A stretch of 52,031 bases of DNA from Acinetobacter phage AM106. The stretch lies in sequence record MH115576.1; one strand, given 5' to 3'. Made by a program: the position numbers and the translations under genes. Shown here in pieces: positions 1 through 52,031 of this stretch. How positions within the stretch are numbered: the stretch's first letter is position 1; every line of letters starts with the position of its first letter. The notes beneath the pieces were generated by a model. The model did no database searches, was not told the DNA's origin, and saw only the letters and a program-made list of their open reading frames with translations.

Positions 1-34
1 AATTTAAAAAAATAGAAGCAATCATGGATTGTAT

Positions 35-62
35 TAAAATTAAACCTATGATTTAATTTTGG
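35..62. promoter_or_regulatory. Putative CI/Cro operator: inverted repeat AAAATTAAACC-tatg-ATTTAATTTT in the cI/cro intergenic region. A related half-site (TTAAACC / GGTTTAA) occurs at 52013-52028.
   Basis: Dyad symmetry read directly; lies between divergent repressor genes (cI at window end, cro at 91). Confidence 0.3.
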
Positions 63-90
63 TGAAATCAATTAAAAGGGAGATTTAACT

Positions 91-321
91 TTGAATCCCA
101 TTAAATATGCTTTTGATGCTGTTGGTGGTCGATCTAAAGCAGCAGCGTTACTAAACCGTACATACATGGCCATGAGCAAGATGGAAAAACGAGGGGTATT
201 ACCAAGAACTGAATATACGGGCGAAACCAAATATGCCCAGATACTTGCAATTAATAGCGGTGGAAAGTTTACGGCTGAATGGCTACTTGAGAATGCTAAG
301 CCAGAGTCGTCTATAGCATAA
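91..321 (+). CDS. Cro-like small HTH regulator (YdaS/DUF1019-like). TTG start with strong RBS AAAGGGAG.
   Basis: 76 aa; first rightward gene, divergent from the cI-like repressor; 'AAALLNRTYMAMSKMEKRGVLP' is HTH-like; RBS at 75-82. Confidence 0.5.
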   Translation: MNPIKYAFDAVGGRSKAAALLNRTYMAMSKMEKRGVLPRTEYTGETKYAQILAINSGGKFTAEWLLENAKPESSIA

Positions 322-357
322 CTGACCTCATGAACAAATATCAGTTTAGGAACAACC

Positions 358-624
358 ATGACCAAACAAAAGCCAAGTGCAAAAAAGACGGTGTGCATGC
401 CGACACATTTATCTGAGCCTGTAGCTGAGCATGTGGCAAGGGAAGCATATGAACGAGGCTGGTCTAACAGCCAGTATTTAAGATGGTTAGCCATTCTGGA
501 TATGAAGCGTTGTGAAGATGACAAGAATCTTATGTCACAGGTATCTGGAATACCCAGAGAACGTTTTGATTTATATGAACAAAGAAAACAATCCGTTCGG
601 AGAGAACGCAATAAAAAAGCCTGA
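358..624 (+). CDS. Hypothetical early regulatory protein (CII-position)
   Basis: 88 aa ORF immediately after the cro-like gene; RBS AGGAAC; basic C-terminus. Confidence 0.3.
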   Translation: MTKQKPSAKKTVCMPTHLSEPVAEHVAREAYERGWSNSQYLRWLAILDMKRCEDDKNLMSQVSGIPRERFDLYEQRKQSVRRERNKKA

Positions 625-665
625 TGGTCAAGATCAGGCTTCTTAATTCACAAATTTAGGAACCC

Positions 666-944
666 ATGAATATGCAAACTAATTTATCAAATCAAACGTC
701 CAAACACAACTTACAAGAGTTTTTAGTGGGTGATGTAGTGGTACTTACTGAAGAGTGCCGTAGTTTTAAATCAAATGATTTGTTTGAAGTTAAAAACAAA
801 ACTTTGACCAGGTTGTGGACTATCAAATCAGAGAATCATTTGATTCTGGTTTCTTCAAAAGAAATCCGCACAGCAACAGTAGCAGAGCTCAACGCTAAAC
901 GCCGGCTAACAAGCGCTGAGCAAGCATTAGCGGAGGTGTCATGA
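666..944 (+). CDS. Hypothetical protein
   Basis: 92 aa ORF, RBS AGGAAC, stop/start overlap with next gene. Confidence 0.3.
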   Translation: MNMQTNLSNQTSKHNLQEFLVGDVVVLTEECRSFKSNDLFEVKNKTLTRLWTIKSENHLILVSSKEIRTATVAELNAKRRLTSAEQALAEVS

Positions 945-1237
945 ACAGCTTTACACACCAAATCAAAGATTCTCGCCAGCAAAGTGAAATCCAATCTTTC
1001 TATGAGCCTGCATTGCGAGTACTTGGCCACCTATTTGAGGTGAAAAAGCAAAATTTACGCAACAAGGGGTATGACGAAAATAATGCGGCGGTAACCAAAG
1101 TTGAATTTTCAGAGGCTATGGCTCGTCAATTTCGCATAACGCAATGGTTAGCACAGCAGATTGTAACCAGCTTAACCAAGGCGTGTTTGGTTGATTCGTT
1201 TGGTGGCTATGTTAAGCCAAAGGGTGGTGAAAAGTGA
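941..1237 (+). CDS. Hypothetical protein
   Basis: 98 aa ORF translationally coupled (ATGA overlap). Confidence 0.3.
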   Translation: MNSFTHQIKDSRQQSEIQSFYEPALRVLGHLFEVKKQNLRNKGYDENNAAVTKVEFSEAMARQFRITQWLAQQIVTSLTKACLVDSFGGYVKPKGGEK

Positions 1238-1590
1238 GATATGCAGCAAGAAGAAAACAGGATATTTCCGTTTCCACCACACCGCTAGAGGTGGTAATTC
1301 CACTGGAACAACCAGTAAAGATCTATTCGGCTAAAGAATTAGCAGCCATGCCACTTTCAGTTATGAATGCCGCAATTGAGGCTCAGGAAAGATTTTATCA
1401 ACTTGAGGAATTAACTCATATGGGGGGGGCAGGCTATAGCAGTTCGCCGTCTCATGAAGGATGGGCACAAACTAATTCAGGTGAAAGAAAAGTCTCGTAT
1501 TCGCTACAAAATCAACAACGAATTTATTCCTCCAAGAATTATTCGTCAGTTGGAAATGCGCGGTCTTGTAAAATTAGGAGCAGTCACTGA
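1234..1590 (+). CDS. Hypothetical protein
   Basis: 118 aa ORF coupled to flanking genes. Confidence 0.3.
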   Translation: MRYAARRKQDISVSTTPLEVVIPLEQPVKIYSAKELAAMPLSVMNAAIEAQERFYQLEELTHMGGAGYSSSPSHEGWAQTNSGERKVSYSLQNQQRIYSSKNYSSVGNARSCKIRSSH

Positions 1591-2519
1591 TGTATAAATA
1601 TCTCCACCATATCAGCGACTTTATGGTTGCTACAGCGCACCTTAGCCCAGTTGAAGAGTGCTTTTATCGCCGTGCTCTCGATTTTTATTATTTGAATGAA
1701 AAACCATTACCCAAAGAAACCCAGTCGGTTTTTCGTCGGTTACGTGCAAATACCCAAGAAGAAAGGGATGCAGTATTAATTGTGCTGCAAGAGTTTTTTG
1801 TGGAAGAGGAAGACGGGTTTCACAACAAACGTTGTGATTCAGAAATCGCCGCTTATCAAAAAGTAGGGGATAAAAATCGTGAAAATGGTAAGAAAGGTGG
1901 GCGTCCACGTAAGGAAAAACCAAAAGAAAACCAAAGTGAAGGCGACTCGGTTAATTCTGAAAACCCACAAAAACCCAGTGGGTTAATTTTGGGTTCTGAA
2001 AGTGAAAGCCAAAAAAACCTTAACCATAAACCGTTAACCGATAACCAATATATAGATAGTAGTAGTAATGCGCGTGAAGAAAATTCGCAATTTACACCAA
2101 TCCAATTTGCTCAGTATCAGATCGATGATCACAAGCGTTACTCAATGCGTGAATTCATTTCTGAATACAGCGAGTTTCAATACGATTTCATCTCACTTGC
2201 TCAACAAAGATTTGTTTCTGTACCTGAAATCGACTTGAGAACCATGATTCAAAATTTCGGTGACTGGTACTTTGCAAACGAATCAAGTTCGTTGAATACA
2301 CCAAGCATCTGGTTGGTTAAGTGGTTCTCTTGGGTTCAAAACAACGAGAAACAAGTTGCTGCAAACCGCAAGAAACAAGAGCAAATCACTTCAACCGGTC
2401 AAAAACCACAAGAGTCGGGTTACTTCGCTAATCTTTTTGAAGAACAGAGCGAATCTCAAATCGTGGATGTAACCCCAGCAAAAAAGTTTCCAATGATTGA
2501 GGAGGTAGGTCATGCATGA
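1590..2519 (+). CDS. Replication initiation protein (DUF1376/YdaU-like N-terminal domain, lambda O-position)
   Basis: N-terminal 'SDFMVATAHLSPVEECFYRRALDFYY' resembles DUF1376 phage replication proteins; basic linker; contains iteron-like repeats in its coding DNA (about 2020-2080). Confidence 0.5.
   Translation: MYKYLHHISDFMVATAHLSPVEECFYRRALDFYYLNEKPLPKETQSVFRRLRANTQEERDAVLIVLQEFFVEEEDGFHNKRCDSEIAAYQKVGDKNRENGKKGGRPRKEKPKENQSEGDSVNSENPQKPSGLILGSESESQKNLNHKPLTDNQYIDSSSNAREENSQFTPIQFAQYQIDDHKRYSMREFISEYSEFQYDFISLAQQRFVSVPEIDLRTMIQNFGDWYFANESSSLNTPSIWLVKWFSWVQNNEKQVAANRKKQEQITSTGQKPQESGYFANLFEEQSESQIVDVTPAKKFPMIEEVGHA
1960..2090. promoter_or_regulatory. Putative replication origin inside the initiator gene: inverted repeat AACCCAC..GTGGGTT, direct repeats TAACC(A/G)ATAA(A)CC x2, then an AT-rich tract
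   Basis: Repeats read directly at about 1968-1995 and 2021-2052; AT-rich 'aatatatagatagtagtagtaatg' follows. Analogy to lambda ori lying within O. Confidence 0.3.
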
Positions 2520-3261
2520 GATTACCTTGAGCGAAGTGCGTCAATTAATCGCTTCTCTTCGCACTGTTTACGCTGCTCAGTTCAATAAGCAATTTCCAGC
2601 AACAGGCGAAAGTGCAATTCCTCTGTCAGTGGTTGAGCAAATCGCACTTAAAACACTGGTTGGCGTTCAACAAAACCAATTTAACAACGCACTTGGTCGT
2701 TTACTTACAGCAGGTGGACGCTTTATGCCGTCATTTGCCGAGTTTCGCACCTGGTGTATCGGTGAAAGTTGGATGTCTCCAGAAGAAGCTTGGTCTCGCG
2801 CATGTAAGTTTACAACTGACCGTTCCGTGGTTATTACCCAAATCACTAAGTACGCCTTAGACGAGGTTATGTATTTGATCGAAGCTGGCCAAATGCGAGC
2901 AGCTCAAGATAATTTCTTCGGGACATACAACGTGATGGTGGCTAAAGCTCAGTTAAAAGGCCGTCAGCAAGAGTTTTACACTCCACCGCTACAACTAGAG
3001 CATAAAGAACCTGAACACACCCCAGTAAGCAATGACGAAGCGCAAAAGCATCTCCAATCATTGATGGAACGTTTAAAAATCAATGGTCGTAAACCTGCAC
3101 CAGTACAAAAGCTTAAGGCTAAGGAAAAAGAGCCAGAACTCAAACAAGAGCTAGGTCCAGATCCTTTTGACAATCCGCACGAATACGCTGAGATGTGCCG
3201 CCGTGAAGGTATGCCTATTCCAAGAAATATTCTTCAGCTAATTGATGGGGCGAATATATGA
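2512..3261 (+). CDS. Putative replication protein (partner of initiator, lambda P-position; function unconfirmed)
   Basis: 249 aa, start overlaps the initiator stop; no Walker motif seen. Confidence 0.3.
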   Translation: MHEITLSEVRQLIASLRTVYAAQFNKQFPATGESAIPLSVVEQIALKTLVGVQQNQFNNALGRLLTAGGRFMPSFAEFRTWCIGESWMSPEEAWSRACKFTTDRSVVITQITKYALDEVMYLIEAGQMRAAQDNFFGTYNVMVAKAQLKGRQQEFYTPPLQLEHKEPEHTPVSNDEAQKHLQSLMERLKINGRKPAPVQKLKAKEKEPELKQELGPDPFDNPHEYAEMCRREGMPIPRNILQLIDGANI

Positions 3262-3374
3262 ACAAATTCGAGATTTTGGCGTGGGGTTTACTCATTTCAT
3301 TATTCACAGCCGCTATTTGCGGTGCGGTGGTTTTGTGGTGGTTGGCGCGTAAAGAACATGATGAGGTGAAATGA
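3258..3374 (+). CDS. Small membrane protein (38 aa, single TMD); not in ORF track
   Basis: ATG at 3258 overlapping upstream stop; 'ILAWGLLISLFTAAICGAVVLWWL' hydrophobic helix. Confidence 0.25.
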   Translation: MNKFEILAWGLLISLFTAAICGAVVLWWLARKEHDEVK

Positions 3375-3772
3375 TGATTAAGGCTGAAGTTGTTGTTGAT
3401 GGCGACTGGTTGAAAATTGGTAATCGCAGTATCCGTATGAACCAATATCTTGATTGGGTTGTTCTATTAGACGGGGTAGCAGAAAAACAATTTCGCTTAC
3501 TTGAAGACGCTATCAAACATTGTTTGGAACAAAAATATGATTGGTCTGTAATTCCTGCACATGTCAACTTTATGGCAACAGATGAGGATGGGATGGCATG
3601 TGGTTGGTTGGTTGAGCCTCATATTGTTGGTAATGCATGGCGAAACCAATCTCATCTTTCAGCGTTTTTTAACTTAACGAAACGCCAAAACCCCTTCAGA
3701 GGTGATTGGAAAGACTCACTTGAGAAACGTCCTGAATATGTAGAGCCAGTGCTTAAGGATGGTGAAAAATGA
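3371..3772 (+). CDS. Hypothetical protein
   Basis: 133 aa ORF coupled to neighbours. Confidence 0.3.
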   Translation: MMIKAEVVVDGDWLKIGNRSIRMNQYLDWVVLLDGVAEKQFRLLEDAIKHCLEQKYDWSVIPAHVNFMATDEDGMACGWLVEPHIVGNAWRNQSHLSAFFNLTKRQNPFRGDWKDSLEKRPEYVEPVLKDGEK

Positions 3773-4176
3773 GTCATTTTCATGATGTGCAAACTATTCA
3801 GGTTGATAAAGACAAGCAGGTTATTCAATTCACACGCAAGCGTGAAATTAGTGAATGTGATCATGGCCATATCCAAATTTCTGAAGAAGACAGTGAAGTT
3901 TTATGCACTGACTGCAACACGAAATTAAACCCTGTTTTATGGATTGCCAAATATTTAGACCAATTGAATCAAGTCACCCAACGTAATAACAGAATGCTGG
4001 CAGAGGTCCGTGAAATACAGGCAAAGCTTGAAAAGAAAAATAAGTTTATGTGCAAACACTGCCATGAAGTAAACACTATTGATTTTAAGAAGCTTCCTTC
4101 ACAAGCAGCTGTAGTGCGCGGTATGGCCGTAATTGATCAAGAGTTTGACGGTATGAAAGTGGAGCATAGCCGATGA
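3769..4176 (+). CDS. Zinc-ribbon protein (CxxC...CxxC, H-rich)
   Basis: 'CDHGH...CTDC...CKHCH' cysteine/histidine pairs. Confidence 0.35.
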   Translation: MSHFHDVQTIQVDKDKQVIQFTRKREISECDHGHIQISEEDSEVLCTDCNTKLNPVLWIAKYLDQLNQVTQRNNRMLAEVREIQAKLEKKNKFMCKHCHEVNTIDFKKLPSQAAVVRGMAVIDQEFDGMKVEHSR

Positions 4177-4571
4177 AGTTAACTAAACAGCAACGTGCTG
4201 AGCTAAAACAAAAGTTTGGTGGACATTGCGCTTACTGTGGTGATTTGCTTGGCGATAAGTGGCATGCAGACCATATCGAAGCAGTGAAGCGAGATTTAAT
4301 TCATGTTGGTGGCGGTAAGTTAATTACGGGTGAAATGACTAGACCGCAAAACGACACTTTAGAAAACATGAACCCTGCATGTGTTCCTTGCAATACAAAC
4401 AAATCGTCTATGCCGCTGGAAGGGTGGCGGAGGATGCTCACACATTATCGTGATGTTCAGTTGTTACGAGATAGCACACATGCTCGTCATTTACTACGTT
4501 TTGGGCTGATTGAAATCAAATCTGAGCCTGTGAAGTTTTTCTTTGAGAGTTATAAAGAGGGCCAGTCATGA
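4173..4571 (+). CDS. HNH endonuclease
   Basis: 'CAYCG...WHADHI...N..PACVPCN..K' HNH motif. Confidence 0.6.
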   Translation: MKLTKQQRAELKQKFGGHCAYCGDLLGDKWHADHIEAVKRDLIHVGGGKLITGEMTRPQNDTLENMNPACVPCNTNKSSMPLEGWRRMLTHYRDVQLLRDSTHARHLLRFGLIEIKSEPVKFFFESYKEGQS

Positions 4572-4750
4572 ATAAACCATTAGAAACTTTTGATATAGAC
4601 GCAGCAAAGGCTCGCTACGAAAAATTACGAGGCCGATATAACCGGAGTGGGCTATCTAATACTGATTACAACGAGCTACTTCAATTAGAAAAGGCAATCG
4701 AGCAAGCAAAGAAAGTTAATGAAGGAGCGCCGATTGATGAGCGAAAATAA
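4568..4750 (+). CDS. Hypothetical protein
   Basis: 60 aa coupled ORF. Confidence 0.25.
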   Translation: MNKPLETFDIDAAKARYEKLRGRYNRSGLSNTDYNELLQLEKAIEQAKKVNEGAPIDERK

Positions 4751-5138
4751 GTTATCACCAAGACAGTTGGTACTCATTCGACGGGCAGCTGAAGATGCTA
4801 TACATGCTTGCAATAGACATTACGGCCCATTTGTTGACTATGTTGCTCACCCATTAAATATCATTTCATTGGTTGATATGGCGCAAGAAAGCCTACACCA
4901 GCAAGAGCTAATAAAACAAAAGGATACAGTAATAAAATTTGCTAACAGTATGGCGAATTTAGATCAACAGAAGTTCAAGGAATTACAAGAACGGATAAAT
5001 CTTGCCCTGCAACAAATACAAGGCAATTTGCAATATGTTGAGCAGGATAAGAGAGAAAACTTTGAATTTCTGCAAATGGCTATGATTCGAGCATTTAAAG
5101 AATTAGAGAAAGTGCTCAATGGTGGTGAGCCTAAATGA
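4719..5138 (+). CDS. Hypothetical protein
   Basis: 139 aa ORF. Confidence 0.3.
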   Translation: MKERRLMSENKLSPRQLVLIRRAAEDAIHACNRHYGPFVDYVAHPLNIISLVDMAQESLHQQELIKQKDTVIKFANSMANLDQQKFKELQERINLALQQIQGNLQYVEQDKRENFEFLQMAMIRAFKELEKVLNGGEPK

Positions 5139-5542
5139 CATCGATGAGTTTAGCGGATTATCACTCTAAATTTCCAAACGGCCATAAAGCTAAAAAGGGC
5201 CGTAATAAATTTAATGCTTCAAAAGTCACATTAGATGGGATGACTTTCGACAGCAAAAAAGAACTCAAGCGATATATCGAACTTAAAGCCATGCAGCAAC
5301 GCGGTGAAATCTTTGGATTAGAGCACCATGCAAAATTTGAATTGGCTCCTAAAACTAAGATAGAGGGGGAAAAGAGAACAAAGCCGGCACTTAGATATTT
5401 TGCTGATTTTACTTACTACCTCATCAATGGCGAGTACATCGTTGAGGACGTTAAGTCTATTGCTACTAGGAAATTACCTAGTTATCGCAATAAGAAACAT
5501 TTAATGAAAACTGTACACGGTATTGATATTAGAGAGGTTTGA
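5135..5542 (+). CDS. DUF1064-like phage nuclease (putative junction-resolving/Nin-region enzyme)
   Basis: 'KYHSKFPNGHKAKKGRNKFNASKVTLDGMTFDSKKELKRYIELK' matches the DUF1064 pattern as recalled. Confidence 0.4.
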   Translation: MTSMSLADYHSKFPNGHKAKKGRNKFNASKVTLDGMTFDSKKELKRYIELKAMQQRGEIFGLEHHAKFELAPKTKIEGEKRTKPALRYFADFTYYLINGEYIVEDVKSIATRKLPSYRNKKHLMKTVHGIDIREV

Positions 5543-5551
5543 GAAAAGTTT

Positions 5552-5836
5552 ATGAGCGACATTGAAACGGTAGGCTGGACGGCAGATAAGCGGTTTTTCA
5601 TATTAAAAATTAATATGGAAACGAGTTTGACTACAGATGATTGTGAGGTTTTAGCAGGATTGTTTGTTGAAAAATATAGTCTGGAATTTTCAGGCTGCCA
5701 GTTTCATGGAAAGCTCGCAGTGATATGTGGAGATAAAGTTTACGTGAATCCTTGGGCGCTTGATCAAGAAGCAAGTGTAGATGAACCAGTTGAGGAACTG
5801 TCATTTAGTGAGTTCCAAACGTTATTGAATAATTAA
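5552..5836 (+). CDS. Hypothetical protein
   Basis: 94 aa ORF. Confidence 0.3.
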   Translation: MSDIETVGWTADKRFFILKINMETSLTTDDCEVLAGLFVEKYSLEFSGCQFHGKLAVICGDKVYVNPWALDQEASVDEPVEELSFSEFQTLLNN

Positions 5837-5857
5837 GGTATAGGGGGTGCTTATCTT

Positions 5858-6421
5858 ATGACTACAGTTGTAATGGATTGGTCAAGATTTTCTATTTTTG
5901 AATGGTTCGTTTGTGGCTTAAACCCGAAATCACCTTCATTTGGTGCTGCGAACGTTAGATGTACTGATGGGAGGTCAATAGACTTTCATGACAAATTAGG
6001 GGTGGTAGCTGCAATGGGTGATCAACTAACAAAATCAGTTGCAATGGTCATTATGACCGAAGGAAAGTCCCAACGGGATTATGAATATGTTCGCAATCAT
6101 TTAGCTAAAATAATGATTGATGGAGCAGAGAAAGATAAAAGAAGAGAGCCTAAGGGGATAGCTATTTACCACTTAGCTTGGTTAATTGCTCGTATTGTTA
6201 TTGATTTTGCTTTAGATCCCGAATTAGAAAACGCACATAAGGATCCTGGTCGACTTGTTTATGCCGGCATTAGAAGTTTCCAAATGGATCCGGAGGTATA
6301 CCGCAAAACATGGAAACGATACGAAGATATGATGATTGCCGCGCTTAATGAAGAAATTTTAAAAGCTACTGTAATCGCTGAACGCTATAAGAAAGAAACC
6401 TTAAATGAAGCAAGAAATTAG
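5858..6421 (+). CDS. Putative late-gene regulator in the Q position (function inferred from position only)
   Basis: 187 aa; last early gene before a non-coding stretch with an intrinsic terminator and the start of the late/accessory genes. Confidence 0.25.
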   Translation: MTTVVMDWSRFSIFEWFVCGLNPKSPSFGAANVRCTDGRSIDFHDKLGVVAAMGDQLTKSVAMVIMTEGKSQRDYEYVRNHLAKIMIDGAEKDKRREPKGIAIYHLAWLIARIVIDFALDPELENAHKDPGRLVYAGIRSFQMDPEVYRKTWKRYEDMMIAALNEEILKATVIAERYKKETLNEARN

Positions 6422-6540
6422 TTTCCACTTTTGTGCTATTTGAGGTATAGTTTTATTAAATTGGTCGAAGTATAAATTAGACCAAATTGCATTTAAAAGC
6501 TCATCTAAACAGGTGGGCTTTTTTATGGCCTCATTAAAAG

Positions 6541-6571
6541 CTCGGGTCCTTAAGGATACCGAGTTTTTTTA
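6541..6571 (+). terminator. Rho-independent terminator (stem CTCGG..ACCGAG + T7)
   Basis: Hairpin plus T-run read directly. Confidence 0.5.
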
Positions 6572-6601
6572 TTTTTAGTCTTAATTCTAGGAATAAACAG
6601 C

Positions 6602-6832
6602 ATGACTATGACAAACGCTGAATTAGAGAATGAAATCAAAGCTCTAAAAACTCAAATTACATCTCTTCAAGGAACTGTTAGCAATAAAGCTGATGCTACA
6701 GCAGTAAGTGCTTTGAATGCCCGAGTTACTAGTGTGGAAGGTGTAAATACAAGCCAAGGTAATTCAATCACTACTTTGAATAATGGCTTAAATGCAGTTT
6801 CGACACGTGTTACTGCATTAGAAAATAAATAA
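6602..6832 (+). CDS. Small coiled-coil protein paralogous to the repeat unit of the giant tail fibre J ('KADATAVSALNARVTSVEGVNTSQGNSITTLNNGL')
   Basis: 76 aa; the same motif (KADxxALNxLxxRVxxxEGxITSQGNSITxL) recurs 8-9 times in the 30088-40557 protein; own RBS; flanked by two near-identical terminators. Confidence 0.5.
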   Translation: MTMTNAELENEIKALKTQITSLQGTVSNKADATAVSALNARVTSVEGVNTSQGNSITTLNNGLNAVSTRVTALENK

Positions 6833-6839
6833 ATAAAAA

Positions 6840-6871
6840 ACTCGGTCCCAAATGGAGACCGAGTTTTTTTA
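6840..6871 (+). terminator. Rho-independent terminator (stem CTCGGTC..GACCGAG + T7), near-duplicate of the one at 6541
   Basis: Hairpin plus T-run read directly. Confidence 0.6.
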
Positions 6872-7017
6872 TATCGAGTAAAACTGGGGACGAAGTACTG
6901 CGGTAACAGCACTTCGACCTCCTGACAGATGTAGCCTGCCAAAAGCCAAGCCCAGCTATCGTGCACACGATTTGCGAAGGCTATCAAAAATATAAGCTTT
7001 TGCACAGGAAAATTTTT

Positions 7018-7788
7018 ATGAAATCAAAACCAATAATTCCATGGCAAGGTGGTAAAACCCGTTTGGCTAAGGATTTGTTGTGTAAGTTCCCAGAACATTC
7101 ATGTTATGTGGAATTATTTTGTGGTGGAGCAGCATTATTCTTCTTAAGAGAAGGACCAGCAAGAACTGAAGTAATAAATGATCTGAATGGCGAGTTGGTA
7201 AATCTGTACCGGGTAGTGCAGAACCATTTAGAAGAATTTGTGCGTCAATTCAAATGGTGCATTTCAAGTCGCCAGATTTTTGAATGGGAAAAACTAAAAG
7301 TACCAGACACACTAACGGATATTCAGCGAGCTGCAAGATTTTATTACCTTCAGCAACATGCGTTTGGTGGTAAGGTTTCTGGGCAGACATTTGGATATGC
7401 AACAACAGGCCGCTCTTTAAATCTCTTGCGGATAGAGGAAAGTTTAAGTGCAGCACATTTGCGTTTGAATGGAGTCTATATTGAAAACCTGTCCTGGGAT
7501 ATTTGCTTTGATAAGTATGACCGGGAACATACATTTTTTTATGCTGATCCGCCGTATCTAGATACAGCAGGTTATGGAGTAGATTTTCCATTAGATCAGT
7601 ATGAACTTCTTTCTGAAAAGATGAAGACTTGCAAAGGGAAGGTAATGCTATCAATTAATGATCATGAAAAGATTCGTGAAATCTTTAAAGGTTTTAATTT
7701 TGCATGTACTTCAATTAATTATTCTGTTGGTCGTGATTTGGCTGCTAAGAGTAAGAAAAGTAATGAACTGATAATTATGAATTATTGA
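7018..7788 (+). CDS. N6-adenine DNA methyltransferase, Dam/D12 class (orphan)
   Basis: 'FCGGAALFF' AdoMet motif and 'FYADPPYLDTAGYG' DPPY catalytic motif; RBS AGGAAAA upstream of ATG 7018 (ORF track start 6961 is probably an extension). Confidence 0.8.
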   Translation: MKSKPIIPWQGGKTRLAKDLLCKFPEHSCYVELFCGGAALFFLREGPARTEVINDLNGELVNLYRVVQNHLEEFVRQFKWCISSRQIFEWEKLKVPDTLTDIQRAARFYYLQQHAFGGKVSGQTFGYATTGRSLNLLRIEESLSAAHLRLNGVYIENLSWDICFDKYDREHTFFYADPPYLDTAGYGVDFPLDQYELLSEKMKTCKGKVMLSINDHEKIREIFKGFNFACTSINYSVGRDLAAKSKKSNELIIMNY

Positions 7789-7836
7789 TCTCATAATTTG
7801 GTTTAAAAGTTTGCCGTAATAATTGCGGCGCAAACG

Positions 7837-7877
7837 GCCCCTCTAAAAAATGGTTATTGGAGGGGCTTTTTCTTTTT
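7837..7877 (+). terminator. Rho-independent terminator after the methyltransferase (stem GCCCCTC..GAGGGGC + T-run)
   Basis: Hairpin plus TTTTTCTTTTT read directly. Confidence 0.55.
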
Positions 7878-7889
7878 GGAGAAATAAAA

Positions 7890-8093
7890 GTGCGTATGAG
7901 CCGATTATTACTAGCCACAACTGCTGGATTAATGGCCTTAAATACAAAACTAAGTGTTTTAAGCGCCTTGGTTGCATCATGTGGACACGCATCACCTTTG
8001 AGCTGTAAGGCAAATACAGTAAAGAGTAAACCTAACAAACTAAGTCAAAAGAAAAAACGCCTTATTGCTCGTCGTCTTAATAAACATAAGTGA
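7890..8093 (+). CDS. Small, highly basic putative lipoprotein (lipobox VASC; mature about 37 aa ending 'KKKRLIARRLNKHK')
   Basis: GTG 7890 with RBS GGAG at 7878; hydrophobic signal 'LLLATTAGLMAL...LSALVASC'. Confidence 0.4.
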   Translation: MRMSRLLLATTAGLMALNTKLSVLSALVASCGHASPLSCKANTVKSKPNKLSQKKKRLIARRLNKHK

Positions 8094-8102
8094 GCTGGAT
8101 AA

Positions 8103-8276
8103 ATGGACAAAAACGAAGCTAAAAAAAATCTGGATAAATATTCACAGGAACTTGAGCGTTATCAAAATCTCTCCAGATCGGGTCTTAGCCGTGATGAAAT
8201 GTTAGTTATCGATAGAATAATTCTTAGATTAAAAAAGCAAGTTAATAATTTACGGACGGCCTTATATGGACAGTAA
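8103..8276 (+). CDS. Small coiled-coil protein (57 aa); not in ORF track
   Basis: ATG 8103; stop overlaps the start of the next gene (coupling). Confidence 0.3.
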   Translation: MDKNEAKKNLDKYSQELERYQNLSRSGLSRDEMLVIDRIILRLKKQVNNLRTALYGQ

Positions 8277-8733
8277 CGATTATTTTTGGCTTACAAGAAA
8301 AAAAGAACCAAGAACAAAACCAAAAAGCCGCCCATTACCCAAAGCAACTCAAAAATACCTAGAAGCTGAAGAAGAATTTACTCATGCATTAGATGTGCTT
8401 GAAATCAAATATGAAAAGAAATTTAAGTTTAAATCTACAAAACATTGGCGATTTGATTTTCATTTAATTGAACATCGTATTCTGGTCGAAATTGCGGGTG
8501 GTCCATGGTCAGGTGGTCGAAAAGGTAAGCTCAAAGATAAAGCTTGGAGTATGGATCGATACGATGATGCTGAAGCAATGGGATATACGGTTGTTCGGTT
8601 AGAGGCAGCACCAAGTTTTAAAATTAATGAATCTGGCCCGTTACAGATACAAGCTCATTTTGCTAGTCAGTGGCTTAAAAACTTAAAGAGGCAAATATTT
8701 AATGGATCAGATCAGACCGTTTCCACCAACTGA
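8266..8733 (+). CDS. DUF559/Vsr-like PD-(D/E)xK-fold (restriction endonuclease-like) protein
   Basis: 'RFDFHLIEHRILVEIAGGPW...DRYDDAEAMGYTVVRLE' parallels the DUF559 pattern (hhDF...hhIE.DG..H...D..R...L...Gh.VhR). Confidence 0.45.
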   Translation: MDSNDYFWLTRKKEPRTKPKSRPLPKATQKYLEAEEEFTHALDVLEIKYEKKFKFKSTKHWRFDFHLIEHRILVEIAGGPWSGGRKGKLKDKAWSMDRYDDAEAMGYTVVRLEAAPSFKINESGPLQIQAHFASQWLKNLKRQIFNGSDQTVSTN

Positions 8734-9343
8734 TTTTATTGATCAAGCTGAAGAAGAGGAAGCAATTCGTTTAATACCGGCTCCAGACCTAAAAAAATGG
8801 GTTGTGGCTAATTACTTAACGATTGGTGGGCCTCTTTATAATCCAGATCATGATCATATTGCTGAGTTACTTCATGATAATGAAGAGTTCTTGGCATTTG
8901 CTTGGGCCTCTTCTGCATATAAAAGCAAGCAGGCGATGGTGCTGGGGCAGTGTGAAAAAGTAATGTTTAACGTCGGTGGCTGGCGTAAAGCTAGACAAGA
9001 GCAACAGATGCGTGACTGGTTCGGTTTTGTGCCAACATACTTAATAACTGTCGACGCTTCTTTCTGTGAGCGTGCAAACGATACAGAGTTCTGTTATTTG
9101 CTTGAACATGAGCTTTACCACATTGGAGTGATGAGAGACGAGGACGGAGAAATTGTTTATAGCGATAGTTCTGGTCTGCCTAAGCACTATCTTGCTGGTC
9201 ATGACGTTGAAGAGTTTATTGGCGTAGTTAAACGGTGGGGACCAAGTAAGAATGTTAAGCGACTTATTGAGGTCGCAAAAAATCCGCCGTTTGTTTCTGA
9301 TTTAGATATTGCGAGATGCTGCGGGAACTGTGTAATCAATTGA
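8702..9343 (+). CDS. Putative zinc metallopeptidase-like protein (HExxH 'HELYH') with C-terminal Cys cluster (CCGNC)
   Basis: HExxH motif at 'LLEHELYHIGV'; start overlaps the previous gene by 32 nt. Confidence 0.4.
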   Translation: MDQIRPFPPTDFIDQAEEEEAIRLIPAPDLKKWVVANYLTIGGPLYNPDHDHIAELLHDNEEFLAFAWASSAYKSKQAMVLGQCEKVMFNVGGWRKARQEQQMRDWFGFVPTYLITVDASFCERANDTEFCYLLEHELYHIGVMRDEDGEIVYSDSSGLPKHYLAGHDVEEFIGVVKRWGPSKNVKRLIEVAKNPPFVSDLDIARCCGNCVIN

Positions 9344-9364
9344 GCCTTATGGCTCTTTTTTTTG
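9342..9364 (+). terminator. Rho-independent terminator (GAGCC..GGCTC + T8)
   Basis: Read directly. Confidence 0.5.
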
Positions 9365-9401
9365 TCCTGTTTGCTGTACGTAGCTGTACGAAGGGGAATT
9401 T

Positions 9402-9872
9402 ATGGCAGCACTAAAAGAGCCTGTGAAAATATTTATTGTTCAAGCTCTTGCATGCCGTGATACCCCTCAAGAAGTGGTTGAACAGGTCAAGCAAGAGTTT
9501 GGAGTTGATATTAGTCGTAGCCAATGCGAATGCTATGACCCAACAAAATATTCGGGCAGAAACTTAAGCAAGAAGTTTGTTGAGCTTTTTGAATTAACCA
9601 GAGAGAAGTTTGATAAAGGCTTAATTGATATTCCTATTGCTAATAAGTACTACCGACTGAAGCAATACCAAAGACAGCTTGAGAAGACTAGAAACGTCAA
9701 AACAGCCTTAAAAATTCTTGAGCAAGCCGCTAAAGACATTGGTGGTCAATTTACTAATCGTCAAGAAATTACAGGCAAAGACGGCGGACCAGTTCAAACA
9801 GTTAATTCTGAAATTCCAGTTCCAATGGAAGATTACTTAAAAGCGCGGAGGGAAGTCTTAGATGAGTACTGA
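9402..9872 (+). CDS. Terminase small subunit
   Basis: 156 aa gene immediately upstream of, and overlapping, the large terminase; basic/helical. Confidence 0.5.
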   Translation: MAALKEPVKIFIVQALACRDTPQEVVEQVKQEFGVDISRSQCECYDPTKYSGRNLSKKFVELFELTREKFDKGLIDIPIANKYYRLKQYQRQLEKTRNVKTALKILEQAAKDIGGQFTNRQEITGKDGGPVQTVNSEIPVPMEDYLKARREVLDEY

Positions 9873-11289
9873 TGCGGCTCGGGATAAAGCCATCCAGATC
9901 GAGGCGCAAGAAGATTTATATTTCTTTACAAGGTACATGTTTAAGGAGCGCCGAGGCTACAAATGGATGCAAAATTGGCACCACTTAGAAATCTGCGAAG
10001 CATTAATGAAAGTTTATCGCGGTGAGACTAAGCGGTTAATTATTAACGTACCACCTCGATATTCAAAAACTGAAATTGCTGTAATTAATTTTATGGCTTG
10101 GTGTTTTGGAAAGAAACCTGACTGTGAGTTTATTCATATCAGTTACTCGGCAATGCTTGCCGCAAATAATGCATTTCAGACTCGTAATATGGTTCAAGAA
10201 AAGGCTTATAAAAAGGTCTTTCCTGATCTTAAATTACGTGAGGATAGTAAAGCTAAGGATTTCTGGCGCACAGATGCAGGCGGAGTCTGCTATGCGACTG
10301 GTACTGGCGGTACCATTACAGGTTTTGGTGCAGGCAAAATGCGTGAAGGCTTTGGTGGTTGCATCATCATTGATGACCCGCATAAGGCCGATGAAGCCAA
10401 ATCAAAAACTATCCGTGAAGGTGTAATTGACTGGTTCCAAAATACTCTCGAGTCTCGTACTAACTCACCAGAAACGCCAATTATTGTCATTATGCAGCGT
10501 CTTCATGAAGATGATTTGGCTGGATGGCTGCTAGGTGATAGAAAAGACGGCGTTCCTGTAGCTGGTGGTAACGGTGAAGTGTGGGAGCATCTATGTCTTT
10601 CGGCTATTCAAGAAGACGGATCTGCATTGTGGCCAGCAAAACACAATATTCAAAAGTTGAAGCAAATGGAGCAAGCTGCGCCGTATGTTTTTGCCGGGCA
10701 ATATCGTCAAATGCCATCACCGCCAGCAGGTGGTTTTTTTAAGCCTGACAATATTGAAATTGTGGATGCTTTACCTGCTGATGTAGTGAAGCAAGTAAGG
10801 GCTTGGGACTTTGGTGCTACTGAGAATGAAGGCGACTTTACAGCAGGTGTTAGAGAAGCTCTTGGCGCAGATGGTTTTACTTACATTGTCGATGTTACAA
10901 GAGGACAGCTTGGTCCAGACAATGTTAATAAGCGCTTAAAACAAGTCACAGAGTTAGATGGGATGGGCGTAACGGTAAGGATTCCTCAAGATCCTGGTCA
11001 AGCTGGTAAATCACAAGCTAGTGCATTCGTAAAACTTCTTGCAGGATATGACGTCAAAGCCAAACCAGTTTCGGGAGACAAACTCACACGTGCACAACCT
11101 TTTGCGGCGCAAGTTAACGTGGGTAACGTGAGAATGCTTAGAGGTGATTGGAATAAAGACTTTATTGAAGAGCTTCGCAATTTTCCAAATGGAACGCATG
11201 ACGACCAAGTTGATGCTGGTTCAGATGCATTTAATGAATTGAATGGAGGTTTTGAGGCCTTCTTTGCTGATATGGGATTTGCTCGATGA
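9862..11289 (+). CDS. Terminase large subunit (Terminase_6-like)
   Basis: 'IINVPPRYSKTE' ATPase P-loop-like motif, 'IIIDDPHK' Walker B-like, C-terminal nuclease region; 475 aa. Confidence 0.85.
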   Translation: MSTDAARDKAIQIEAQEDLYFFTRYMFKERRGYKWMQNWHHLEICEALMKVYRGETKRLIINVPPRYSKTEIAVINFMAWCFGKKPDCEFIHISYSAMLAANNAFQTRNMVQEKAYKKVFPDLKLREDSKAKDFWRTDAGGVCYATGTGGTITGFGAGKMREGFGGCIIIDDPHKADEAKSKTIREGVIDWFQNTLESRTNSPETPIIVIMQRLHEDDLAGWLLGDRKDGVPVAGGNGEVWEHLCLSAIQEDGSALWPAKHNIQKLKQMEQAAPYVFAGQYRQMPSPPAGGFFKPDNIEIVDALPADVVKQVRAWDFGATENEGDFTAGVREALGADGFTYIVDVTRGQLGPDNVNKRLKQVTELDGMGVTVRIPQDPGQAGKSQASAFVKLLAGYDVKAKPVSGDKLTRAQPFAAQVNVGNVRMLRGDWNKDFIEELRNFPNGTHDDQVDAGSDAFNELNGGFEAFFADMGFAR

Positions 11290-12737
11290 GTGACGTAACT
11301 TTTAAACATCCTGAATATGTTAAAAACTTGCCATATTGGCAGAAGCTAGATGATGTGTGTGAAGGCGAGGATGCTGTAAAGGCTAAAGGAGAAAAGTATC
11401 TTCCGAAACCCAATGCTCATGATCAATCACCTGCAAATAAAAGTGCTTATGAGGCTTATCGTACTCGGGCAGTCTTTTATGAAGTAACGGGGACTACATC
11501 TAATAGTTTAGTTGGTGCAGCTTTTGCAACCGATCCAAGTTTTAAATTTCCTCCAGAACTAGCTCACTTAGAACGCAATGCTAACGGCGCGGGATTAAGT
11601 GCTTATCAATTGGCACAGAACGGGATCCGACATTTATTAAAGCATTATCGTTGTGCTTTATATGTTGACTATCCTGCAGTTACACCGGCTCGAAATCTTG
11701 CGGAGTTTAAACAGCAAAAAGCCTACCCGATGATTCACTTATTGAATGCCATTGATGTGATCAATTGGGATTCAATGATGATTGATAACCAGAAAAAGCT
11801 TTGCTTGGTGGTCATCCGTGAATTTACTTCAGAACGAGGCGCTGATGGCTTTAGCAAATCTGAGGTAGAGCAATACAGAGTACTTCGTTTAGAGCCTGAT
11901 AATGAAGGAAACTTCATCTATACAGTTCAAGTTTACACAAAAGGCGACAAGGGTACATGGAAGGGCGAAGATAAGAAGTATCCCACTGATAATAACGGGG
12001 ATTTCTGGTCTTATATTCCATTCACTTTTGTGGGGGCTATTGATAACTCTGAAGAGATTAAAAAGCCTCCATTGCTCCCATTGGCTAATCTTAATTTAGC
12101 TCATTATAGAGATAGTGCGGACTTTCAAGAGTCCGTTTTTTATATGGGCCAACCACAGTTTTATGCTAAGGGAGTTAATTGGGCTTGGTATGACGAGGCT
12201 AAAAAGCGTGGCATTTATATCGGTGCGAAAGTTCTATTACCTTTACCTGAAAACGGTGATTTGGGGATTGTACAAGCAGATCCAAACACATTAGCACGGG
12301 AAGCTATGAAGGATAAGTGGGAGCAAATGAAGGAGCTTGGTGCTCGACTTATTGAAAAAGGTTCCGCAGCTAAAAAGACTGCTACTGAATCTAACAGTGA
12401 TGATGCCGTGCAGCATTCCGTTCTTTCACTTTGTGTTGTGAATATGAATGAAGCTTTGTCTATGGCTTTACGTTGGGCTGCTAAATTTGTAGTACCTAAT
12501 GTTGATGTTCTGACTAAAGATGAACTGATGTTCGAAATTAGTCAGGAATTTAACAAGCAAGGTTATTTAGCTGAGTTGGCTCGTCAATTGTTTGAAGCAG
12601 CTTTACAAGGTAGATCTTCATTCAAATCTTGGTGGGAATACAACCAAACAGGAATGTTTCCTAAACAAAAATATGAAGAAGAAATCCTAAATGTTGAAGC
12701 TGAACAGGATGGGACTTTGAATCAAGGAGTGAATTGA
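11286..12737 (+). CDS. Portal protein
   Basis: 483 aa; start overlaps terminase stop; position and size. Confidence 0.7.
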   Translation: MSDVTFKHPEYVKNLPYWQKLDDVCEGEDAVKAKGEKYLPKPNAHDQSPANKSAYEAYRTRAVFYEVTGTTSNSLVGAAFATDPSFKFPPELAHLERNANGAGLSAYQLAQNGIRHLLKHYRCALYVDYPAVTPARNLAEFKQQKAYPMIHLLNAIDVINWDSMMIDNQKKLCLVVIREFTSERGADGFSKSEVEQYRVLRLEPDNEGNFIYTVQVYTKGDKGTWKGEDKKYPTDNNGDFWSYIPFTFVGAIDNSEEIKKPPLLPLANLNLAHYRDSADFQESVFYMGQPQFYAKGVNWAWYDEAKKRGIYIGAKVLLPLPENGDLGIVQADPNTLAREAMKDKWEQMKELGARLIEKGSAAKKTATESNSDDAVQHSVLSLCVVNMNEALSMALRWAAKFVVPNVDVLTKDELMFEISQEFNKQGYLAELARQLFEAALQGRSSFKSWWEYNQTGMFPKQKYEEEILNVEAEQDGTLNQGVN

Positions 12738-12738
12738 T

Positions 12739-13842
12739 ATGGCGGCAACTATCAAAGAACTCTTAGAGGCACTAACTCAACACCAAGCATATCTTTTTCG
12801 CGCTTCATCAAAAACAGTTAATGAATTATTAGGTTTATTTAATGATGATACAAAAGCAATGCTTTCAAAGCTGCGTGATCTATTAGAGGAACTTAATGAT
12901 TCAGAGAAAATTGCTTTAGCTGGTGGGAAGTATACAACGTCAAACCTCAGAGAGATTAAAGATTTGATTGACCAATGGTTTGCTAGTGTAAATACAAGCT
13001 TACCTGAAGCTTTCACCGTCTCTGCTACCGCTTTAGCGGTTTATGAAGCTAATTACATAGCCAAGCTATACGGAGCGAAAAATAAAACTCTTAGCGGTGA
13101 CAAGTTCTATTCTGCTGCTAAAAAGGTACCATTGGCTGGTGGTGCCCTAGTTGATGATCTTTTATCAAGAATTACTGAAGCTGCCCGTCAAAAAGTTGAA
13201 TATGCAATCAGAGATGGTATTAACACTGGCAAAACTAATAGTGAGATTATTCAGCGTATCCGTGGTACCAAGAAGCTAAATTATGAAGACGGATTACTCA
13301 ACAGCACAAAATCAGACATTGAGCGCACTGTAAGAACGGTTCGGAGCCATGTAGCTAACCAGGCATATTTAAAAAGTTTTGATCAAATTGGCTTCAAATA
13401 TGTGCGATTTGTGAGTGTTCTTGATGGAAGAACTTCAAAACTTTGTGCATCCCTTGATGGAAGCTTTTGGGAAATAAATGACCCAGCAAAGCGCGTTCCT
13501 CCATTACATCCAAATTGTCGAAGCATTCTGGTACCAGTTGAGAAAGACGGTTCTTTAGCTGGTCAGCGTCCTTTTGTGATGGATGAGAGAAGAGTGAAAG
13601 ACATCCCCAAAGAAGAGCGTGATCAGTTGATTGGGCAAATGGATGCAAACATAACATTTAAAGAGTTCTTCAAAAAGACAGATGACTTCTTTCAAAAAGA
13701 ATGGTTGGGACCAAAGCGTTACAAACTCTTCAAAGAGGGAAAATTTGATTTTGAAAAGTTCTTCGATCCGGATGGACGTCTTTATACACTCGACCAACTT
13801 CGCATGTTGGACGAACAATTGTTCAAGAGGTTGGGAATATGA
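12739..13842 (+). CDS. Head morphogenesis protein (Mu F / SPP1 gp7-like minor head protein)
   Basis: 367 aa; 'NCRSILVP' characteristic of the Phage_Mu_F domain; follows portal. Confidence 0.7.
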   Translation: MAATIKELLEALTQHQAYLFRASSKTVNELLGLFNDDTKAMLSKLRDLLEELNDSEKIALAGGKYTTSNLREIKDLIDQWFASVNTSLPEAFTVSATALAVYEANYIAKLYGAKNKTLSGDKFYSAAKKVPLAGGALVDDLLSRITEAARQKVEYAIRDGINTGKTNSEIIQRIRGTKKLNYEDGLLNSTKSDIERTVRTVRSHVANQAYLKSFDQIGFKYVRFVSVLDGRTSKLCASLDGSFWEINDPAKRVPPLHPNCRSILVPVEKDGSLAGQRPFVMDERRVKDIPKEERDQLIGQMDANITFKEFFKKTDDFFQKEWLGPKRYKLFKEGKFDFEKFFDPDGRLYTLDQLRMLDEQLFKRLGI

Positions 13843-13854
13843 ATTTTACTTTAA

Positions 13855-14127
13855 GTGGTGAGGGGAAAATTCAACTATCTACTCGAGCAAAATACAGATT
13901 GCGTAGATGGCTTAGAAAACTTGAAAAGAGGTCGAAGTTATGAAGCAAATAACTATGACTCAAGCACAATACATCCTAAGTACAAATCTTATTGTTGTGC
14001 CTTTTGTAAGGAAGTTGATTCCAAGATATATGGCTATTTTAGGATACAACTTCAAACAGCCCACAGCACAGATTCCGCATTAAACCTAATTCAAACCATA
14101 GCACCTTCGGGTGCTTTTTTTATATGA
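13855..14127 (+). CDS. Hypothetical small protein (coding status uncertain)
   Basis: 90 aa ORF; alternative 48-aa ORF 13939-14085 in another frame; terminator follows. Confidence 0.2.
   Translation: MVRGKFNYLLEQNTDCVDGLENLKRGRSYEANNYDSSTIHPKYKSYCCAFCKEVDSKIYGYFRIQLQTAHSTDSALNLIQTIAPSGAFFI
14101..14121 (+). terminator. Rho-independent terminator (GCACC..GGGTGC + T7)
   Basis: Read directly. Confidence 0.6.
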
Positions 14128-14134
14128 GGTCATC

Positions 14135-14647
14135 ATGACAAAGCAACCGCAAACACTTCAAGAGCTAGTTCAAAATGTTGAATATTTCAATGTGGACCAA
14201 AAAACACCAGATGCACTACCTAAACGCATTATATGCATCCTAAAACTTCACTCTGGAGTGCAAGTAAACGGCGAGTATTTGATTCCTGAAGGTTCACCTG
14301 TTGGTGATTACAATCCGTTTGCACTTACATCTGCCATTGAAAATTTAAAAAAGCTCGGATTTGAAATTATTGAACCACCTTCTGAACCACAAGTAATCGA
14401 AGGTGAGGCAGTTGAGGTTGGCCAGAATTTAGATGACCCATCACTTAAAGCGGTTGAAGCACCAAAAATTAAAAGTCTGGAATCCCATGTAACTGTTACG
14501 GGCGCAGGGGTTAATACTTATGATGTTCGTCATGCAAATCTGCATTCAATTGAAGCATTGACCTCACTTTTGAAGGTTACGAAGTTAAATACTGATGTGT
14601 CGAATGCTGCAAACTCTAAGCTTGTTGAACTTATTAATGGACTCTAA
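14135..14647 (+). CDS. Hypothetical protein (moron-like, flanked by terminators)
   Basis: ATG 14135 with RBS GAGGT; 170 aa acidic protein. Confidence 0.3.
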   Translation: MTKQPQTLQELVQNVEYFNVDQKTPDALPKRIICILKLHSGVQVNGEYLIPEGSPVGDYNPFALTSAIENLKKLGFEIIEPPSEPQVIEGEAVEVGQNLDDPSLKAVEAPKIKSLESHVTVTGAGVNTYDVRHANLHSIEALTSLLKVTKLNTDVSNAANSKLVELINGL

Positions 14648-14681
14648 GTTTCAGGCGTCTTGAGCATATTTTAATTTTAAC

Positions 14682-14706
14682 CAGCACACTAAGGTGCTTT
14701 TTTTGT
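14682..14706 (+). terminator. Rho-independent terminator
   Basis: AGCAC..GTGCT + T7. Confidence 0.5.
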
Positions 14707-14715
14707 GAGAAAGAA

Positions 14716-15030
14716 ATGACCAAAGAAGTAACAGAGCAAGAGTTAGCGGAAAAGTCTGTGGCACCCCGAGTAACTAAAGCGCAAATTGATGCGATGATGG
14801 ACCGCGTTACATATACAGTGGAGCAGCGCCCTGGAGGTACAACATCTACTTTTGTACATGCATTTTTAGATGGAAAATTTTTTCTAGCAACGGGTTTTAG
14901 CGCATGTGTGAATGCAGAAAACTTTGATGCTGAAATGGGTGAGCGTATAGCTCGAAGCAACGCAGAAAAGTCAGCCGAAAATAAACTTTGGGAACTCGAA
15001 GGCTATCGTTTATTTGCCACAAACTTCTAA
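14716..15030 (+). CDS. Hypothetical protein (moron-like, flanked by terminators)
   Basis: 104 aa ORF. Confidence 0.3.
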   Translation: MTKEVTEQELAEKSVAPRVTKAQIDAMMDRVTYTVEQRPGGTTSTFVHAFLDGKFFLATGFSACVNAENFDAEMGERIARSNAEKSAENKLWELEGYRLFATNF

Positions 15031-15047
15031 GTTTTTAATCGAAATAA

Positions 15048-15071
15048 AGCGTCCTTAGGGGCGCTTTTTTA
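15048..15071 (+). terminator. Rho-independent terminator
   Basis: AGCGTCC..GGGGCGCT + T6. Confidence 0.5.
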
Positions 15072-15143
15072 ATGTCTGCCGGAAGCGGATGCGGACGGTG
15101 AATCCGGGCGGATGCCCACTTGTGTATATAGGTTGGATGACCA

Positions 15144-15911
15144 ATGAAACTTAAAACAGTAACGATCGACGGTAAAGTTTATGCGGAAGTAGACGGCGAT
15201 AAGCCGATCTATATTCATGATGACGGCAAAGAAATGCCACATGATGCACCTCATTCGGTAGCAACAATTGCACGCTTAAACAATGAAGCTAAAACACATC
15301 GTGAAGCCAAAGAAGCAGCTGAAAAAGCATTAAAAGCTTTTGAAGGAATCGAAGACCCTGCGGCAGCTAAAAAGGCCTTACAAACAATCCAAAATCTCGA
15401 TGATAAAAAGCTGGTGGATGCCGGTGAAGTTGAGAAAGTTAAAGCTGAAGCTATCAAAGCAGTTGAAGAAAAATATGCCCCGATTGTTGAGCAACGTGAT
15501 GCTCTTGAGGCCTCATTGCATAAAGAGCTAATCGGCGGTGGTTTTGCTCGTTCTAAGTACATTCAAGACAACATTGCAGTACCTGTGGATATGGTGCAAG
15601 CGACCTTTGGTCATCACTTCAAAATCGAAGAGGGCAAGGTGGTTGCATATGACCAGAACGGCGAAAAGATTTATTCACGTGTACGCCCAGGTGAACTTGC
15701 AAATGTTGATGAAGCTTTAGAGTCATTGGTTGGTGGATACCAGCATAAAGACTTAATTCTTAAAGGTGGTAAAGGGACTGGTGGAGGTTTCCAAAGCGGG
15801 GGCAAAGGTGGAGCACCTACTGGAATGAAACGCAGTGAAATGTCTGTTTCTCAGAAAGCAGATTACATCAAAGAACATGGCAATGATGCCTTCCTAAAAC
15901 TACCGAACTAA
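15144..15911 (+). CDS. Putative scaffolding protein
   Basis: 255 aa, charged/helical ('EAKEAAEKALKAFEG'), directly upstream of the major capsid gene; Gly-rich C-terminus. Confidence 0.5.
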   Translation: MKLKTVTIDGKVYAEVDGDKPIYIHDDGKEMPHDAPHSVATIARLNNEAKTHREAKEAAEKALKAFEGIEDPAAAKKALQTIQNLDDKKLVDAGEVEKVKAEAIKAVEEKYAPIVEQRDALEASLHKELIGGGFARSKYIQDNIAVPVDMVQATFGHHFKIEEGKVVAYDQNGEKIYSRVRPGELANVDEALESLVGGYQHKDLILKGGKGTGGGFQSGGKGGAPTGMKRSEMSVSQKADYIKEHGNDAFLKLPN

Positions 15912-15938
15912 TCATTAAATATTTGGAGATAAGTAGTT

Positions 15939-16895
15939 ATGACTACAACAGTTAATTCAGACATGATCATCTACAACCAATTGGCTCAAACTGCTTATTT
16001 AGAGCGTTTGCAAGACAATTTGAACGTATTTAACCAGGCCTCTAATGGTGCAATTGTATATCGCAATGAGATTATTGAAGGTGATTTCAATAAAGAGGCA
16101 TTTTACAAAGTGGGCGGTAGCATCAAGCATCGTGATGTGAATTCAACCGCCAAAGTAGTGCCTGAGAAGATTGGGTCTGGTGAATCTGTAGGCGTAAAAG
16201 TCCCATATAAATATGGTCCTTATGCTTCAACCGAAGAGGCATTCAAACGCCGTGCACGCACACCTGAAGAGTTTGCCATGATTCTTGGTTATGATTTAGC
16301 AGATGCATTAGTTGCAGGACGTTTACAGTACAGTTTAGCCTCCTTAAAAGCAGCTATTTCTAGCAACCCGGATATGGTTGCCAAAGGCAGTATTGCTGTA
16401 GATGGGCGTAAAGCATTAACACGTGGTATGCGTAAGTTTGGCGATAAGTTTGGACGTATTAGTTTATGGGTAATGAACTCAGATACTTATTTCGATATTG
16501 TCGATGATGCAATCACTAATCAAATTTATGGCGAATCTGAAATCGTTATCTATGGTGGTTTACCGGGTACCTTAGGTAAGCCGGTATTGGTTACAGATGC
16601 CGTAGGTGATGATGATGCATTTGGTTTGCAAATGGGTGCAGTTACTGTTACAGAATCACAAGTACCAGGCTTCCGCGCGTATGACATCAATGATGAAGAA
16701 AACTTGGCAATCGGTATGCGTGCTGAGGGTACATTTAACCTAGATATTCTTGGTTATAGCTGGGATACATCAAAAGGTGAAAACCCTGACCTTACTTTAC
16801 TTGGTTCAAGTGCCAACTGGAAAAAACATGCTACTAGCAACAAAATGACAGCAGGCACATTGCTTGATCTATCTGGCACAACAACAACTGGTTAA
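15939..16895 (+). CDS. Major capsid protein
   Basis: 318 aa; position after scaffold; strong RBS GGAGATAAG; followed by terminator. Confidence 0.65.
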   Translation: MTTTVNSDMIIYNQLAQTAYLERLQDNLNVFNQASNGAIVYRNEIIEGDFNKEAFYKVGGSIKHRDVNSTAKVVPEKIGSGESVGVKVPYKYGPYASTEEAFKRRARTPEEFAMILGYDLADALVAGRLQYSLASLKAAISSNPDMVAKGSIAVDGRKALTRGMRKFGDKFGRISLWVMNSDTYFDIVDDAITNQIYGESEIVIYGGLPGTLGKPVLVTDAVGDDDAFGLQMGAVTVTESQVPGFRAYDINDEENLAIGMRAEGTFNLDILGYSWDTSKGENPDLTLLGSSANWKKHATSNKMTAGTLLDLSGTTTTG

Positions 16896-16914
16896 CTCAT
16901 AAACATCTCACTAT

Positions 16915-16941
16915 AAGAGGGCTATTAAGCCCTCTTTTTAC
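16915..16941 (+). terminator. Rho-independent terminator after capsid gene
   Basis: AAGAGGG..CCCTCTT + T5. Confidence 0.55.
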
Positions 16942-16959
16942 ATTTAAGAGAAATGCATC

Positions 16960-17625
16960 ATGAAGCTAATTTATACACGTATTGCTGCTGCAGCTGCGTT
17001 AGAGGTTGGAACTATTGCCAATCCTGATTATTACGAACATCCGAATCGAAGTGCTGAAGAAGTAATTATTTACGGTGATTACCCGAAAATCCAAAATGAT
17101 TACCAAGCTCTGGATATTCCTGTTGAAGTTCGCAAATTGGAAGAGCCTGCAAAAACGACATTGGCCACTGTAAATGTAGCGGTTGGAATTACTCCAGAGC
17201 TGCAAGAAGTTATTGATAAAACTAAAGCTGAGTGTGAAAAGGTTGTTGAGGAAAACGGGCAACTTAAACAGAAAATCGAAATCTTGGAACAAGCTAGTGG
17301 TGATAGTTCGGAGTTAATTTCTGAAAACTCACGTTTAAAAGATGCTGTACTCCAAGCTGACAATGCTACTAAAGCGGCTGAAGAAAAGGTAGTAAGCATT
17401 CAAGCAGAGTTTGATGCTTTTAAAAATGATGTTGCTGCTATGCAAGCGCGTATTGCTGAATTGGAAGCTGGAAAAGCGGCAGAAAATTCAGCAACAGAAA
17501 CGGCAGCTAATGATTTTGAAAACTGGTCAAATGATCAATTAAAAGAGTATTTGGCTAGTAAAAACATTGGTTACAAACCGTCTGCAACAAAAGCAGAACT
17601 CCTTAAATTAATCCCGAAGGAATAA
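16960..17625 (+). CDS. Coiled-coil protein with C-terminal HeH/SAP-like DNA-binding motif (possible head decoration/accessory protein)
   Basis: Central heptad-like 'LKQKIEILEQ...'; C-terminal 'SNDQLKEYLASKNIGYKPSATKAELLKLI' resembles a HeH/SAP motif. Confidence 0.35.
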   Translation: MKLIYTRIAAAAALEVGTIANPDYYEHPNRSAEEVIIYGDYPKIQNDYQALDIPVEVRKLEEPAKTTLATVNVAVGITPELQEVIDKTKAECEKVVEENGQLKQKIEILEQASGDSSELISENSRLKDAVLQADNATKAAEEKVVSIQAEFDAFKNDVAAMQARIAELEAGKAAENSATETAANDFENWSNDQLKEYLASKNIGYKPSATKAELLKLIPKE

Positions 17626-17629
17626 TGCA

Positions 17630-18019
17630 ATGAGCTTTATTACTGTAGATGACGCAAATTCAATTTTGGGCAGCGATTTTGCACCAGACAGTGATAAAGC
17701 TCGTCTGGTAAAGCTGGCTAATGTTTGGATGAAAAAACGGATTGGTTTTGTACCAGATCCTATTGATCCACTTCTTAAAGACGCGGCTTGTGAAATTATC
17801 AAAGGAATTCTGGCCAAAGTAATTTATAACGGCAAAGACCAGCAGTTGAAACGTAAGAAAGTTAAAGCTGATTCTGTTGAGTCAGAAAAAGAATATCAGG
17901 ACGGATCTGAAGCAATCTCTAGCTTTGAACAGATAGCAATTGATTTTATTGATTCACTTGAATTGAAAGATCCAAATGCAAGTTTTAATGGCTTTGGCAT
18001 ACCACTTTACAGGGCATGA
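17630..18019 (+). CDS. Head-tail connector / DNA packaging protein (gp6-like)
   Basis: N-terminal 'MSFITVDDANSILGSDF...' resembles Phage_connect_1 starts; position. Confidence 0.4.
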   Translation: MSFITVDDANSILGSDFAPDSDKARLVKLANVWMKKRIGFVPDPIDPLLKDAACEIIKGILAKVIYNGKDQQLKRKKVKADSVESEKEYQDGSEAISSFEQIAIDFIDSLELKDPNASFNGFGIPLYRA

Positions 18020-18020
18020 T

Positions 18021-18389
18021 ATGGGCTTACGTGACGAAATTCAGGCAGATATTGCTGAAGCATTTAATGAGGATCTGGCGGATGCGGTCCAAACATTTAC
18101 ATGTGACAGGGTTGTTAGTACCAACTGGAACCCTAAAACAAACACCTCTGAAAATGTCATTGAGCATTATGAGGGGCGTGGCGTTCTGTTTGGCTCATAC
18201 AATCAATATGAAATACAAACTCTCGGAGTACTGGCCACAGATAAAAAGGCAACTGTGCTGCAGAATGAAGTTACCAAAGAGCCGATGATTGATGACGAAT
18301 GGAGTACGGCGCAAGGTACATATCGCATCATGCATATCAAACAAGATCCAATCAGTGCAAGCTGGAAATGTCAGCTTCGAAAAGTGTAG
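18021..18389 (+). CDS. Head-tail joining protein (hypothetical)
   Basis: ATG 18021 two nt after upstream stop (ORF track 17976). Confidence 0.3.
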   Translation: MGLRDEIQADIAEAFNEDLADAVQTFTCDRVVSTNWNPKTNTSENVIEHYEGRGVLFGSYNQYEIQTLGVLATDKKATVLQNEVTKEPMIDDEWSTAQGTYRIMHIKQDPISASWKCQLRKV

Positions 18390-18397
18390 GGGCTAAA

Positions 18398-18802
18398 ATG
18401 GTTAATACCGAATATGTTCCAGAGTGGTACATCACACCTTTTCAGCATGTGCAATACACGCTTGCTAGAAATCAGCTTCACATGGATTTGTTATTTGAAG
18501 ATATGGATGAAGCTGATCAATTTTTGGATATGGGAGCGGATGCACAGGTTAGTACTTTTTCTGATGGTGCATATGCAATCGTCCAAATTGGTGATACGGC
18601 GGATAAAGACAAAATTCAAGTATATGGATTGCTTTTACATGAAGCGGTTCACGTTTGGCAAATAGTAAAGAAGCGAATGGGTGAAAGTGAACCAAGTGTT
18701 GAGTTTGAAGCATATTCAATTCAAGCGATCGCTCAAGACCTATTTGAAATGTACGAAGCAAGCGAGGTGAGCAATGGGATGGAAGGGGAAAAAGCCGACT
18801 AG
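18398..18802 (+). CDS. Hypothetical virion assembly protein
   Basis: ATG 18398 with RBS AGGGG (ORF track 18299). Confidence 0.3.
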   Translation: MVNTEYVPEWYITPFQHVQYTLARNQLHMDLLFEDMDEADQFLDMGADAQVSTFSDGAYAIVQIGDTADKDKIQVYGLLLHEAVHVWQIVKKRMGESEPSVEFEAYSIQAIAQDLFEMYEASEVSNGMEGEKAD

Positions 18803-19142
18803 CTTTAGTGTTGATGTGGTGAAAAATGCTGAAGAACAAGTAAAGAAAATCACGATGGATACCGTGCAATCACTTGTAGTTTCGAGTCCAGTTGATACAG
18901 GTGCTTACAGAGCTTCTCATATCGTATCTATTGGAACTGCTGATTATGGTGTTCGTGAACCATCAACTAATCCAGTTCAAGATGCAGCAGTTCAAGCAGT
19001 CAAGTTTAAGCTTGGAAATCTGATCTTTATTCAAAACAACAAAGCCTATGGTCCGCGATTAGAAAACGGTTGGTCTGATCAAGCACCTCTTGGTATTTAC
19101 AGCACTACTTTCACTTACATTACTCAAAAATATGGTGGCTAA
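18774..19142 (+). CDS. HK97 gp10-like tail/head-tail component
   Basis: 'SSPVDTGAYRASHIVSIG' resembles the gp10-family DTGNLRRS motif. Confidence 0.45.
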   Translation: MGWKGKKPTSFSVDVVKNAEEQVKKITMDTVQSLVVSSPVDTGAYRASHIVSIGTADYGVREPSTNPVQDAAVQAVKFKLGNLIFIQNNKAYGPRLENGWSDQAPLGIYSTTFTYITQKYGG

Positions 19143-19143
19143 G

Positions 19144-19542
19144 ATGCCAATGACATTAGAGCAAGCTAGACAAGCAATAGTCGACCGTATGATGGCCTTT
19201 ACAGGAATTTCTCAAGAAAGAATCCATTATCCAAATGCACCAGGCTTCTTAGCACCAGCAAAGGGCTTATGGTGCCGCTTAACCATTAAATGGGGTCCAA
19301 GTTTCATTGCTGGGTTAGCCGATACACCCTGTACTCGACGTACTGGGAATATCTTGATTCAATGCTTTGCAAGACCAGACACGGGAGACCAGGCAATAAC
19401 CATTCTAAGTGTTGCATTACTTTCACATTTTGAATATTTCAGGATTGGGCATTTAGAATGCTTTCAAGGTCAAACGATAGATGCGGGTAAAGATGCTGAC
19501 TTTCTGCAGTACAATGTGACGATTGGATTTACGGTGAATTGA
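19144..19542 (+). CDS. Putative tail terminator/completion protein
   Basis: ATG 19144 two nt after upstream stop; position before the major tail protein. Confidence 0.3.
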   Translation: MPMTLEQARQAIVDRMMAFTGISQERIHYPNAPGFLAPAKGLWCRLTIKWGPSFIAGLADTPCTRRTGNILIQCFARPDTGDQAITILSVALLSHFEYFRIGHLECFQGQTIDAGKDADFLQYNVTIGFTVN

Positions 19543-19543
19543 T

Positions 19544-19756
19544 ATGTCTTACATGCTGACGCTAGAAGAAATTGAAATTAAAAAACAAGAGCTTGAACGA
19601 CACTTGGCAGATGTAATGGCTAAGGAGCTAAGTAAATGGCAGTTGTCTAATAAATTATGTATTTCTGATGTAAAAATTCGCCTCGCTAATGTTAATAGCA
19701 TAAATGGACCAAATTTAAATATTGTTACTGGAGTAAGTGTTGATTTGGATGATTGA
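19544..19756 (+). CDS. Hypothetical protein
   Basis: 70 aa coupled ORF. Confidence 0.25.
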   Translation: MSYMLTLEEIEIKKQELERHLADVMAKELSKWQLSNKLCISDVKIRLANVNSINGPNLNIVTGVSVDLDD

Positions 19757-19775
19757 TATTAAGTTTTAAAGAAGT

Positions 19776-19800
19776 TACCGCCTGAGGGCGGTTTTTTTAC
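19776..19800 (+). terminator. Rho-independent terminator (ACCGCC..GGCGGT + T7)
   Basis: Read directly. Confidence 0.6.
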
Positions 19801-19814
19801 GTCCCTAATTTTAT

Positions 19815-19840
19815 AGCCACCTTCGGGTGGCTTTTTTTAT
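19815..19840 (+). terminator. Second tandem terminator (AGCCACC..GGTGGCT + T8)
   Basis: Read directly. Confidence 0.6.
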
Positions 19841-19863
19841 GCCTAACGTCGGAGTATATAGAT

Positions 19864-20793
19864 ATGTCGAGTGGTGCACGTCAGATAACACAAATCGCGA
19901 AGGAAACCACTGTTGGTACCACACCTTCACCCTTCGCACGTACGACCTTTGAATTTACTGAAAATGGCCTTGATGCGACAGTAACAAAGGAAGACTCTAA
20001 CTCAATCACAAGTGGCCGTATTGCACGTTCATCAATGATTACCGGTGCAGAGTATGCCGGTGAATTAAAATGTGAAGCGAAGTACAGTTCATTAGTTCAA
20101 GACTTAATGGCTGCAGCTGCTTTTAATAACTGGTCGTCAAATGTATTAACTTTTGGTGGCACACTTCGTCAAACATTTTCTGTTTTACGTGGCTTTGAAG
20201 ATGTTAATGACTACCATGTTTTCCGTGGATGTCATGTAAACACTTTTGGAATTGATATTCCTGAAGCTGGCTTAATTACAATGACTTTCGGCCTTATGGC
20301 TCTTGGTCGTACAAACTTTTCTTCAGCACCGGCTGGAACAATTACAGCGGCAGATAACAATCCTAAAATGTCGAATGTCTCTGTAGGTGACATTTTAATT
20401 GACGGCGTTTCTCAAGCTGGGATTTCATGCTTGACCGCTTTTACATTTAATTGGGATAACACTATGCAGCTACAACGCTGTTTAGGTGGTGGTATTGATG
20501 CACGTGCAATCCTAGAAATGCTTGCAACAGGTACAGGTTCATTTACCGCAGCTTGGTCACGCAATACATCCTATATGTATGAAAAGCAATTCACTAACAA
20601 AACGATTTCATTAAAAGTTCCAATCACTGATACAGATGGGAATAAATATGAAATTTTTATTCCTAAAGCTGAAATTACTGCCCCATTACCTAGTGGTGGT
20701 AATTCAGATCTTTTAAATGCTTCATTCGAATATAAAGTCGTTGAAGTAGCCCCAACCATCACTCGTACACCAGCAGCAGTTCCTGCGCCTTAA
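19864..20793 (+). CDS. Major tail (tube) protein
   Basis: 309 aa, position before chaperone and tape measure; flanked by terminators. Confidence 0.55.
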   Translation: MSSGARQITQIAKETTVGTTPSPFARTTFEFTENGLDATVTKEDSNSITSGRIARSSMITGAEYAGELKCEAKYSSLVQDLMAAAAFNNWSSNVLTFGGTLRQTFSVLRGFEDVNDYHVFRGCHVNTFGIDIPEAGLITMTFGLMALGRTNFSSAPAGTITAADNNPKMSNVSVGDILIDGVSQAGISCLTAFTFNWDNTMQLQRCLGGGIDARAILEMLATGTGSFTAAWSRNTSYMYEKQFTNKTISLKVPITDTDGNKYEIFIPKAEITAPLPSGGNSDLLNASFEYKVVEVAPTITRTPAAVPAP

Positions 20794-20803
20794 TCAATCT
20801 GAT

Positions 20804-20827
20804 AGCAGCCTTAGGGCTGCTTTTTTG
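20804..20827 (+). terminator. Rho-independent terminator
   Basis: GCAGCC..GGCTGC + T6. Confidence 0.6.
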
Positions 20828-20836
20828 GAGTTTAAA

Positions 20837-21370
20837 ATGGCTTTAAAAGTAAGCATTCAGACTAGTAAAACAGTTAGTAAATGGCGTAAGTATATTGATG
20901 GTGAAGGGAATGTATTAGCTGAATTTAAAGTACGTGGTATCTCATATAAACCATATCAAGTGGCCCTTGAGCGTGCAAATAATCAGATTGCATCAAAAGG
21001 TTATGATGTAACTAAAGCTAGTAAAGACGACAAGCTATATCATGAATTGCTTCTTGAAGCTGCGGCCTGCCATTTAATTGAGGACTGGAAAGGCGTAGTT
21101 TTTGAAGAAGTAACCGAAAATCAAGAACTGATTGTGTCTGAACCAGAATATTCGCAGGAAAATGCAATTAAGTTGTTGAATCTAGGCGATCTTGGTGTGG
21201 CAATTTGGTTGTTTGTGAGACAAGAGGCGGAAAATATCCAAAAAGAAGCTGATGCATATAAGGATGAAGTAGTGGGAAAGTCATTAACCTCTACAACTGG
21301 ACCAAGTTCAACTCAGAAGAAGAAGCGAGCGACTACAACAAGAAACAAACAGCAATTGCAAAAGCCTTAA
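20837..21370 (+). CDS. Tail assembly chaperone (lambda gpG-like)
   Basis: ATG 20837; position; contains the GGGAAAG slip site near its 3' end. Confidence 0.55.
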   Translation: MALKVSIQTSKTVSKWRKYIDGEGNVLAEFKVRGISYKPYQVALERANNQIASKGYDVTKASKDDKLYHELLLEAAACHLIEDWKGVVFEEVTENQELIVSEPEYSQENAIKLLNLGDLGVAIWLFVRQEAENIQKEADAYKDEVVGKSLTSTTGPSSTQKKKRATTTRNKQQLQKP

Positions 21371-21633
21371 ATTTAAAAATAGCTGAAACCATTCAAAAGC
21401 CTGAATACTCATTTACAGCCAATGCCATTCTTTCAGCATATAACGTAATTTCCCGTTCAAGGCGTTATGAGCAAGGCATTCCCTTGGCTTTGGATATTGC
21501 AGCTATATCTGCCTATTGTGATCATTATGAGATCCCAGTCGAAAGAGATATTTTTAACGACTGTATCTTTGCAATGGATAATATTTTTCTGGATGATTCT
21601 CACAAAAAAATGAAGCGTCCAACAAAAAAATAA
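21274..21633 (+). CDS. -1 frameshift extension (gpGT-like): slip at G GGA AAG (21274-21280), then about 117 codons open in the -1 frame to TAA at 21631-21633
   Basis: Heptamer identical to lambda G/GT slippery sequence; -1 frame opens at 21268 and has no stop for 360 nt while the 0 frame stops at 21370. Confidence 0.5.
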   Translation, partial: GKVINLYNWTKFNSEEEASDYNKKQTAIAKALNLKIAETIQKPEYSFTANAILSAYNVISRSRRYEQGIPLALDIAAISAYCDHYEIPVERDIFNDCIFAMDNIFLDDSHKKMKRPTKK

Positions 21634-21673
21634 CCCTAGAGGTATTTACTAAAAATAACTCTAGGGTTATAAT
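21632..21673 (+). promoter_or_regulatory. hicAB promoter/operator: -35 TTTACT (21645-50), 17-nt spacer, -10 TATAAT (21668-73), embedded in a perfect 10-bp inverted repeat AACCCTAGAG / CTCTAGGGTT (21632-41 / 21659-68)
   Basis: Read directly. Confidence 0.5.
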
Positions 21674-21701
21674 TGACTCATCAAGTTAACAAGGGGACGG
21701 T

Positions 21702-21884
21702 GTGAAAAGTCTGGATTTAGTCAAAATGATTGAAGCAGACGGTTGGTACTTAGTTAGGGTTAAAGGAAGTCATCATCACTTCAAACATCCAACTAAAGGG
21801 GGCTTAGTTACTATCCCTCACCCAAAAAAGGAATTACCAAGCGGAACTGTTAAAAGCATTTTGAAGCAAGCGGGTCTAAATTGA
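21702..21884 (+). CDS. hicA: HicA toxin (mRNA interferase)
   Basis: 'LVRVKGSHHHFKHPTKGGLVTIPHPKKELPSGTVKSILKQAGL' is the HicA signature; GTG start with RBS AAGGGGA. Confidence 0.8.
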   Translation: MKSLDLVKMIEADGWYLVRVKGSHHHFKHPTKGGLVTIPHPKKELPSGTVKSILKQAGLN

Positions 21885-21948
21885 CCCGCTTCAATCAGAC
21901 TCATATAGTCCTATTTCACAGTACGATTTTGTACAAGAGGTGAGTGCA

Positions 21949-22353
21949 ATGTTGTATCCAATTGCTATAGAAAGAGGTAACGACACCGAGGCTTATGGTG
22001 TTACTGTTCCAGATATTCCAGGTTGTTTTAGTGCTGGCGACACTTTAGATGAAGCTATCGAGAACGTAAAAGAGGCTATTTCTGGCCATCTAGAAATCCT
22101 TGCTGAAGATGGCGAGGAGATTCCATTAGCATCTGATGTAAGTAAGTTTATAGATGATGCTGACTATAAAGGAATGATCTGGGCAGTTACAGAAGTTGAT
22201 GTTAGTCGTTACTTAGGTAAGCCAGAAAAAATCAATGTCACTTTACCAAGTCGTTTAATTCATATAATTGATGAAAATGTAGGTAAAGGAAAAAGATTTA
22301 AAACCCGATCTGCATTTTTGGCCGCTGGTGCTGAAAAGCTACTACATGCTTAA
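21949..22353 (+). CDS. hicB: HicB antitoxin with C-terminal RHH DNA-binding domain
   Basis: 'MLYPIAIERGNDTEAYGVTVPDIPGCFSAGDTLDEAIENVKEAI' HicB/UPF0150 fold; C-terminal 'INVTLPSRLIHIIDE..' RHH. Confidence 0.75.
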   Translation: MLYPIAIERGNDTEAYGVTVPDIPGCFSAGDTLDEAIENVKEAISGHLEILAEDGEEIPLASDVSKFIDDADYKGMIWAVTEVDVSRYLGKPEKINVTLPSRLIHIIDENVGKGKRFKTRSAFLAAGAEKLLHA

Positions 22354-22361
22354 AATAGAGA

Positions 22362-22388
22362 GGCCACTCAATCGAGTGGCTTTTTTAT
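22362..22388 (+). terminator. Rho-independent terminator after hicB
   Basis: GCCACTC..GAGTGGC + T7. Confidence 0.6.
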
Positions 22389-22448
22389 TTCCCACCTGTT
22401 AAATTTAACTTATTAAAAACGATGGACTTTACAAGAAACGGTGAAATT

Positions 22449-22967
22449 ATGCAGAAGTTCTTAGCAGTAGGGGTATTTAGTTTAGGATTAGCAGGGTGTA
22501 TGACACCAATAACTCCTACACAGCAGGCTATGCCAGAGATATCACAAGTAATAGAAGTGCCAAATAAATCGAAAGATCAGATATTTGAAGATTCAAAGAT
22601 ATGGATCGCTCAATCATTCAAATCTGCAAATAATGTCATTCAGTATGCTGACAAAAGCACAGGTTCTATTATTGGGAAAGGGAATATACAGTACCCTTGT
22701 GATGGATTTATAGATTGTGGTGCTTTTGGAAATGATAGAGTTAATTTTACAATCAAAATTGATACTAAAGATAGTAAAGCAAGAGTAACGATTAATGATG
22801 TAACTAGAACAAATCTGACGTATGTTCAAGGTGGTGTGAACAACCTAGGGAAAGAAGTCCCTATCACAATTCTGCAGCATCAACAAAAAATTGCTGTAAA
22901 ACTTAATAATGTAATTGACCAATACAAGTCAGCAATTACATCGACTAAGGCTAATGAAAACTGGTAG
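22449..22967 (+). CDS. Lipoprotein of unknown function (lipobox LAGC), moron in tail module
   Basis: 'MQKFLAVGVFSLGLAGC' signal peptide; 172 aa. Confidence 0.5.
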   Translation: MQKFLAVGVFSLGLAGCMTPITPTQQAMPEISQVIEVPNKSKDQIFEDSKIWIAQSFKSANNVIQYADKSTGSIIGKGNIQYPCDGFIDCGAFGNDRVNFTIKIDTKDSKARVTINDVTRTNLTYVQGGVNNLGKEVPITILQHQQKIAVKLNNVIDQYKSAITSTKANENW

Positions 22968-23016
22968 CCAATAGTCAACAAAATTTGAACGCATCGTAAG
23001 TATTACTTAATTAAAA

Positions 23017-23043
23017 AACCCACTCACTGAGTGGGTTTTTTAT
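23017..23043 (+). terminator. Rho-independent terminator
   Basis: ACCCACTCA..TGAGTGGGT + T7. Confidence 0.6.
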
Positions 23044-23063
23044 TGCCTGGAGAAAAGTTAAAG

Positions 23064-26000
23064 ATGACTCAAGAATCACGTCTAGTCATTACTATTGATT
23101 CGAAAAATGCGGAACGAAACGCAAGAAATCTAGGCAATGAACTCGACAGCATAGAAAAGAAAGGGGACTTTGCATCAAAGTCCATGGATAGTTTGTCTGT
23201 AGCAACAAGAGCACTTGCTGGACACATGGCAGGTCTTGTTACAGTTGGCGCGGCTATATCCAAAATGGATGAGTATACAGGCTTACAGAACAGACTTAAG
23301 TTAGTAACCAAGAATCAAGTTGAGCTAAATAAAGCAACTGAAGATACATTTAGAATTGCTCAAAAAACTTATGCGACATGGAATTCGGTTTTGCAGGTCT
23401 ACCAGCGTTTTAGTGACAATGCGAAAACACTAAACATAAACATGGACGAAACGGCCCGCTTAACTGAAACAGTATCGAAAGCTGTTGCAATTAGTGGAGC
23501 AAGTGCTCAAGCAGCTGATGCAGCACTAGTACAATTTGGGCAGGCATTGGCTAGTGGAACACTTAGAGGTGAAGAGCTTAACTCTGTGATGGAGCAAACC
23601 CCTGCTTTAGCAAAAGCGATCGCACAAGGGATGGGTATTACTGTAGGGCAACTACGTTCAGTTGCTGCTGAAGGGAAGATTACATCAAAAGAAATTGTTA
23701 AGGCCCTTAAAAATGTTCAAGATGACGTTGATGCTCTTTTTGCAAAAACAGATATCACTATCGGTCAATCACTCACTCTTTTAAACAACGAGATCACAAA
23801 ATTTGTCGGCGAGTCAGGTAAGGGAAGCGGTGCGGCTCATGTGCTTGCTGATTCGATTCAGCTTCTTGCATCAAATTTAAAGTTGATTTCTGATGGAGCA
23901 CTGGTGTTAGGGATTGGACTTGTAACTAAGGCAATCGCTACTAAAACCGTTGCGGTATATGCCGATGTTGCAGCAACTGCCGCAAATGTAAAAGCAAGCA
24001 AAGAAAAGGTTATTGCAGACGCAGCTGAAGCAGCCGCTGCTGTAAAAACAGCACAGGCGCAAATAGCAAATTCACAAGCAACATTGCAAGTTCTAGCCGC
24101 TGAAAAAGCATTAGAAGTTGAACGACTAAAAGCCCAAATGAATGCGGTCGGTCGCACACAATCAATTACGCGTATGGCCGAATTAAAGAAAATTGAGGCT
24201 CAGGTAACGCGAGAATTAGCTGCTGCTGAAACAGCATTAGCAGCTGCTCAAACTAAGGCCAATGCCACAAAAGTGACAGCCTTAACAACATTAGGACGAC
24301 TTGGAAAAGGAGCTTTAGGACTTGTTGGTGGACCAATTGGTGCACTCGCTTTGGGCGTTTCAGCCTTGGCCGCAACATACACTTATTTTAAAGACAAGGC
24401 AGAGGAGGCAAATAGGAAGCTCGAGGAGCAAGCTGCGGTGGCTAATCGATCAGCCACGGAGTTGAAAAATTTGCAAGGTCAAGCCAAAACAGACGCAATT
24501 AAAGACTTAACAACCGCATTCAAGGCTCAAAATGATGAGCTTACAAAGATGGAATATCGGGTAGGTTCTGCGTTAATCGACATTCAGAATTATGCACAAG
24601 GAAATGCTGAAGTAGCTCGGATTTCAAATGAAGCACGTTTAGGAACCATTAGTTATCAAGAAGCTTTGAAACAACTAGCGAAAGTGAAATTACCACCTAG
24701 CTTAAGACAGGCACTTGAAGAACAAATTGAAAAATATAAGGATGCATACGATAAAGCCGATAAGACCAAAACAGCAATTAAATTGTTTGGTATTGAAGTA
24801 ACCATATCTGGTAATAAGGCTCAGAATGCAGCTATTGAACAGCAAAAACATGCTGATGCAATTAAAAATACAAAACAAGCAGCAGATGAGGCGCAAAAGT
24901 CACTGAAAGAAATGTATGATCAAAAAAACTTAGATACTGATTTTTTAACGATCAACATTAAAAGTCATGGACTGGAAATGGGTAAGGCGTTATCAGATTT
25001 TTACGATAACAACAAAATCCCTAAAACTCGCAGTTTAACTAAAGATGAATGGGCAATATTCCAAAAAAACTTTGATAAGGTGCAAGAGCTTAAAAAGCTT
25101 GAGGAGGATATTACCGCTTCTAAGAGACAGCAAACCAAGGAACTTGAGAAACAGCAAAAAGTTTTAGCTGTTAACTCCCAAGTTAAATCTAACGCCTCAA
25201 AGTATAATTTTTCCGATCTTGAATCTAAATATGACTTATTGCCTGGCCTGCTATCAGCAATCAACATGCAAGAAAGCAGGGGTGATGCAAACGTTATTGG
25301 TCCGAATACAAAATACGGGAAAGCCAAAGGTGGGTTCCAGATGTTGGATGGTACCGCTAAGCGGTGGGGATTAGTTGGTAAAGAAGTTTTTGATACTGGT
25401 AAAGCTGCAGAAGCAGCTGCGAAATATCTTAACTTTTTATTTAAAAAGTTCGGCAATTGGGATCAAGCAATTTCTGCCTATCATGCTGGTGAAGGTAACG
25501 TAGAAAAAGGTACTAATATTGGTCCTGTAAATAGACAGTACGTTAAAAACGTTAAAGGATATATTGCTGGATCAAATGGTTTTGATATGAAAGGAGTCTC
25601 TGAAAAAGATTTCGATTCCTACCTTAATCAATTTCTTAAAACGCAAGAGGAAACTGAAAAGCTACGTGATCAGTATCGAGATAAAGATACGCTTGCAGAG
25701 AAAGAATATTTAAAAAGAATTGGTGAGTTAAAGTTACATTTTAAAGATGCAGAGTTAAAGCAACTCACGGATAAAGAAACAGCACGTTACAATGCTCAAA
25801 AGGAGTTAAACGCTGAACAACTTGAATTTGAATTAAATGAGTTCCGTTTAAATGAAGTTCAAAAGCTGGAAAAACAAAAGCAGATTAAATTACTTCAAAT
25901 CAAAGCATCAACTGATTACTCTGAAACTGAAAAAGAAATTCGAATCAAAGCTGTTAATACAATGTTTGATTATGAAATTTCTGAGTACAGAAAACTCCAA

Positions 26001-27032
26001 AAGCAAAAATTGGAGGAGTATCGAAAAACAATGTATGAGCAAGCCTCAATACCACAATCAGATGTTATTAATTTACTAGCTAAAAAGAACCTAACTTCTT
26101 CGCAATATGATTCATGGAATCTACAGAATCAATATAGTGATGAAATGCAGAATGCTAATGATACATATTCCTCAAATGTTAAAGCAGTTTCAGAAGATAA
26201 AACAATTGTTGATGAAGAAAAGCGATTCCAAGCTTTATTAGAGGCTGAAGAACTTTTCCGTCAGCAAAAGTTTGCTATTAATGAAAAATACACTTTGATG
26301 GAACAAGAGCTTCAGAAGTCATCTCGGCAGACAGAAATAGAAATTTATGGGCAATTATTATCCCAAGCGTCAAGCGTATGGGGAAATATGACAGCAATGG
26401 TAAAAGAGTCTGCTGGTGAACAATCCGCTGCTTATAAGGCAATGTTTTTGGTACAGCAAGCCATGGCAATGGGGACTGCAACGATTCAAGCATATCAAGC
26501 CTACAGTAATGTATTAGCTAATGCGCCTTATCCATTAAATATGACTATGGCTCCTATTGCTCTTGGGCTTGGTATGGCTAATGTCGGCTTAATTGCAGCC
26601 CAAACAATTGCTGGCTTCTCTGATGGCGGTTATACCGGTAATGGTCTTAAACACACTCCTGCAGGGATTGTGCATAAAGGTGAGGTTGTTTGGTCGCAAG
26701 AAGATATTAAACGCTGGGGTGGTGTTAGCGTTGTTGAAAGTATGCGTCAAAGCAATCCAAGTGGTTATGCGAACGGAGGTTACGTTTCTAATAATCAGTC
26801 TGATGCTATTGCAATACGTAGAGAGTCTAGACAGTTTGAGGCAATCAACTCTAATCAATCTCAATTGAATACGAACGAAAAGCCAATAAATGTGTATGTC
26901 ACTGTTAATGCCGATGGCACAAGTAAAACAGAGACAGAAAACGACTCAAAACAATTGGGCCAAATGATTGGTAATGCAGTAAGAACTATTATTCGCCAGG
27001 AACAAAGACAAGGTGGTTTGTTATCTAAGTAA
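23064..27032 (+). CDS. Tail tape measure protein with internal SLT lytic transglycosylase domain
   Basis: 1322 aa, Ala-rich helical N-terminal two-thirds; 'NMQESRGDANV...GGFQM...ISAYHAGEGNV' SLT motifs at about 25230-25560; ATG 23064 with RBS GGAGAAAAG. Confidence 0.85.
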   Translation: MTQESRLVITIDSKNAERNARNLGNELDSIEKKGDFASKSMDSLSVATRALAGHMAGLVTVGAAISKMDEYTGLQNRLKLVTKNQVELNKATEDTFRIAQKTYATWNSVLQVYQRFSDNAKTLNINMDETARLTETVSKAVAISGASAQAADAALVQFGQALASGTLRGEELNSVMEQTPALAKAIAQGMGITVGQLRSVAAEGKITSKEIVKALKNVQDDVDALFAKTDITIGQSLTLLNNEITKFVGESGKGSGAAHVLADSIQLLASNLKLISDGALVLGIGLVTKAIATKTVAVYADVAATAANVKASKEKVIADAAEAAAAVKTAQAQIANSQATLQVLAAEKALEVERLKAQMNAVGRTQSITRMAELKKIEAQVTRELAAAETALAAAQTKANATKVTALTTLGRLGKGALGLVGGPIGALALGVSALAATYTYFKDKAEEANRKLEEQAAVANRSATELKNLQGQAKTDAIKDLTTAFKAQNDELTKMEYRVGSALIDIQNYAQGNAEVARISNEARLGTISYQEALKQLAKVKLPPSLRQALEEQIEKYKDAYDKADKTKTAIKLFGIEVTISGNKAQNAAIEQQKHADAIKNTKQAADEAQKSLKEMYDQKNLDTDFLTINIKSHGLEMGKALSDFYDNNKIPKTRSLTKDEWAIFQKNFDKVQELKKLEEDITASKRQQTKELEKQQKVLAVNSQVKSNASKYNFSDLESKYDLLPGLLSAINMQESRGDANVIGPNTKYGKAKGGFQMLDGTAKRWGLVGKEVFDTGKAAEAAAKYLNFLFKKFGNWDQAISAYHAGEGNVEKGTNIGPVNRQYVKNVKGYIAGSNGFDMKGVSEKDFDSYLNQFLKTQEETEKLRDQYRDKDTLAEKEYLKRIGELKLHFKDAELKQLTDKETARYNAQKELNAEQLEFELNEFRLNEVQKLEKQKQIKLLQIKASTDYSETEKEIRIKAVNTMFDYEISEYRKLQKQKLEEYRKTMYEQASIPQSDVINLLAKKNLTSSQYDSWNLQNQYSDEMQNANDTYSSNVKAVSEDKTIVDEEKRFQALLEAEELFRQQKFAINEKYTLMEQELQKSSRQTEIEIYGQLLSQASSVWGNMTAMVKESAGEQSAAYKAMFLVQQAMAMGTATIQAYQAYSNVLANAPYPLNMTMAPIALGLGMANVGLIAAQTIAGFSDGGYTGNGLKHTPAGIVHKGEVVWSQEDIKRWGGVSVVESMRQSNPSGYANGGYVSNNQSDAIAIRRESRQFEAINSNQSQLNTNEKPINVYVTVNADGTSKTETENDSKQLGQMIGNAVRTIIRQEQRQGGLLSK

Positions 27033-27111
27033 CGCCTGAACTGTTTCCACTTTTCCGTTAATTGGGGTATAGTTTAATTAATATGGTCATACTTTAGTTA
27101 TGGTCCTTAAA

Positions 27112-27137
27112 AGCTCGCTTAATGCGGGCTTTTTTTG
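27112..27137 (+). terminator. Rho-independent terminator
   Basis: Imperfect 7-bp stem + T8. Confidence 0.45.
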
Positions 27138-27149
27138 TGAGAAATAATC

Positions 27150-27491
27150 ATGAGTGACTTAAAATTTACCTTTGAGTGTGATCTTGAAGGTAATAATCAA
27201 ACCCAACGTTTTAATACGTTATCAACAAAATTTGGTGACGGATATGAACAAAATACTTCAATTGGTATAAACAATCGATCTGGTGAATGGACCTATCAGC
27301 GCACAGCTAAGAAAGCTGAAATTTTGGAAATTAAAGCATTCTTTGATAAGCACAAGGGTGCTAATTCTTTTCTATGGGATTCGCCGTTAGATGGTGAAGT
27401 GCGCGTTAAAGCAGGGGATTATCAACCAGTTTGCTTGGGTGGAGATACGTGGCGCATTACAACCACATTTACTCAAGTTTTCTATCCATAA
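27150..27491 (+). CDS. Minor tail protein, lambda gpM-like
   Basis: 113 aa; 'FGDGYEQ' and 'SFLWDSP' match gpM landmarks (FGDGYSQ / SFLWTPP). Confidence 0.6.
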   Translation: MSDLKFTFECDLEGNNQTQRFNTLSTKFGDGYEQNTSIGINNRSGEWTYQRTAKKAEILEIKAFFDKHKGANSFLWDSPLDGEVRVKAGDYQPVCLGGDTWRITTTFTQVFYP

Positions 27492-27502
27492 TTTTTTCTC
27501 AA

Positions 27503-27525
27503 CGGCTCCTTAAGGAGCTTTTTTA
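27503..27525 (+). terminator. Rho-independent terminator
   Basis: GGCTCCTT-AAGGAGC + T6. Confidence 0.55.
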
Positions 27526-27545
27526 TTGCTTATTGGAGCAGAAAC

Positions 27546-27896
27546 ATGGCTATTAAAACTTTAGATCTTGCTGAAGCATATATTGTCGGTGAATTACGCA
27601 CTCAATTATTAGATGCACGTAGTTTCGGGAATAATTTGCCTGCTGGCAGAATTGAAACTTTAGCGATTAATTATGATCGACCTTCTGATTCAGTGAATAT
27701 TGCTGTTACACCAGGTGGTGGTTTAAACGGAAGTATGACTTTACTTGATGCTGACATCACAAAGTGGGCAATTCAAACGATCTTAAACACAGCTTATCTC
27801 TATCAGGTAGATGTAAACACTTTAAGCCTTAAATATGACTTGGCTGCTAAAAAAATTACTATTGAATATACTCCAGTTGTTTCAGGTCAAGCTTAA
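27546..27896 (+). CDS. Hypothetical tail protein
   Basis: 116 aa between M-like and L-like genes. Confidence 0.3.
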   Translation: MAIKTLDLAEAYIVGELRTQLLDARSFGNNLPAGRIETLAINYDRPSDSVNIAVTPGGGLNGSMTLLDADITKWAIQTILNTAYLYQVDVNTLSLKYDLAAKKITIEYTPVVSGQA

Positions 27897-27905
27897 GGAG
27901 GTCTC

Positions 27906-28604
27906 ATGACTTTACAAAGTGACTTCCAGAAACTTGAACCAGGTGGATTAATTCACCTGTATGAATTAGATGCCAGCTCGTATGGAGTTGGCATTCTTCG
28001 ATTTCATGGCCATCAGCAAATGGAAAGTATTTTTTGGCAGGGTCAGGAGTTTGAAGCTATTAGTCTGGATGTCTCTGGTTTAGAAATGAGATCAGATGGT
28101 AAGGCTTCGGCTCCCACATTAACAATCGCCAATAACCTGAACGGAATACAAGGTGCAATTTCAGCTTACTGTCTCCAATGTAAAGATTTCGTTGGAGCTA
28201 AACTCAAAGTTATAACCACACTCACCAAGTATCTTGATGCCAAGAACTTTCCTGAAGGCAATCCAACAGCATCAAATGAATCAAAAGAGCAGATTTGGTA
28301 TATCGAGCAGAAAACATCTGAAAATGCTCAACAAGTAACTTTTGAGCTTTCAAACCCGATTGATTTTGAGGGGTTGAGAATACCAGTTCGTCAAATTACT
28401 TCATTGTGCCATTGGTGCACGATGGGGAAATATCGTGGTGAAGAATGTGGTTATACCGGCGCTGCTATGTTTACAGAAAAGGATGAGCCAACTGATAACC
28501 CTGCATTAGATCGATGTGGAGGAAGGTTGCGCTCTTGCCGATTACGCTTTGGAGAAAACAAGCCCCTTCCTTTTGGAGGATTCCCAGCATCAAGCTTAGT
28601 TTGA
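27906..28604 (+). CDS. Minor tail protein, lambda gpL-like (C-terminal Cys cluster)
   Basis: 232 aa; 'CHWCTMGKYRGEECGYTG...DRCGGRLRSCRLRFG' resembles gpL Fe-S cysteines. Confidence 0.65.
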   Translation: MTLQSDFQKLEPGGLIHLYELDASSYGVGILRFHGHQQMESIFWQGQEFEAISLDVSGLEMRSDGKASAPTLTIANNLNGIQGAISAYCLQCKDFVGAKLKVITTLTKYLDAKNFPEGNPTASNESKEQIWYIEQKTSENAQQVTFELSNPIDFEGLRIPVRQITSLCHWCTMGKYRGEECGYTGAAMFTEKDEPTDNPALDRCGGRLRSCRLRFGENKPLPFGGFPASSLV

Positions 28605-28610
28605 GGTCCT

Positions 28611-29366
28611 ATGAAACTAACAGCAAAAATCAAAAAAGCGGTAATGGCCCATGCTGATGAATGCTATCCGCATGAATGCTGTGGGGTCATTGTAGACAAG
28701 GAATATATCCCTTGTCGAAATGTAGCAAACAAATCAGATCAGTTTGAAATACATCCTGAAGACTTAGCTTTTGCAGAAGACCAGGGCGAGATATTAGCGT
28801 ATGTGCATTCCCACCCTGACGGAACTACAAGAGCCTCAGAACTAGACTTAATTCAAATTGAGTTACATCAAAAGCCTTGGGTAATTTGTTCCTATCCGGA
28901 TCTAGATTTTCAAATATATGAACCATGTGGTTATCGCGCCCCTTTAGTGGGGCGTAATTATTTTCACGGTTGGCAGGATTGCTACGCTCTTATACGCGAT
29001 TTTTATAGTCGTGAATTAGGAGTCGAACTTATGGATTTCGAGCGTAAAGATGCTTGGTGGGAAGATAAAGATCATCCATCACTTTATCTTGAGAATTATG
29101 AGAAAGCAGGCTTCTATGAAGTAGATACGCCGCAATATGGCGATATGCTTGTTTGTCGTGTTGGGCGTACTGAACATCCCAATCATGCGGTTGTTTGGCT
29201 TGGGGATAATGGGCAGCTTAAATCGGAACAAACTGAGCAATGCATAGGTTCAAGTCTAATTCTTCATCATCCATATAATCGTAAATCTGTTCGTGAAATT
29301 TATGGCCAACAATGGCAAGAGCGAACAGTAAAGATATTGAGGCATCGAGATGTTAAAAACCATTAA
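28611..29366 (+). CDS. Tail assembly protein, lambda gpK-like (MPN/JAB + NlpC/P60)
   Basis: 'HECCGVIVDK...YVHSHPDG' JAB motif; C-terminal Cys/His hydrolase region. Confidence 0.65.
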   Translation: MKLTAKIKKAVMAHADECYPHECCGVIVDKEYIPCRNVANKSDQFEIHPEDLAFAEDQGEILAYVHSHPDGTTRASELDLIQIELHQKPWVICSYPDLDFQIYEPCGYRAPLVGRNYFHGWQDCYALIRDFYSRELGVELMDFERKDAWWEDKDHPSLYLENYEKAGFYEVDTPQYGDMLVCRVGRTEHPNHAVVWLGDNGQLKSEQTEQCIGSSLILHHPYNRKSVREIYGQQWQERTVKILRHRDVKNH

Positions 29367-30021
29367 ACTGTATGGAGTATTGGGACAAAAGTTTGGCCGT
29401 GAATTTAAACTTGATGTTTTAAATACACGTGAAGCTATGCGTGCATTAGCAGTACAAGTTGAAGGTTTCGAGCAGTTCATGTTGAAAGCACATGAGCAGG
29501 GACTCCAGTTTGCTGTATTTCTTAAGAGTAAAAATTCAAGCAAAAAGCGTGGAAAGAAAAGCCCATCAATTTATGACCATGAATCAAAACGACTGATTAC
29601 TGGAGACAATATCAGTGAAGACCAGCTTGATATGACTACACAAGCTGAAGTTATTCATGTTGTGCCTAGAGTAGTTGGAGCGGGCGGGGGTGGTGGCCTT
29701 CAAACAATTATCGGGGCTGTTATGGTAGTTGTAGGGGTGGTTGTAGGGGTGTTTGCTGGATGGACTGGTGTTGGTGCAGTTGTGGCACAAGGGTTAATCG
29801 GGGCGGGTATCGGCATGATGCTTGGTGGTGTGGCAATGATGCTTATGCCAAAGGTCGATAATACTCAGGACCAAAACCAAGATGGTAATAGGGCAAACCA
29901 AGGATTCGGTGGAGCTGTAACTACGGTTGCCCAAGGGAACCCTGTTCCAGTTTTATATGGCCAACGTGAAGTTGGTGGATTCATTGTGAGTGCTGGTCAG
30001 TATCCTGAAGACCAGATGTAG
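29350..30021 (+). CDS. Tail assembly protein, lambda gpI-like
   Basis: 'MLKTIKLYGVLGQKFGREFKLDV.T..EAMRAL' typical gpI N-terminus; Gly-rich hydrophobic C-terminal half. Confidence 0.6.
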   Translation: MLKTIKLYGVLGQKFGREFKLDVLNTREAMRALAVQVEGFEQFMLKAHEQGLQFAVFLKSKNSSKKRGKKSPSIYDHESKRLITGDNISEDQLDMTTQAEVIHVVPRVVGAGGGGGLQTIIGAVMVVVGVVVGVFAGWTGVGAVVAQGLIGAGIGMMLGGVAMMLMPKVDNTQDQNQDGNRANQGFGGAVTTVAQGNPVPVLYGQREVGGFIVSAGQYPEDQM

Positions 30022-30043
30022 AAAATTTGTTGTGATGTTTTTT

Positions 30044-30068
30044 TAAGGCGCTTTAAGCGCCTTTTTTA
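30044..30068 (+). terminator. Rho-independent terminator (palindrome AAGGCGCTTTAAGCGCCTT + T6)
   Basis: Read directly. Confidence 0.55.
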
Positions 30069-30087
30069 TTGCGCGAGATTTAAACCT

Positions 30088-33000
30088 ATGGCGATTGTAA
30101 AAGGCGCGAAAAAGGGCAAAGGTGAGGCAAGAAAACCTGTAGTTGCTCCAGATTCCGCACAATCTAAAACCTATATAAAAATCTTATATGGTTTAGGTGA
30201 AGGCGAAATTGAAGGATTAGCCAATGGCAATCAATCAATATTTCTTGAAGGAACTCCACTACAAGATGCCAATGGGAATCTGAATTATTCAAACGTAAAA
30301 CTAGATTTCCGTAAAGGAACTAATGATCAAGATTACATTGAAGGTTTTCCTTCAGTAGAAAGTGAAACTGCTGTCGATGTCGAATTGAAGTCAGGTGCTC
30401 CATGGGTACGAGCTTTTAATAATATTGATCTTGATGCCGTTCGTATTCGCTTAAAGTGGGGACCACTTCGCCAGCAGGACTCAAGCACTGGTGATGTTAG
30501 TGGTATAACAATTGAATATGCTATCGATATACAAACTGACGGTGGTGCCTGGACAGAAGTATTAAAAACAAAAATATCCGATAAGACTTCTGCAAATTAT
30601 GAACGAGCTCACCGTATTGATTTACCAAAGGCCGATAGTGGTTGGTTAATCCGGGTACGTCGCATTACACCTAATTCAACCTCTGAGTTTGTAAGCGACA
30701 AAATGTATGTTGAGGCATTTACTGAAGTTGTTGATGCAAAATTAAGATACCCAAATACGGCATTATTAGGTCTGCAATATGATGCCGAAACTTTTGGAAA
30801 TGTGGCGAAATTAGCTGTAGATCTGAAAGGTCGATTGCTTTTAGTACCAACCAATTACAACCCGCAAACGCGACAATATACTGGAATTTGGGATGGTACT
30901 TTTAAAAGAGCTTACACAAATAACCCGGCATGGATTTACTACGACCTTTGTACAAATGATCGTTATGGTTTAGGAAATCGCTTAACCCCATTCATGATTG
31001 ATAAATGGTCTTTGTACCGTTTAGCTCAATACTGCGATCAAAGCGTTTCCGACGGACTTGGCGGCCAAGAACCTAGATTTACATGTAATGTGTACATTCA
31101 AAATGCTGAAGATGCTTTCAGTATATTAATGAAATTGGCTGGTGTCTTTCGAGCGATTGCCTTCTGGGATGGTACAAGCATTATATGTGATGCCGATATA
31201 CCACAAGACACATATTTCACCTATACCCGTGCAAATGTGGTTGGTGGTGTTTTCGAATACTCAGGAACACGTGCACGTGATCGGCATAATGTAGTTAAGG
31301 TTGCGTGGGATAATCCTGCAAATCACTATAAAACAGAATACGAATTTGTTCGCGATGAAAATGCTATTGCTGAGTCTGGCCAAGTACGCATTCTTGAATT
31401 AGATGCGTGGGGATGTACTTCTCGTGGCCAGGCTCAACGTGCAGGCCACTGGGCTTTAAAATCCGAGCAAAAGGAGACTCGTACAGTTTCGTTTAAAGTC
31501 GGTTTAGATGGGCATATTCCACTGCCAGGAAGAGTAATTGAAATTGCGGATGAACTGTTTGCAGGACGTGCTAATGGCGGACGTGTATCTAAAATTTCTG
31601 CTGATCTCAAAAGCATAACCATTGATCGAGATGACGTTATTGCTAAAGCTGGTGATCGTCTGGTTATCAATGGCGAAAATGGCAAAGCACAAACGCGAAT
31701 TGTTCAGTCGATCTCTGGTCGGGTTATCACAGTAACACTTCCATTCGATGAGAATTCAATTGCTGTACAAAACGTATGGGTTCTTGATGCTCAAGATTTA
31801 GCGACAATGAAGTTCCGCGTAATTTCAATCTCGCAAGAAGAAAAACACCAATTTAGCATTACAGCGCTTCAGTACAACCCGCAAAAATTTGATGAAATTG
31901 ATAACGGGGCATTCTTTGAAGATGCACCTATTTCAATTATTAATCCTTCAATCCAGGAACCGGTTAAAGATGTTTTGATTACGACTGAAAGTCGTGTTGA
32001 TCAGGGTATTAATATCACCACAATGATTGTGTCTTGGATGCAAGCGAAAGGTGCCGTTAAGTATCTGGTTGAGTGGCGAAAAGATGATGGATCGTGGATC
32101 CGGTTACCGCAAACAGGAAATAATTCAGTCGAGGTACCTGGTGTTTATTCAGGTCAATATCAAGCTCGTGTTACCGCAATTTCTGCTTTTGAAATCGCAT
32201 CTTTACCGGTTACATCTTCCTTAACTGAAATTACTGGAAAGCAGGGATTACCGCCGAAAATAGCTTTTATACGTGCCACAGGTATTTTGTTTGGAATGAA
32301 GCTTGATTGGGGATTCCCTCCAACAGGTGCAAAAGATACAGCTTATACCGAAATTGAAGTTTCACCTGATGGCATCAACAATATTGCTCAATTAGGATTG
32401 TTTGCATATCCGACTACCACTACCACAATCCAAGGTTTACAACCTAATCTTAGACAGTTTTATCGCGGTCGATTAATTGACCGGATTGGCAATGTTGGTC
32501 CTTGGTCTGAATGGGTCAATGGTACGACCACAGCAGATCCGGAAGCGGTTCTTGATCTTATTTCTGGTCATATTAATGAGAGTGATCTTGCCCAAGAGCT
32601 TCAAGGTAAAATTGAAAATTCAGTCGATGTATCTGAAGCAGCCCAAGCTGCAGCAAATAATGCCCAAGCTGTTGCTAGTAGCGCCCAAACTGCAGCTAAC
32701 AATGCCCAGGCTGTGGCCTCTGAAGCTAAGACGGCGGCCTCGAGTGCTCAATCGGCAGCAACCACTGCTCAAACACAAGCTTCTTCAGCCCAAAAAATAG
32801 CAAATGATGCGAGTGTTATAGCGACCAATGCTAAAAATACTGCTGATCAGGCAGCTGAAGATGCGTCTTCAGCAATAACGGCAGCAGCAGAAGCAAAAAC
32901 TACTGCTACTAATGCGAATACGACCGCAACGAATGCACAAACAACCGCAAATAATGCTTCTTCGGCAGCATCAAAAGTTGCTTCAGATTTAACAACCTCA

Positions 33001-36000
33001 ACAAATCAGTTGAATAAGAAAATCGCTGATGAAACTGATGCACGCACAGCGGCAATTTCTAAACTGAATGATGGTCTCACCACAGAAACGTCTCAGCGCA
33101 AGTCAGAAGATGCTGCACTGTTAAACAATATTGAGACTTATAAGTCGAGCACCAATGGCACTTTGTCTAGTCTGCAAACGCAAATTAATACCAACGCGAC
33201 AAATACAAGTGCAAATACATCAAAAATTTCTTCGCTTGACTCTCGTTTAACCACAAACGAAGGCAAAACCGCAGATGCGATTAATGCAGCGGCAACAGCT
33301 CAACAAACTGCCAATACCGCCGTTACTAATGCGGCAGCAGCAGCTTCGGCAGTTACCTCACTAAAATCAGAGTTGAGTACAGGCAAAGGCATCAACAATA
33401 TCATTGCGCCTTTTTCTGATCCGCAAGAACTATCACCTTACATTATCGGTGCGTCGAGAACCGTTGCCTTAGTAAAATCACCAATGCGTATTAAGGGTAA
33501 TGCTTATGACGTTACATTTAATGCGGTGGCTGGCAGTATTTATTTTGGTTCCTCGTCACTAGCAACAGTCAATACTGCGGCGGCAGGTGTTGTCAGTGGC
33601 GGAAAGCGTTACATGCTAAGCGCTTATTTAAAGAACCTCGATGCCACTAAACAGGCAGATGTTTACTTTACATTGCATTGGTTTAAACGTGCAGCAAACG
33701 GCACTTTCACGGCTTCTCAAAGTGTTTTATTAAATCAGGCAACTAACAACACACGAGTAACACCTTCAAACGACGGCGGTACAATTAGCTGTAAAGCTGT
33801 AGCAGCACCACCAGATGCAGTTGCCTTTGCGGTTATCTGTTCTGGCAACGGCGTTTATAACGTCGCTGGTTCACGCATTCTCATTGACATGTTAATGCTT
33901 GAAGAGGTCGTTGGTGTCGATGTACCTGCTTCAACATGGACAGCAGGACCAACTGATTTAAGTGCTATTAAATCCGCTCTTGATGCCAATGCTTCTGCTA
34001 TTAGCAAAATCGATACCCGTGTAACAAATGCCGAAGGCACCATTACAAGCCAAGGCAATTCAATTACTCAATTGAATAACAGCGTTACGTCAATCAATGG
34101 CGAACTTACGAAGAAAGCTGATGCTACGGCTTTAAATGCCTTAACCAACCGAGTATCGACAGCAGAAGGCACAATTACAAGTCAAGGCAATTCAATTACG
34201 TCTTTACGTAATGATTTAAACGCAACCAATGACAAGGTTTCGTCAAAAGCGGACTCAAGTGCATTAAATTCCTTAGATTCTAAGGTTACAAGCATTGATG
34301 GAAGAGTAACTAGCAATACGAGTGCTGTGACCTCATTGCAAGGTCGTGTTTCAACCGTCGAGGGTGGACTTTCATCGAAAGCAGATGCCTCGGCATTAAA
34401 CAATTACTACACCAAAACAGAGGCGGATTCTGCCGCTTCTGGCGCAATCGACAAGTTCAACAGTCAATTGACGATTGGTGGTGTAAACGTTGTTGCGAAC
34501 TCCGAAGCTCCTCGCACTTCAACTGCCGCAACGAATCGCGAATATTTACTGTATGAACGTAGCGCCGAATTAAAAGCGTTCTATGACGAAAACCTTGAGA
34601 AGCCAATCACGATTTCGTTTGAAATGAGCGTTCCTGTGGCTGGACCGGTTCAAGTTTATTCGTCAAATGGTTCTGCTCACCAATTCGTTACTTCCGTTAA
34701 TGCAATTATCGTAAATCAATTTGCCAAATATTCAGTAACAGTTAGTCCAAAAGCGCATACGGCAAGTACAACTGTTTCGACAATTGAGTTCTATGGAACG
34801 TATGGAACTGGCCGTATCCCGACGATTCGTAAATTACAAATTGAAGCGGGCACAAAGGCTACCGCTTGGAGTCCAAGCCCTCGTGATACAAAGGCTGCAA
34901 TTGACGCCAATGCTTCTGCAATTCAAACGACCCAAACAAAAGTTGACAATATCGATGGTCGGCTAACCACTGCTACAGATTCGATTACGTCACTAAATTC
35001 GCGCATGTCTACAGCCGAAGGAAATATCAACAGCACAAATACTGCGGTTGGTGGACTTTCGACACGCATGGCAACCGCTGAGGGCAAGATCACCAATCAA
35101 AGTGATTCAATTGCATCGCTACAAAATAGCGTCACCTCAATCAATGGAACACTGGCAAACAAAGCCGATTCAAGCGCGGTCAATAACTTAACTAGCCGAG
35201 TGGAAACAGCCGAGGGCAAGATTTCAAGTCAAAGCGGGCAGATTACTTCGCTTAGCAATAGCCTTGATCTAACAAACAGTAACTTGAACGACGTAAACGT
35301 TCTGGCGCGACTGTTATCTCTTGGCAAGCCTCTACGCGACGATCCAACTTTTAAATCAACCACAGGCGGGTTGGCTGCTTACGCCTTGCAGTCTGGCTCT
35401 TCATTTACAAGACAAGCCAAATCAACAGACAACCCAATGGACAGCGCTTATGAAATGTTATTGCGCGCCACAACCACGCTTGGTTCGGGATGGTACCCAA
35501 ACAACCCAACTGTAAACGGCGGTCCTAATAAAGCATTCTTAGTGAAACAAGTAATTAAGATGCCAATTGGCCAAAAACTCGCCGCGTTTAACAATCCTTT
35601 GGGAGCTGGTGGTTATGTACGCATTTTAGGTAATGCAGAAGGTACGGGTAAATTTGAAACTTATTATTCCGTTATTCAGTGCGGTCCTGATGCCAATACG
35701 GCTATTCAAGGACACTTTAGAGTAATTAACAGCTCTAATCCACCAGTGCCTTCAGCAAGCAACCCAGTTGATGTAATTCTCGCTTCATACGAAGTGTTTG
35801 ATGTTACGGCTGTAAACGACACCATTCCAAAAGCTTATAGCAATGCTATTGCAGCCAATGCGAATGCGATTAACACCCTATCAAATACAGTCAGCCAGCA
35901 GGGTAATACCATTACTTCCCATAGTAATTCTATTACCCAACTCAACAACAGCATTTCAAGCATTAATGGCGCACTTTCGAGTAAAGCGGATACGAGCGCA

Positions 36001-39000
36001 TTACAGTCACTTGATTCAAAAGTAACCCTAATCGACGGCAAAGTTACATCTAACTCTTCTGCATTAACCGCATTACAAAGCAGCTTTGATGGGTTGCCGA
36101 ATCAGGGCGTGAACTTGCTTGGCCCTGAGATTTCAAATCCAGTAGAAAAGCCAACCAACTGGACGTCTGGATTGCCATTTGAAATCATCCAATCGCCAGA
36201 TACGGTAAATGTACGCGCGTTCCAATTCACGATGCCTGCTTCTTCAGGGAACGGCACATACTTCAATATTGGCGGAGGGCAGGTTCCACGCCAATGGCTG
36301 ACAGAAGGAAAGTACATCTTTAGTTTTGTTGCCAAAACTGTTGGCGGAACCCCACCGCATGCTATTGAGTGGCAACTCTACAATGTAGATAGTACACGCC
36401 TGCGCTTTAATATTACCGCAACATTAACCCGCTATAGCGGGGTGTTCACGGTGCCCGCTGGTGGTGCCGCTGCATGTATGCTGTTAATCGGAAACCCTAC
36501 AGGCAAACCTGCGGGACAAGTTATCAATATCGAAAGAATGATGCTTGAACGGCAAGTTGGCAACAACACAACCCCTTCGGCTTGGATTGCAGGTAGCGAC
36601 CCAACCGGAATGATTCTTTCAACGCAAGCCAAGGCGACTGATTTATTCAACACAGCCACTAGCCAAAACGCCGCGACTGCGGGACGCGTCACTAGCCTCG
36701 AAAGTCGCATGACGACCACAGAAGGCAATTTAAACAAAAAGGCTGATGCTTCTGCGCTTCAAAACCTCGACACGAAAGTTACGAATGTCGATGGCAAAGT
36801 AACGTCAAATACCAATGCCATTACAGCTTTAAGTTCAACTTTAAGCAACGCTACTTCAAGCATTTCAATGAATGCGGGTAATGCACAGGGCGATTGGACA
36901 TTCTTTAATACGTCAGGCGAATACTCAATTGTTGCACAAGCGGATGGCCAAGCGGGTCGTGTTATTCAACTTGGAAATAATGCTGGCAATGATATTGTTT
37001 GGATGCATCCGAATAACTTCATTCCTTTTGATGCAACTAAGACATATCGACTTCGTGCGCGGTATCGCCGTCGTGCCGGAACAGGCACAATTTACCTCGG
37101 TGTCTCTCAGAAAACCCCAGACAAGGCACTATACGTAACAACAGCCAACGCATTATCGGGCGACATGGGATCTTCTAACTATGTCGTTAATGCCCACGCG
37201 CCTGCGATCGATGAATGGCAAGAAATCGTTGCGTATATCAAAGGTCGATCAGCAGGAGCGGCATCAGGTTCAGGCTCAAAAACAAGCCCACGTACTGTTT
37301 CACAACAAGCAGGCTTCATCACGCCGATGTTTATTGCAAACTATTCGGCGCAAACGGGCATTGTTGAGCTTGATTACCTAATTCTGGAAGATGCAGAGGC
37401 AATTGTTGCCAATGATGCAAATGCATCAGCGATTAGCGCTCTTGATACCAAAGTATCAGAAGTTGATGGACGCTTAACGACAGCAACAAATTCAATCACT
37501 TCGCTTAACTCTCGTATGAGTGCGGCAGAAGGGAATATCTCAGCGGCAAACTCGGCTCTAAGCGGGCTTTCGACAAGAATGACGGCTGCTGAAAATGGTT
37601 TAACAAATCAAAGCAACGCGATTACTAATTTAAGTAACAGCTTGACGGTTACAACCAATACAGCCAACGCTGCATTGCCAAAGATTCAGGGCGGCACTGG
37701 CGCAGCTAAGTTATTTAGAGGCGTGCTGGTGTGGCAACAAAACGGCGCAAATCTAACTGGCAATATCGTAATCCAAACGCCAATTACGTTCACAAATAAA
37801 ATGTTCCGACTTTCACTTACTGGCTATAACTACTTGGCCGCTAAGAATGAAATTAATCTGAACATTGGGGGTTATGCATATTCGGGCACCTCTCTACTTC
37901 AACATGGTGTAGTGAATTCGGGCACCATGCCAATTCGAGTTCGCATGGGCGTCCGTAATGGCACAGTAGTCATTATTTTGACGTCCCAAGCGCCCGGTGC
38001 TTATTGGCAGTATCCAAAATTCAACATTGATGCCGAAATCGGCTATACAACTCCGCCAGACGAATGGATGAATGGTTGGTCTGCAAGCTTCATGGCAGAG
38101 GCAGACCTCGCATCTAATGGCATTTCGGCGATCATTGAGCCGTCTTTATTAGACATTTCAACAACGCTTAATGCCACTGCATCTGCAATTAGCAATCTGA
38201 CAAATACTGTGTCTCAACAGGGTAATACAATTACTTCACAAAGTAATTCTATTACCACCTTAACCAACAAGATTACTAACAACGATTTATCGAATCTTGT
38301 TCTTAATCCTGATTTCGTAGACCCGAAAAGCGATTGGACATCTGGCGTAATTGTTGATGCGACTGACGCAGCACCTAACCCTCCTTCTGCAAAAGCATTA
38401 AGACTGAATAACCGCGATAGTTATTACGGTCCTTTCGTCAAATGTAATGTTGGCGACATGTTCTATGTTTCGGCTTGGTTTGCGACGCCAAATACATCAG
38501 CAACCGCTTCTGCCGTGCTTGGTTTCAATACTCGGAACAGCGCAGGCACTTATACATGGTATAGCGTTGCCATTAAGTCTACGGACAAAAATGCTTGGGG
38601 TATGGTGGAAGGTTATTTCACTGTGCCAAATGGCATGGTTGATATTCGACCTTGGCTTCAAGTAAGTATAGCTGCGTCAGAAGCAGCGGGGCAGCAATGG
38701 CATGTTACGAACATTCAAGTACGTAACATTACAGGTAATAAGAAATTAGCAACCGACTTGCAAGCAACCTCGTCTGCATTAAGTACGCTTGATTCCAAAG
38801 TTACAAACATTGACGGCCGTGTAACTTCCGCATCTAACAATATTGTTTCGCTCAACAATAGCGTCACAAACATCAATGCCACCCTTGCTCAAAAGGCAGA
38901 TGCGACAGCGTTAAATTCGCTCTCTAACCGCGTAACAAATGCAGAAGGAAATATCACAAGCCAAGGTAACTCAATTACCTCATTGACTAACTCATTAGCA

Positions 39001-40557
39001 GTTAGCGGAAAAGGTGGAACTAACCTTCTCATTAAATCAAATGTAGTTGGCTTGTATGATGGCGTCTCATACCCACACCACACTTACAAACTAGGTGAAG
39101 ATTGGGAAATTGGCGCTAAATACACCTTGATCTGGTGCGCTGAACATAAACGAGGGACTGGTGATAACAACTCTTACCTAGCGGTTTACGCGGGTGGTGG
39201 TAGCCAGACTTTGCAATCTATTGTTAATACAGACGGTAAGGTTATCAGCAAGGTTACCTTTGTTAAAAACAGCGCAGTTGCCTCTGGTCCAATTATCCAC
39301 TTCTACATGATCAACCGTCCGACCGCAGATAAGGGCACTATCGGTACTGTTTATTGGGCAGTTTTAGTCAAAGGCGATGTACTCACGACTGACGCTTGGA
39401 TTCCAAGCCCATATGATTACATTCCTGATAGCAATGCAAATGCCTCTGCTATCGCAAATCTTGCTAATACAGTAAGTCAGCAAGGCAATACTATTACATC
39501 AAATAGCAGCAGCATTACCTCGCTAAACAATAGCATCACCAATATTAACGGCACGTTAGCAACAAAAGCAGATAGTTCGGCTCTAACAAACCTCGCCAAC
39601 CGCGTAACTACAACCGAAGGTGCAATTACCTCTCAAGGCTCAAGTATTACTTCGCTGAATGCATCTGTGAATGGCTTATTAAAGGATGTTGCAGTATCCG
39701 ATACTCGATCTACTAATCAGCCTCCATCGTGGTATTGGTCAAACTATCCATTGCGTATCGTTCGCGAGTTCAAGCAAGCCTCTGTGCTAGGTTTGACTGG
39801 CATGGGTACATATGTCTCCCTTGAAACATACGTTTATTGGACTGACGCATCTGGTGGTCCGATCATCCAGATTGCACGAGGTACAGATTCAAAACTTACG
39901 GCTGAACGTCGCAGCACCAGTACATCAACTTGGGGCTCATGGACTCAGGACATCAAAACCTTGACGGATGGTCTGGCTAATAAAGCTGAGGCCTCAGCGC
40001 TATCTTCACTTGATGCCAAGGTATCAACGATTGATGGAAAAGTCTCAACTCAGGCGACAAGTATTACCAATCTGCAAACAACTGTGGGTGGACATACGGC
40101 GTCAATTCAATCGCAGCAACAATCAATTGATGGATTGAAATCAAGAGCAACTTTGAAGTTGCAATCCGGCAATTTAATTGGCGGTGTTGGGATTGAGAAC
40201 GATAGCAAAACCGTTGATTTCATCATCCAAGCTAATAAGTTTGCAATTGGTGCGCCTTCAACTGTTTCCGGCTCTGTGACGCCTAAATATGCATTCGTCT
40301 ATCAATCAACAGCAACAACTCTGCCGAATGGGACAGTGATTCCTGCTGGCTTGTACTTAGACAGCGCGTCTATTAGCTATATCAACGCCAACAAAATTTA
40401 TGCAGATAGTTTAAGTGCTATTAGTGCAAATCTTGGTACCTTTACCTCATTGGCAGATCAATCAAAACCAAATGGTGCTAGGACTGTAATTAGTGGTGAG
40501 AGGATCGAAGTTTACGACGAAAACAATGTTATGCGTGTACGGATTGGGAGATGGTAA
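30088..40557 (+). CDS. Giant host-specificity/central tail fibre protein, lambda gpJ-like N-terminus (about 800 aa) followed by a long coiled-coil plus about 8 tandem [beta-module + 35-aa coiled-coil repeat] units
   Basis: 3489 aa single ORF; N-terminal region has J-like organisation; repeated 'KADxSALNxLxxRVxxxEGxITSQGNSITSL' blocks at about nt 33975-34410, 34890-35300, 35840-36100, 36610-36880, 37400-37690, 38150-38290, 38740-39010, 39420-39690, 39960-40150; modules end with a '...LE..G..AT.W.PSP.D'-like motif. Confidence 0.85.
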   Translation: MAIVKGAKKGKGEARKPVVAPDSAQSKTYIKILYGLGEGEIEGLANGNQSIFLEGTPLQDANGNLNYSNVKLDFRKGTNDQDYIEGFPSVESETAVDVELKSGAPWVRAFNNIDLDAVRIRLKWGPLRQQDSSTGDVSGITIEYAIDIQTDGGAWTEVLKTKISDKTSANYERAHRIDLPKADSGWLIRVRRITPNSTSEFVSDKMYVEAFTEVVDAKLRYPNTALLGLQYDAETFGNVAKLAVDLKGRLLLVPTNYNPQTRQYTGIWDGTFKRAYTNNPAWIYYDLCTNDRYGLGNRLTPFMIDKWSLYRLAQYCDQSVSDGLGGQEPRFTCNVYIQNAEDAFSILMKLAGVFRAIAFWDGTSIICDADIPQDTYFTYTRANVVGGVFEYSGTRARDRHNVVKVAWDNPANHYKTEYEFVRDENAIAESGQVRILELDAWGCTSRGQAQRAGHWALKSEQKETRTVSFKVGLDGHIPLPGRVIEIADELFAGRANGGRVSKISADLKSITIDRDDVIAKAGDRLVINGENGKAQTRIVQSISGRVITVTLPFDENSIAVQNVWVLDAQDLATMKFRVISISQEEKHQFSITALQYNPQKFDEIDNGAFFEDAPISIINPSIQEPVKDVLITTESRVDQGINITTMIVSWMQAKGAVKYLVEWRKDDGSWIRLPQTGNNSVEVPGVYSGQYQARVTAISAFEIASLPVTSSLTEITGKQGLPPKIAFIRATGILFGMKLDWGFPPTGAKDTAYTEIEVSPDGINNIAQLGLFAYPTTTTTIQGLQPNLRQFYRGRLIDRIGNVGPWSEWVNGTTTADPEAVLDLISGHINESDLAQELQGKIENSVDVSEAAQAAANNAQAVASSAQTAANNAQAVASEAKTAASSAQSAATTAQTQASSAQKIANDASVIATNAKNTADQAAEDASSAITAAAEAKTTATNANTTATNAQTTANNASSAASKVASDLTTSTNQLNKKIADETDARTAAISKLNDGLTTETSQRKSEDAALLNNIETYKSSTNGTLSSLQTQINTNATNTSANTSKISSLDSRLTTNEGKTADAINAAATAQQTANTAVTNAAAAASAVTSLKSELSTGKGINNIIAPFSDPQELSPYIIGASRTVALVKSPMRIKGNAYDVTFNAVAGSIYFGSSSLATVNTAAAGVVSGGKRYMLSAYLKNLDATKQADVYFTLHWFKRAANGTFTASQSVLLNQATNNTRVTPSNDGGTISCKAVAAPPDAVAFAVICSGNGVYNVAGSRILIDMLMLEEVVGVDVPASTWTAGPTDLSAIKSALDANASAISKIDTRVTNAEGTITSQGNSITQLNNSVTSINGELTKKADATALNALTNRVSTAEGTITSQGNSITSLRNDLNATNDKVSSKADSSALNSLDSKVTSIDGRVTSNTSAVTSLQGRVSTVEGGLSSKADASALNNYYTKTEADSAASGAIDKFNSQLTIGGVNVVANSEAPRTSTAATNREYLLYERSAELKAFYDENLEKPITISFEMSVPVAGPVQVYSSNGSAHQFVTSVNAIIVNQFAKYSVTVSPKAHTASTTVSTIEFYGTYGTGRIPTIRKLQIEAGTKATAWSPSPRDTKAAIDANASAIQTTQTKVDNIDGRLTTATDSITSLNSRMSTAEGNINSTNTAVGGLSTRMATAEGKITNQSDSIASLQNSVTSINGTLANKADSSAVNNLTSRVETAEGKISSQSGQITSLSNSLDLTNSNLNDVNVLARLLSLGKPLRDDPTFKSTTGGLAAYALQSGSSFTRQAKSTDNPMDSAYEMLLRATTTLGSGWYPNNPTVNGGPNKAFLVKQVIKMPIGQKLAAFNNPLGAGGYVRILGNAEGTGKFETYYSVIQCGPDANTAIQGHFRVINSSNPPVPSASNPVDVILASYEVFDVTAVNDTIPKAYSNAIAANANAINTLSNTVSQQGNTITSHSNSITQLNNSISSINGALSSKADTSALQSLDSKVTLIDGKVTSNSSALTALQSSFDGLPNQGVNLLGPEISNPVEKPTNWTSGLPFEIIQSPDTVNVRAFQFTMPASSGNGTYFNIGGGQVPRQWLTEGKYIFSFVAKTVGGTPPHAIEWQLYNVDSTRLRFNITATLTRYSGVFTVPAGGAAACMLLIGNPTGKPAGQVINIERMMLERQVGNNTTPSAWIAGSDPTGMILSTQAKATDLFNTATSQNAATAGRVTSLESRMTTTEGNLNKKADASALQNLDTKVTNVDGKVTSNTNAITALSSTLSNATSSISMNAGNAQGDWTFFNTSGEYSIVAQADGQAGRVIQLGNNAGNDIVWMHPNNFIPFDATKTYRLRARYRRRAGTGTIYLGVSQKTPDKALYVTTANALSGDMGSSNYVVNAHAPAIDEWQEIVAYIKGRSAGAASGSGSKTSPRTVSQQAGFITPMFIANYSAQTGIVELDYLILEDAEAIVANDANASAISALDTKVSEVDGRLTTATNSITSLNSRMSAAEGNISAANSALSGLSTRMTAAENGLTNQSNAITNLSNSLTVTTNTANAALPKIQGGTGAAKLFRGVLVWQQNGANLTGNIVIQTPITFTNKMFRLSLTGYNYLAAKNEINLNIGGYAYSGTSLLQHGVVNSGTMPIRVRMGVRNGTVVIILTSQAPGAYWQYPKFNIDAEIGYTTPPDEWMNGWSASFMAEADLASNGISAIIEPSLLDISTTLNATASAISNLTNTVSQQGNTITSQSNSITTLTNKITNNDLSNLVLNPDFVDPKSDWTSGVIVDATDAAPNPPSAKALRLNNRDSYYGPFVKCNVGDMFYVSAWFATPNTSATASAVLGFNTRNSAGTYTWYSVAIKSTDKNAWGMVEGYFTVPNGMVDIRPWLQVSIAASEAAGQQWHVTNIQVRNITGNKKLATDLQATSSALSTLDSKVTNIDGRVTSASNNIVSLNNSVTNINATLAQKADATALNSLSNRVTNAEGNITSQGNSITSLTNSLAVSGKGGTNLLIKSNVVGLYDGVSYPHHTYKLGEDWEIGAKYTLIWCAEHKRGTGDNNSYLAVYAGGGSQTLQSIVNTDGKVISKVTFVKNSAVASGPIIHFYMINRPTADKGTIGTVYWAVLVKGDVLTTDAWIPSPYDYIPDSNANASAIANLANTVSQQGNTITSNSSSITSLNNSITNINGTLATKADSSALTNLANRVTTTEGAITSQGSSITSLNASVNGLLKDVAVSDTRSTNQPPSWYWSNYPLRIVREFKQASVLGLTGMGTYVSLETYVYWTDASGGPIIQIARGTDSKLTAERRSTSTSTWGSWTQDIKTLTDGLANKAEASALSSLDAKVSTIDGKVSTQATSITNLQTTVGGHTASIQSQQQSIDGLKSRATLKLQSGNLIGGVGIENDSKTVDFIIQANKFAIGAPSTVSGSVTPKYAFVYQSTATTLPNGTVIPAGLYLDSASISYINANKIYADSLSAISANLGTFTSLADQSKPNGARTVISGERIEVYDENNVMRVRIGRW

Positions 40558-40881
40558 ATGCCCACAGGAATGATAATAAATTCTGAATCAGGGGAAGTTG
40601 TTTTTGATGGAACTGTGAAGATCCCTAAAATACTAGGGAAGGTTCTAATCGAGAATGGACAAACTTCAGCAGTATTAAACCTTAACAAGCCACTTGATGG
40701 CACGATGTTTTTTATTCCAAAAGGATTAGCAACTACAGTCGATCCAATCTATGCCCCTTTGGGAATTAACTATGAAGTAAGTCTTAGTTCTAACAAGCAG
40801 GTTGTAACGGTTAAATACATCGCGACCAGTGAGCAGCCAAAAGCAGGGACTGATTTTGAAGTTTATATTGGTGAATATTGA
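40558..40881 (+). CDS. Hypothetical protein downstream of J (possible fibre accessory/assembly protein)
   Basis: ATG abuts J stop (TAAATG). Confidence 0.3.
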   Translation: MPTGMIINSESGEVVFDGTVKIPKILGKVLIENGQTSAVLNLNKPLDGTMFFIPKGLATTVDPIYAPLGINYEVSLSSNKQVVTVKYIATSEQPKAGTDFEVYIGEY

Positions 40882-41606
40882 TGGATAACTATTTCTTAGT
40901 AAAGAATGACTTCATAAATGCTATTGATGATGACTATTTCAATCTTGCATTTATTAGAAAACAACGTTTTAACTTCACATCTGAACCTGGGATTACCTAT
41001 TACTATCGTACTTTTGAAGTAGATATAACAGGGATAGATTTTCCTGTTATTGCAATTAGTTGTGTTTGTCCTTCTGCTTATTTAAGTATGAAAGCCAATA
41101 CGCTTTCTATTGTTTGCTCAGCAAGTAATTATGATGGTGTGGCTAATTCAGTTAGCAATTTAAATAATTCATCTAAGTATTTAGATGTGTTTGTTTTTGG
41201 TCGATTGCCTAGAAGCAGTATTCCAGAACATGGTATTGGTGTAGTCTGTTTAGATGCATCAAGTAAAGTAGTTTATTACAGTGGTGCAGAGTATTTGAAA
41301 CCCATAAAAATGTTTATTGATCCCAATACTTATCGACCAATGTTTAATTCAAACTACAATACTCAGGTCGAGTATTTGCCGATTGGCAAGTCTTATGCAT
41401 GTATTCCCTTAAATAGAGTAAATACTGTTTATTCGGAGTGGACGCCTGAAGGTCAAGATGTCATAGCAATGTCATCAGTTTGTGCTATTGAGGGCAATAC
41501 TATTACTTATACCTCAAATCAGGTGCAAGTCGCACAAGATATTAGTGCTGTTTACAATGGATATTGTAGACATATGTACATGTTAATCGATGTATCGAAC
41601 TATTAA
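40878..41606 (+). CDS. Hypothetical protein (possible fibre accessory protein)
   Basis: 242 aa coupled ORF. Confidence 0.3.
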   Translation: MMDNYFLVKNDFINAIDDDYFNLAFIRKQRFNFTSEPGITYYYRTFEVDITGIDFPVIAISCVCPSAYLSMKANTLSIVCSASNYDGVANSVSNLNNSSKYLDVFVFGRLPRSSIPEHGIGVVCLDASSKVVYYSGAEYLKPIKMFIDPNTYRPMFNSNYNTQVEYLPIGKSYACIPLNRVNTVYSEWTPEGQDVIAMSSVCAIEGNTITYTSNQVQVAQDISAVYNGYCRHMYMLIDVSNY

Positions 41607-41622
41607 TAAACCTTTAATTATC

Positions 41623-41649
41623 AGCACCCAATTCGGGTGCTTTTTTATT
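41623..41649 (+). terminator. Rho-independent terminator
   Basis: AGCACCC..GGGTGCT + T6. Confidence 0.6.
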
Positions 41650-41674
41650 GCCTACGATCTGGAGGATGGCATGC

Positions 41675-41968
41675 ATGAACGATCAGACAAATAGTGTAGT
41701 TGGAGCAGCTGCAAGCACGGCTGCCGCGACTGCAACAAAATTCACTTATGGTTATGTAGTGGGAGGGAGCTTGATCGGTGTTATTGGCAAAATTGATTGG
41801 GCTGTAGTCTTTTCGATTTTAATCGGTATCGCAACCTTTCTGACGAATCTCTATTTCAAAAAAAGAGATGATAAGCGTAAGGATGAGATTCACGAGCTAC
41901 AAACGAAGCAATATGAGCTAACTAAGAAACGATTGGAAGGGGGTTCAGATGACAAGCGAACAGACTAG
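41675..41968 (+). CDS. Putative holin (two TMDs, charged C-terminus)
   Basis: ATG 41675 with RBS GGAGG; 'GYVVGGSLIGVIG' and 'WAVVFSILIGIATFLTNLYF' helices then 'KKRDDKRKDE'. Confidence 0.45.
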   Translation: MNDQTNSVVGAAASTAAATATKFTYGYVVGGSLIGVIGKIDWAVVFSILIGIATFLTNLYFKKRDDKRKDEIHELQTKQYELTKKRLEGGSDDKRTD

Positions 41969-42173
41969 AGCTTATCTGGCTTTTGCACTTGTGGCGTTAA
42001 TGTTCGTACTGGTTATTGCTTTATTTTTTGTGAATATGCCACGTGAGAACAGCAATTTAATTAATACAGCATTGGGTTTCATTGCGGGGGCAATGACAAC
42101 TGCCTGTGGATTCTATTTCGGAAGCTCTGACCAGGAAAAGAAAAATAAAACTGAGGAATCAACTGAGCAGTAA
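41949..42173 (+). CDS. Second small 2-TMD membrane protein (holin/antiholin partner)
   Basis: 'LAFALVALMFVLVIALFFV' and 'ALGFIAGAMTTACGFYFG' helices; overlaps previous gene. Confidence 0.4.
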   Translation: MTSEQTRAYLAFALVALMFVLVIALFFVNMPRENSNLINTALGFIAGAMTTACGFYFGSSDQEKKNKTEESTEQ

Positions 42174-42189
42174 TTAACTTAACTCTAAA

Positions 42190-42214
42190 TGCCGCCTACG
42201 GGCGGTTTTTTTAT
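42190..42214 (+). terminator. Rho-independent terminator
   Basis: GCCGCC..GGCGGT + T8. Confidence 0.6.
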
Positions 42215-42231
42215 AACTGAAGGAAAACGAA

Positions 42232-42774
42232 ATGAATATCGAACAATATCTTGAAGAGTTGATCAAGCGTGAAGGTGGATACGTAAATAACCCGGCAGAC
42301 CGTGGTGGTGCAACTAAATATGGCATCACACAAGCTGTTGCGCGTGAAAATGGCTGGAATGGCAATATGAAAGATTTGCCGCTTGAATTTGCAAAAAGTA
42401 TTTATAAAAAACAATACTGGTTGGAACCGCGTTTTGATCAGGTAAATGCACTTAGTCCATCTGTTGCTGAAGAATTGTTAGACACAGGAGTGAATTGTGG
42501 GCCTAACTTTGCAAAGCCTCTTTTACAACGTGCTTTAAACCTGCTCAATAATCAAGGTAAAGCTGGTTGGCCTGATTTGAAAGTAGATGGTGTTTATGGC
42601 TCGGCTACACTGGGTGCTTTAAAAACTTATTTATCAAAACGCGGGAAAGAAGGTGAGAAGGTTCTGGTGCGAGTGCTCAATATTATGCAAGGGCAACGCT
42701 ACATTGAAATCTGTGAGCGTAATCCAAAGCAGGAACAGTTTTTCTATGGCTGGATTGCTAACCGGATCGGCTAG
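42232..42774 (+). CDS. Endolysin: GH108 lysozyme-like domain + C-terminal peptidoglycan-binding domain
   Basis: 'REGGYVNNPADRGGATKYGIT' GH108 signature; C-terminal 'WPDLKVDGVYGSATLGAL' PG_binding_3-like. Confidence 0.8.
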   Translation: MNIEQYLEELIKREGGYVNNPADRGGATKYGITQAVARENGWNGNMKDLPLEFAKSIYKKQYWLEPRFDQVNALSPSVAEELLDTGVNCGPNFAKPLLQRALNLLNNQGKAGWPDLKVDGVYGSATLGALKTYLSKRGKEGEKVLVRVLNIMQGQRYIEICERNPKQEQFFYGWIANRIG

Positions 42775-42775
42775 C

Positions 42776-42913
42776 ATGAAAATCTTTCACAGTAAGCGAA
42801 CTAAGTTTGCTTCGATTATTACTGTGCTGTGTATTCTATTATCGGGCTGCACAGCCCATACGATCAAAAATAATATTAGAGTCAGCATTTGCGTACAGTG
42901 TGTTGTTAATTGA
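42776..42913 (+). CDS. Small putative lipoprotein (45 aa, lipobox LLSGC), o-spanin-like by position
   Basis: ATG 42776 two nt after endolysin stop; 'MKIFHSKRTKFASIITVLCILLSGC' signal; mature part 20 aa with 2 more Cys. Confidence 0.3.
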   Translation: MKIFHSKRTKFASIITVLCILLSGCTAHTIKNNIRVSICVQCVVN

Positions 42914-43207
42914 CATTTTGTACCAACTACCTAAGGTTGGCCAAAGCAGCTGCAGTATTTGGCCAACTTCTCGATATTAATTTAAGTTATTGAAAAATAG
43001 TAACTAGAGAAAAAATAACATTTATGTTTGATTGGCATTTTGTATCAAAAAATAGAAGAGTAATTAAAATAGCCTTTTTCTTCTGAGAATAATTTTGCGC
43101 AAAAATATCAATATTAAGCAAATATGAGCATAAATTTGCGCAATACACTTAACTTACTTGAACGATGGATTGATGTATCATTATTAAAATTACTTTGAAT
43201 TATTGTT

Positions 43208-43402
43208 ATGTCTTCACAGTTAATCAAAATTCATTATCATGCATATTCTCGCGTTGCAGATCTATTAGCAGATCTAGATAAGAAAGGAGAGGTCACTAAA
43301 ATTTATGACCTCAATGGCAACGAATTAAAAATTAATTTCTTGCGTGACGAAGTTTATTATAAAAAAGTCTGGTGGCATTTTCAGAAGAAGCAAGGCGGTT
43401 AA
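43208..43402 (+). CDS. Hypothetical protein (moron between lysis cassette and integrase)
   Basis: 64 aa ORF preceded by AT-rich region with palindromic repeats. Confidence 0.3.
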   Translation: MSSQLIKIHYHAYSRVADLLADLDKKGEVTKIYDLNGNELKINFLRDEVYYKKVWWHFQKKQGG

Positions 43403-44595
43403 ACCGCCCAGCTATCCACAATATTAGCCCAGTCCTGTAGCATTTTTCGCCTGCTTTCTAAATATTTGGCATGGTTATATGTGGCCCTAGTTTTATTACC
43501 ATCTGCATGCGCTAATTGTTTTTCAATCCATTTGTCATCGTAATCCTTTTCATTTAACAAGGTTGATGCAGTGGCACGAAAGTCATGAGCAGTGACATCA
43601 GACAAGCCAATGTAATCGAGCATTTTATTCATTGTAGTAGCGGAGAGCATCCCATCTTGATAGATGGCTGGAAAAACATATTCACGATTACCTACAATGT
43701 TGCGCTGTTCTTGAAGAATATTAAAAACTTGGTCAGACATAGGAACGATATGAATACGTTTCTTTTTCATCATCTCTTTTGGGAATGTAATTGTTCTAGC
43801 TTCAAAATCAACATATTCCCATTTCATGCGGCGGATCTCGATAGTCCTGAGCATAGAGTAGAGCATTACAAGGCCAGCATTTTTAACTGTAGTAGATCCA
43901 CCATAGCTATTTAATTTATTTCTAAGTTGCACAGCCTCATATTTTTCCATGGGTCTGGCATGTTCTATTTCGGGACGTTCTACAACGTTTTTAACGGCAT
44001 AGGTTGGATCATAGTCGGCTCTAAGTGTGGCGATTGCATAACGCATTACGCCGCCAATAAAAGTACGATTTTGAATTGCTGACACTTCGCCAGTACCATG
44101 GTTTTTTTGACGCTTAACTCGTGCAATCGTCTTTTTCATGATAGTCAAAACGTCTGCTGAGGTGACTTCTTTAATATCCTTATCACCAATAACTTTTAAA
44201 ATATCTTTATCTAAGGCGCGTTGAAAAGCTTCTTGATACCTTTCTGAACGATTATTTAATTTTTCTGCTTTATATTCTGCAGCAACATGTTTAAAGAGAA
44301 CCCTATTGTCATACTCATTAGATTTAGCCTTTTTTTGGTTTTCTTTTTCTTCAACTGGATTTATACCGCTTGCAACTAAAGATTTAGCTTCATCTCTTTT
44401 AGTACGGGCTTCAGCTAATCCCACAATAGGGTATTCACCTAAGCTCATCATTTGTGTTTTTTTGAGCCATTGAAAACGATAGCGCCAATACTTCTTGCCA
44501 TTAGGTTTTATTTCAACACACAAACCATCGGAATCACCAAGCCTATAAAGCTTTTCTTTCGGTTTTGCACTTCTAATTTTTGAGTCACTTAACAT
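43399..44595 (-). CDS. int: Tyrosine integrase, P4-like (N-terminal DUF4102 arm-binding domain)
   Basis: 'MLSDSKIRSAKPKEKLYRLGDSDGLCVEIKPNGKKYWRYRF' P4-type N-terminus; catalytic 'HDFRATAST' and 'RATYNHAKY' (R-H-R-Y). Confidence 0.9.
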   Translation of the reverse strand: MLSDSKIRSAKPKEKLYRLGDSDGLCVEIKPNGKKYWRYRFQWLKKTQMMSLGEYPIVGLAEARTKRDEAKSLVASGINPVEEKENQKKAKSNEYDNRVLFKHVAAEYKAEKLNNRSERYQEAFQRALDKDILKVIGDKDIKEVTSADVLTIMKKTIARVKRQKNHGTGEVSAIQNRTFIGGVMRYAIATLRADYDPTYAVKNVVERPEIEHARPMEKYEAVQLRNKLNSYGGSTTVKNAGLVMLYSMLRTIEIRRMKWEYVDFEARTITFPKEMMKKKRIHIVPMSDQVFNILQEQRNIVGNREYVFPAIYQDGMLSATTMNKMLDYIGLSDVTAHDFRATASTLLNEKDYDDKWIEKQLAHADGNKTRATYNHAKYLESRRKMLQDWANIVDSWAV

Positions 44596-44900
44596 GAAAT
44601 CTTGAGTATCCGGTTATGATTTTTAGGGTCATACTCAAAATGATACTCAAGATTGGTGATTTTGCATAGTTTGCTTAGATTTGCCTAGATTTGTAATTTT
44701 AATAAATTTCAATAATTTGTGATTTTCAAAATTTTGCTAGATTTTTTTAGATTTGTTCAATACTTCTTTTCGATCATTAGAAGCATTTTAGATTCAACTC
44801 ACTAATATATAAAGGGATTTTATTTTGGGGTGATTTTGATACTCAATTTGGTACTCAATATTGAAAAAGTACCTATCTCATTGTATAAAATAAAGCCACC
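44596..44900. repeat. attP-like region: five copies of (G/A)TACTCAA (one inverted) and five copies of TAGATTT; presumed integrase arm-type and accessory-factor sites
   Basis: Repeats read directly: cttgagtatc, gtcatactcaa, tgatactcaag, ttgatactcaat, ttggtactcaat; gcttagattt, cctagattt, gctagattt, ttagattt, ttagattc. Confidence 0.4.
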
Positions 44901-44914
44901 TCAATAGGTGGCTA
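44880..44914 (-). terminator. Terminator of the leftward xis operon (AGCCACC..GGTGGCT, T-rich on minus strand)
   Basis: Read directly. Confidence 0.45.
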
Positions 44915-45170
44915 CTTTACCAGATTCTTTTGTGTCTGTAACGACAGATTGCACGTAGGACAATAACCAAAAACTTTTTCGCCCATCCTTGTATGGCCTT
45001 TGGTATCTGCCTTCACGAATCCGAGCGTCTAGAGTTTCAGGTTCGATATTGAGCATGTGTGCAAATTCTTCACGACCAACTCGGCGTTCTTCTTTTGACT
45101 GAGCAATACGTTCAGCTACAGCAACAATCTTTTCTAGAATGCTAGCCTCTATTTTAACTATTTGTCCCAT
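44901..45170 (-). CDS. xis: Excisionase (lambda Xis-like winged helix)
   Basis: 'FAHMLNIEPETLDARIREGRYQRPYKDGRKSFW' parallels lambda Xis 'RRWVRECRIFPPPVKDGREYLF'; adjacent to int. Confidence 0.55.
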   Translation of the reverse strand: MGQIVKIEASILEKIVAVAERIAQSKEERRVGREEFAHMLNIEPETLDARIREGRYQRPYKDGRKSFWLLSYVQSVVTDTKESGKVATY

Positions 45171-45386
45171 TTACTCCTCCTTACTTTCCGCTTTAACTTC
45201 TTTCAGTGATTCAATTGACTTAATCCAACTCAAAATGTGTGGCTTAGTTATTTCATCCTGACCGTGAAACCAGTAGAACTTTTTTTCTTTTTCAAGAACG
45301 TAATAAGGTTCACCAGATCCATTAGGCACAAGAAAATAATGGGTAGCATCTTTGGGTGCTGATTCAAGTATTTCTAATTCACTCAT
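45171..45386 (-). CDS. Hypothetical protein
   Basis: 71 aa coupled ORF. Confidence 0.3.
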   Translation of the reverse strand: MSELEILESAPKDATHYFLVPNGSGEPYYVLEKEKKFYWFHGQDEITKPHILSWIKSIESLKEVKAESKEE

Positions 45387-45592
45387 CCCTCAGCTCCCGA
45401 TTCAATATCCAACTTCATTGCACCTTCTTCTGGATATTCGGTCATCCAAAAGTAATAGCCTTTTCCACTGTGGCCAACTTCAAAGAATTTAATTGTTAGT
45501 TCAGTATCAAGTTGATCTAAATCTTTCTCACCATCTGGATTTACAAATTCGAGAAGGCTTTTTAGTTGATGACCGCTAAGTGTTATGCTCAT
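45383..45592 (-). CDS. Hypothetical protein
   Basis: 69 aa coupled ORF. Confidence 0.3.
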   Translation of the reverse strand: MSITLSGHQLKSLLEFVNPDGEKDLDQLDTELTIKFFEVGHSGKGYYFWMTEYPEEGAMKLDIESGAEG

Positions 45593-46038
45593 TGTTCAGC
45601 TCCCGATACGTTTGGCACACTATGAAAATGCATCCAATGTGAAGGTGGATCATTTTGATAGTTTGCCCATACGCTATTTAAATCCTCATCAATAGTCATA
45701 TAGTCTTGTTCTGGGGTGACATCAGGAGCATCTGCCCAACAAATAAGTACCATTATGTCAGTAGGTGGCAATTCATCATTCACGCTAATCCACGTTGGAA
45801 CTTTGGATTTCATGAAATTCACGGCTTTTTTCCACATTGCCCAACCACTATTTACACGATGGTAAACATCAAAAAGGTCTTCTTCACTTAGATCAGTTTT
45901 GACGCCTTCAGCAATATCAAAACAACCAGCATTCATATCAAATTCGAGTACATCTAGATGTCCGGGAATCCAATATTTTTCTTTAAAGAAAGGTAATTGT
46001 TCAGACCAAAAAGCTTGTTTTGTTTTTAAATCAATCAT
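45589..46038 (-). CDS. Hypothetical protein (possibly DUF551-like)
   Basis: 149 aa; C-terminal 'PPSHWMHFHSVP' reminiscent of DUF551. Confidence 0.25.
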   Translation of the reverse strand: MIDLKTKQAFWSEQLPFFKEKYWIPGHLDVLEFDMNAGCFDIAEGVKTDLSEEDLFDVYHRVNSGWAMWKKAVNFMKSKVPTWISVNDELPPTDIMVLICWADAPDVTPEQDYMTIDEDLNSVWANYQNDPPSHWMHFHSVPNVSGAEQ

Positions 46039-46041
46039 TAC

Positions 46042-46299
46042 CTAAGCCCTCAAATATTCTTCTTTAGTCCACTCAACAAACTCTTTATAAAGCTGCTGGG
46101 CAGGTTTATTTAATCGGTTGTGATAGTCGATCGTTATGCGCCGCCAAGCTACAGGTACCGCATAATGCTTGGTTAGAAACATCGCTTGATCCATGCCTTG
46201 CCGGACTATTACGTAGCCCAGCAATTGCAAGTAGTACATAAAACCAAGCATGTGTTTTGGGCTCACTTTCTTGTACTGATCTTTCATATTAGAGGCCAT
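46042..46299 (-). CDS. Hypothetical protein
   Basis: 85 aa ORF. Confidence 0.3.
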   Translation of the reverse strand: MASNMKDQYKKVSPKHMLGFMYYLQLLGYVIVRQGMDQAMFLTKHYAVPVAWRRITIDYHNRLNKPAQQLYKEFVEWTKEEYLRA

Positions 46300-47599
46300 C
46301 CTCTAAAAGATAGGCTGGCTCATGAGTGGCTGCATTGAGTTGACTACGGCGCTTTTTGGCCATATTCCATAAGGTTTTATGAACGTCTTGATGGCGTGAA
46401 GGAATTTCTAACTCTAATTCTTCAAGCGTTTTTAGATCTGCCGCATATTGGAGGCGGACGATTAAAGGTGATAATCCATCATCTTCTTGTTTTGTTTGCT
46501 TTAACTCTGCAAGGCGTTTGTGCATTTCATTTAATAGTGGCTTACGTTGTTCCTCCGTCCATTTAGTGGTGTAACGGATAACACTATTAACTTCTTCAGG
46601 GGTATGAAAGTTCTGGATGCTTTGAACTAATGATTCATAATTTTCAGGCATTGAAATGGTTGCCACTTCATCATTTGCTTGCGCATCTAAATCAGAAAAA
46701 ACTTGTTCACTAGCTGTATCAGCAGCATCCATTTCAATAAAATCGAGTTCAATTAATCGTTCTTGCTTAGCCAGATTTATTTGGTCAATTTGCTCTTGAG
46801 TAAAGCCTTCTTTTTCAAGATTCGCACAAGTTGAATCTAGCTCTTTTTCTGACTGGCAAATACGGATTGCATCAAGCAAAATTTCAAATTGGGCATTAAC
46901 ATTCGGCTTAATATTAAGTTCGTTAGTAACTGGAGTTAATAGGTCTTCGGAAGCTGTGACATTAGTTTGTTCTGTAATAACAATCGCACTATCTAAAGCT
47001 GATCCTATATTTTCTGAAATATCTTCGGATTGCACCAATGAGTCTTCAGAAGTAGTTACATTTGTTTGCTCAGTAATAACAATTGTAGGTTGTTTAACTT
47101 CATCAACAATTTCAGAAGTCTTTTCTACAACTACTGTCTGTGCACCTTTTGATTTCTTAGCACGCTGTTTCTTTGGTTCGTCACCTAGGCGAATAACACT
47201 AAAATCGTCACTAACTTCAAAACCTAACGCTTTAGATAGTGCTTTTAATTGAAGCTTGGCGTTTTCTGCATCACGTTGAACAAAGCCGCTATTAATAGAT
47301 TCAATTAATGCGGTGGTTCTAAAATTCACGACGTAAATAGAAGGCGAATATGTAGTAATTACAAAAACATCCTGTCCTTCCTCATATTCATCAATAGTTA
47401 ATGGCTTTGTGAATGTAATGCCAGCCAGCTCAATAGTTTCGATTTTGATGCAGAATTCAAAACCCGGTTTACCAAAAACAGAAGCGGGGAATTGATCTAA
47501 GTCAGAAAAGTCCAACATGTCTCCAATAGGACGACATAGAACAGTTTTACCTTTTTGAAGTGCTGCAAATGCTTCTTGAGCAGTTAAAATATTTTTCAT
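46289..47599 (-). CDS. Hypothetical recombination-module protein with internal tandem repeat (IVITEQTNVT(T/A)SED(S/L)L x2)
   Basis: 436 aa; start overlaps Sak4-like gene; acidic repeat region. Confidence 0.3.
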   Translation of the reverse strand: MKNILTAQEAFAALQKGKTVLCRPIGDMLDFSDLDQFPASVFGKPGFEFCIKIETIELAGITFTKPLTIDEYEEGQDVFVITTYSPSIYVVNFRTTALIESINSGFVQRDAENAKLQLKALSKALGFEVSDDFSVIRLGDEPKKQRAKKSKGAQTVVVEKTSEIVDEVKQPTIVITEQTNVTTSEDSLVQSEDISENIGSALDSAIVITEQTNVTASEDLLTPVTNELNIKPNVNAQFEILLDAIRICQSEKELDSTCANLEKEGFTQEQIDQINLAKQERLIELDFIEMDAADTASEQVFSDLDAQANDEVATISMPENYESLVQSIQNFHTPEEVNSVIRYTTKWTEEQRKPLLNEMHKRLAELKQTKQEDDGLSPLIVRLQYAADLKTLEELELEIPSRHQDVHKTLWNMAKKRRSQLNAATHEPAYLLEDGL

Positions 47600-48732
47600 G
47601 CTATCATCCCCGTTTTCGCTAAGGTTTCAATTTCTTGTTTAACTGCCTTAAGTTTTGCCGCTTCAATTTGGATAAGGGCATCGATACCTAAGTGCTCACA
47701 AACTGTTTTTACATCGAGGCCACGTTCAGCAATAAAGTTTTGAAGTTCATCTCTTTGTTGATCTGAGATACCGTTAAATTCAGGTGGACTAATCCAAGTG
47801 CCACGTTGTTTATCAAACGTGCAATTCAATGCTTTAGCTCTCATTAACATTGCTTGTCGCATGTTCTGGTAATACATGTGTTCTTTATCAAGCGACTCAG
47901 TTAATTGATTAAGGTCACCTGCATGCTCAGCTTCTTCACAGCTTTGTTTCCAGTTTTCTAGCTCTTCTTGGGCTTTAGCTGCTGCAAGTTGTGCAGGCGT
48001 TAAGGTGTTAATGTGGTCTTTAGCTTGAGTAATCAGGTCAGCCAAGAAAGTGGGATGTGCTTTAAGATCTGGTACCCACACTTCACCAGTTTCACCACCT
48101 AAAGCACCTGAGTTTTTCGCATGATGTGTAGGTGAGGGTTTGAAATTAATAACGCGGGCATTTTTACCTTCACCAGTAGTAACAGTTGTTAGATAACCCA
48201 TGACATCTGCGATACGGTAAAGCTCGTTACGGTTTTTACCACCTAGATCTGGGCGGTAAATAATTTGATCACCGTTTTGATCTTCTGATGCGTGTGCAAT
48301 GAAAACAACATCTTTACCTAAACTGATCAAAGTATTGATGTATTGCTTGAACGTTTGGTTCGCTAAACCTTGAGCCTTTAACTTTAAAGAGCCATCTTTT
48401 TGACGGTTATTTGCCGTAAGTAACAGATGGGTTTTAATGCATTCAAGCATTGCACCCACGGTATCAATGACTACGGTTTTATATGGTGCTAAGTCCTGCG
48501 GAGTAAGGTTAGCTACATCACTCCATTGTTGTACCTGTACGACTGCACCACGCCGTAATTCACCAGTACGGTGAGCACCACGGTCAAAGTCAAAAGAAAT
48601 TGCTTTTTCCGCAGTAAAACCCATCGATGATTTACCTAAACCCGGATCAGCGTATAGGTACACAATAATTGCTTGAACCAATAAAGTTTGGTCAGCAGTA
48701 ATAATCGGTAGAGCCATTTTTCTTATCCTCAT
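47596..48732 (-). CDS. Sak4-like RecA-fold ATPase (AAA_24 family), phage recombination
   Basis: Walker A 'YADPGLGKSSM', Walker B-like 'TVVIDTV'. Confidence 0.5.
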   Translation of the reverse strand: MRIRKMALPIITADQTLLVQAIIVYLYADPGLGKSSMGFTAEKAISFDFDRGAHRTGELRRGAVVQVQQWSDVANLTPQDLAPYKTVVIDTVGAMLECIKTHLLLTANNRQKDGSLKLKAQGLANQTFKQYINTLISLGKDVVFIAHASEDQNGDQIIYRPDLGGKNRNELYRIADVMGYLTTVTTGEGKNARVINFKPSPTHHAKNSGALGGETGEVWVPDLKAHPTFLADLITQAKDHINTLTPAQLAAAKAQEELENWKQSCEEAEHAGDLNQLTESLDKEHMYYQNMRQAMLMRAKALNCTFDKQRGTWISPPEFNGISDQQRDELQNFIAERGLDVKTVCEHLGIDALIQIEAAKLKAVKQEIETLAKTGMIA

Positions 48733-49052
48733 CTAGAGCCGGTGAAGCCGCGTTTTTGCTTGTAAGCTTTGCGGTCATAAGTAGGGATATTTGTTTCACG
48801 CAGTTTTATAGCGAGCTGCTTTCTGCGCTGAAAATCGATTTCTTGGGTGAGTTCATTCCAAACTTTTGGATAAGAAGTTCGGAACCTGAACACATTTAAA
48901 GGCGTCTTAACTCCGTCTTTAACTTTGTAAAGAACTGAGCCATTAGCATTAGATGCGTACACTTGCCAGCCAATACGAACAGAGTAGAGGCCCTTATCAT
49001 CACGGCCTAAAAATGACTTGTAGCCGTCGGGGTGCTTTTTGAAATGAGTCAT
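48729..49052 (-). CDS. Hypothetical protein
   Basis: 107 aa coupled ORF. Confidence 0.3.
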   Translation of the reverse strand: MTHFKKHPDGYKSFLGRDDKGLYSVRIGWQVYASNANGSVLYKVKDGVKTPLNVFRFRTSYPKVWNELTQEIDFQRRKQLAIKLRETNIPTYDRKAYKQKRGFTGSR

Positions 49053-49054
49053 CT

Positions 49055-49495
49055 TTAAGCCTCCACCAACTTGTTACGTTCGATGAAGCCTTTTAGAAGG
49101 TCATTGATGTTGCGGATGTCTTCAAATTCGGTGAAATCGTTATATGACTTACCGTTAATGTCAGTAATTTCATTTACCGTGAGTTGAGTAATATCAACAG
49201 CGGTAAATTCAGAACCCGGAACGCCGTAACTGTCTGGATGAGCTTCAAAATCAAAGCTAACGTTTAAACGGAAGCTATCTAATTTGATTACGGCAACGCC
49301 AGAATGTTTACCTGTGATTTTTGCGGTTAAAACACCGTAAGTACTTGGTTGAGTCTTAGGGGTAAATAGAGAAGGGGCTTCTTTTGTTTGGAAAGCTGGT
49401 TGCAATTGGCAAGCAACTAAAGAACCACCAGAGATTGCAAGAGCAGCCATGCTGACAAATGCAAATGAGTTGAAAGGAGGAGCTTTTACGTTCAT
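49055..49495 (-). CDS. Lipoprotein (lipobox LVAC) of unknown function in the leftward early operon
   Basis: 'MNVKAPPFNSFAFVSMAALAISGGSLVAC' signal peptide from ATG 49495. Confidence 0.4.
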   Translation of the reverse strand: MNVKAPPFNSFAFVSMAALAISGGSLVACQLQPAFQTKEAPSLFTPKTQPSTYGVLTAKITGKHSGVAVIKLDSFRLNVSFDFEAHPDSYGVPGSEFTAVDITQLTVNEITDINGKSYNDFTEFEDIRNINDLLKGFIERNKLVEA

Positions 49496-49649
49496 AATTG
49501 ATCTCGCATATAGCAAAGCACATCGGACCTGGGGAGGGGCGGTGTGCTTTTTTGTTATCTGGTGAAAATTATTAAACCTTAGATTTAATTTTGATGCAAT
49601 AGATATTTAAACCTAAGATTGAATTTATTTTAAATTTTAGATTTAATAG

Positions 49650-49678
49650 ACAAAAGAAAACCCACCGTGGTGGTGGGT
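49650..49678 (-). terminator. Minus-strand intrinsic terminator (CCCACC..GGTGGG, T-rich 'ttttcttttg' on minus)
   Basis: Read directly. Confidence 0.45.
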
Positions 49679-49986
49679 TGGTCGCTGATTTAACCTGACA
49701 AAGGTATTTTTATGAAATTAGATCAGATACTAAATATGCAAATGTTTATTAGCATGGTAACAATACTTGTGAATATTGCCATTTGGTTCACATTTTAAAG
49801 AGAGTTCTTATGTGTGAAATAAAGTTGACGAGAGCTGGTCTGTTAATTAGCTTAATACCTCTAATCACCTCAATTGCTTTACTTGTTAAGAGGGTGCTAC
49901 TGGTGGATATGTCATGAAAATCAAAAACAAACGTATAGTAAATTTTGTGCTTAGTTTTATCTCAATGTGCTCTGTTATCGTTACTC

Positions 49987-50319
49987 TCATTTTAGTATTG
50001 CAACAACACCAGTGACTGCAGCAATTAAGGCCAGCAGCACCCCAACATAAGCAGTCCAATGCGGTTTGCTGGATTTTTTAATCTGTCTTGATGTCAATTC
50101 ATAGCTTATAGCTTGTAGAAGTGGTGCTGGGATAATTCCGCTTCGGCCTTCACCGCTTAAAAGCATCATTAACTCGTCATCTGAAAGTTGCTTGATTTCT
50201 TCTAGCGTTAATTTAACTTTGGGAGGCCTATATTTTTTAGCGGAATCAGGAATAACTACTTTAGGTATCTTATACATATATTCTCTACCGATATGGTTTA
50301 AAGCACTGTGTCGGGTCAC
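49987..50319 (-). CDS. Tail-anchored membrane protein (C-terminal TMD)
   Basis: C-terminal 'WTAYVGVLLALIAAVTGVVAILK'. Confidence 0.35.
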   Translation of the reverse strand: MTRHSALNHIGREYMYKIPKVVIPDSAKKYRPPKVKLTLEEIKQLSDDELMMLLSGEGRSGIIPAPLLQAISYELTSRQIKKSSKPHWTAYVGVLLALIAAVTGVVAILK

Positions 50320-50327
50320 GGTTTCAA

Positions 50328-50543
50328 TTAAACAAAAAGCTGAATCCGCTTAAATTCTTTATTAGCCTCAATATGACTTCTATAAAATTTATCTTTATCT
50401 TCTGAATCAACAAACTCTTTGAATGTGGTTGCTTCAAGAAGTCTGTAAATAAACCTTTCACCTGTTCTAAGCACTACCGTCAACAAGAAGTGTTGATAAA
50501 GAACATGGCTGATATTACGGGAGTTAACTTCAATTTTTTGCAT
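50328..50543 (-). CDS. Hypothetical protein
   Basis: 71 aa ORF. Confidence 0.3.
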   Translation of the reverse strand: MQKIEVNSRNISHVLYQHFLLTVVLRTGERFIYRLLEATTFKEFVDSEDKDKFYRSHIEANKEFKRIQLFV

Positions 50544-50600
50544 ATTGTGGATTCCACTTCATTTCCTAATATTCCTCCAACCCTAAACTAATCTTTTTTA

Positions 50601-50891
50601 TTAAATTTCCTGCTGCCCTGAAAACTCAATTCTTGAAATGAAATCAATAGGCAAGGCCAGCTTTTCACCAACAATAGTTTCGAAGTGAATCCATATACCT
50701 GCAGCTTCATTTTCAAAATTCACACTGATTATCTTTACTAAGTTGTAAGGCTCCGCAGCCCCCATCATGATGATATTGAAGCGGTGATCTTCACGAACAT
50801 AAGAAATAAGCATCTGATGAATTGCCATTTGTTCAGTGCTTGTTAGATGCCTGTATTCGTAAAGTTCTGGTGGCATATATTTTTTATTCAT
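50601..50891 (-). CDS. Hypothetical protein
   Basis: 96 aa ORF. Confidence 0.3.
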   Translation of the reverse strand: MNKKYMPPELYEYRHLTSTEQMAIHQMLISYVREDHRFNIIMMGAAEPYNLVKIISVNFENEAAGIWIHFETIVGEKLALPIDFISRIEFSGQQEI

Positions 50892-50930
50892 TACGAATCT
50901 TACCTCATCAACTTCTTCTTATTTACCTTT

Positions 50931-51230
50931 TCAAGTGCTGTACTTTTCTAGAAAATCATCAACCCAGCCTTGCGCTTGCTCCAAATTACTTATATCTGAT
51001 AGTTTTAAATTAGTACCTTCAGCTTCATTAAATCCTTCGATTATAGCCTCAAAGATATTTGCTTCATTAATGACCTCACATGCCATTTCAGTAGCGTCAT
51101 AACTTTGCTTGGCTTTTTTAAGTGAGGCTATTTGTTTTTCAATACCTTCGCCAATTTTACCTAATGCTAATTTGAACTCTTGGCGATTAATCGTTAGCGC
51201 AGTTTTGGATTTATTAAGTGTTGCGATCAT
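50931..51230 (-). CDS. Hypothetical protein, first gene downstream of cI in the leftward operon
   Basis: 99 aa acidic helical protein. Confidence 0.3.
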   Translation of the reverse strand: MIATLNKSKTALTINRQEFKLALGKIGEGIEKQIASLKKAKQSYDATEMACEVINEANIFEAIIEGFNEAEGTNLKLSDISNLEQAQGWVDDFLEKYST

Positions 51231-51269
51231 AATACCCTCTTTTCTTTAAAAATTAATTACTTAGCTCGC

Positions 51270-51995
51270 CTAAATTTCACCATCATAAGAATGAGAAACA
51301 TATTTACCAATGATGCCAATATGCTCCAAGTCTTGCGGCTCAACGATCTCTCTTTCATAGCTAGGATTATCACTATCAATAATCAAGGCTCCGTCATATC
51401 TACGAGATAATCTTTTGATTTTTAGTTCATCACCATACCTGATTGCATACACCTTTCTGTTCTGAACTTGCTCTAGTCTATTAACAGACTTGTCGATAAT
51501 TACAACGCTGCCGCTTGGTATCCTTGGTTCCATACTGTCACCATCAACATCCACTTCTACAAGATTTTTAGGTGAAACTTTTTTCTTATGAAACCACTCC
51601 ATGCGTTGTGCGCATCCCGTCATCCTGGTTGTTGGCTCAAATTCAACCAGTCGGCCATTACCTGCGGAAAACTTGACGTCTACATGCGGAATAATCATAA
51701 AAGAATTAGGATCGAGGTCATCCGGTGCTTCCCATGCCATAACTGGCCTATATGCATCAGCATTCTCAGGATTGTCAGCCAACTCGATCATTGATCCAGA
51801 ACCATCTAGCAACCATCCGGCACTTACTCCAGTTAAAGCCGCTAGCTCTTTCAGGGTTTCCTTACCAATTTTCCCCTTTTTCCAGTTAGATGCAGCTTGA
51901 GCTGATAGTCCCAATTTGAGAGATGCTGCTGACCATTTTAGATTTGCATAATCAAGTGCTGCTTGGATGCGTTCAGCTATAGATTCCATAATCAT
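51270..51995 (-). CDS. CI-like repressor: N-terminal XRE HTH + C-terminal S24 (LexA-like) autopeptidase
   Basis: 'GDSMEPRIPSGSVVIID' Ser nucleophile motif and 'KIKRL' Lys; N-terminal HTH 'LKELAALTGVSAGWLL'. Confidence 0.8.
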   Translation of the reverse strand: MIMESIAERIQAALDYANLKWSAASLKLGLSAQAASNWKKGKIGKETLKELAALTGVSAGWLLDGSGSMIELADNPENADAYRPVMAWEAPDDLDPNSFMIIPHVDVKFSAGNGRLVEFEPTTRMTGCAQRMEWFHKKKVSPKNLVEVDVDGDSMEPRIPSGSVVIIDKSVNRLEQVQNRKVYAIRYGDELKIKRLSRRYDGALIIDSDNPSYEREIVEPQDLEHIGIIGKYVSHSYDGEI

Positions 51996-52031
51996 TAATA
52001 AAATAAACCTTTGGTTTAAAATTCTATTGGA

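What the first reader, a model, noticed from the sequence alone, without database searches (positions are those of the whole stretch)
7890..9364. Terminator-delimited four-gene cassette: basic lipoprotein + 57-aa coiled-coil + DUF559/Vsr-like nuclease-fold protein + HExxH metallopeptidase-like protein
Four overlapping, translationally coupled genes sit between strong terminators at 7837-7877 and 9342-9364. They occupy the slot between the Q-position gene and the terminase, where lambdoid phages usually carry lysis genes or morons. Here the lysis genes are at the far end of the late operon, so this slot holds cargo. Pairing a PD-(D/E)xK-fold (DUF559-like) protein with a Zn-metallopeptidase-like protein (HELYH plus a CCGNC cluster), a tiny very basic lipoprotein and a small coiled-coil protein does not match any defence or anti-defence system I can name. 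It could be a compact phage-borne defence or superinfection module, or an anti-restriction module.
Basis: partly seen in the sequence, partly recalled or inferred. Interest (0 to 1): 0.8.

Follow-up and report, generated by a model that had tools for sequence, protein, structure and literature searches.

The report
Terminase-linked metallopeptidase gene plus variable cargo
The four genes are real but are not one defence cassette: the last one, a zinc-metallopeptidase-like gene, is a fixed companion of this phage family's small terminase gene, while the other three are optional passengers at the start of the late operon.

Summary
The window is an Acinetobacter baumannii temperate siphophage, 100% identical here to phi1_092021 and Acba_3. 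All four ORFs and both hairpins exist. They do not form a conserved unit.

g4 (8702-9343; Pfam PF18894; zincin fold) sits directly upstream of a DUF2280 small-terminase gene in about 235 of 236 loci from Acinetobacter, Pseudomonas-like phages and alpha/beta/gamma-proteobacterial prophages. In the reverse test, 73 of 73 terS-anchored loci carry it. It is a core late gene of unknown function, not cargo.

g3 (8266-8733) has a Vsr/DUF559 fold. It has lost the family's conserved His and Asp, yet is under purifying selection. It occurs only in Acinetobacter phages and not in all of them.

g1 and g2 are sporadic (2 and 8 of 80 loci) in a hypervariable slot. The g1 lipobox cysteine is glycine in a 95%-identical allele.

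No defence-family match was found, and no sigma-70-like promoter was found after the upstream terminator. Sister phage SA1 has a Q antiterminator upstream, so late expression by read-through is inferred.

In passing I noticed two co-varying direct repeats before terS that track the TerS DNA-binding domain class.

Verdict: ordinary late-region architecture with one uncharacterised, tightly terminase-linked enzyme. Interest is modest.

The parts
7836..7878 (+). Intrinsic-terminator-like hairpin (11-bp stem 7836-7867) with a U-tract. It forms the left boundary of the variable slot.
   Evidence: -20.9 kcal/mol, z -2.69, 0 of 200 shuffles fold as well; the SA1 allele reads GGCCCCGC...GCGGGGC against GGCCCCTC...GAGGGGC here, a compensatory double change; a strong hairpin plus T-run lies 0.08-1.1 kb upstream of g3 in 42 of 61 loci.
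7890..8093 (+). g1: a 65-67 aa small basic protein with an N-terminal hydrophobic signal-like segment and lipobox LVAS|C. The mature part has 12 K/R and no acidic residue. Sporadic accessory gene.
   Evidence: phrog_23724, unknown function; found in only 11 near-identical phage records; 2 of 80 loci; the lipobox Cys is Gly in the L016 and SA1 alleles, with 3 nonsynonymous against 2 synonymous changes.
8103..8276 (+). g2: a 57-aa helical, coiled-coil-like protein. Sporadic accessory gene that also occurs next to other genes.
   Evidence: phrog_3194; 21 phage records and 8 of 80 loci; adjacent to g3 in 4 of those and 1-2.4 kb upstream in the other 4; in Acba_16 it overlaps the start of a DUF968 gene; in L294 it lies directly upstream of g4 with no g3.
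8266..8733 (+). g3: a 155-aa protein with a Vsr/DUF559-type PD-(D/E)xK fold, a basic N-terminal tail and a degenerate active site (D64 and E75 kept; E77 to A, H86 to K, D95 to S). Specific to the Acinetobacter phage lineage.
   Evidence: 836 representative clusters; 26 of 50 relatives hit PF04480; profile hits to 3r3p and 3hrl at E about 1e-4; pLDDT 77.6, alpha-beta-beta-beta-alpha-beta core; 3r3p at 7e-4, Vsr at 3e-3; residue losses across the whole clade; dN/dS 0.105; distribution.
8702..9343 (+). g4: a 213-aa PF18894 'PhageMetallopep' protein with a minimal zincin core. It has HELYH at 136-140, a conserved GHDVEEF at 166-172, Cys122/131/207/210 and NPDHxH at 47-52. It is the constant upstream partner of DUF2280 terS.
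9342..9363 (+). Conserved short hairpin (GAGCC-N4-GGCTC, which includes the g4 stop codon) followed by T8, lying between g4 and terS.
   Evidence: -8.9 kcal/mol, z -2.9; the stem is invariant and the loop is free in about 40 distinct Acinetobacter intergenic variants.
9373..9390 (+). Two direct repeats GCTGTACG with a 10-bp period, 12 nt upstream of the terS start. Candidate TerS recognition or operator site.
   Evidence: these are the only two copies in the window; the two copies co-vary across at least 10 variants, and the variant tracks the TerS N-domain class (AMI 0.93; g4 0.37; g3 0.11); an analogous TGAC(A/G)G pair with an 11-bp period occurs in Pseudomonas and alpha-proteobacterial loci.
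9402..9872 (+). DUF2280 protein, identified as the small terminase subunit by its position. Its N-terminal domain (1-100) is conserved and its C-terminal part changes with the TerL type.
   Evidence: PF10045 at 6e-39; modular N and C conservation; annotated as terminase small subunit in Burkholderia phage records.
9862..11289 (+). Large terminase subunit, overlapping the end of terS.
   Evidence: Terminase_6C at 2.5e-16 and phrog_38 at 5e-120.

Best explanation
The region is the leader of the phage late operon. It is a composite of three kinds of gene, not one system.

(1) g4 is a Zn-dependent zincin-fold hydrolase, most likely a metallopeptidase. By homology with gluzincins, H136 and H140 plus a Glu of the GHDVEEF helix would bind the metal, E137 would act as general base, and four conserved Cys would form a probable second, structural metal site. 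It belongs to the packaging-proximal core of phages that use a DUF2280-type small terminase. It is made late, together with TerS and TerL, and acts on a protein substrate connected with the onset of DNA packaging or virion maturation. The most plausible substrates are TerS itself or proteins bound to the DNA about to be packaged.

(2) g3 is an Acinetobacter-lineage add-on. It is a paralogue of a canonical phage DUF559 nuclease that kept the fold, the metal-binding Asp and a basic tail, but lost the general-base His and a second Asp. It most likely acts as a DNA-binding pseudo-nuclease or an altered nuclease. It is translationally coupled to g4.

(3) g1 and g2 are moron-like passengers in a hypervariable slot between a tR'-like terminator and g3.

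Shown: gene reality, folds, residue conservation and loss, synteny statistics, mosaic boundaries, purifying selection.

Inferred: catalytic activity, substrate, the packaging role, and late expression.
For: Synteny, g4-anchored. g4 is followed by DUF2280 terS within 60 nt or less in 79 of 79 Acinetobacter loci and 77 of 77 Pseudomonas-like viral loci. In alpha/beta/gamma-proteobacterial genome loci the first count was 77 of 80. Two of the three exceptions were ORF-calling artefacts and one is a frameshifted g4.

Synteny, terS-anchored. 73 of 73 loci found through terS have g4 immediately upstream.

GenBank phages. Per-genus counts of g4 and terS are equal: Acinetobacter 61/61, Pseudomonas 44/44, Vibrio 8/8, Burkholderia 7/7. 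Annotated examples are JBD44 gp16-gp17, ENT47670, RHph_N28_2 and XM1.

Conserved island. g4 stays at 78% amino-acid identity or more while g3 (41-100%) and terS (41-100%) on either side swap alleles, and at least three TerL types occur downstream.

Selection. dN/dS is 0.058 with dS 0.76, and there is no island of synonymous constraint, so the conservation is at the protein level.

Fold and motifs..

g3. Fold. Active-site mapping onto I-Bth0305I and Vsr residues from PMC3239194 and the alignments. An intact DUF559 paralogue lies 2-4 kb upstream in 34 sister loci. dN/dS is 0.105.

g1 and g2. Sporadic, in a hypervariable slot.

Late-operon context. No promoter-like site follows the 7836 terminator. 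SA1 has a Pfam Q antiterminator upstream of the same terminator.
Against: - No experiment or paper assigns any function to PF18894. No solved structure is detectable by sequence.
- 181 Salinibacter phage records carry DUF2280 without g4, so TerS of this type can work without it.
- Within Acinetobacter, g4 does not co-vary with the TerS allele. This argues against a tight allele-specific g4-TerS contact.
- A distant homologue in Bordetella phage PHB04 sits 2.8 kb from TerL and is not next to a DUF2280 gene.
- Model confidence is moderate, and the C-terminal CxxC tail is modelled poorly.
- Late expression is inferred from hairpins and from a sister phage, not measured.
Confidence: 0.5

Rival explanations
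1. One reading: the four genes form one compact phage-borne defence or superinfection-exclusion module expressed from the prophage.
For: The cassette is bounded by hairpins. It pairs a nuclease-fold protein with a metallopeptidase-fold protein. It includes a small membrane-targeted basic protein. It lies in a region where related phages carry diverse cargo.
Against: - The four genes co-occur only in near-identical relatives.
- g4 is universal next to terS in more than 230 loci, and g3 is absent outside Acinetobacter.
- PADLOC and NCBIfam gave no hits.
- No promoter-like site lies between the terminator and g1.
- The g3 active site is degenerate.
- The g1 lipobox Cys is not conserved.
Confidence: 0.06
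2. g4, alone or with g3, is an anti-defence or host-takeover enzyme. It would be a late-made protease, possibly packaged into the capsid and injected, that destroys a conserved proteobacterial host factor. This would be analogous to the metalloprotease domain of the anti-restriction protein ArdC. Its place next to terS would reflect only co-expression with head genes.
For: - Protein conservation is extreme and independent of the flanking TerS and g3 alleles. That fits a conserved host target better than a phage partner.
- g4 is absent from Salinibacter DUF2280 phages, which fits host-lineage specificity.
- g3 could supply DNA binding.
Against: - Anti-defence genes are normally patchy, whereas g4 is present in every proteobacterial DUF2280 locus examined, at a fixed distance from terS.
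- No homology to any known anti-defence protein was found.
- No virion proteomics data were found.
Confidence: 0.2
3. g3 is a free-standing homing endonuclease (EDxHD/Vsr-like, as I-Bth0305I) that has invaded the terminase region, and g4 is unrelated to it.
For: The best structural and profile match is the I-Bth0305I catalytic domain. PHROG gives weak hits to homing and HNH endonuclease families. The terminase region is a known landing site: an HNH_3+NUMOD4 gene sits between g4 and terS in Burkholderia phage vB_PL1. g3 alleles are discrete and mosaic.
Against: The His general base and the Asp equivalent to Vsr D97 are replaced in every g3-clade member. There is no NUMOD or other specificity domain. 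g3 is present in most rather than few related phages (74 of 80 loci). dN/dS is 0.105. g3 overlaps g4 by a constant 32 nt.
Confidence: 0.07
4. g1, with or without g2, is a stand-alone moron encoding an envelope protein. It could act in superinfection exclusion or serum resistance in the manner of lambda Bor or T5 Llp, or be a stray spanin component.
For: g1 has a signal-like N-terminus and a lipobox in this allele. Its distribution is sporadic and it lies in a hypervariable slot right after a terminator.
Against: The lipobox Cys is Gly in the SA1 and L016 alleles, and there are 3 nonsynonymous against 2 synonymous changes, which gives no sign of purifying selection. No own promoter was detected. 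g2 has no transmembrane segment, so the pair does not look like an i-/o-spanin pair. A separate small lipoprotein ORF follows the endolysin at 42776-42913.
Confidence: 0.15

Closest known systems
Pfam PF18894 'Putative phage metallopeptidase' (PHROG 513), e.g. Pseudomonas phage JBD44 gp16, Cronobacter phage ENT47670 'putative transposase', Burkholderia phage vB_E192a metallopeptidase
   Same: g4 is a full-length member (121.6 bits against a 23.7-bit cutoff). It has the same length, the same invariant residues and the same position directly upstream of DUF2280 terS.
   Different: Nothing material. The family itself has no assigned function, and 'transposase' in some records appears to be a legacy mis-annotation. 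In Acinetobacter phages a Vsr-like gene precedes it with an overlap, which is not seen elsewhere.
Minimal zincins: minigluzincins (projannalysin 4jix, selecase 4qhf, proabylysin 4jiu) and the DNA-dependent proteases Spartan SprT (6mdx) and Wss1 (5xbn)
Vsr / DUF559 (PF04480) / EDxHD homing endonuclease I-Bth0305I (PDB 3r3p; PMC3239194)
   Same: g3 has the alpha-beta-beta-beta-alpha-beta core and the metal-binding Asp (D64, equivalent to Vsr D51). Its relatives are DUF559 members.
   Different: g3 itself does not reach PF04480. The positions equivalent to the family's His (H86), to Vsr D97 (D95) and mostly to Vsr H64 / I-Bth N208 (E77) are replaced in the whole g3 clade. It has no NUMOD/HTH specificity domain.
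HNH endonuclease-terminase modules of HK97-like cos phages (gp74-gp1-gp2; background from my own knowledge and PMC3592412, PMC9410871)
   Same: A small metal-dependent enzyme gene is fixed immediately upstream of terS-terL across many phages.
   Different: g4 is a zincin, not a beta-beta-alpha-Me HNH. This phage group appears to package by headful: PhageTerm found no termini in the 98%-identical SA1 (PMC11536755), and the head genes are SPP1-like. No nuclease activity is implied by HExxH.
Lambdoid late-region architecture: Q, tR'-type terminators, morons such as lambda bor
   Same: There is a series of intrinsic terminators followed by late genes. A Q antiterminator lies upstream in sister phage SA1. 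A variable cargo slot sits just after the terminator.
   Different: The lysis genes are at the far end of the late operon. The gene at 5858-6421 in this window matches no Q family.

Membership tests
Pfam PF18894 PhageMetallopep (g4) | Profile score above the curated gathering threshold over the full domain | tested here: met
   121.6 bits against a 23.7-bit cutoff, E = 3e-35, residues 32-192 on profile positions 2-133 of 134.
Pfam PF18894 PhageMetallopep (g4) | HExxH zinc-binding motif on a zincin-fold active-site helix | tested here: met
Pfam PF18894 PhageMetallopep (g4) | Metal-dependent peptidase activity | not testable with these tools
   No biochemical data were found for any member.
DUF559 / Vsr-like endonucleases (g3) | Match to the PF04480 profile | tested here: not met
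   g3 gives no Pfam hit at E of 0.1 or below. However, 26 of 50 of its detectable relatives and the sister-phage paralogue (29.6 bits against a 20.6-bit cutoff) do match.
DUF559 / Vsr-like endonucleases (g3) | Vsr-type PD-(D/E)xK fold | tested here: met
   AF2 core alpha-beta-beta-beta-alpha-beta at pLDDT 77.6. Foldseek hits to 3r3p at 7e-4 and 1vsr at 3e-3. Profile hits to 3r3p and 3hrl at about 1e-4.
DUF559 / Vsr-like endonucleases (g3) | Complete catalytic set (equivalents of Vsr D51, H64, H69 and D97; the EDxHD motif of I-Bth0305I) | tested here: not met
   D64 and E75 are kept. E77 is A (in most of the clade), H86 is K or G, and D95 is S or N in all 63 distinct g3-clade sequences. Residue roles are taken from PMC3239194.
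Bacterial lipoprotein (g1) | Signal peptide ending in a lipobox with an invariant Cys at +1 | tested here: inconclusive
   LVAS|C is present in the window, but the Cys is Gly in the SA1 and L016 alleles. No dedicated signal-peptide predictor was available.
Known anti-phage defence systems (all four genes) | Homology of at least one component to a catalogued defence protein | tested here: not met
   PADLOC-DB gave no hit at E of 0.1 or below for g1-g4. NCBIfam also gave none.
Multi-gene system (the four genes as one unit) | Conserved co-occurrence and synteny of the components across divergent genomes | tested here: not met
   g1 is in 2 of 80 loci and g2 in 8 of 80. g3 is in 74 of 80 Acinetobacter loci but 0 of 160 others. 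g4 is in all.
Terminase-associated nuclease (HK97 gp74-type HNH) | HNH beta-beta-alpha-Me motif, cos-type packaging, gene adjacent to terS | tested here: not met
   Adjacency is met. There is no HNH motif or fold. The SA1 relative shows no defined termini.
Intrinsic terminators (7836-7878 and 9342-9363) | GC-rich stem-loop followed by a U-tract, conserved as a structure | tested here: met
   The stem of the second hairpin is conserved with a variable loop. The first shows a compensatory change. Termination itself was not measured.
Moron (g1, g2) | Variable presence among close relatives, plus an own promoter and terminator | tested here: inconclusive
   Variable presence is met. No promoter-like site was found between the terminator and g1.

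The most novel reading that the evidence does not exclude
PF18894 is a previously unrecognised third component, or regulator, of DUF2280-type terminases in Proteobacteria. It would be a zinc protease that processes TerS or strips DNA-bound proteins at the packaging start. The two co-varying direct repeats just upstream of terS would be the TerS recognition (pac or operator) site. In Acinetobacter phages the pseudo-nuclease g3 would serve as a DNA-binding adaptor for it.
Probability: 0.25. Interest if true: 0.6.

Novelty: new member of a known kind. Interest (0 to 1): 0.3.

Why it matters
The practical value is corrective. The cassette should not be put forward as a new defence system.

The residual interest lies in g4. 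An uncharacterised zincin family (thousands of homologues, no structure, no function, often mislabelled 'transposase') is locked to one family of small terminases across alpha-, beta- and gammaproteobacterial temperate phages. These include therapeutic-candidate A. baumannii and P. aeruginosa phages. If it proves necessary for packaging, it would add a new kind of accessory enzyme to phage DNA-packaging machines and a handle for disabling prophage induction.

The co-varying repeats before terS offer a ready test of how DUF2280 TerS recognises its DNA.

Tried and rejected
- Sequence searches of PDB with g3, g4 and the g4 family profile gave nothing significant for g4.
- Literature searches for PF18894, PhageMetallopep, DUF2280, phrog_513, phrog_503, phrog_546 and COG4900 found only genome descriptions that call it an accessory gene.
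- The AFDB50 fold library was unavailable. The BFVD search returned only the same family.
- I considered that the genome ends of vB_AbaS_Gln, SA1 and Eva at window 9367/9368 marked a cos site next to g4. The SA1 paper states that PhageTerm found no termini and that the start was set arbitrarily, so I rejected this.
- I considered a pac site or other cis element inside g4 as the reason for its conservation. Synonymous divergence is high and shows no constrained island apart from the g3 overlap, so I rejected this.
- I looked for domain fusions of g4. The long ORFs were artefacts of longest-ORF calling in GC-rich DNA.
- I looked for a conserved upstream partner of g4 outside Acinetobacter and found none: 117 clusters in 155 loci.
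- The HNH gene next to g4 in vB_PL1 is a NUMOD4 homing endonuclease, not a partner.
- An iterative profile search did not enlarge the g2 family.
- The gene upstream of DUF2280 in Salinibacter phages is a membrane protein, not a divergent g4.
Full report
**What the window is.** The stretch 7700-9500 is 100% identical to Acinetobacter phages phi1_092021, Acba_3, Acba_14 and others. It is about 98% identical to vB_AbaS_SA1, Gln and Eva of the genus Vieuvirus. These are temperate A. baumannii siphophages. The window carries an integrase at 43399-44595, SPP1-like head genes, and a holin plus GH108 endolysin at 41.6-42.8 kb.

**The observation.** The four ORFs are real and are called as CDS in public records.
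- g1: 7896-8093, or from GTG 7890, which has a GGAG 8 nt upstream.
- g2: 8103-8276.
- g3: 8266-8733.
- g4: 8702-9343.

g2/g3 overlap by 11 nt and g3/g4 by 32 nt. g1 and g2 are separated by 9 nt.

Both hairpins exist. The first is an 11-bp stem at 7836-7867 with a U-tract (-20.9 kcal/mol, z -2.7). The second is a 5-bp stem at 9342-9355 with T8 (-8.9 kcal/mol). Both behave as conserved structures. The SA1 allele of the first carries a compensatory T>G/A>C change. The stem of the second is invariant while its loop varies freely in about 40 distinct Acinetobacter variants.

Downstream lie a DUF2280 protein (9402-9872, PF10045, E = 6e-39) and the large terminase (9862-11289).

**g4.**
- It is a full-length member of PF18894 'putative phage metallopeptidase' (E = 3e-35).
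- In an alignment of 95 sequences from Acinetobacter, Enterobacterales and Burkholderia, the invariant residues include H50, H52, C131, H136, E137, H140, H167, D168, E170, C207 and C210. C122 and E171 are nearly invariant.
- This establishes the fold, not the substrate.
- No solved structure or functional study of the family was found.

**The decisive evidence is genomic context.**
- Anchoring on g4 relatives, a DUF2280 terS gene follows on the same strand within 60 nt or less in 79 of 79 Acinetobacter viral loci and 77 of 77 Pseudomonas-like viral loci.
- In genome loci from Rhizobiales, Sphingomonadales, Burkholderiales, Pseudomonas, Serratia and others, the first count was 77 of 80. Two of the three exceptions were ORF-calling artefacts and one is a frameshifted g4.
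- Anchoring instead on terS, 73 of 73 loci with enough upstream sequence have g4 immediately upstream.
- Among GenBank phages the per-genus counts of g4 and terS hits are equal: Acinetobacter 61/61, Pseudomonas 44/44, Vibrio 8/8, Burkholderia 7/7 and so on.
- Annotated examples are JBD44 gp16-gp17-gp18, ENT47670, RHph_N28_2 and XM1.
- The one clear exception is a set of 181 Salinibacter phage records with DUF2280 but no g4.

Within Acinetobacter, g4 is a conserved island. It stays at 78% identity or more while g3 (41-100%) and terS (41-100%) swap alleles on either side. At least three TerL types occur downstream. dN/dS is 0.058 at dS 0.76, with no island of synonymous constraint, so it is the protein that is conserved. 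g4 is therefore a core late gene tied to the packaging module, not cargo.

**g3.**
- It has no Pfam hit of its own. An exhaustive phmmer search found 836 representative clusters.
- Of 50 aligned relatives, 26 are PF04480 DUF559.
- The family profile hits the I-Bth0305I catalytic domain (3r3p) and a DUF559 structure (3hrl) at about 1e-4.
- The AF2 model (pLDDT 77.6) has the alpha-beta-beta-beta-alpha-beta core. It matches 3r3p, Bax1 and Vsr by Foldseek.

The active site, however, is degenerate. Using the residue roles given for I-Bth0305I and Vsr (PMC3239194), g3 keeps the metal-binding Asp (D64) and E75. Every one of 63 distinct g3-clade sequences has replaced the family's conserved His (H86 to K or G) and the Asp equivalent to Vsr D97 (D95 to S or N). 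Most have E77 to A.

In 34 sister loci an intact DUF559 paralogue of about 134 aa lies 2-4 kb upstream. The window instead has a DUF1064/phrog_190 resolvase-type gene there.

g3 is under purifying selection (dN/dS 0.105). It is found directly upstream of g4 in 74 of 80 g4-anchored and 50 of 73 terS-anchored Acinetobacter-type loci, and in 0 of 160 loci from other genera. Outside Acinetobacter the gene upstream of g4 is unrelated from locus to locus: 117 clusters in 155 loci.

**g1 and g2.**
- g1 occurs in 11 near-identical phage records and 2 of 80 IMG/VR loci.
- g2 occurs in 21 records and 8 of 80 loci. It is adjacent to g3 in only four of these, coupled to a DUF968 gene elsewhere, and once directly upstream of g4 without g3.
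- The slot upstream of g3 holds 22 unrelated gene clusters in 64 loci. It is usually preceded by a strong hairpin at a variable distance.
- The g1 lipobox Cys is Gly in two independent 95%-identical alleles (SA1 and L016), with 3 nonsynonymous against 2 synonymous differences. The lipoprotein reading, and even selection on g1, are therefore uncertain.
- A separate small lipobox ORF follows the endolysin at 42776-42913, so g1 is not needed to complete the lysis set.

**Expression context.** No sigma-70-like site lies between the 7836 terminator and g1, and promoter-like matches in the region are fewer than in shuffles. In SA1 the same terminator is preceded by a small gene, another terminator and a Pfam Q antiterminator. 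The window's 5858-6421 gene matches no Q family. The simplest reading is that g1-g4 and the terminase genes are transcribed late by read-through. This is inferred, not measured. PADLOC and NCBIfam give no hits for any of the four.

**Interpretation.** The region is a composite.
- A variable moron slot holds g1 and g2.
- g3 is a lineage-specific, probably non-catalytic Vsr-fold protein.
- g4 is a core zincin that is the fixed companion of DUF2280 terS.

I commit to g4 being a Zn metallopeptidase acting late on a packaging-related protein substrate: TerS itself, or proteins on the DNA to be packaged. I put the confidence at about 0.5 for the whole statement. It is much higher for the architecture and lower for the mechanism.

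The main rival for g4 is a late-made anti-defence or host-directed protease (0.2). That reading fits its independence from the TerS allele and its absence from Salinibacter phages. It does not fit its universality and fixed position.

The HK97-type HNH-terminase analogy fails on fold and on packaging mode. PhageTerm found no termini in SA1.

**Seen in passing.** Between the 9342 hairpin and the terS start lie two direct repeats, GCTGTACG at 9373-9380 and 9383-9390. These are the only copies in the window. Across Acinetobacter loci the two copies change together (GTTATAC, GCTAGAC, GGTTGAC, CCTTGAC, GCTTTAC and others). The variant tracks the TerS N-terminal domain class (adjusted mutual information 0.93, against 0.37 for g4 and 0.11 for g3). 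A similar TGAC(A/G)G pair with an 11-bp period precedes terS in JBD44-like and alpha-proteobacterial loci. Physical linkage contributes to the correlation. The concerted change of both copies nevertheless points to a dimeric or tandem DNA-binding protein, most simply TerS.

**Verdict.** The four-gene defence-cassette interpretation is not supported as a unit. What remains is an ordinary late-operon leader with one uncharacterised, tightly terminase-linked enzyme family that deserves a direct genetic test.

Noticed in passing
window 9373-9390 (also L003 4620-4645 and many loci L007-L246): Two direct repeats with a 10-11 bp period lie immediately upstream of terS. The two copies co-vary, and the variant tracks the TerS N-terminal (DUF2280) domain class (AMI 0.93). 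A related TGAC(A/G)G pair occurs in Pseudomonas and alpha-proteobacterial loci. This is a candidate pac or operator site for TerS.
   Followed up: partly
L008-L084, 2-4 kb upstream of g4 (e.g. L012 1841-2248); the window equivalent is 5135-5542: 34 sister Acinetobacter loci carry an intact DUF559 nuclease (about 134 aa, all catalytic residues present) in the nin-like region. It is the apparent parent of the degenerate g3 clade. The window has a DUF1064/phrog_190 'Holliday junction resolvase' gene in that place instead, which looks like a non-orthologous replacement.
   Followed up: partly
window 7980-7982 (g1 Cys codon); L251 1495-1698; L016 4228-4431: The lipobox cysteine of g1 (TGT) is glycine (GGT) in the 95%-identical alleles of vB_AbaS_SA1 and an IMG/VR contig.
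   Followed up: yes
window 9402-9872 compared with L013, L021, L052 etc.: TerS is modular. The DUF2280 N-terminal domain of about 98 aa stays recognisable at 41-65% identity. The C-terminal part and the downstream TerL belong to at least three unrelated types.
   Followed up: partly
window 42776-42913: A 45-aa ORF starts right after the endolysin stop. It has a canonical signal and lipobox (LLSG|C) and is a possible small spanin-like lipoprotein. A second two-TM protein at 41949-42173 follows the holin.
   Followed up: no
window 6495-6880: A 76-aa coiled-coil gene (6602-6832) has PHROG hits to tail-fibre-like repeats. It is framed by a terminator at 6500-6517 and a strong bidirectional terminator at 6835-6869 (-20.2 kcal/mol, z -6.4). 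A Dam-type methylase (about 7018-7788) follows. These look like further morons between the nin region and the late genes.
   Followed up: no
L004 4588-5139 (Burkholderia phage vB_PL1): An HNH_3 + NUMOD4 homing-endonuclease gene is inserted between the g4 homologue and the genome end/terS. This shows that the g4-terS junction is a landing site for selfish nucleases.
   Followed up: partly
L248 (Salinibacter phage 4_2) 2932-3980, and 181 related records: Salinibacter phages encode DUF2280 terS without any PF18894 gene. A multi-pass membrane protein lies upstream instead.
   Followed up: partly
L294 2145-2327 and L257 1668-1883: In some loci a g2-like protein, or another small coiled-coil protein, sits directly upstream of g4 with no g3. 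The C-terminal 'KLIARLN' tail of the L013/L257 protein resembles the basic tail of g1.
   Followed up: no

Follow-up and report, generated by a model that had tools for sequence, protein, structure and literature searches.

The closest solved relative of both toxin-antitoxin proteins of Acinetobacter phage AM106 is the prophage-associated HicAB system of B. pseudomallei (4C26, 6G1N and 6G26), in which either of two substitutions in the toxin, G22C or H24A, abolished toxicity (PMC3969222). In the HicA3-HicB3 system of Y. pestis (4P78), HicB3 binds two operators at the hicA3 promoter, the main one overlapping the -10 element (PMC11594946). A further system, HicA^T^B of IncI2 mcr-1 plasmids, compared below in pWH13-4, carries an RNA hairpin at the hicA stop codon, deletion of which shifted the hicA:hicB mRNA ratio from 10:1 to equal (Lin et al. 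2025, PMC11878559). For the host of AM106, reviews describe an A. baumannii HicA/HicB pair that is functional when expressed in E. coli, possibly another allele than that of AM106, and a prophage hicAB of strain ATCC 17978 (A1S_2019/A1S_2020, again possibly a different allele) that is transcribed and induced by antibiotics. The hicA gene of the latter, A1S_2020, which is prophage-borne according to PMC11594946 and may likewise be allelically distinct from the AM106 gene, was detected by RNA-seq in ATCC 17978. Among phages, a HicAB cassette in the same module of R3177 was reported in 2017 (Turner et al. 2017, PMC5795418). Prophage HicAB cassettes are common, and the one described here is nothing new in kind: it is annotated in GenBank, and the exact AM106 proteins are named HicA and HicB in NCBI.

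The window analysed here, 52,031 nucleotides in full, comes from the genome of a temperate siphovirus of A. baumannii, whose lifestyle is indicated by an integrase and a CI-like S24/HTH repressor. At positions 21630-23042, hicA, hicB and a DUF4468 lipoprotein gene lie between the tail chaperone G/GT genes and the tape measure gene (Table 1), with a tail tube gene (Phage_tube_2) also upstream. A preliminary description of this DNA had placed the cassette between tail chaperone and tape measure, flanks that were confirmed by matches to phrog_313 and TMP_3, and all the features it described are present where it put them. A permissive Rfam search of 21300-23300 returned sub-threshold matches only, driven by the terminator hairpins. 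We consider it likely that the locus as a whole represents slot cargo in which an autoregulated hicAB pair with a toxin-biasing hairpin serves prophage addiction or competition, and in which the lipoprotein acts as a conversion factor.

Table 1 Features of the AM106 cassette and its flanks (positions in the window).
Feature	Position	Strand	Details
Tail assembly chaperone G	20837-21370	+	phrog_313, E = 1.4e-52; same gene annotated in relatives
Chaperone -1 frame extension	to TAA 21631-21633	+	Frame open from at least 21301 to 21633
Chaperone G with -1 extension	20837-21633	+	Upstream boundary of cargo slot
O1, candidate HicB operator	21630-21645		Upstream 16-bp palindrome ATAACCCTAGAGGTAT; adjoins -35, overlaps chaperone stop codon
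PhicA, predicted promoter	21645-21673	+	-35 TTTACT 21645-21650, 17-nt spacer, -10 TATAAT 21668-21673
O2, candidate HicB operator	21655-21670		Downstream 16-bp palindrome ATAACTCTAGGGTTAT; overlaps -10; exact pattern match
hicA	21702-21884	+	GTG start, 60 aa, RNase toxin family; PF07927 HicA_toxin, E = 1.2e-25
Stop-codon RNA hairpin	21868-21891	+	AAGCGGGUC-loop-GACCCGCUU; spans hicA TGA 21882-21884; candidate internal attenuator of HicA^T^B type
Promoter-like site TTGACC-17-TATAGT	21881-21909	+	In 64-nt hicA-hicB spacer; 10/12 match; -35 within hairpin 3' arm
hicB	21949-22353	+	134 aa; PF15919 HicB_lk_antitox, E = 9e-46
Terminator 1, hicAB intrinsic terminator	22353-22390	+	Core stem 22363-22380, then U-tract UUUUUUAUUU; -22.3 kcal/mol, z = -8.1
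Lipoprotein gene	22449-22967	+	172 aa; PF14730 (DUF4468), E = 8e-18; phrog_4002, E = 2.7e-44
Terminator 2	23012-23042		Perfect 15-nt arms, A-tract before and U-tract after (bidirectional type); -18.3 kcal/mol, z = -5.7
Tape measure protein gene	23064-27032	+	TMP_3, E = 2.9e-63, plus SLT domain; downstream slot boundary

Variable cargo between the tail chaperone and tape measure genes

The interval between these flanks holds different genes in related phages. Acba_3 has chaperone genes that are 99% identical and entirely different cargo at the same site, B1251 has another two-gene cassette exactly at the position occupied by hicAB in R3177, and phi1_092021 and an A. baylyi prophage also differ in gene content between these flanks; cargo found in the slot in relatives includes NYN RNase, Arc, ORF6N and Ant. 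Homology with the cargo-different phages stops exactly at the chaperone stop codon. This variability supports the view that the cassette is a moron, that is, accessory cargo in a variable slot, which would be expressed in the repressed prophage. The same proposal had been made in the preliminary description, and it is further backed by a promoter and terminators of the cassette's own. Of the two terminators proposed there, one after hicAB (22362-22388) and one after the lipoprotein gene, both are strong by folding, and the second forms the downstream end of the cargo.

Closely similar cassettes were found in R3177 (Acinetobacter phage YMC11/11/R3177, Vieuvirus) and its relatives, which carry hicAB in the same slot with the same promoter, operators and hairpin, and whose proteins are ~88-92% identical to those of AM106. 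Near-identical cassettes are also present in vB_AbaSI_1, phi1_092021 and MD-2021a, and the cassettes of the whole group are annotated as HicA/HicB, toxin or moron. The companion genes differ, with the DUF4468 gene missing from R3177 and phi1_092021, and four more genes present in Gln. Pfam searches of the hicAB neighbours at five other Acinetobacter loci yielded DUF4882, HTH_36 and one portal protein, and were uninformative.

The hicAB genes and candidate HicB operators

Profile and structure matches bear out the identification of both proteins. PF07927 scores 89.8 bits on HicA (cut-off 27) and covers residues 5-59 of 60, and the match to B. pseudomallei HicA (4C26) is full-length (E = 3e-24). 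The GSHHHF motif corresponds to residues 22-27, so that KGSHHHF aligns with TGSAHHF of 4C26, an H24A mutant, and both Gly22 and His24 are present. The product is a member of the HicA toxin family, and is predicted to be toxic. PF15919 scores 155.5 bits over residues 3-126 of HicB, and the alignment with B. pseudomallei HicB (6G1N, E = 7e-31) extends over residues 2-131, INVTLPSRLIHIID…TRSAFLA included; profile and alignment together give an N-terminal HicB fold with a ribbon-helix-helix (RHH) DNA-binding domain at the C-terminus, as expected for an RHH-type antitoxin and predicted repressor. Both genes are under purifying selection (dN/dS 0.06-0.27 for hicA and 0.005-0.09 for hicB). The B. pseudomallei system shares the toxin-first gene order and the residues Gly22 and His24 with AM106, but differs in host and genomic context. 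The Y. pestis system also has a HicB of the RHH type (E = 1e-17) and a long spacer between the two genes, although that spacer measures 174 bp against 64 nt in AM106, and the similarity of its HicA is weak (E = 3e-4).

The two genes are co-oriented, toxin first, with one promoter and operator-like palindromes upstream, an arrangement from which autoregulation is predicted; hicAB is probably an ordinary, self-regulated toxin-first type II toxin-antitoxin pair. In the mechanism we propose, HicA would act as a small, translation-independent RNase that is neutralised by the N-terminal domain of HicB, while the RHH domains of HicB would bind O1 at the -35 and O2 at the -10 element and so repress PhicA, until surplus HicA takes HicB off the DNA as in the systems of B. 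pseudomallei, Y. pestis and E. coli.

PhicA matches the sigma70 consensus at 10 of 12 positions and is tied best in a scan of 8.5 kb (19000-27500), in agreement with the sigma70-like TTTACT-17-TATAAT promoter that had been proposed. The preliminary description had set this promoter within a 10-bp perfect inverted repeat and had taken the repeat to be a likely HicB operator. The repeat is real, but longer, being perfect over 12 bp (ATAACCCTAGAG at 21630-21641 and CTCTAGGGTTAT at 21659-21670) and matching at 17 of 18 positions when the arms are extended to 18 nt. The window contains just three perfect inverted repeats whose arms reach 12 nt or more and whose loop does not exceed 20 nt, compared to a mean of 0.09 in random sequences. 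The idea of an operator also stood, on the strength of an 82-fold enrichment of the half-site (below), whereas its form as a single repeat did not: the repeat resolves into two 16-bp palindromes (ATAACnCTAGnGTTAT), 25 bp apart, one at the -35 element and the other over the -10 element. The palindrome pattern ATAACNCTAGNGTTAT has just two matches in the window, O1 and O2, against 0.24 expected, and in Gln and R3177 the O1 core TAACnCTAGnGTTA is fully symmetric.

The half-site GGGTTAT/ATAACCC was present in 40 of 56 non-identical hicA upstream regions from Gammaproteobacteria, 82-fold over flanking DNA, and GTTATAA in 36 of 56 homologous upstream regions. Almost all members of the family have a copy of GGGTTAT ~38 nt upstream of the hicA start, and in Moraxellaceae loci the two sites keep their 25-bp spacing with one copy always over the -10 element. 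HicB lineages with another half-site (GTGTGTAT) show the same architecture and a different RHH beta-strand. Because the half-site recurs in most of these upstream regions, the GGGTTAT palindromes O1 and O2 very probably constitute the HicB operator, with O2 placed over the -10 element like the main operator of the Y. pestis hicA3 promoter. A by-product of this comparison is a family-wide candidate HicB operator, in which the half-site GGGTTAT is found at two sites and one of these covers the -10.

The repeat at 21630-21670 might instead function mainly at the RNA level, as a hairpin that ends the chaperone transcript (a terminator or stabiliser), or as a recombination site at the cassette boundary. 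In keeping with this, its RNA has a folding energy of -20.4 kcal/mol (z = -5.9) and a U-rich stretch behind it, and the repeat begins at the chaperone stop codon, the exact point at which homology with the cargo-different phages ends. By contrast, the motif accompanies hicAB also where the genes lie outside tail modules or outside phages, and it is the sequence (GGGTTAT) that is conserved, not the pairing. Vibrio and Shewanella half-sites form direct repeats together with a palindrome that has the -10 at its centre, an arrangement that makes the same hairpin impossible, and vB_AbaSI_1 has two changes that disrupt the long repeat but leave both palindromes intact. We therefore regard such a role as very improbable and retain the operator as the preferred reading of the two palindromes.

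The stop-codon hairpin and the hicA-hicB spacer

Like characterised HicA^T^B loci, AM106 has a G/C-rich hairpin at the 3' end of hicA and a spacer between non-overlapping open reading frames. The hairpin occupies the same position as that of pWH13-4, and in both loci its G/C-rich 5' arm falls within the final codons of hicA (…AGL or …AGI) and the structure spans the stop codon. In AM106 it folds at -19.7 kcal/mol (z = -5.7). Compensatory changes were seen across genera: in a covariance-model alignment, which is fitted to the model and contains some minus-strand and spurious hits, 97% of cells pair compared to 87% in shuffles, and double-change cells number 35 against 8.3 expected, a level reached in 0 of 500 shuffles. 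The wobble position of an Ala codon within the hairpin pairs as G-C, A-U or U-A, depending on lineage. RNAalifold predicted no structure from an ungapped MAFFT alignment of 51 hairpin regions, because variable loop lengths shift the 3' arms out of register. A second by-product of the analysis is that the IncI2-type stop-codon hairpin is widespread in hicAB loci of Gammaproteobacteria, phage-borne ones included.

The two loci also differ. HicA and HicB of pWH13-4 are 50% and 32% identical to those of AM106, and the plasmid's operator half-site is of the GTGTGTAT type, unlike GGGTTAT. In pWH13-4 the spacer measures 24 bp, the hairpin is followed by a UUU tract, as in the characterised HicA^T^B terminator, and it abuts the hicB ribosome-binding site; AM106 has a spacer of 64 nt, a hairpin tail CUUCAAUC (UUCAAUC) that offers UU only, and a hicB ribosome-binding site (GAGGTGA) ~45 nt downstream. 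Two hallmarks of the HicA^T^B type, UUU after the hairpin and a hairpin directly before the hicB ribosome-binding site, are accordingly absent from AM106. Since the tail has UU only and the hairpin lies 45 nt from the ribosome-binding site, any termination or translational masking by the AM106 hairpin may be weak. The hairpin would attenuate transcription or translation into hicB and thereby bias the ratio toward the toxin.

The spacer also contains a promoter-like site, which is possibly a hicB-only promoter and, if real, may offset this toxin bias. The site is kept in close relatives and is weaker or absent in distant ones; its -35 element TTGACC is conserved in the Acinetobacter clade, while conservation of its -10 element is not robust once more distant loci are considered. 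The corresponding spacer of Y. pestis was found to have no constitutive promoter. Both the stop-codon hairpin and the promoter-like site had been overlooked in the preliminary description.

A possible hicB-only promoter would fit a cassette that serves lytic growth, with phage HicB acting as an anti-defence antitoxin against HicA-type toxins of the host and hicA as a passenger. Phages do carry antitoxins or mimics against toxin-antitoxin defences (PMC11594946), and the cassette lies inside the late operon, where it would be read through in lytic growth if antitermination occurs. However, hicA is intact, with its catalytic residues kept and under purifying selection, the presumed toxin-favouring hairpin is conserved, and the module appears autoregulated and lies between terminators, which is what an independent unit would show. 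A function centred on lytic growth thus seems most unlikely, and we favour expression of hicAB as a toxin-antitoxin pair from the prophage.

Candidate roles of hicAB and the DUF4468 lipoprotein

The most likely role of prophage-expressed hicAB is to penalise loss or displacement of the prophage (addiction or competition), and it may in addition abort infection by other phages. Defence of this kind could also be its main function, such that an infecting phage upsets the supply of HicB and frees HicA. Toxin-antitoxin systems are established defence elements, a defence role of HicA has been proposed from genetic contexts (PMC10865869, PMC11594946), and the nuclease and regulator cargo held by the same slot in relatives (NYN RNase, Arc, ORF6N, Ant) would be in line with it. 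Against this, no HicAB system is so far known to block phages, the HicAB-like system of Adephagia is without identified target phages, and the functional data for the hairpin-bearing subtype concern replicon competition only. In addition, no PADLOC model matched HicA, HicB or the lipoprotein, which makes a defence role a conjecture. Abortive infection as the principal function is therefore possible, though somewhat doubtful, and addiction or competition is our preferred role for hicAB.

With the strong terminator closing the hicAB operon, the DUF4468 lipoprotein gene would form a second module with its own terminator. The 172-aa lipoprotein recognised in the preliminary description has a signal peptide with the lipobox LAGC (MQKFLAVGVFSLGLAG/C; Cys17 codon at 22497-22499) and matches PF14730 at 65.1 bits (cut-off 22.6); the product is a predicted outer-membrane lipoprotein. 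Among 42 homologues, G16 and C17 are conserved in at least 90%, and C84, C90 and W172 are invariant. An AF2 model (pLDDT 84) matches the DUF4468 structures 4E6F (E = 2e-8) and 4JHY, which points to a TBP-like/helix-grip fold. Beyond DUF4468 and a weak match to the BamC N-domain, fold searches of PDB and BFVD offered no clue to function. Between 22390 and 22448 no sigma70-like promoter was found at 9 or more of 12 positions, so expression of the lipoprotein from the lysogen is uncertain; relatives share GTGACA-17-TAAAGT upstream of the gene, a site absent from the AM106 window.

Llp of T5 and Cor of phi80 and N15 are small, phage-encoded outer-membrane lipoproteins that block superinfection, and cor lies among tail genes. 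Their likeness to the AM106 lipoprotein is an analogy only: no sequence or fold kinship was seen, and neither the listed PDB and BFVD fold matches nor the Pfam and PHROG hits included a characterised exclusion lipoprotein such as Llp or Cor. The lipoprotein is most likely a cell-envelope factor of lysogenic conversion, possibly one that acts in superinfection exclusion. Taken further, the slot could be a dedicated hotspot for competition and defence cargo, in which the hairpin makes hicAB an anti-replacement weapon and the lipoprotein represents a new exclusion or receptor-masking class; as a whole we think this unlikely. Were it true, hicAB with a toxin-biasing hairpin would be a weapon against prophage loss or replacement, so far shown for IncI2 plasmids only, and the DUF4468 lipoprotein, with its BamC-like helix-grip fold, invariant disulfide pair and C-terminal Trp, would define that class at the outer membrane. 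The DUF4468 lipoprotein recurs in the chaperone-to-tape-measure slot, and is a reasonable subject for work on superinfection exclusion in A. baumannii lysogens, a matter of relevance when phages are selected for therapy.

A hicAB and lipoprotein cassette among tail genes

The 52-kb window represents a temperate siphovirus, or prophage, of Acinetobacter baumannii. It encodes an integrase and a repressor together with a holin and an endolysin, and its region 20800-24000, which holds the cassette, shares 92–97% identity with phages vB_AbaSI_1 (PP359530), phi1_092021 (PQ859669) and MD-2021a. As the preliminary description had proposed, hicA, hicB and a lipoprotein gene were found between the tail chaperone and tape measure genes. 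On the 5' side lie the genes for the tail tube and for tail assembly chaperone G, the -1 frame of the latter being open up to the TAA at 21631-21633, in what appears to be the usual G/GT arrangement with a putative frameshift; on the 3' side, the tape measure gene starts at 23064. Further 3' of the tail genes, one 3489-aa ORF (30088-40557) presumably encodes a giant tail, central-fibre or host-recognition protein.

Features of the cassette and of the surrounding phage genome
Feature	Position	Strand	Description
O1 (candidate HicB operator)	21630-21645		one mismatch to ATAACnCTAGnGTTAT; abuts -35
PhicA (hicA promoter)	21645-21673		TTTACT-17-TATAAT, sigma70-like
O2 (candidate HicB operator)	21655-21670		exact ATAACnCTAGnGTTAT; overlaps -10
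hicA	21702-21884		GTG start, AAGGGGA 5' of start; 60 aa; GSHHHF; Pfam HicA_toxin 89.8 bits
Hairpin	21868-21891		9 bp; -19.7 kcal/mol, z = -5.7; spans hicA TGA stop
Promoter-like site	21881-21909		TTGACC-17-TATAGT; 3' arm of hicA hairpin doubles as -35
hicB	21949-22353		134 aa; Pfam HicB_lk_antitox 155.5 bits
Lipoprotein gene	22449-22967		172 aa; signal peptide, lipobox LAGC; Pfam DUF4468, PHROG 4002
Tyrosine integrase	43399-44595	minus	
S24-peptidase/HTH repressor	51270-51995	minus	

Judged by its sequence, the hicAB/lipoprotein cargo is moron-type. The observation of the cassette is correct, yet already known: phage R3177 has a published HicAB cassette within its structural module (Turner et al. 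2017; PMC5795418), the exact HicA sequence stands in NCBI under that name on 132 contigs and the exact HicB sequence likewise on 75, and near-identical phages label such proteins toxin, HicB-like or moron. For both proteins, the nearest solved structures are those of the B. pseudomallei pair. The window HicA retains Gly22 as well as His24, and the substitutions G22C and H24A abolished toxicity of B. pseudomallei HicA. Against five relatives, dN/dS was 0.06–0.27 for hicA and 0.005–0.09 for hicB. According to reviews, one HicA/HicB pair from A. baumannii functions in E. coli, and the prophage hicAB of ATCC 17978 is transcribed and antibiotic-induced, neither being necessarily the window's allele. 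Between the window and its closest relatives (L003, L022), dS was 0.65–0.78 for hicB versus 0.25–0.34 for hicA, and 0.08 for the lipoprotein gene (L003); this unevenness suggests allele exchange inside the cassette.

Candidate HicB operators at the hicA promoter

The proposed sigma70-like hicA promoter is present, as one of the two best matches within 19000-27500. The inverted repeat in which it was said to be buried, described as 10 bp, is real and perfect over 12 bp, with 17 of 18 positions matching over 18-nt arms; three perfect repeats of such size occur in the whole window (0.09 expected), the remaining two of which look like terminators. It is, however, better read as two candidate operators than as a single long repeat: either arm is the 16-bp palindrome ATAACnCTAGnGTTAT, matched in the window only at O1 and O2 (0.24 matches expected). 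This reading is favoured by close relatives. The O1 core is fully symmetric in phages Gln and R3177 (cassettes ~80% identical to the window's), and in vB_AbaSI_1 two substitutions disrupt the long repeat while both palindromes are unbroken.

Operators were compared across 80 HicB-relative loci from reference genomes, yielding 56 non-identical hicA upstream regions. Consistent with the suggested HicB operator, the heptamer GGGTTAT/ATAACCC was present in 40 of these (82-fold enriched over flanking DNA), and a GGGTTAT copy ~38 nt 5' of the hicA start, running into GGGTTATAAT, was nearly universal. The 25-bp spacing of the two palindromes is fixed in Moraxellaceae loci. In Vibrio, Shewanella and Enterobacterales the half-sites are rearranged into a palindrome, GGGTTATAATAACCC, centred on the -10, with upstream direct repeats, and HicB lineages further removed, those of IncI2 plasmids among them, show the same architecture with another half-site, GTGTGTAT. 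When HicB C-terminal domains of seven loci (L041, L042, L039, L035, L048, L045, L089) were compared with the window's, the RHH beta-strand read KINVTLP in most proteins with GGGTTAT promoters and mostly R(I/V)NITLP or RINISLP where the half-site was GTGTGTAT/ATACAC, with L045 and L048 keeping KINIT. This difference could be a specificity determinant, and operator specificity appears to co-vary with the HicB protein.

As RNA, the promoter repeat would fold at -20.4 kcal/mol, and might thus act as a hairpin ending the chaperone message. This is unlikely, since the family conserves sequence rather than pairing and specificity appears tied to HicB, a combination that fits a protein operator. The candidate O1/O2 layout also mirrors that of Y. 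pestis HicB3 (PMC11594946), for which the principal of two binding sites lies over the -10. The candidate two-site operator with its family-wide half-site is an addition of this analysis, refining the picture without defining a new kind of system.

The hicA–hicB spacer and the cargo terminators

The elements described for the hicAB operon were found, but a hairpin and a promoter-like site in the 64-nt spacer between the genes had been missed. The 5' arm of the hairpin consists of the last hicA codons (…Q-A-G-L), and it recurs in homologous loci of Acinetobacter, Psychrobacter, Pasteurellaceae, Enterobacterales and Vibrio, with compensatory changes in the Ala and Gly codons, at their synonymous positions. 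A covariance model was built from seven Acinetobacter sequences and the family realigned on it. Standard pairs then made up 97% of cells (87% shuffled) and 35 cells had changed on both sides (8.3 shuffled), figures that lean toward structure because the alignment was model-fitted and included some spurious hits. None of 500 shuffles matched either value, and the signal collapsed when partner columns were slid.

In the HicA^T^B subtype of IncI2 mcr-1 plasmids, such a hairpin was termed a 'noncanonical intrinsic terminator'; when it was deleted, hicA and hicB mRNAs went from 10:1 to equal levels and plasmid competition was lost (PMC11878559). The hairpin of the IncI2 plasmid pWH13-4, GGCGGGGATTTAATCCCCGCC, spans the hicA stop codon exactly as in the window. 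By contrast, the window hairpin is followed by UU only, the hicB ribosome-binding site lies 45 nt from it, and the proteins are distant (HicA 50% identical, HicB 32%). Given this counterpart position and these three differences, we treat it as functioning in the manner of the HicA^T^B element and stop short of terming it a verified terminator. That the stop-codon hairpin occurs far more widely than on IncI2 plasmids is a further addition of this analysis, again a refinement and no new system.

A (C)CGACTT motif (AGACTC in the window, 21897-21902) is conserved ~6–16 nt 3' of the hairpin in Moraxellaceae loci, and GACTTT is likewise found after the IncI2 hairpin; the loci compared were the spacers of L004, L008, L009, L012 and L017, and L089 586-596. 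The motif may belong to the tail of a terminator, or be a -10-proximal element or a processing site. The promoter-like site is conserved in close relatives and unconvincing in distant loci; its activity, if any, would yield transcripts of hicB alone.

The terminators reported after hicAB and after the lipoprotein gene were both seen as strong hairpins followed by U-tracts. The first was missed by the pattern scanner (plus strand), likely because its stem can extend into the U-tract, and was unambiguous by folding. Their 3' halves are 89% identical (22374-22392, GAGTGGCTTTTTTATTTCC; 23029-23047, GAGTGGGTTTTTTATTGCC), and a similar terminator, CCCACTCATCGAGTGGGTTTTTT, lies 3' of the DUF4468 gene of phage Acba_3. 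Terminator-like hairpins with U-tracts also flank the tail tube gene (19777-19832, 20804-20821). Counting the two cargo terminators, late transcription has at least five such hairpins to pass before it arrives at the tape measure gene; this implies that antitermination or internal promoters are at work.

The lipoprotein and the cargo slot

A 181-aa lipoprotein starting at 22422 has no support from homologues, which begin at the signal-peptide MK…. Two cysteines and a C-terminal Trp are invariant among the homologues. The confident AF2 model (pLDDT 84) matches the DUF4468 structural-genomics structures 4E6F and 4JHY; a weaker match is to BamC, an outer-membrane lipoprotein, in its helix-grip N-domain, and viral fold matches were uncharacterised siphovirus proteins. 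In the literature searched, DUF4468 was named once in each of two papers, both on other subjects. In E. coli, the residue after the lipid-modified Cys is used to infer lipoprotein location; here it is Met, which suggests the outer membrane. A superinfection exclusion factor, like Llp and Cor, is a reasonable guess. No promoter for the gene was found in the window, so for it to be transcribed in a lysogen, RNA polymerase would have to read through the hicAB terminator or start from a promoter that went unrecognised.

Gene sets in the chaperone-to-tape-measure slot differ among related phages. That of phi1_092021 holds hicAB and a different 137-aa gene, that of R3177 hicAB and two other genes, and that of Gln hicAB, DUF4468, four further genes and a BRO protein. 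Acba_3, whose chaperone is 99% identical, carries a regulator, a DNA-binding protein, Ant, hypothetical proteins and a DUF4468 gene, without hicAB; an A. baylyi prophage (L087 2349-5844) carries an NYN RNase, ORF6N, Arc and DUF4468. Precisely at R3177's hicAB place, B1251 (L090 6562-7272) has a 49-aa ORF and an acetyltransferase, possibly a GNAT-type TA. These contents suggest that toxin, regulator or defence-like cargo accumulates in the slot. Cargo variants lose homology to one another inside the final ~40 nt of the chaperone's -1 frame. Together with the differing gene sets, this marks the slot as a hotspot for cargo, with hicAB and the lipoprotein gene as separate modules. In Acba_3 (L001 6765-7012), a tandem duplication of ~124 nt takes in the last part of the chaperone's -1 frame together with what follows it; located exactly at the junction where phage cargoes diverge, it may be a recombination scar.

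What the first reader, a model, noticed from the sequence alone, without database searches (positions are those of the whole stretch)
30088..40557. 3,489-aa J-like central fibre built from about eight tandem beta-modules separated by a conserved 35-aa coiled-coil repeat
After a lambda-J-like N-terminal third and a long Ala/Thr/Asn-rich coiled coil (nt about 32600-33400, with near-tandem DNA repeats around 32647-32720), the protein alternates a conserved repeat (KADxSALNxLxxRVxxxEGxITSQGNSITSLN) with divergent 150-300-aa beta-rich modules. Several modules end in a 'LE..G..AT.W.PSP.D'-type motif, for example AWSPSPRD, AWIAGSDP, AWIPSPYD and TWTAGPTD. This looks like a string of different receptor-binding/carbohydrate-binding domains on one fibre. 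It would provide multivalency, and the conserved linkers could allow cassette shuffling.
Basis: seen in the sequence. Interest (0 to 1): 0.7.

Follow-up and report, generated by a model that had tools for sequence, protein, structure and literature searches.

The report
Giant modular phage tail-tip fibre
This 3,489-residue gene encodes the tail-tip (J-type) central fibre of a temperate Acinetobacter baumannii phage: nine small beta-sandwich, sugar-binding-like domains are strung along a segmented coiled-coil rod, and related phages swap, delete and duplicate them as cassettes, which makes it a natural plug-and-play host-recognition device.

Summary
ORF 30088-40557 (3,489 aa) is a J/TipJ tail-tip protein of a lambda-like Acinetobacter siphophage. 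It is 93.8% nt-identical to the Acba_3..18 phages.

The layout is: J hub (aa 1-834), an Ala/Thr/Asn coiled coil (835-1115), nine globular modules (A-I, 90-185 aa) alternating with nine conserved linkers, and a 130-aa tip homologous to solved central-fibre tips.

The linker period is 44 aa, not 35. [quoted passage not shown]

Cassette shuffling is directly visible:
- phi1_092021 lacks D-E-F and has an E-like module elsewhere, and one junction sits in the 'SQQGNTITSxSNSIT' linker repeat.
- 46 complete relatives range from 1,074 to 4,126 aa with about 30 module orders.

Glycan binding itself is untested. Verdict: a new variant of a known kind, with moderately high interest.

The parts
30088..32589 (+). 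J/TipJ tail-tip hub and FNIII domains (aa 1-834)
   Evidence: Pfam FNIII-A_GpJ and Phage-tail_3. phrog_31 'central tail fiber J'. PDB lambda J 8iyk_J aligns over aa 9-849, plus F2-pyocin fibre 25vf_A, 9l9p_S and 23gd_D.
32590..33432 (+). CC0: Ala/Thr/Asn-rich coiled coil, 281 aa, with a 21-nt (heptad) DNA repeat at 32641-32713
   Evidence: It sits where the F-pyocin fibre has its coiled coil, but on its own it gives no PDB sequence hit.
33433..33987 (+). Module A (aa 1116-1300), ends ...ASTWTAGPTD; class A/D/B/H
   Evidence: hhalign A-D probability 99.8%. Motif found.
33988..34479 (+). Linker CC1 (aa 1301-1464), with three KAD nonads at aa 1343, 1387 and 1431
34480..34917 (+). Module B (aa 1465-1610), ends ...KATAWSPSPRD; CBM-like beta-sandwich
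34918..35319 (+). Linker CC2 (aa 1611-1744), KAD at aa 1692
   Evidence: P22 tail-needle gp26 trimeric coiled coil (4lin_A, 3c9i_A) aligns to aa 1606-1682. Register shown.
35320..35802 (+). Module C (aa 1745-1905); own family, fold not determined
   Evidence: 29 non-redundant homologues. Divergent allele (60-70% identity) in phi1_092021. No Pfam or PDB sequence hit.
35803..36099 (+). Linker CC3 (aa 1906-2004), KAD at aa 1966; holds repeat D2 copy 1 (35854-35962), the left junction of the D-E-F cassette
36100..36642 (+). Module D (aa 2005-2185), ends ...PSAWIAGSDP; class A/D/B/H
   Evidence: hhalign A-D 99.8%, B-D 84.4%. Absent from phi1_092021.
36643..36870 (+). Linker CC4 (aa 2186-2261), KAD at aa 2218
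36871..37401 (+). Module E (aa 2262-2438); CBM-like jelly-roll beta-sandwich; the most widespread module
37402..37689 (+). Linker CC5 (aa 2439-2534)
37690..38142 (+). Module F (aa 2535-2685); own family, fold not determined
   Evidence: 32 non-redundant homologues. Absent from phi1_092021.
38143..38304 (+). Linker CC6 (aa 2686-2739); holds repeat D2 copy 2 (38173-38281), the right junction of the D-E-F cassette
38305..38742 (+). Module G (aa 2740-2885); own family, rare; triplicated in P0011
38743..39024 (+). Linker CC7 (aa 2886-2979), KAD at aa 2936
39025..39447 (+). Module H (aa 2980-3120), ends ...TDAWIPSPYD; class A/D/B/H
   Evidence: hhalign B-H 89.9%. Motif found.
39448..39684 (+). Linker CC8 (aa 3121-3199), KAD at aa 3160. 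D2 copy 3 (39436-39544) spans the H/CC8 border. phi1_092021 carries its extra E-like module after H, and the alignments rejoin at 39514-39598
39685..39957 (+). Module I (aa 3200-3290); small, directly followed by CC9 and Z in many relatives
   Evidence: I-[~69 aa]-Z adjacency is recurrent among relatives. Fold not determined.
39958..40164 (+). Linker CC9 (aa 3291-3359), KAE at aa 3299; the coiled coil that abuts the tip
   Evidence: Aligns with the coiled coil preceding the tip in 9ze4_N and 7z4b_EA. Conserved in the minimal 1,074-aa relative L037. Pyocin fold-switch regex enriched, 4 hits, reached by 1 of 500 shuffles.
40165..40557 (+). [not shown]
   Evidence: PDB 7z4b_EA 'tail tip fiber' aligns to its last residue (E 4.7e-6). 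9ze4_N 'J central straight fiber domain' E 4e-6. Weak Pfam Phage_Tail_Tip, E 0.003, below cut-off.

Best explanation
This is the J-type tail-tip protein of a temperate lambda-like Acinetobacter baumannii siphophage.

Shown:
- The N-terminal 834 residues build the trimeric hub that closes the tail tube.
- The C-terminal 130 residues are the conserved central-fibre tip.
- In between, the short coiled coil of ordinary J proteins (for example the 1,074-aa relative L037) is expanded to about 2,500 residues. Ten coiled-coil segments (1,146 residues in all) alternate with nine autonomous globular modules.
- The linkers have a 44-residue unit of five heptads plus a KAD nonad.
- Related phages differ by replacement, deletion, duplication and re-ordering of modules, and one junction was traced to a linker repeat.

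Inferred:
- The linkers are trimeric alpha/beta coiled coils with beta-layers, so each module is displayed three times per node around a rod. If fully extended at ~1.5 A per residue, the rod would be about 170 nm long.
- At least five modules (E, and the B/A/D/H class) are CBM-like beta-sandwiches. They make weak, multivalent, reversible contacts with surface polysaccharide (capsule, LOS, matrix).
- The conserved I-CC9-Z end engages the final receptor and relays the trigger to the hub.
- Host range evolves by recombination between the conserved linker-coding repeats.
For: - Identity as J: Pfam and PHROG hits. PDB sequence hits to lambda J and the F2-pyocin fibre over about 850-1,070 residues. 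Gene order is tube, tape measure, M/L/K/I-like genes, J, then lysis genes, with no separate side-fibre or tailspike gene.
- Tip: homology to the ends of the solved tip fibres 7z4b_EA and 9ze4_N.
- Linker register: ILMVFWY occupies 92% of a positions, 63% of d positions and 0-3% elsewhere when the nine KAD sites are read as abc-KAD-efg nonads. KAD is the crystallographically defined beta-layer triad (PMC4786415). The P22 gp26 trimeric needle aligns to aa 1606-1682.
- Module classes by hhalign.
- Spread: 808 cluster representatives carry these modules. 41 Acinetobacter phages of several morphotypes carry them in tail-fibre genes.
- Shuffling: phi1_092021, Acba_14 mosaic, 153 A. baumannii proteins, and 46 complete IMG/VR ORFs of 1,074-4,126 aa with about 30 architectures, some on hubs 99-100% identical to this one.
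Against: - No ligand binding can be tested here, and a CBM-like fold is also used for protein binding and as a scaffold.
- No module matches a CAZy or Pfam CBM family.
- C, F, G and I have no structural model.
- The trimeric state, the beta-layers and the extended length are inferred, not modelled.
- Repeats inside the gene share at most 17 nt of exact identity, so ordinary RecA-type recombination within one genome would be inefficient.
- Many database variants come from draft assemblies in which this gene often breaks contigs, so a few architectures, such as G-G-G in P0011, could be assembly errors.
Confidence: 0.72

Rival explanations
1. The modules are mainly structural. They act as spacers, stabilisers or protein-protein contacts that set fibre length and stiffness. 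Only the conserved distal end (I-CC9-Z, or the extra ~200-aa knob in relatives) recognises the host.
For: - The I-Z end is the most constant part of the variable region.
- Relatives with no modules at all exist (L037, 1,074 aa), so modules are dispensable for a functional J.
- No CBM sequence-family membership.
- Some relatives carry a variable C-terminal knob that looks like a classical receptor-binding domain.
Against: - E and B resemble ligand-binding CBMs and the phage accessory carbohydrate-binding protein BppA rather than Ig/FN3-type spacers.
- The same modules occur in tail fibres of unrelated Acinetobacter myoviruses and in Presley, as expected for host-specific binding units.
- Module alleles diverge much faster than the hub.
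Confidence: 0.17
2. The coiled-coil linkers are metastable. Like the 163-residue coiled coil of the F7 pyocin central fibre, they switch to a beta-prism after receptor binding. The fibre would then shorten like a winch and power tip opening, with the modules serving as anchors.
For: - The hub is closely related to F-pyocin fibres.
- The published switch lies directly before a beta-prism tip and is predicted in 21 of 24 siphophage central fibres (PMC12874032).
- CC9 abuts the homologous tip and is enriched for the SxSxxMxxLxS pattern, reached by 1 of 500 shuffles. CC4 is also enriched, reached by 7 of 500.
Against: - Eight of ten coiled-coil segments, including CC0, show no enrichment.
- KAD beta-layers and a clean heptad register point to a stable rod.
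- CC0 alone has no detectable sequence similarity to the pyocin coiled coil.
- The regex test is crude, and no multimer prediction could be run.
Confidence: 0.08
3. Some modules are enzymes (depolymerase, esterase or deacetylase) that degrade capsule rather than lectin-like binders.
For: - A. baumannii phages commonly carry capsule depolymerases (PMC11126041).
- C, F, G and I have no fold assignment.
Against: - No catalytic family was detected in any module, even at E<=10.
- Modules are only 90-185 aa.
- The top structural matches of E and B are non-catalytic CBMs.
- The Acba relatives form small clear plaques; the one haloed phage (Acba_6) is a podovirus that was not among the matches.
Confidence: 0.02
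4. The giant ORF or its variants are artefacts: a misassembly across repeats, or fused genes.
For: Most database homologues are labelled 'partial' and end at contig edges.
Against: - Eight independently isolated Acba phages carry a collinear 10,470-nt gene, read in Acba_14 as an intact 3,489-codon ORF.
- phi1_092021 has an intact 2,990-aa version.
- Internal DNA repeats are too diverged (17 nt or less exact) to collapse an assembly.
Confidence: 0.01

Closest known systems
Lambda gpJ / TipJ central tail fibre and F-type pyocin central fibre protein (PDB 8iyk, 25vf; PMC12874032, PMC13455828)
   Same: - Homologous hub over about 850 residues.
- Same gene position after the tape measure and M/L/K/I genes.
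- Coiled coil followed by a beta-rich tip at the C-terminus.
   Different: - Those proteins are 1,130-1,220 aa with one coiled coil and a terminal receptor-binding region.
- This one has about 2,250 extra residues: nine inserted globular modules and nine repeat linkers.
- It lacks a lambda-type C-terminal receptor-binding domain after the tip.
CBM-decorated adhesion devices of Gram-positive siphophages: Tuc2009/TP901-1 BppA, 'evolved' Dit and Tal extensions (PDB 5e7t; PMC7291167, PMC9692632)
   Same: - Accessory carbohydrate-binding beta-sandwich domains added to tail-tip proteins.
- Module B's best structural match is BppA.
- B-type modules with the same 'ATxWxPxPxD' end occur in Enterococcus and Streptococcus phage fibres.
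   Different: - There, one or a few CBMs sit on baseplate proteins (Dit, Tal, BppA).
- Here, up to nine or more are threaded in series on a single J fibre of a Gram-negative phage and are separated by coiled coil.
Alpha/beta coiled coils with beta-layers: Actinobacillus OMP100 and other trimeric autotransporter stalks, P22 gp26, S. pyogenes prophage fibre 2C3F (PMC4786415)
   Same: - KAD triad in a nonad embedded in a heptad register.
- Sequence similarity to the gp26 coiled coil.
- Like trimeric autotransporter adhesins, a rod interrupted by globular, possibly adhesive, domains.
   Different: - Beta-layers here recur every 44 residues inside linkers that flank phage modules.
- No structure is available for this protein, so the beta-layer conformation is inferred.
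Streptococcus thermophilus phage antireceptor with variable region VR2 flanked by collagen-like repeats, and fragment shuffling in phage receptor-binding proteins generally (PMC10684548; the S. thermophilus case is cited from my own knowledge)
   Same: Conserved repetitive linkers flank variable host-recognition cassettes and serve as recombination sites.
   Different: - The linkers here are coiled-coil repeats, not collagen-like.
- Many cassettes are arranged in series, and copy number and order vary, not just the allele at one site.

Membership tests
J / TipJ tail-tip (central tail fibre) protein | N-terminal hub domains detectable by family models | tested here: met
   Pfam FNIII-A_GpJ 151 bits (cut-off 27) and Phage-tail_3 65 bits (cut-off 23). 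phrog_31 E=0.
J / TipJ tail-tip (central tail fibre) protein | Full-hub homology to structurally solved J proteins | tested here: met
   8iyk_J E 2.5e-140 over aa 9-849. 25vf_A E 3.4e-258.
J / TipJ tail-tip (central tail fibre) protein | Gene follows tape measure and M, L, K, I homologues | tested here: met
   TMP at 23031-27032. phrog_14, 18, 30 and 32 hits for the ORFs in 27150-30021.
J / TipJ tail-tip (central tail fibre) protein | C-terminal central-fibre tip domain (Phage_Tail_Tip/DUF1983-like) | tested here: met
   Pfam PF09327 is only 17.7 bits, below the cut-off of 22. PDB 7z4b_EA and 9ze4_N align at E about 4e-6, in 7z4b_EA to the last residue.
J / TipJ tail-tip (central tail fibre) protein | Trimer at the tail tip of the virion | not testable with these tools
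   Needs virion proteomics or cryo-EM.
Carbohydrate-binding modules (CBM4/9/16/22/29-like beta-sandwich) | Beta-sandwich jelly-roll fold | tested here: met
   [not shown]
Carbohydrate-binding modules (CBM4/9/16/22/29-like beta-sandwich) | Sequence membership of a curated CBM family | tested here: not met
   No CBM or other credible Pfam family for any of the nine modules at E<=10. Profiles of E and of C/F/H/I find no PDB sequence relative.
Carbohydrate-binding modules (CBM4/9/16/22/29-like beta-sandwich) | Demonstrated glycan binding or a conserved ligand site | not testable with these tools
   Needs glycan arrays or cell-binding assays.
Alpha/beta coiled coil with beta-layers | Two-residue insertion (nonad) in an otherwise heptad register | tested here: met
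   The 44-aa unit is 5 x 7 + 9. Hydrophobic occupancy is 92% at a, 63% at d and 3% or less elsewhere.
Alpha/beta coiled coil with beta-layers | Beta-layer triad such as KAD/KDD at the centre of the nonad | tested here: met
   Eight KAD and one KAE in the predicted position. Motif defined in PMC4786415.
Alpha/beta coiled coil with beta-layers | Beta backbone conformation and 120-degree chain crossing in the trimer | not testable with these tools
   No multimer prediction was available.
Fold-switching central-fibre coiled coil (F7 pyocin type) | Coiled coil immediately N-terminal to a beta-prism tip that can seed the switch | tested here: inconclusive
   [not shown]
Fold-switching central-fibre coiled coil (F7 pyocin type) | SxSxxMxxLxS strand pattern | tested here: inconclusive
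   A regex test is enriched in CC9 (reached by 1 of 500 shuffles) and CC4 (7 of 500), but not in the other eight segments.
Fold-switching central-fibre coiled coil (F7 pyocin type) | Two alternative predicted or observed conformations | not testable with these tools
   Needs AF3 or CF-random trimer runs, or cryo-EM.

The most novel reading that the evidence does not exclude
The linkers may not be a passive rod. They could be a chain of metastable coiled coils of the F7-pyocin type. In that case, binding of the CBM-like nodes and the tip would trigger stepwise coiled-coil-to-beta-prism conversion. This would reel a roughly 170-nm fibre in through the capsule and store the energy for tail-tip opening, acting as a modular, evolvable molecular winch. 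The evidence leaves this open for CC9 (and CC4), but gives no support for most linkers.
Probability: 0.08. Interest if true: 0.85.

Novelty: new variant of a known kind. Interest (0 to 1): 0.6.

Why it matters
A. baumannii is a priority pathogen for phage therapy, and its temperate siphophages are common prophages.

- **Engineering.** This fibre shows a natural, regular scaffold: a conserved hub and tip, standard 44-residue linkers, and interchangeable about 150-residue binding modules. Nature already edits it by cassette exchange, so it gives concrete junction sites for host-range engineering. It also provides a library of hundreds of uncharacterised CBM-like modules that are shared across Acinetobacter phage morphotypes.
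- **Mechanism.** It raises the question of how a receptor signal travels along a fibre about as long as the tail itself.
- **Annotation.** It explains why this gene is fragmented and mislabelled ('beta strand repeat-containing protein', 'main tail protein') in thousands of draft genomes.

Tried and rejected
1. Self-BLAST of the whole protein returned only the identity hit. It was replaced by a windowed BLAST.
2. Pfam on each module at E<=10 gave nothing credible; only a few weak, sub-threshold chance matches appeared. Pfam hits on homologues are all generic coiled-coil families.
3. PDB profile searches found no true hit for family E or for C/F/H/I.
4. CC0 alone against the PDB gave no hit. The long pyocin alignment through CC0 is therefore not independent evidence of homology.
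5. For a five-module AlphaFold job, MAFFT first misplaced the fragment rows (A2). The two structure jobs therefore went to the single modules E and B, and C, F, G and I remain unmodelled.
6. Literature searches on Vieuvirus and Acinetobacter tail fibres and on modular central fibres found no description of this architecture.
7. Long recombinogenic DNA repeats inside the gene were looked for and not found: 17 nt or less exact, 60-84% over 31-109 nt.
8. The largest module-bearing proteins (4.5-7.9 kaa) turned out not to be J proteins. They have a different N-terminus, so they were not counted as relatives of the whole protein.
Full report
**1. What is there**

The + strand ORF 30088..40557 is uninterrupted and encodes 3,489 aa. 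The window is a lambda-like temperate siphophage. The gene order is terminase, portal and capsid genes, tail tube (19864), tape measure (23031-27032), M/L/K/I-like genes (27150-30021), this gene, two small ORFs, holin, endolysin and integrase. No separate side-fibre or tailspike gene lies between J and the lysis genes.

At DNA level the gene is 93.8% identical over its full length to eight Acinetobacter baumannii phages, Acba_3, 4, 11, 13, 14, 15, 16 and 18, where it is called 'putative main tail protein'. It covers 79% of the 'central tail fiber J' of phage phi1_092021. Most of the phages isolated in that study, including the matching Acba phages, are temperate siphoviruses (PMC9866556).

**2. 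The two ends**

- **Hub.** Residues 1-834 are a J/TipJ hub. Pfam FNIII-A_GpJ and Phage-tail_3 score well above cut-off and phrog_31 matches. PDB sequence hits are the F2-pyocin tail fibre (25vf_A, E 3e-258), 9l9p_S, 23gd_D and lambda J (8iyk_J, aa 9-849).
- **Tip.** The last ~180 residues align with the ends of two solved tip fibres. These are 7z4b_EA, aligned up to its final residues (...RIRIGSW versus ...RVRIGRW here), and 9ze4_N, 'J central straight fiber domain'. Pfam Phage_Tail_Tip is only sub-threshold.
- **Minimal relative.** An IMG/VR relative of 1,074 aa (L037) consists of just hub, a short coiled coil and this tip. Everything between aa ~835 and ~3290 in the window protein is therefore an expansion of the normal J coiled coil.

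**3. The rod**

Windowed self-BLAST shows ten repeat-rich segments separated by nine unique segments.

The first segment (CC0, aa 835-1115) is an Ala/Thr/Asn-rich heptad coiled coil.

KAD sites at 1343, 1387 and 1431 are exactly 44 apart. I read each unit as five heptads plus a nonad, abc-KAD-efg. On that reading, strongly hydrophobic residues fill 92% of a positions, 63% of d positions and 0-3% of all other positions.

KAD in a nonad is the crystallographically defined beta-layer of Actinobacillus OMP100. Beta-layers are documented in phage fibres and needles, including P22 gp26 (PMC4786415). gp26's trimeric coiled coil also aligns to aa 1606-1682. The linkers are therefore best read as a parallel trimeric alpha/beta coiled coil. 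This is an inference, because no trimer model could be made.

The coiled-coil segments add up to 1,146 residues. At ~1.5 A per residue that is about 170 nm, comparable to the ~200 nm expected for the 1,333-aa tape measure. This is arithmetic on an assumed extended rod, not a measurement.

**4. The beads**

There are nine inter-linker modules, A to I, of 90-185 aa. None matches any credible Pfam family, even at E<=10.

A search of 1.84 billion cluster representatives with the concatenated modules found 808 proteins at E<=1e-3 and 98 at E<=1e-30. Many are 2,000-7,850 aa long. These provided family alignments of 21-98 non-redundant sequences for six of the nine module families; H and I each have about 40, while A and G have only 6 and 3.

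Profile-profile comparison groups A with D (99.8%), B with H (89.9%) and B with D (84.4%). This is exactly the set ending in the 'LE.G..AT.W.PSP.D' motif. C, E, F, G and I are unrelated to each other.

AlphaFold2 with these alignments gives confident single-chain models:
- **Module E:** pLDDT 94.4, pTM 0.88, all-beta.
- **Module B:** pLDDT 93.9, pTM 0.86, a beta-sandwich. The chain turns helical immediately after PSPRD, so the motif is the last strand plus the cap of the next linker helix.

- **E against BFVD:** Acinetobacter phage tail proteins at TM 0.91-0.93.

They also have no PDB sequence relatives. Their recurrence as discrete units in other contexts argues that they too are domains.

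**5. Cassette shuffling**

- **phi1_092021.** Its J (2,990 aa) is ~100% identical to the window protein over aa 1-1720. It has a 60-70% allele of C and lacks D-E-F (771 aa). It is again ~100% identical through G-CC7-H. It then carries a 45%-identical E-like module after H, and ends with I-CC9-Z at 82-100% identity.
- **Junctions.** The D-E-F junction coincides with direct-repeat family D2 (35854-35962 and 38173-38281). The second rearrangement joins at 39514-39598, beside the third D2 copy (39436-39544). At base level the D-E-F crossover lies inside a ~45-nt stretch encoding SQQGNTITSxSNSIT.
- **Acba_14.** It has the same length and order but is a patchwork. Nucleotide identity is 100% over the hub through A and ~99% through CC2, and again 100% over F-CC6 (99.7% in CC5). 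It is 71-95% in B, D, E, G, H, I and CC9, and C is a divergent allele.
- **A. baumannii proteins.** The 153 proteins recovered show many orders: B-C-G-H-E-I-Z, C-H-I-Z, B-C-D-E-I-Z, B-B duplications, G-G-G, an extra 290-aa module, and an alternative C-terminus.
- **IMG/VR.** A scan with the hub alone returned 63 loci. The 46 complete ORFs run from 1,074 to 4,126 aa with about 30 module strings, including hubs 99-100% identical to this one with different strings (L003, L052). Many carry 1,558-2,006 aa of modules unrelated to the window's.
- **Other phages.** In the curated phage collection the modules occur in 44 records. Of these, 41 are Acinetobacter phages, including myoviruses (phiAbaA1, TAC1, ME3, B09_Aci05) and Presley. 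B-type modules also occur in Enterococcus and Streptococcus phage fibres.

Inside one gene the linker repeats have drifted apart at synonymous sites. Exact repeats are 17 nt or shorter, and identity is 60-84% over 31-109 nt. Exchange is therefore more likely between alleles in different phages or prophages, or by short-homology recombination, than by frequent intragenic slippage.

**6. How it probably works**

Shown:
- It is a J hub plus a conserved tip.
- The rod has the signature of a segmented alpha/beta coiled coil.
- At least five CBM-like beta-sandwich modules are present.
- Modular variation occurs in nature.

Inferred:
- The protein trimerises like other J proteins, so each node displays three copies of a module.
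- The nodes make weak multivalent contacts with capsule, LOS or matrix glycans, letting the phage hold on to and move through the thick A. baumannii surface layer.
- The conserved I-CC9-Z end makes the committed contact and relays the signal to the hub.

I put 0.72 on this overall picture. Identity and architecture stand at about 0.9, and glycan binding by the modules at about 0.55.

**7. Rivals**

- **Structural modules.** The modules could be mainly structural, with recognition confined to the tip (0.17). The dispensability of modules (L037) and the variable ~200-aa terminal knob in relatives speak for this. The CBM/BppA-like folds and the cross-morphotype sharing speak against it.
- **Fold switch.** A recent preprint shows that the coiled coil of the F7 pyocin central fibre switches to a beta-prism to drive tip opening (PMC12874032). 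This raises the possibility that these linkers are metastable. A crude pattern test is positive only for CC9, the segment abutting the tip, and for CC4. CC0 alone has no detectable similarity to the pyocin coiled coil. I give this 0.08. It is the most novel reading still open.
- **Enzymes or artefact.** Enzymatic modules (0.02) and an artefactual ORF (0.01) are unlikely.

**8. Comparison with what is known, and novelty**

The protein is a member of the J/TipJ family. The defining features that could be tested are met.

The modules work like CBMs at the fold level, but they are not members of any curated CBM family, and I do not file them as such.

The general ideas are established: CBM decoration of siphophage adhesion devices (PMC7291167) and fragment shuffling in receptor-binding proteins (PMC10684548). 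PHROG families for such giant tail proteins already exist (phrog_2589, phrog_11678).

I could not find the following described in the searchable literature, including two surveys of Acinetobacter phage fibres:
- the serial beads-on-a-rod architecture inside a J protein;
- the 44-residue KAD-nonad linker;
- the documented cassette indels, duplications and re-ordering on a constant hub.

I rate it a new variant of a known kind, with interest 0.6.

Noticed in passing
L003 and L004 (IMG/VR), last ~200 aa of the J ORFs; compare window 40165-40554: Close relatives carry a variable ~200-aa C-terminal domain (ending ...ELKK) after the conserved 'LPNGTVIPxGLY...ISAxLG' tip segment. The window protein ends after only ~35 more residues (...RVRIGRW). 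Two alternative kinds of distal end therefore exist on the same hub.
   Followed up: partly
L037 (IMG/VR), J ORF of 1,074 aa: A relative with 67% hub identity has no modules at all, only hub, a short coiled coil and the Z tip. This shows that the modular region is an insertion into the ordinary J coiled coil.
   Followed up: partly
P0163 (7,239 aa), P0301 (7,850 aa), P0180, P0190, P0197, P0208, P0209, P0215 (metagenomic): Proteins of 4.5-7.9 thousand residues carry many copies of modules D, H, E and C. They have a different, non-J N-terminus ('MSIE..GT.I...VT.DQVRDYILTYFGK'), and some end with a Z-like tip. They are probably giant fibres of another phage type, and their context was not examined.
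   Followed up: partly
window 40558-40881 and 40878-41606 (+): Two ORFs (107 and 242 aa) directly follow J, and counterparts sit in the same position in phi1_092021 and Acba_14. They are annotated there as 'hypothetical', 'membrane-associated protein' or 'putative side tail fiber protein'. They have no Pfam hit and only PHROGs of unknown function. Their possible roles (fibre assembly, exclusion) are open.
   Followed up: partly
window 23031-27032 (+): The 1,333-aa tape measure protein contains an SLT lytic transglycosylase domain (aa 730-826).
   Followed up: no
Homologous-protein hit lists (P0001-P0153): Nearly all A. baumannii database homologues are labelled 'partial' and end at contig edges, under names such as 'beta strand repeat-containing protein' or 'DUF1983 domain-containing protein'. 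The gene evidently breaks short-read assemblies and is inconsistently annotated.
   Followed up: partly
window 30088-40557, linker-coding repeats (e.g. 34017-34067, 34149-34199, 38928-38978): Linker repeats are 40-76% identical as protein but share at most 17 nt of exact DNA identity within the gene. This is consistent with selection against intragenic recombination, but that was not tested.
   Followed up: partly
Enterococcus phage 9181 (MT939240) 67792-68220; Streptococcus phage Javan629 (MK448822) 33646-34002: Module B-type domains (30-37% identity) occur in tail-fibre genes of Gram-positive phages. This domain family therefore crosses the Gram divide.
   Followed up: no
window 32477-32800 (+, 107 aa, TTG) and 36432-36737 (-, 101 aa): ORFs in other frames lie wholly inside the J gene, one of them over the Ala/Thr/Asn repeat. 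They are probably by-products of biased composition rather than genes, but this was not examined.
   Followed up: no
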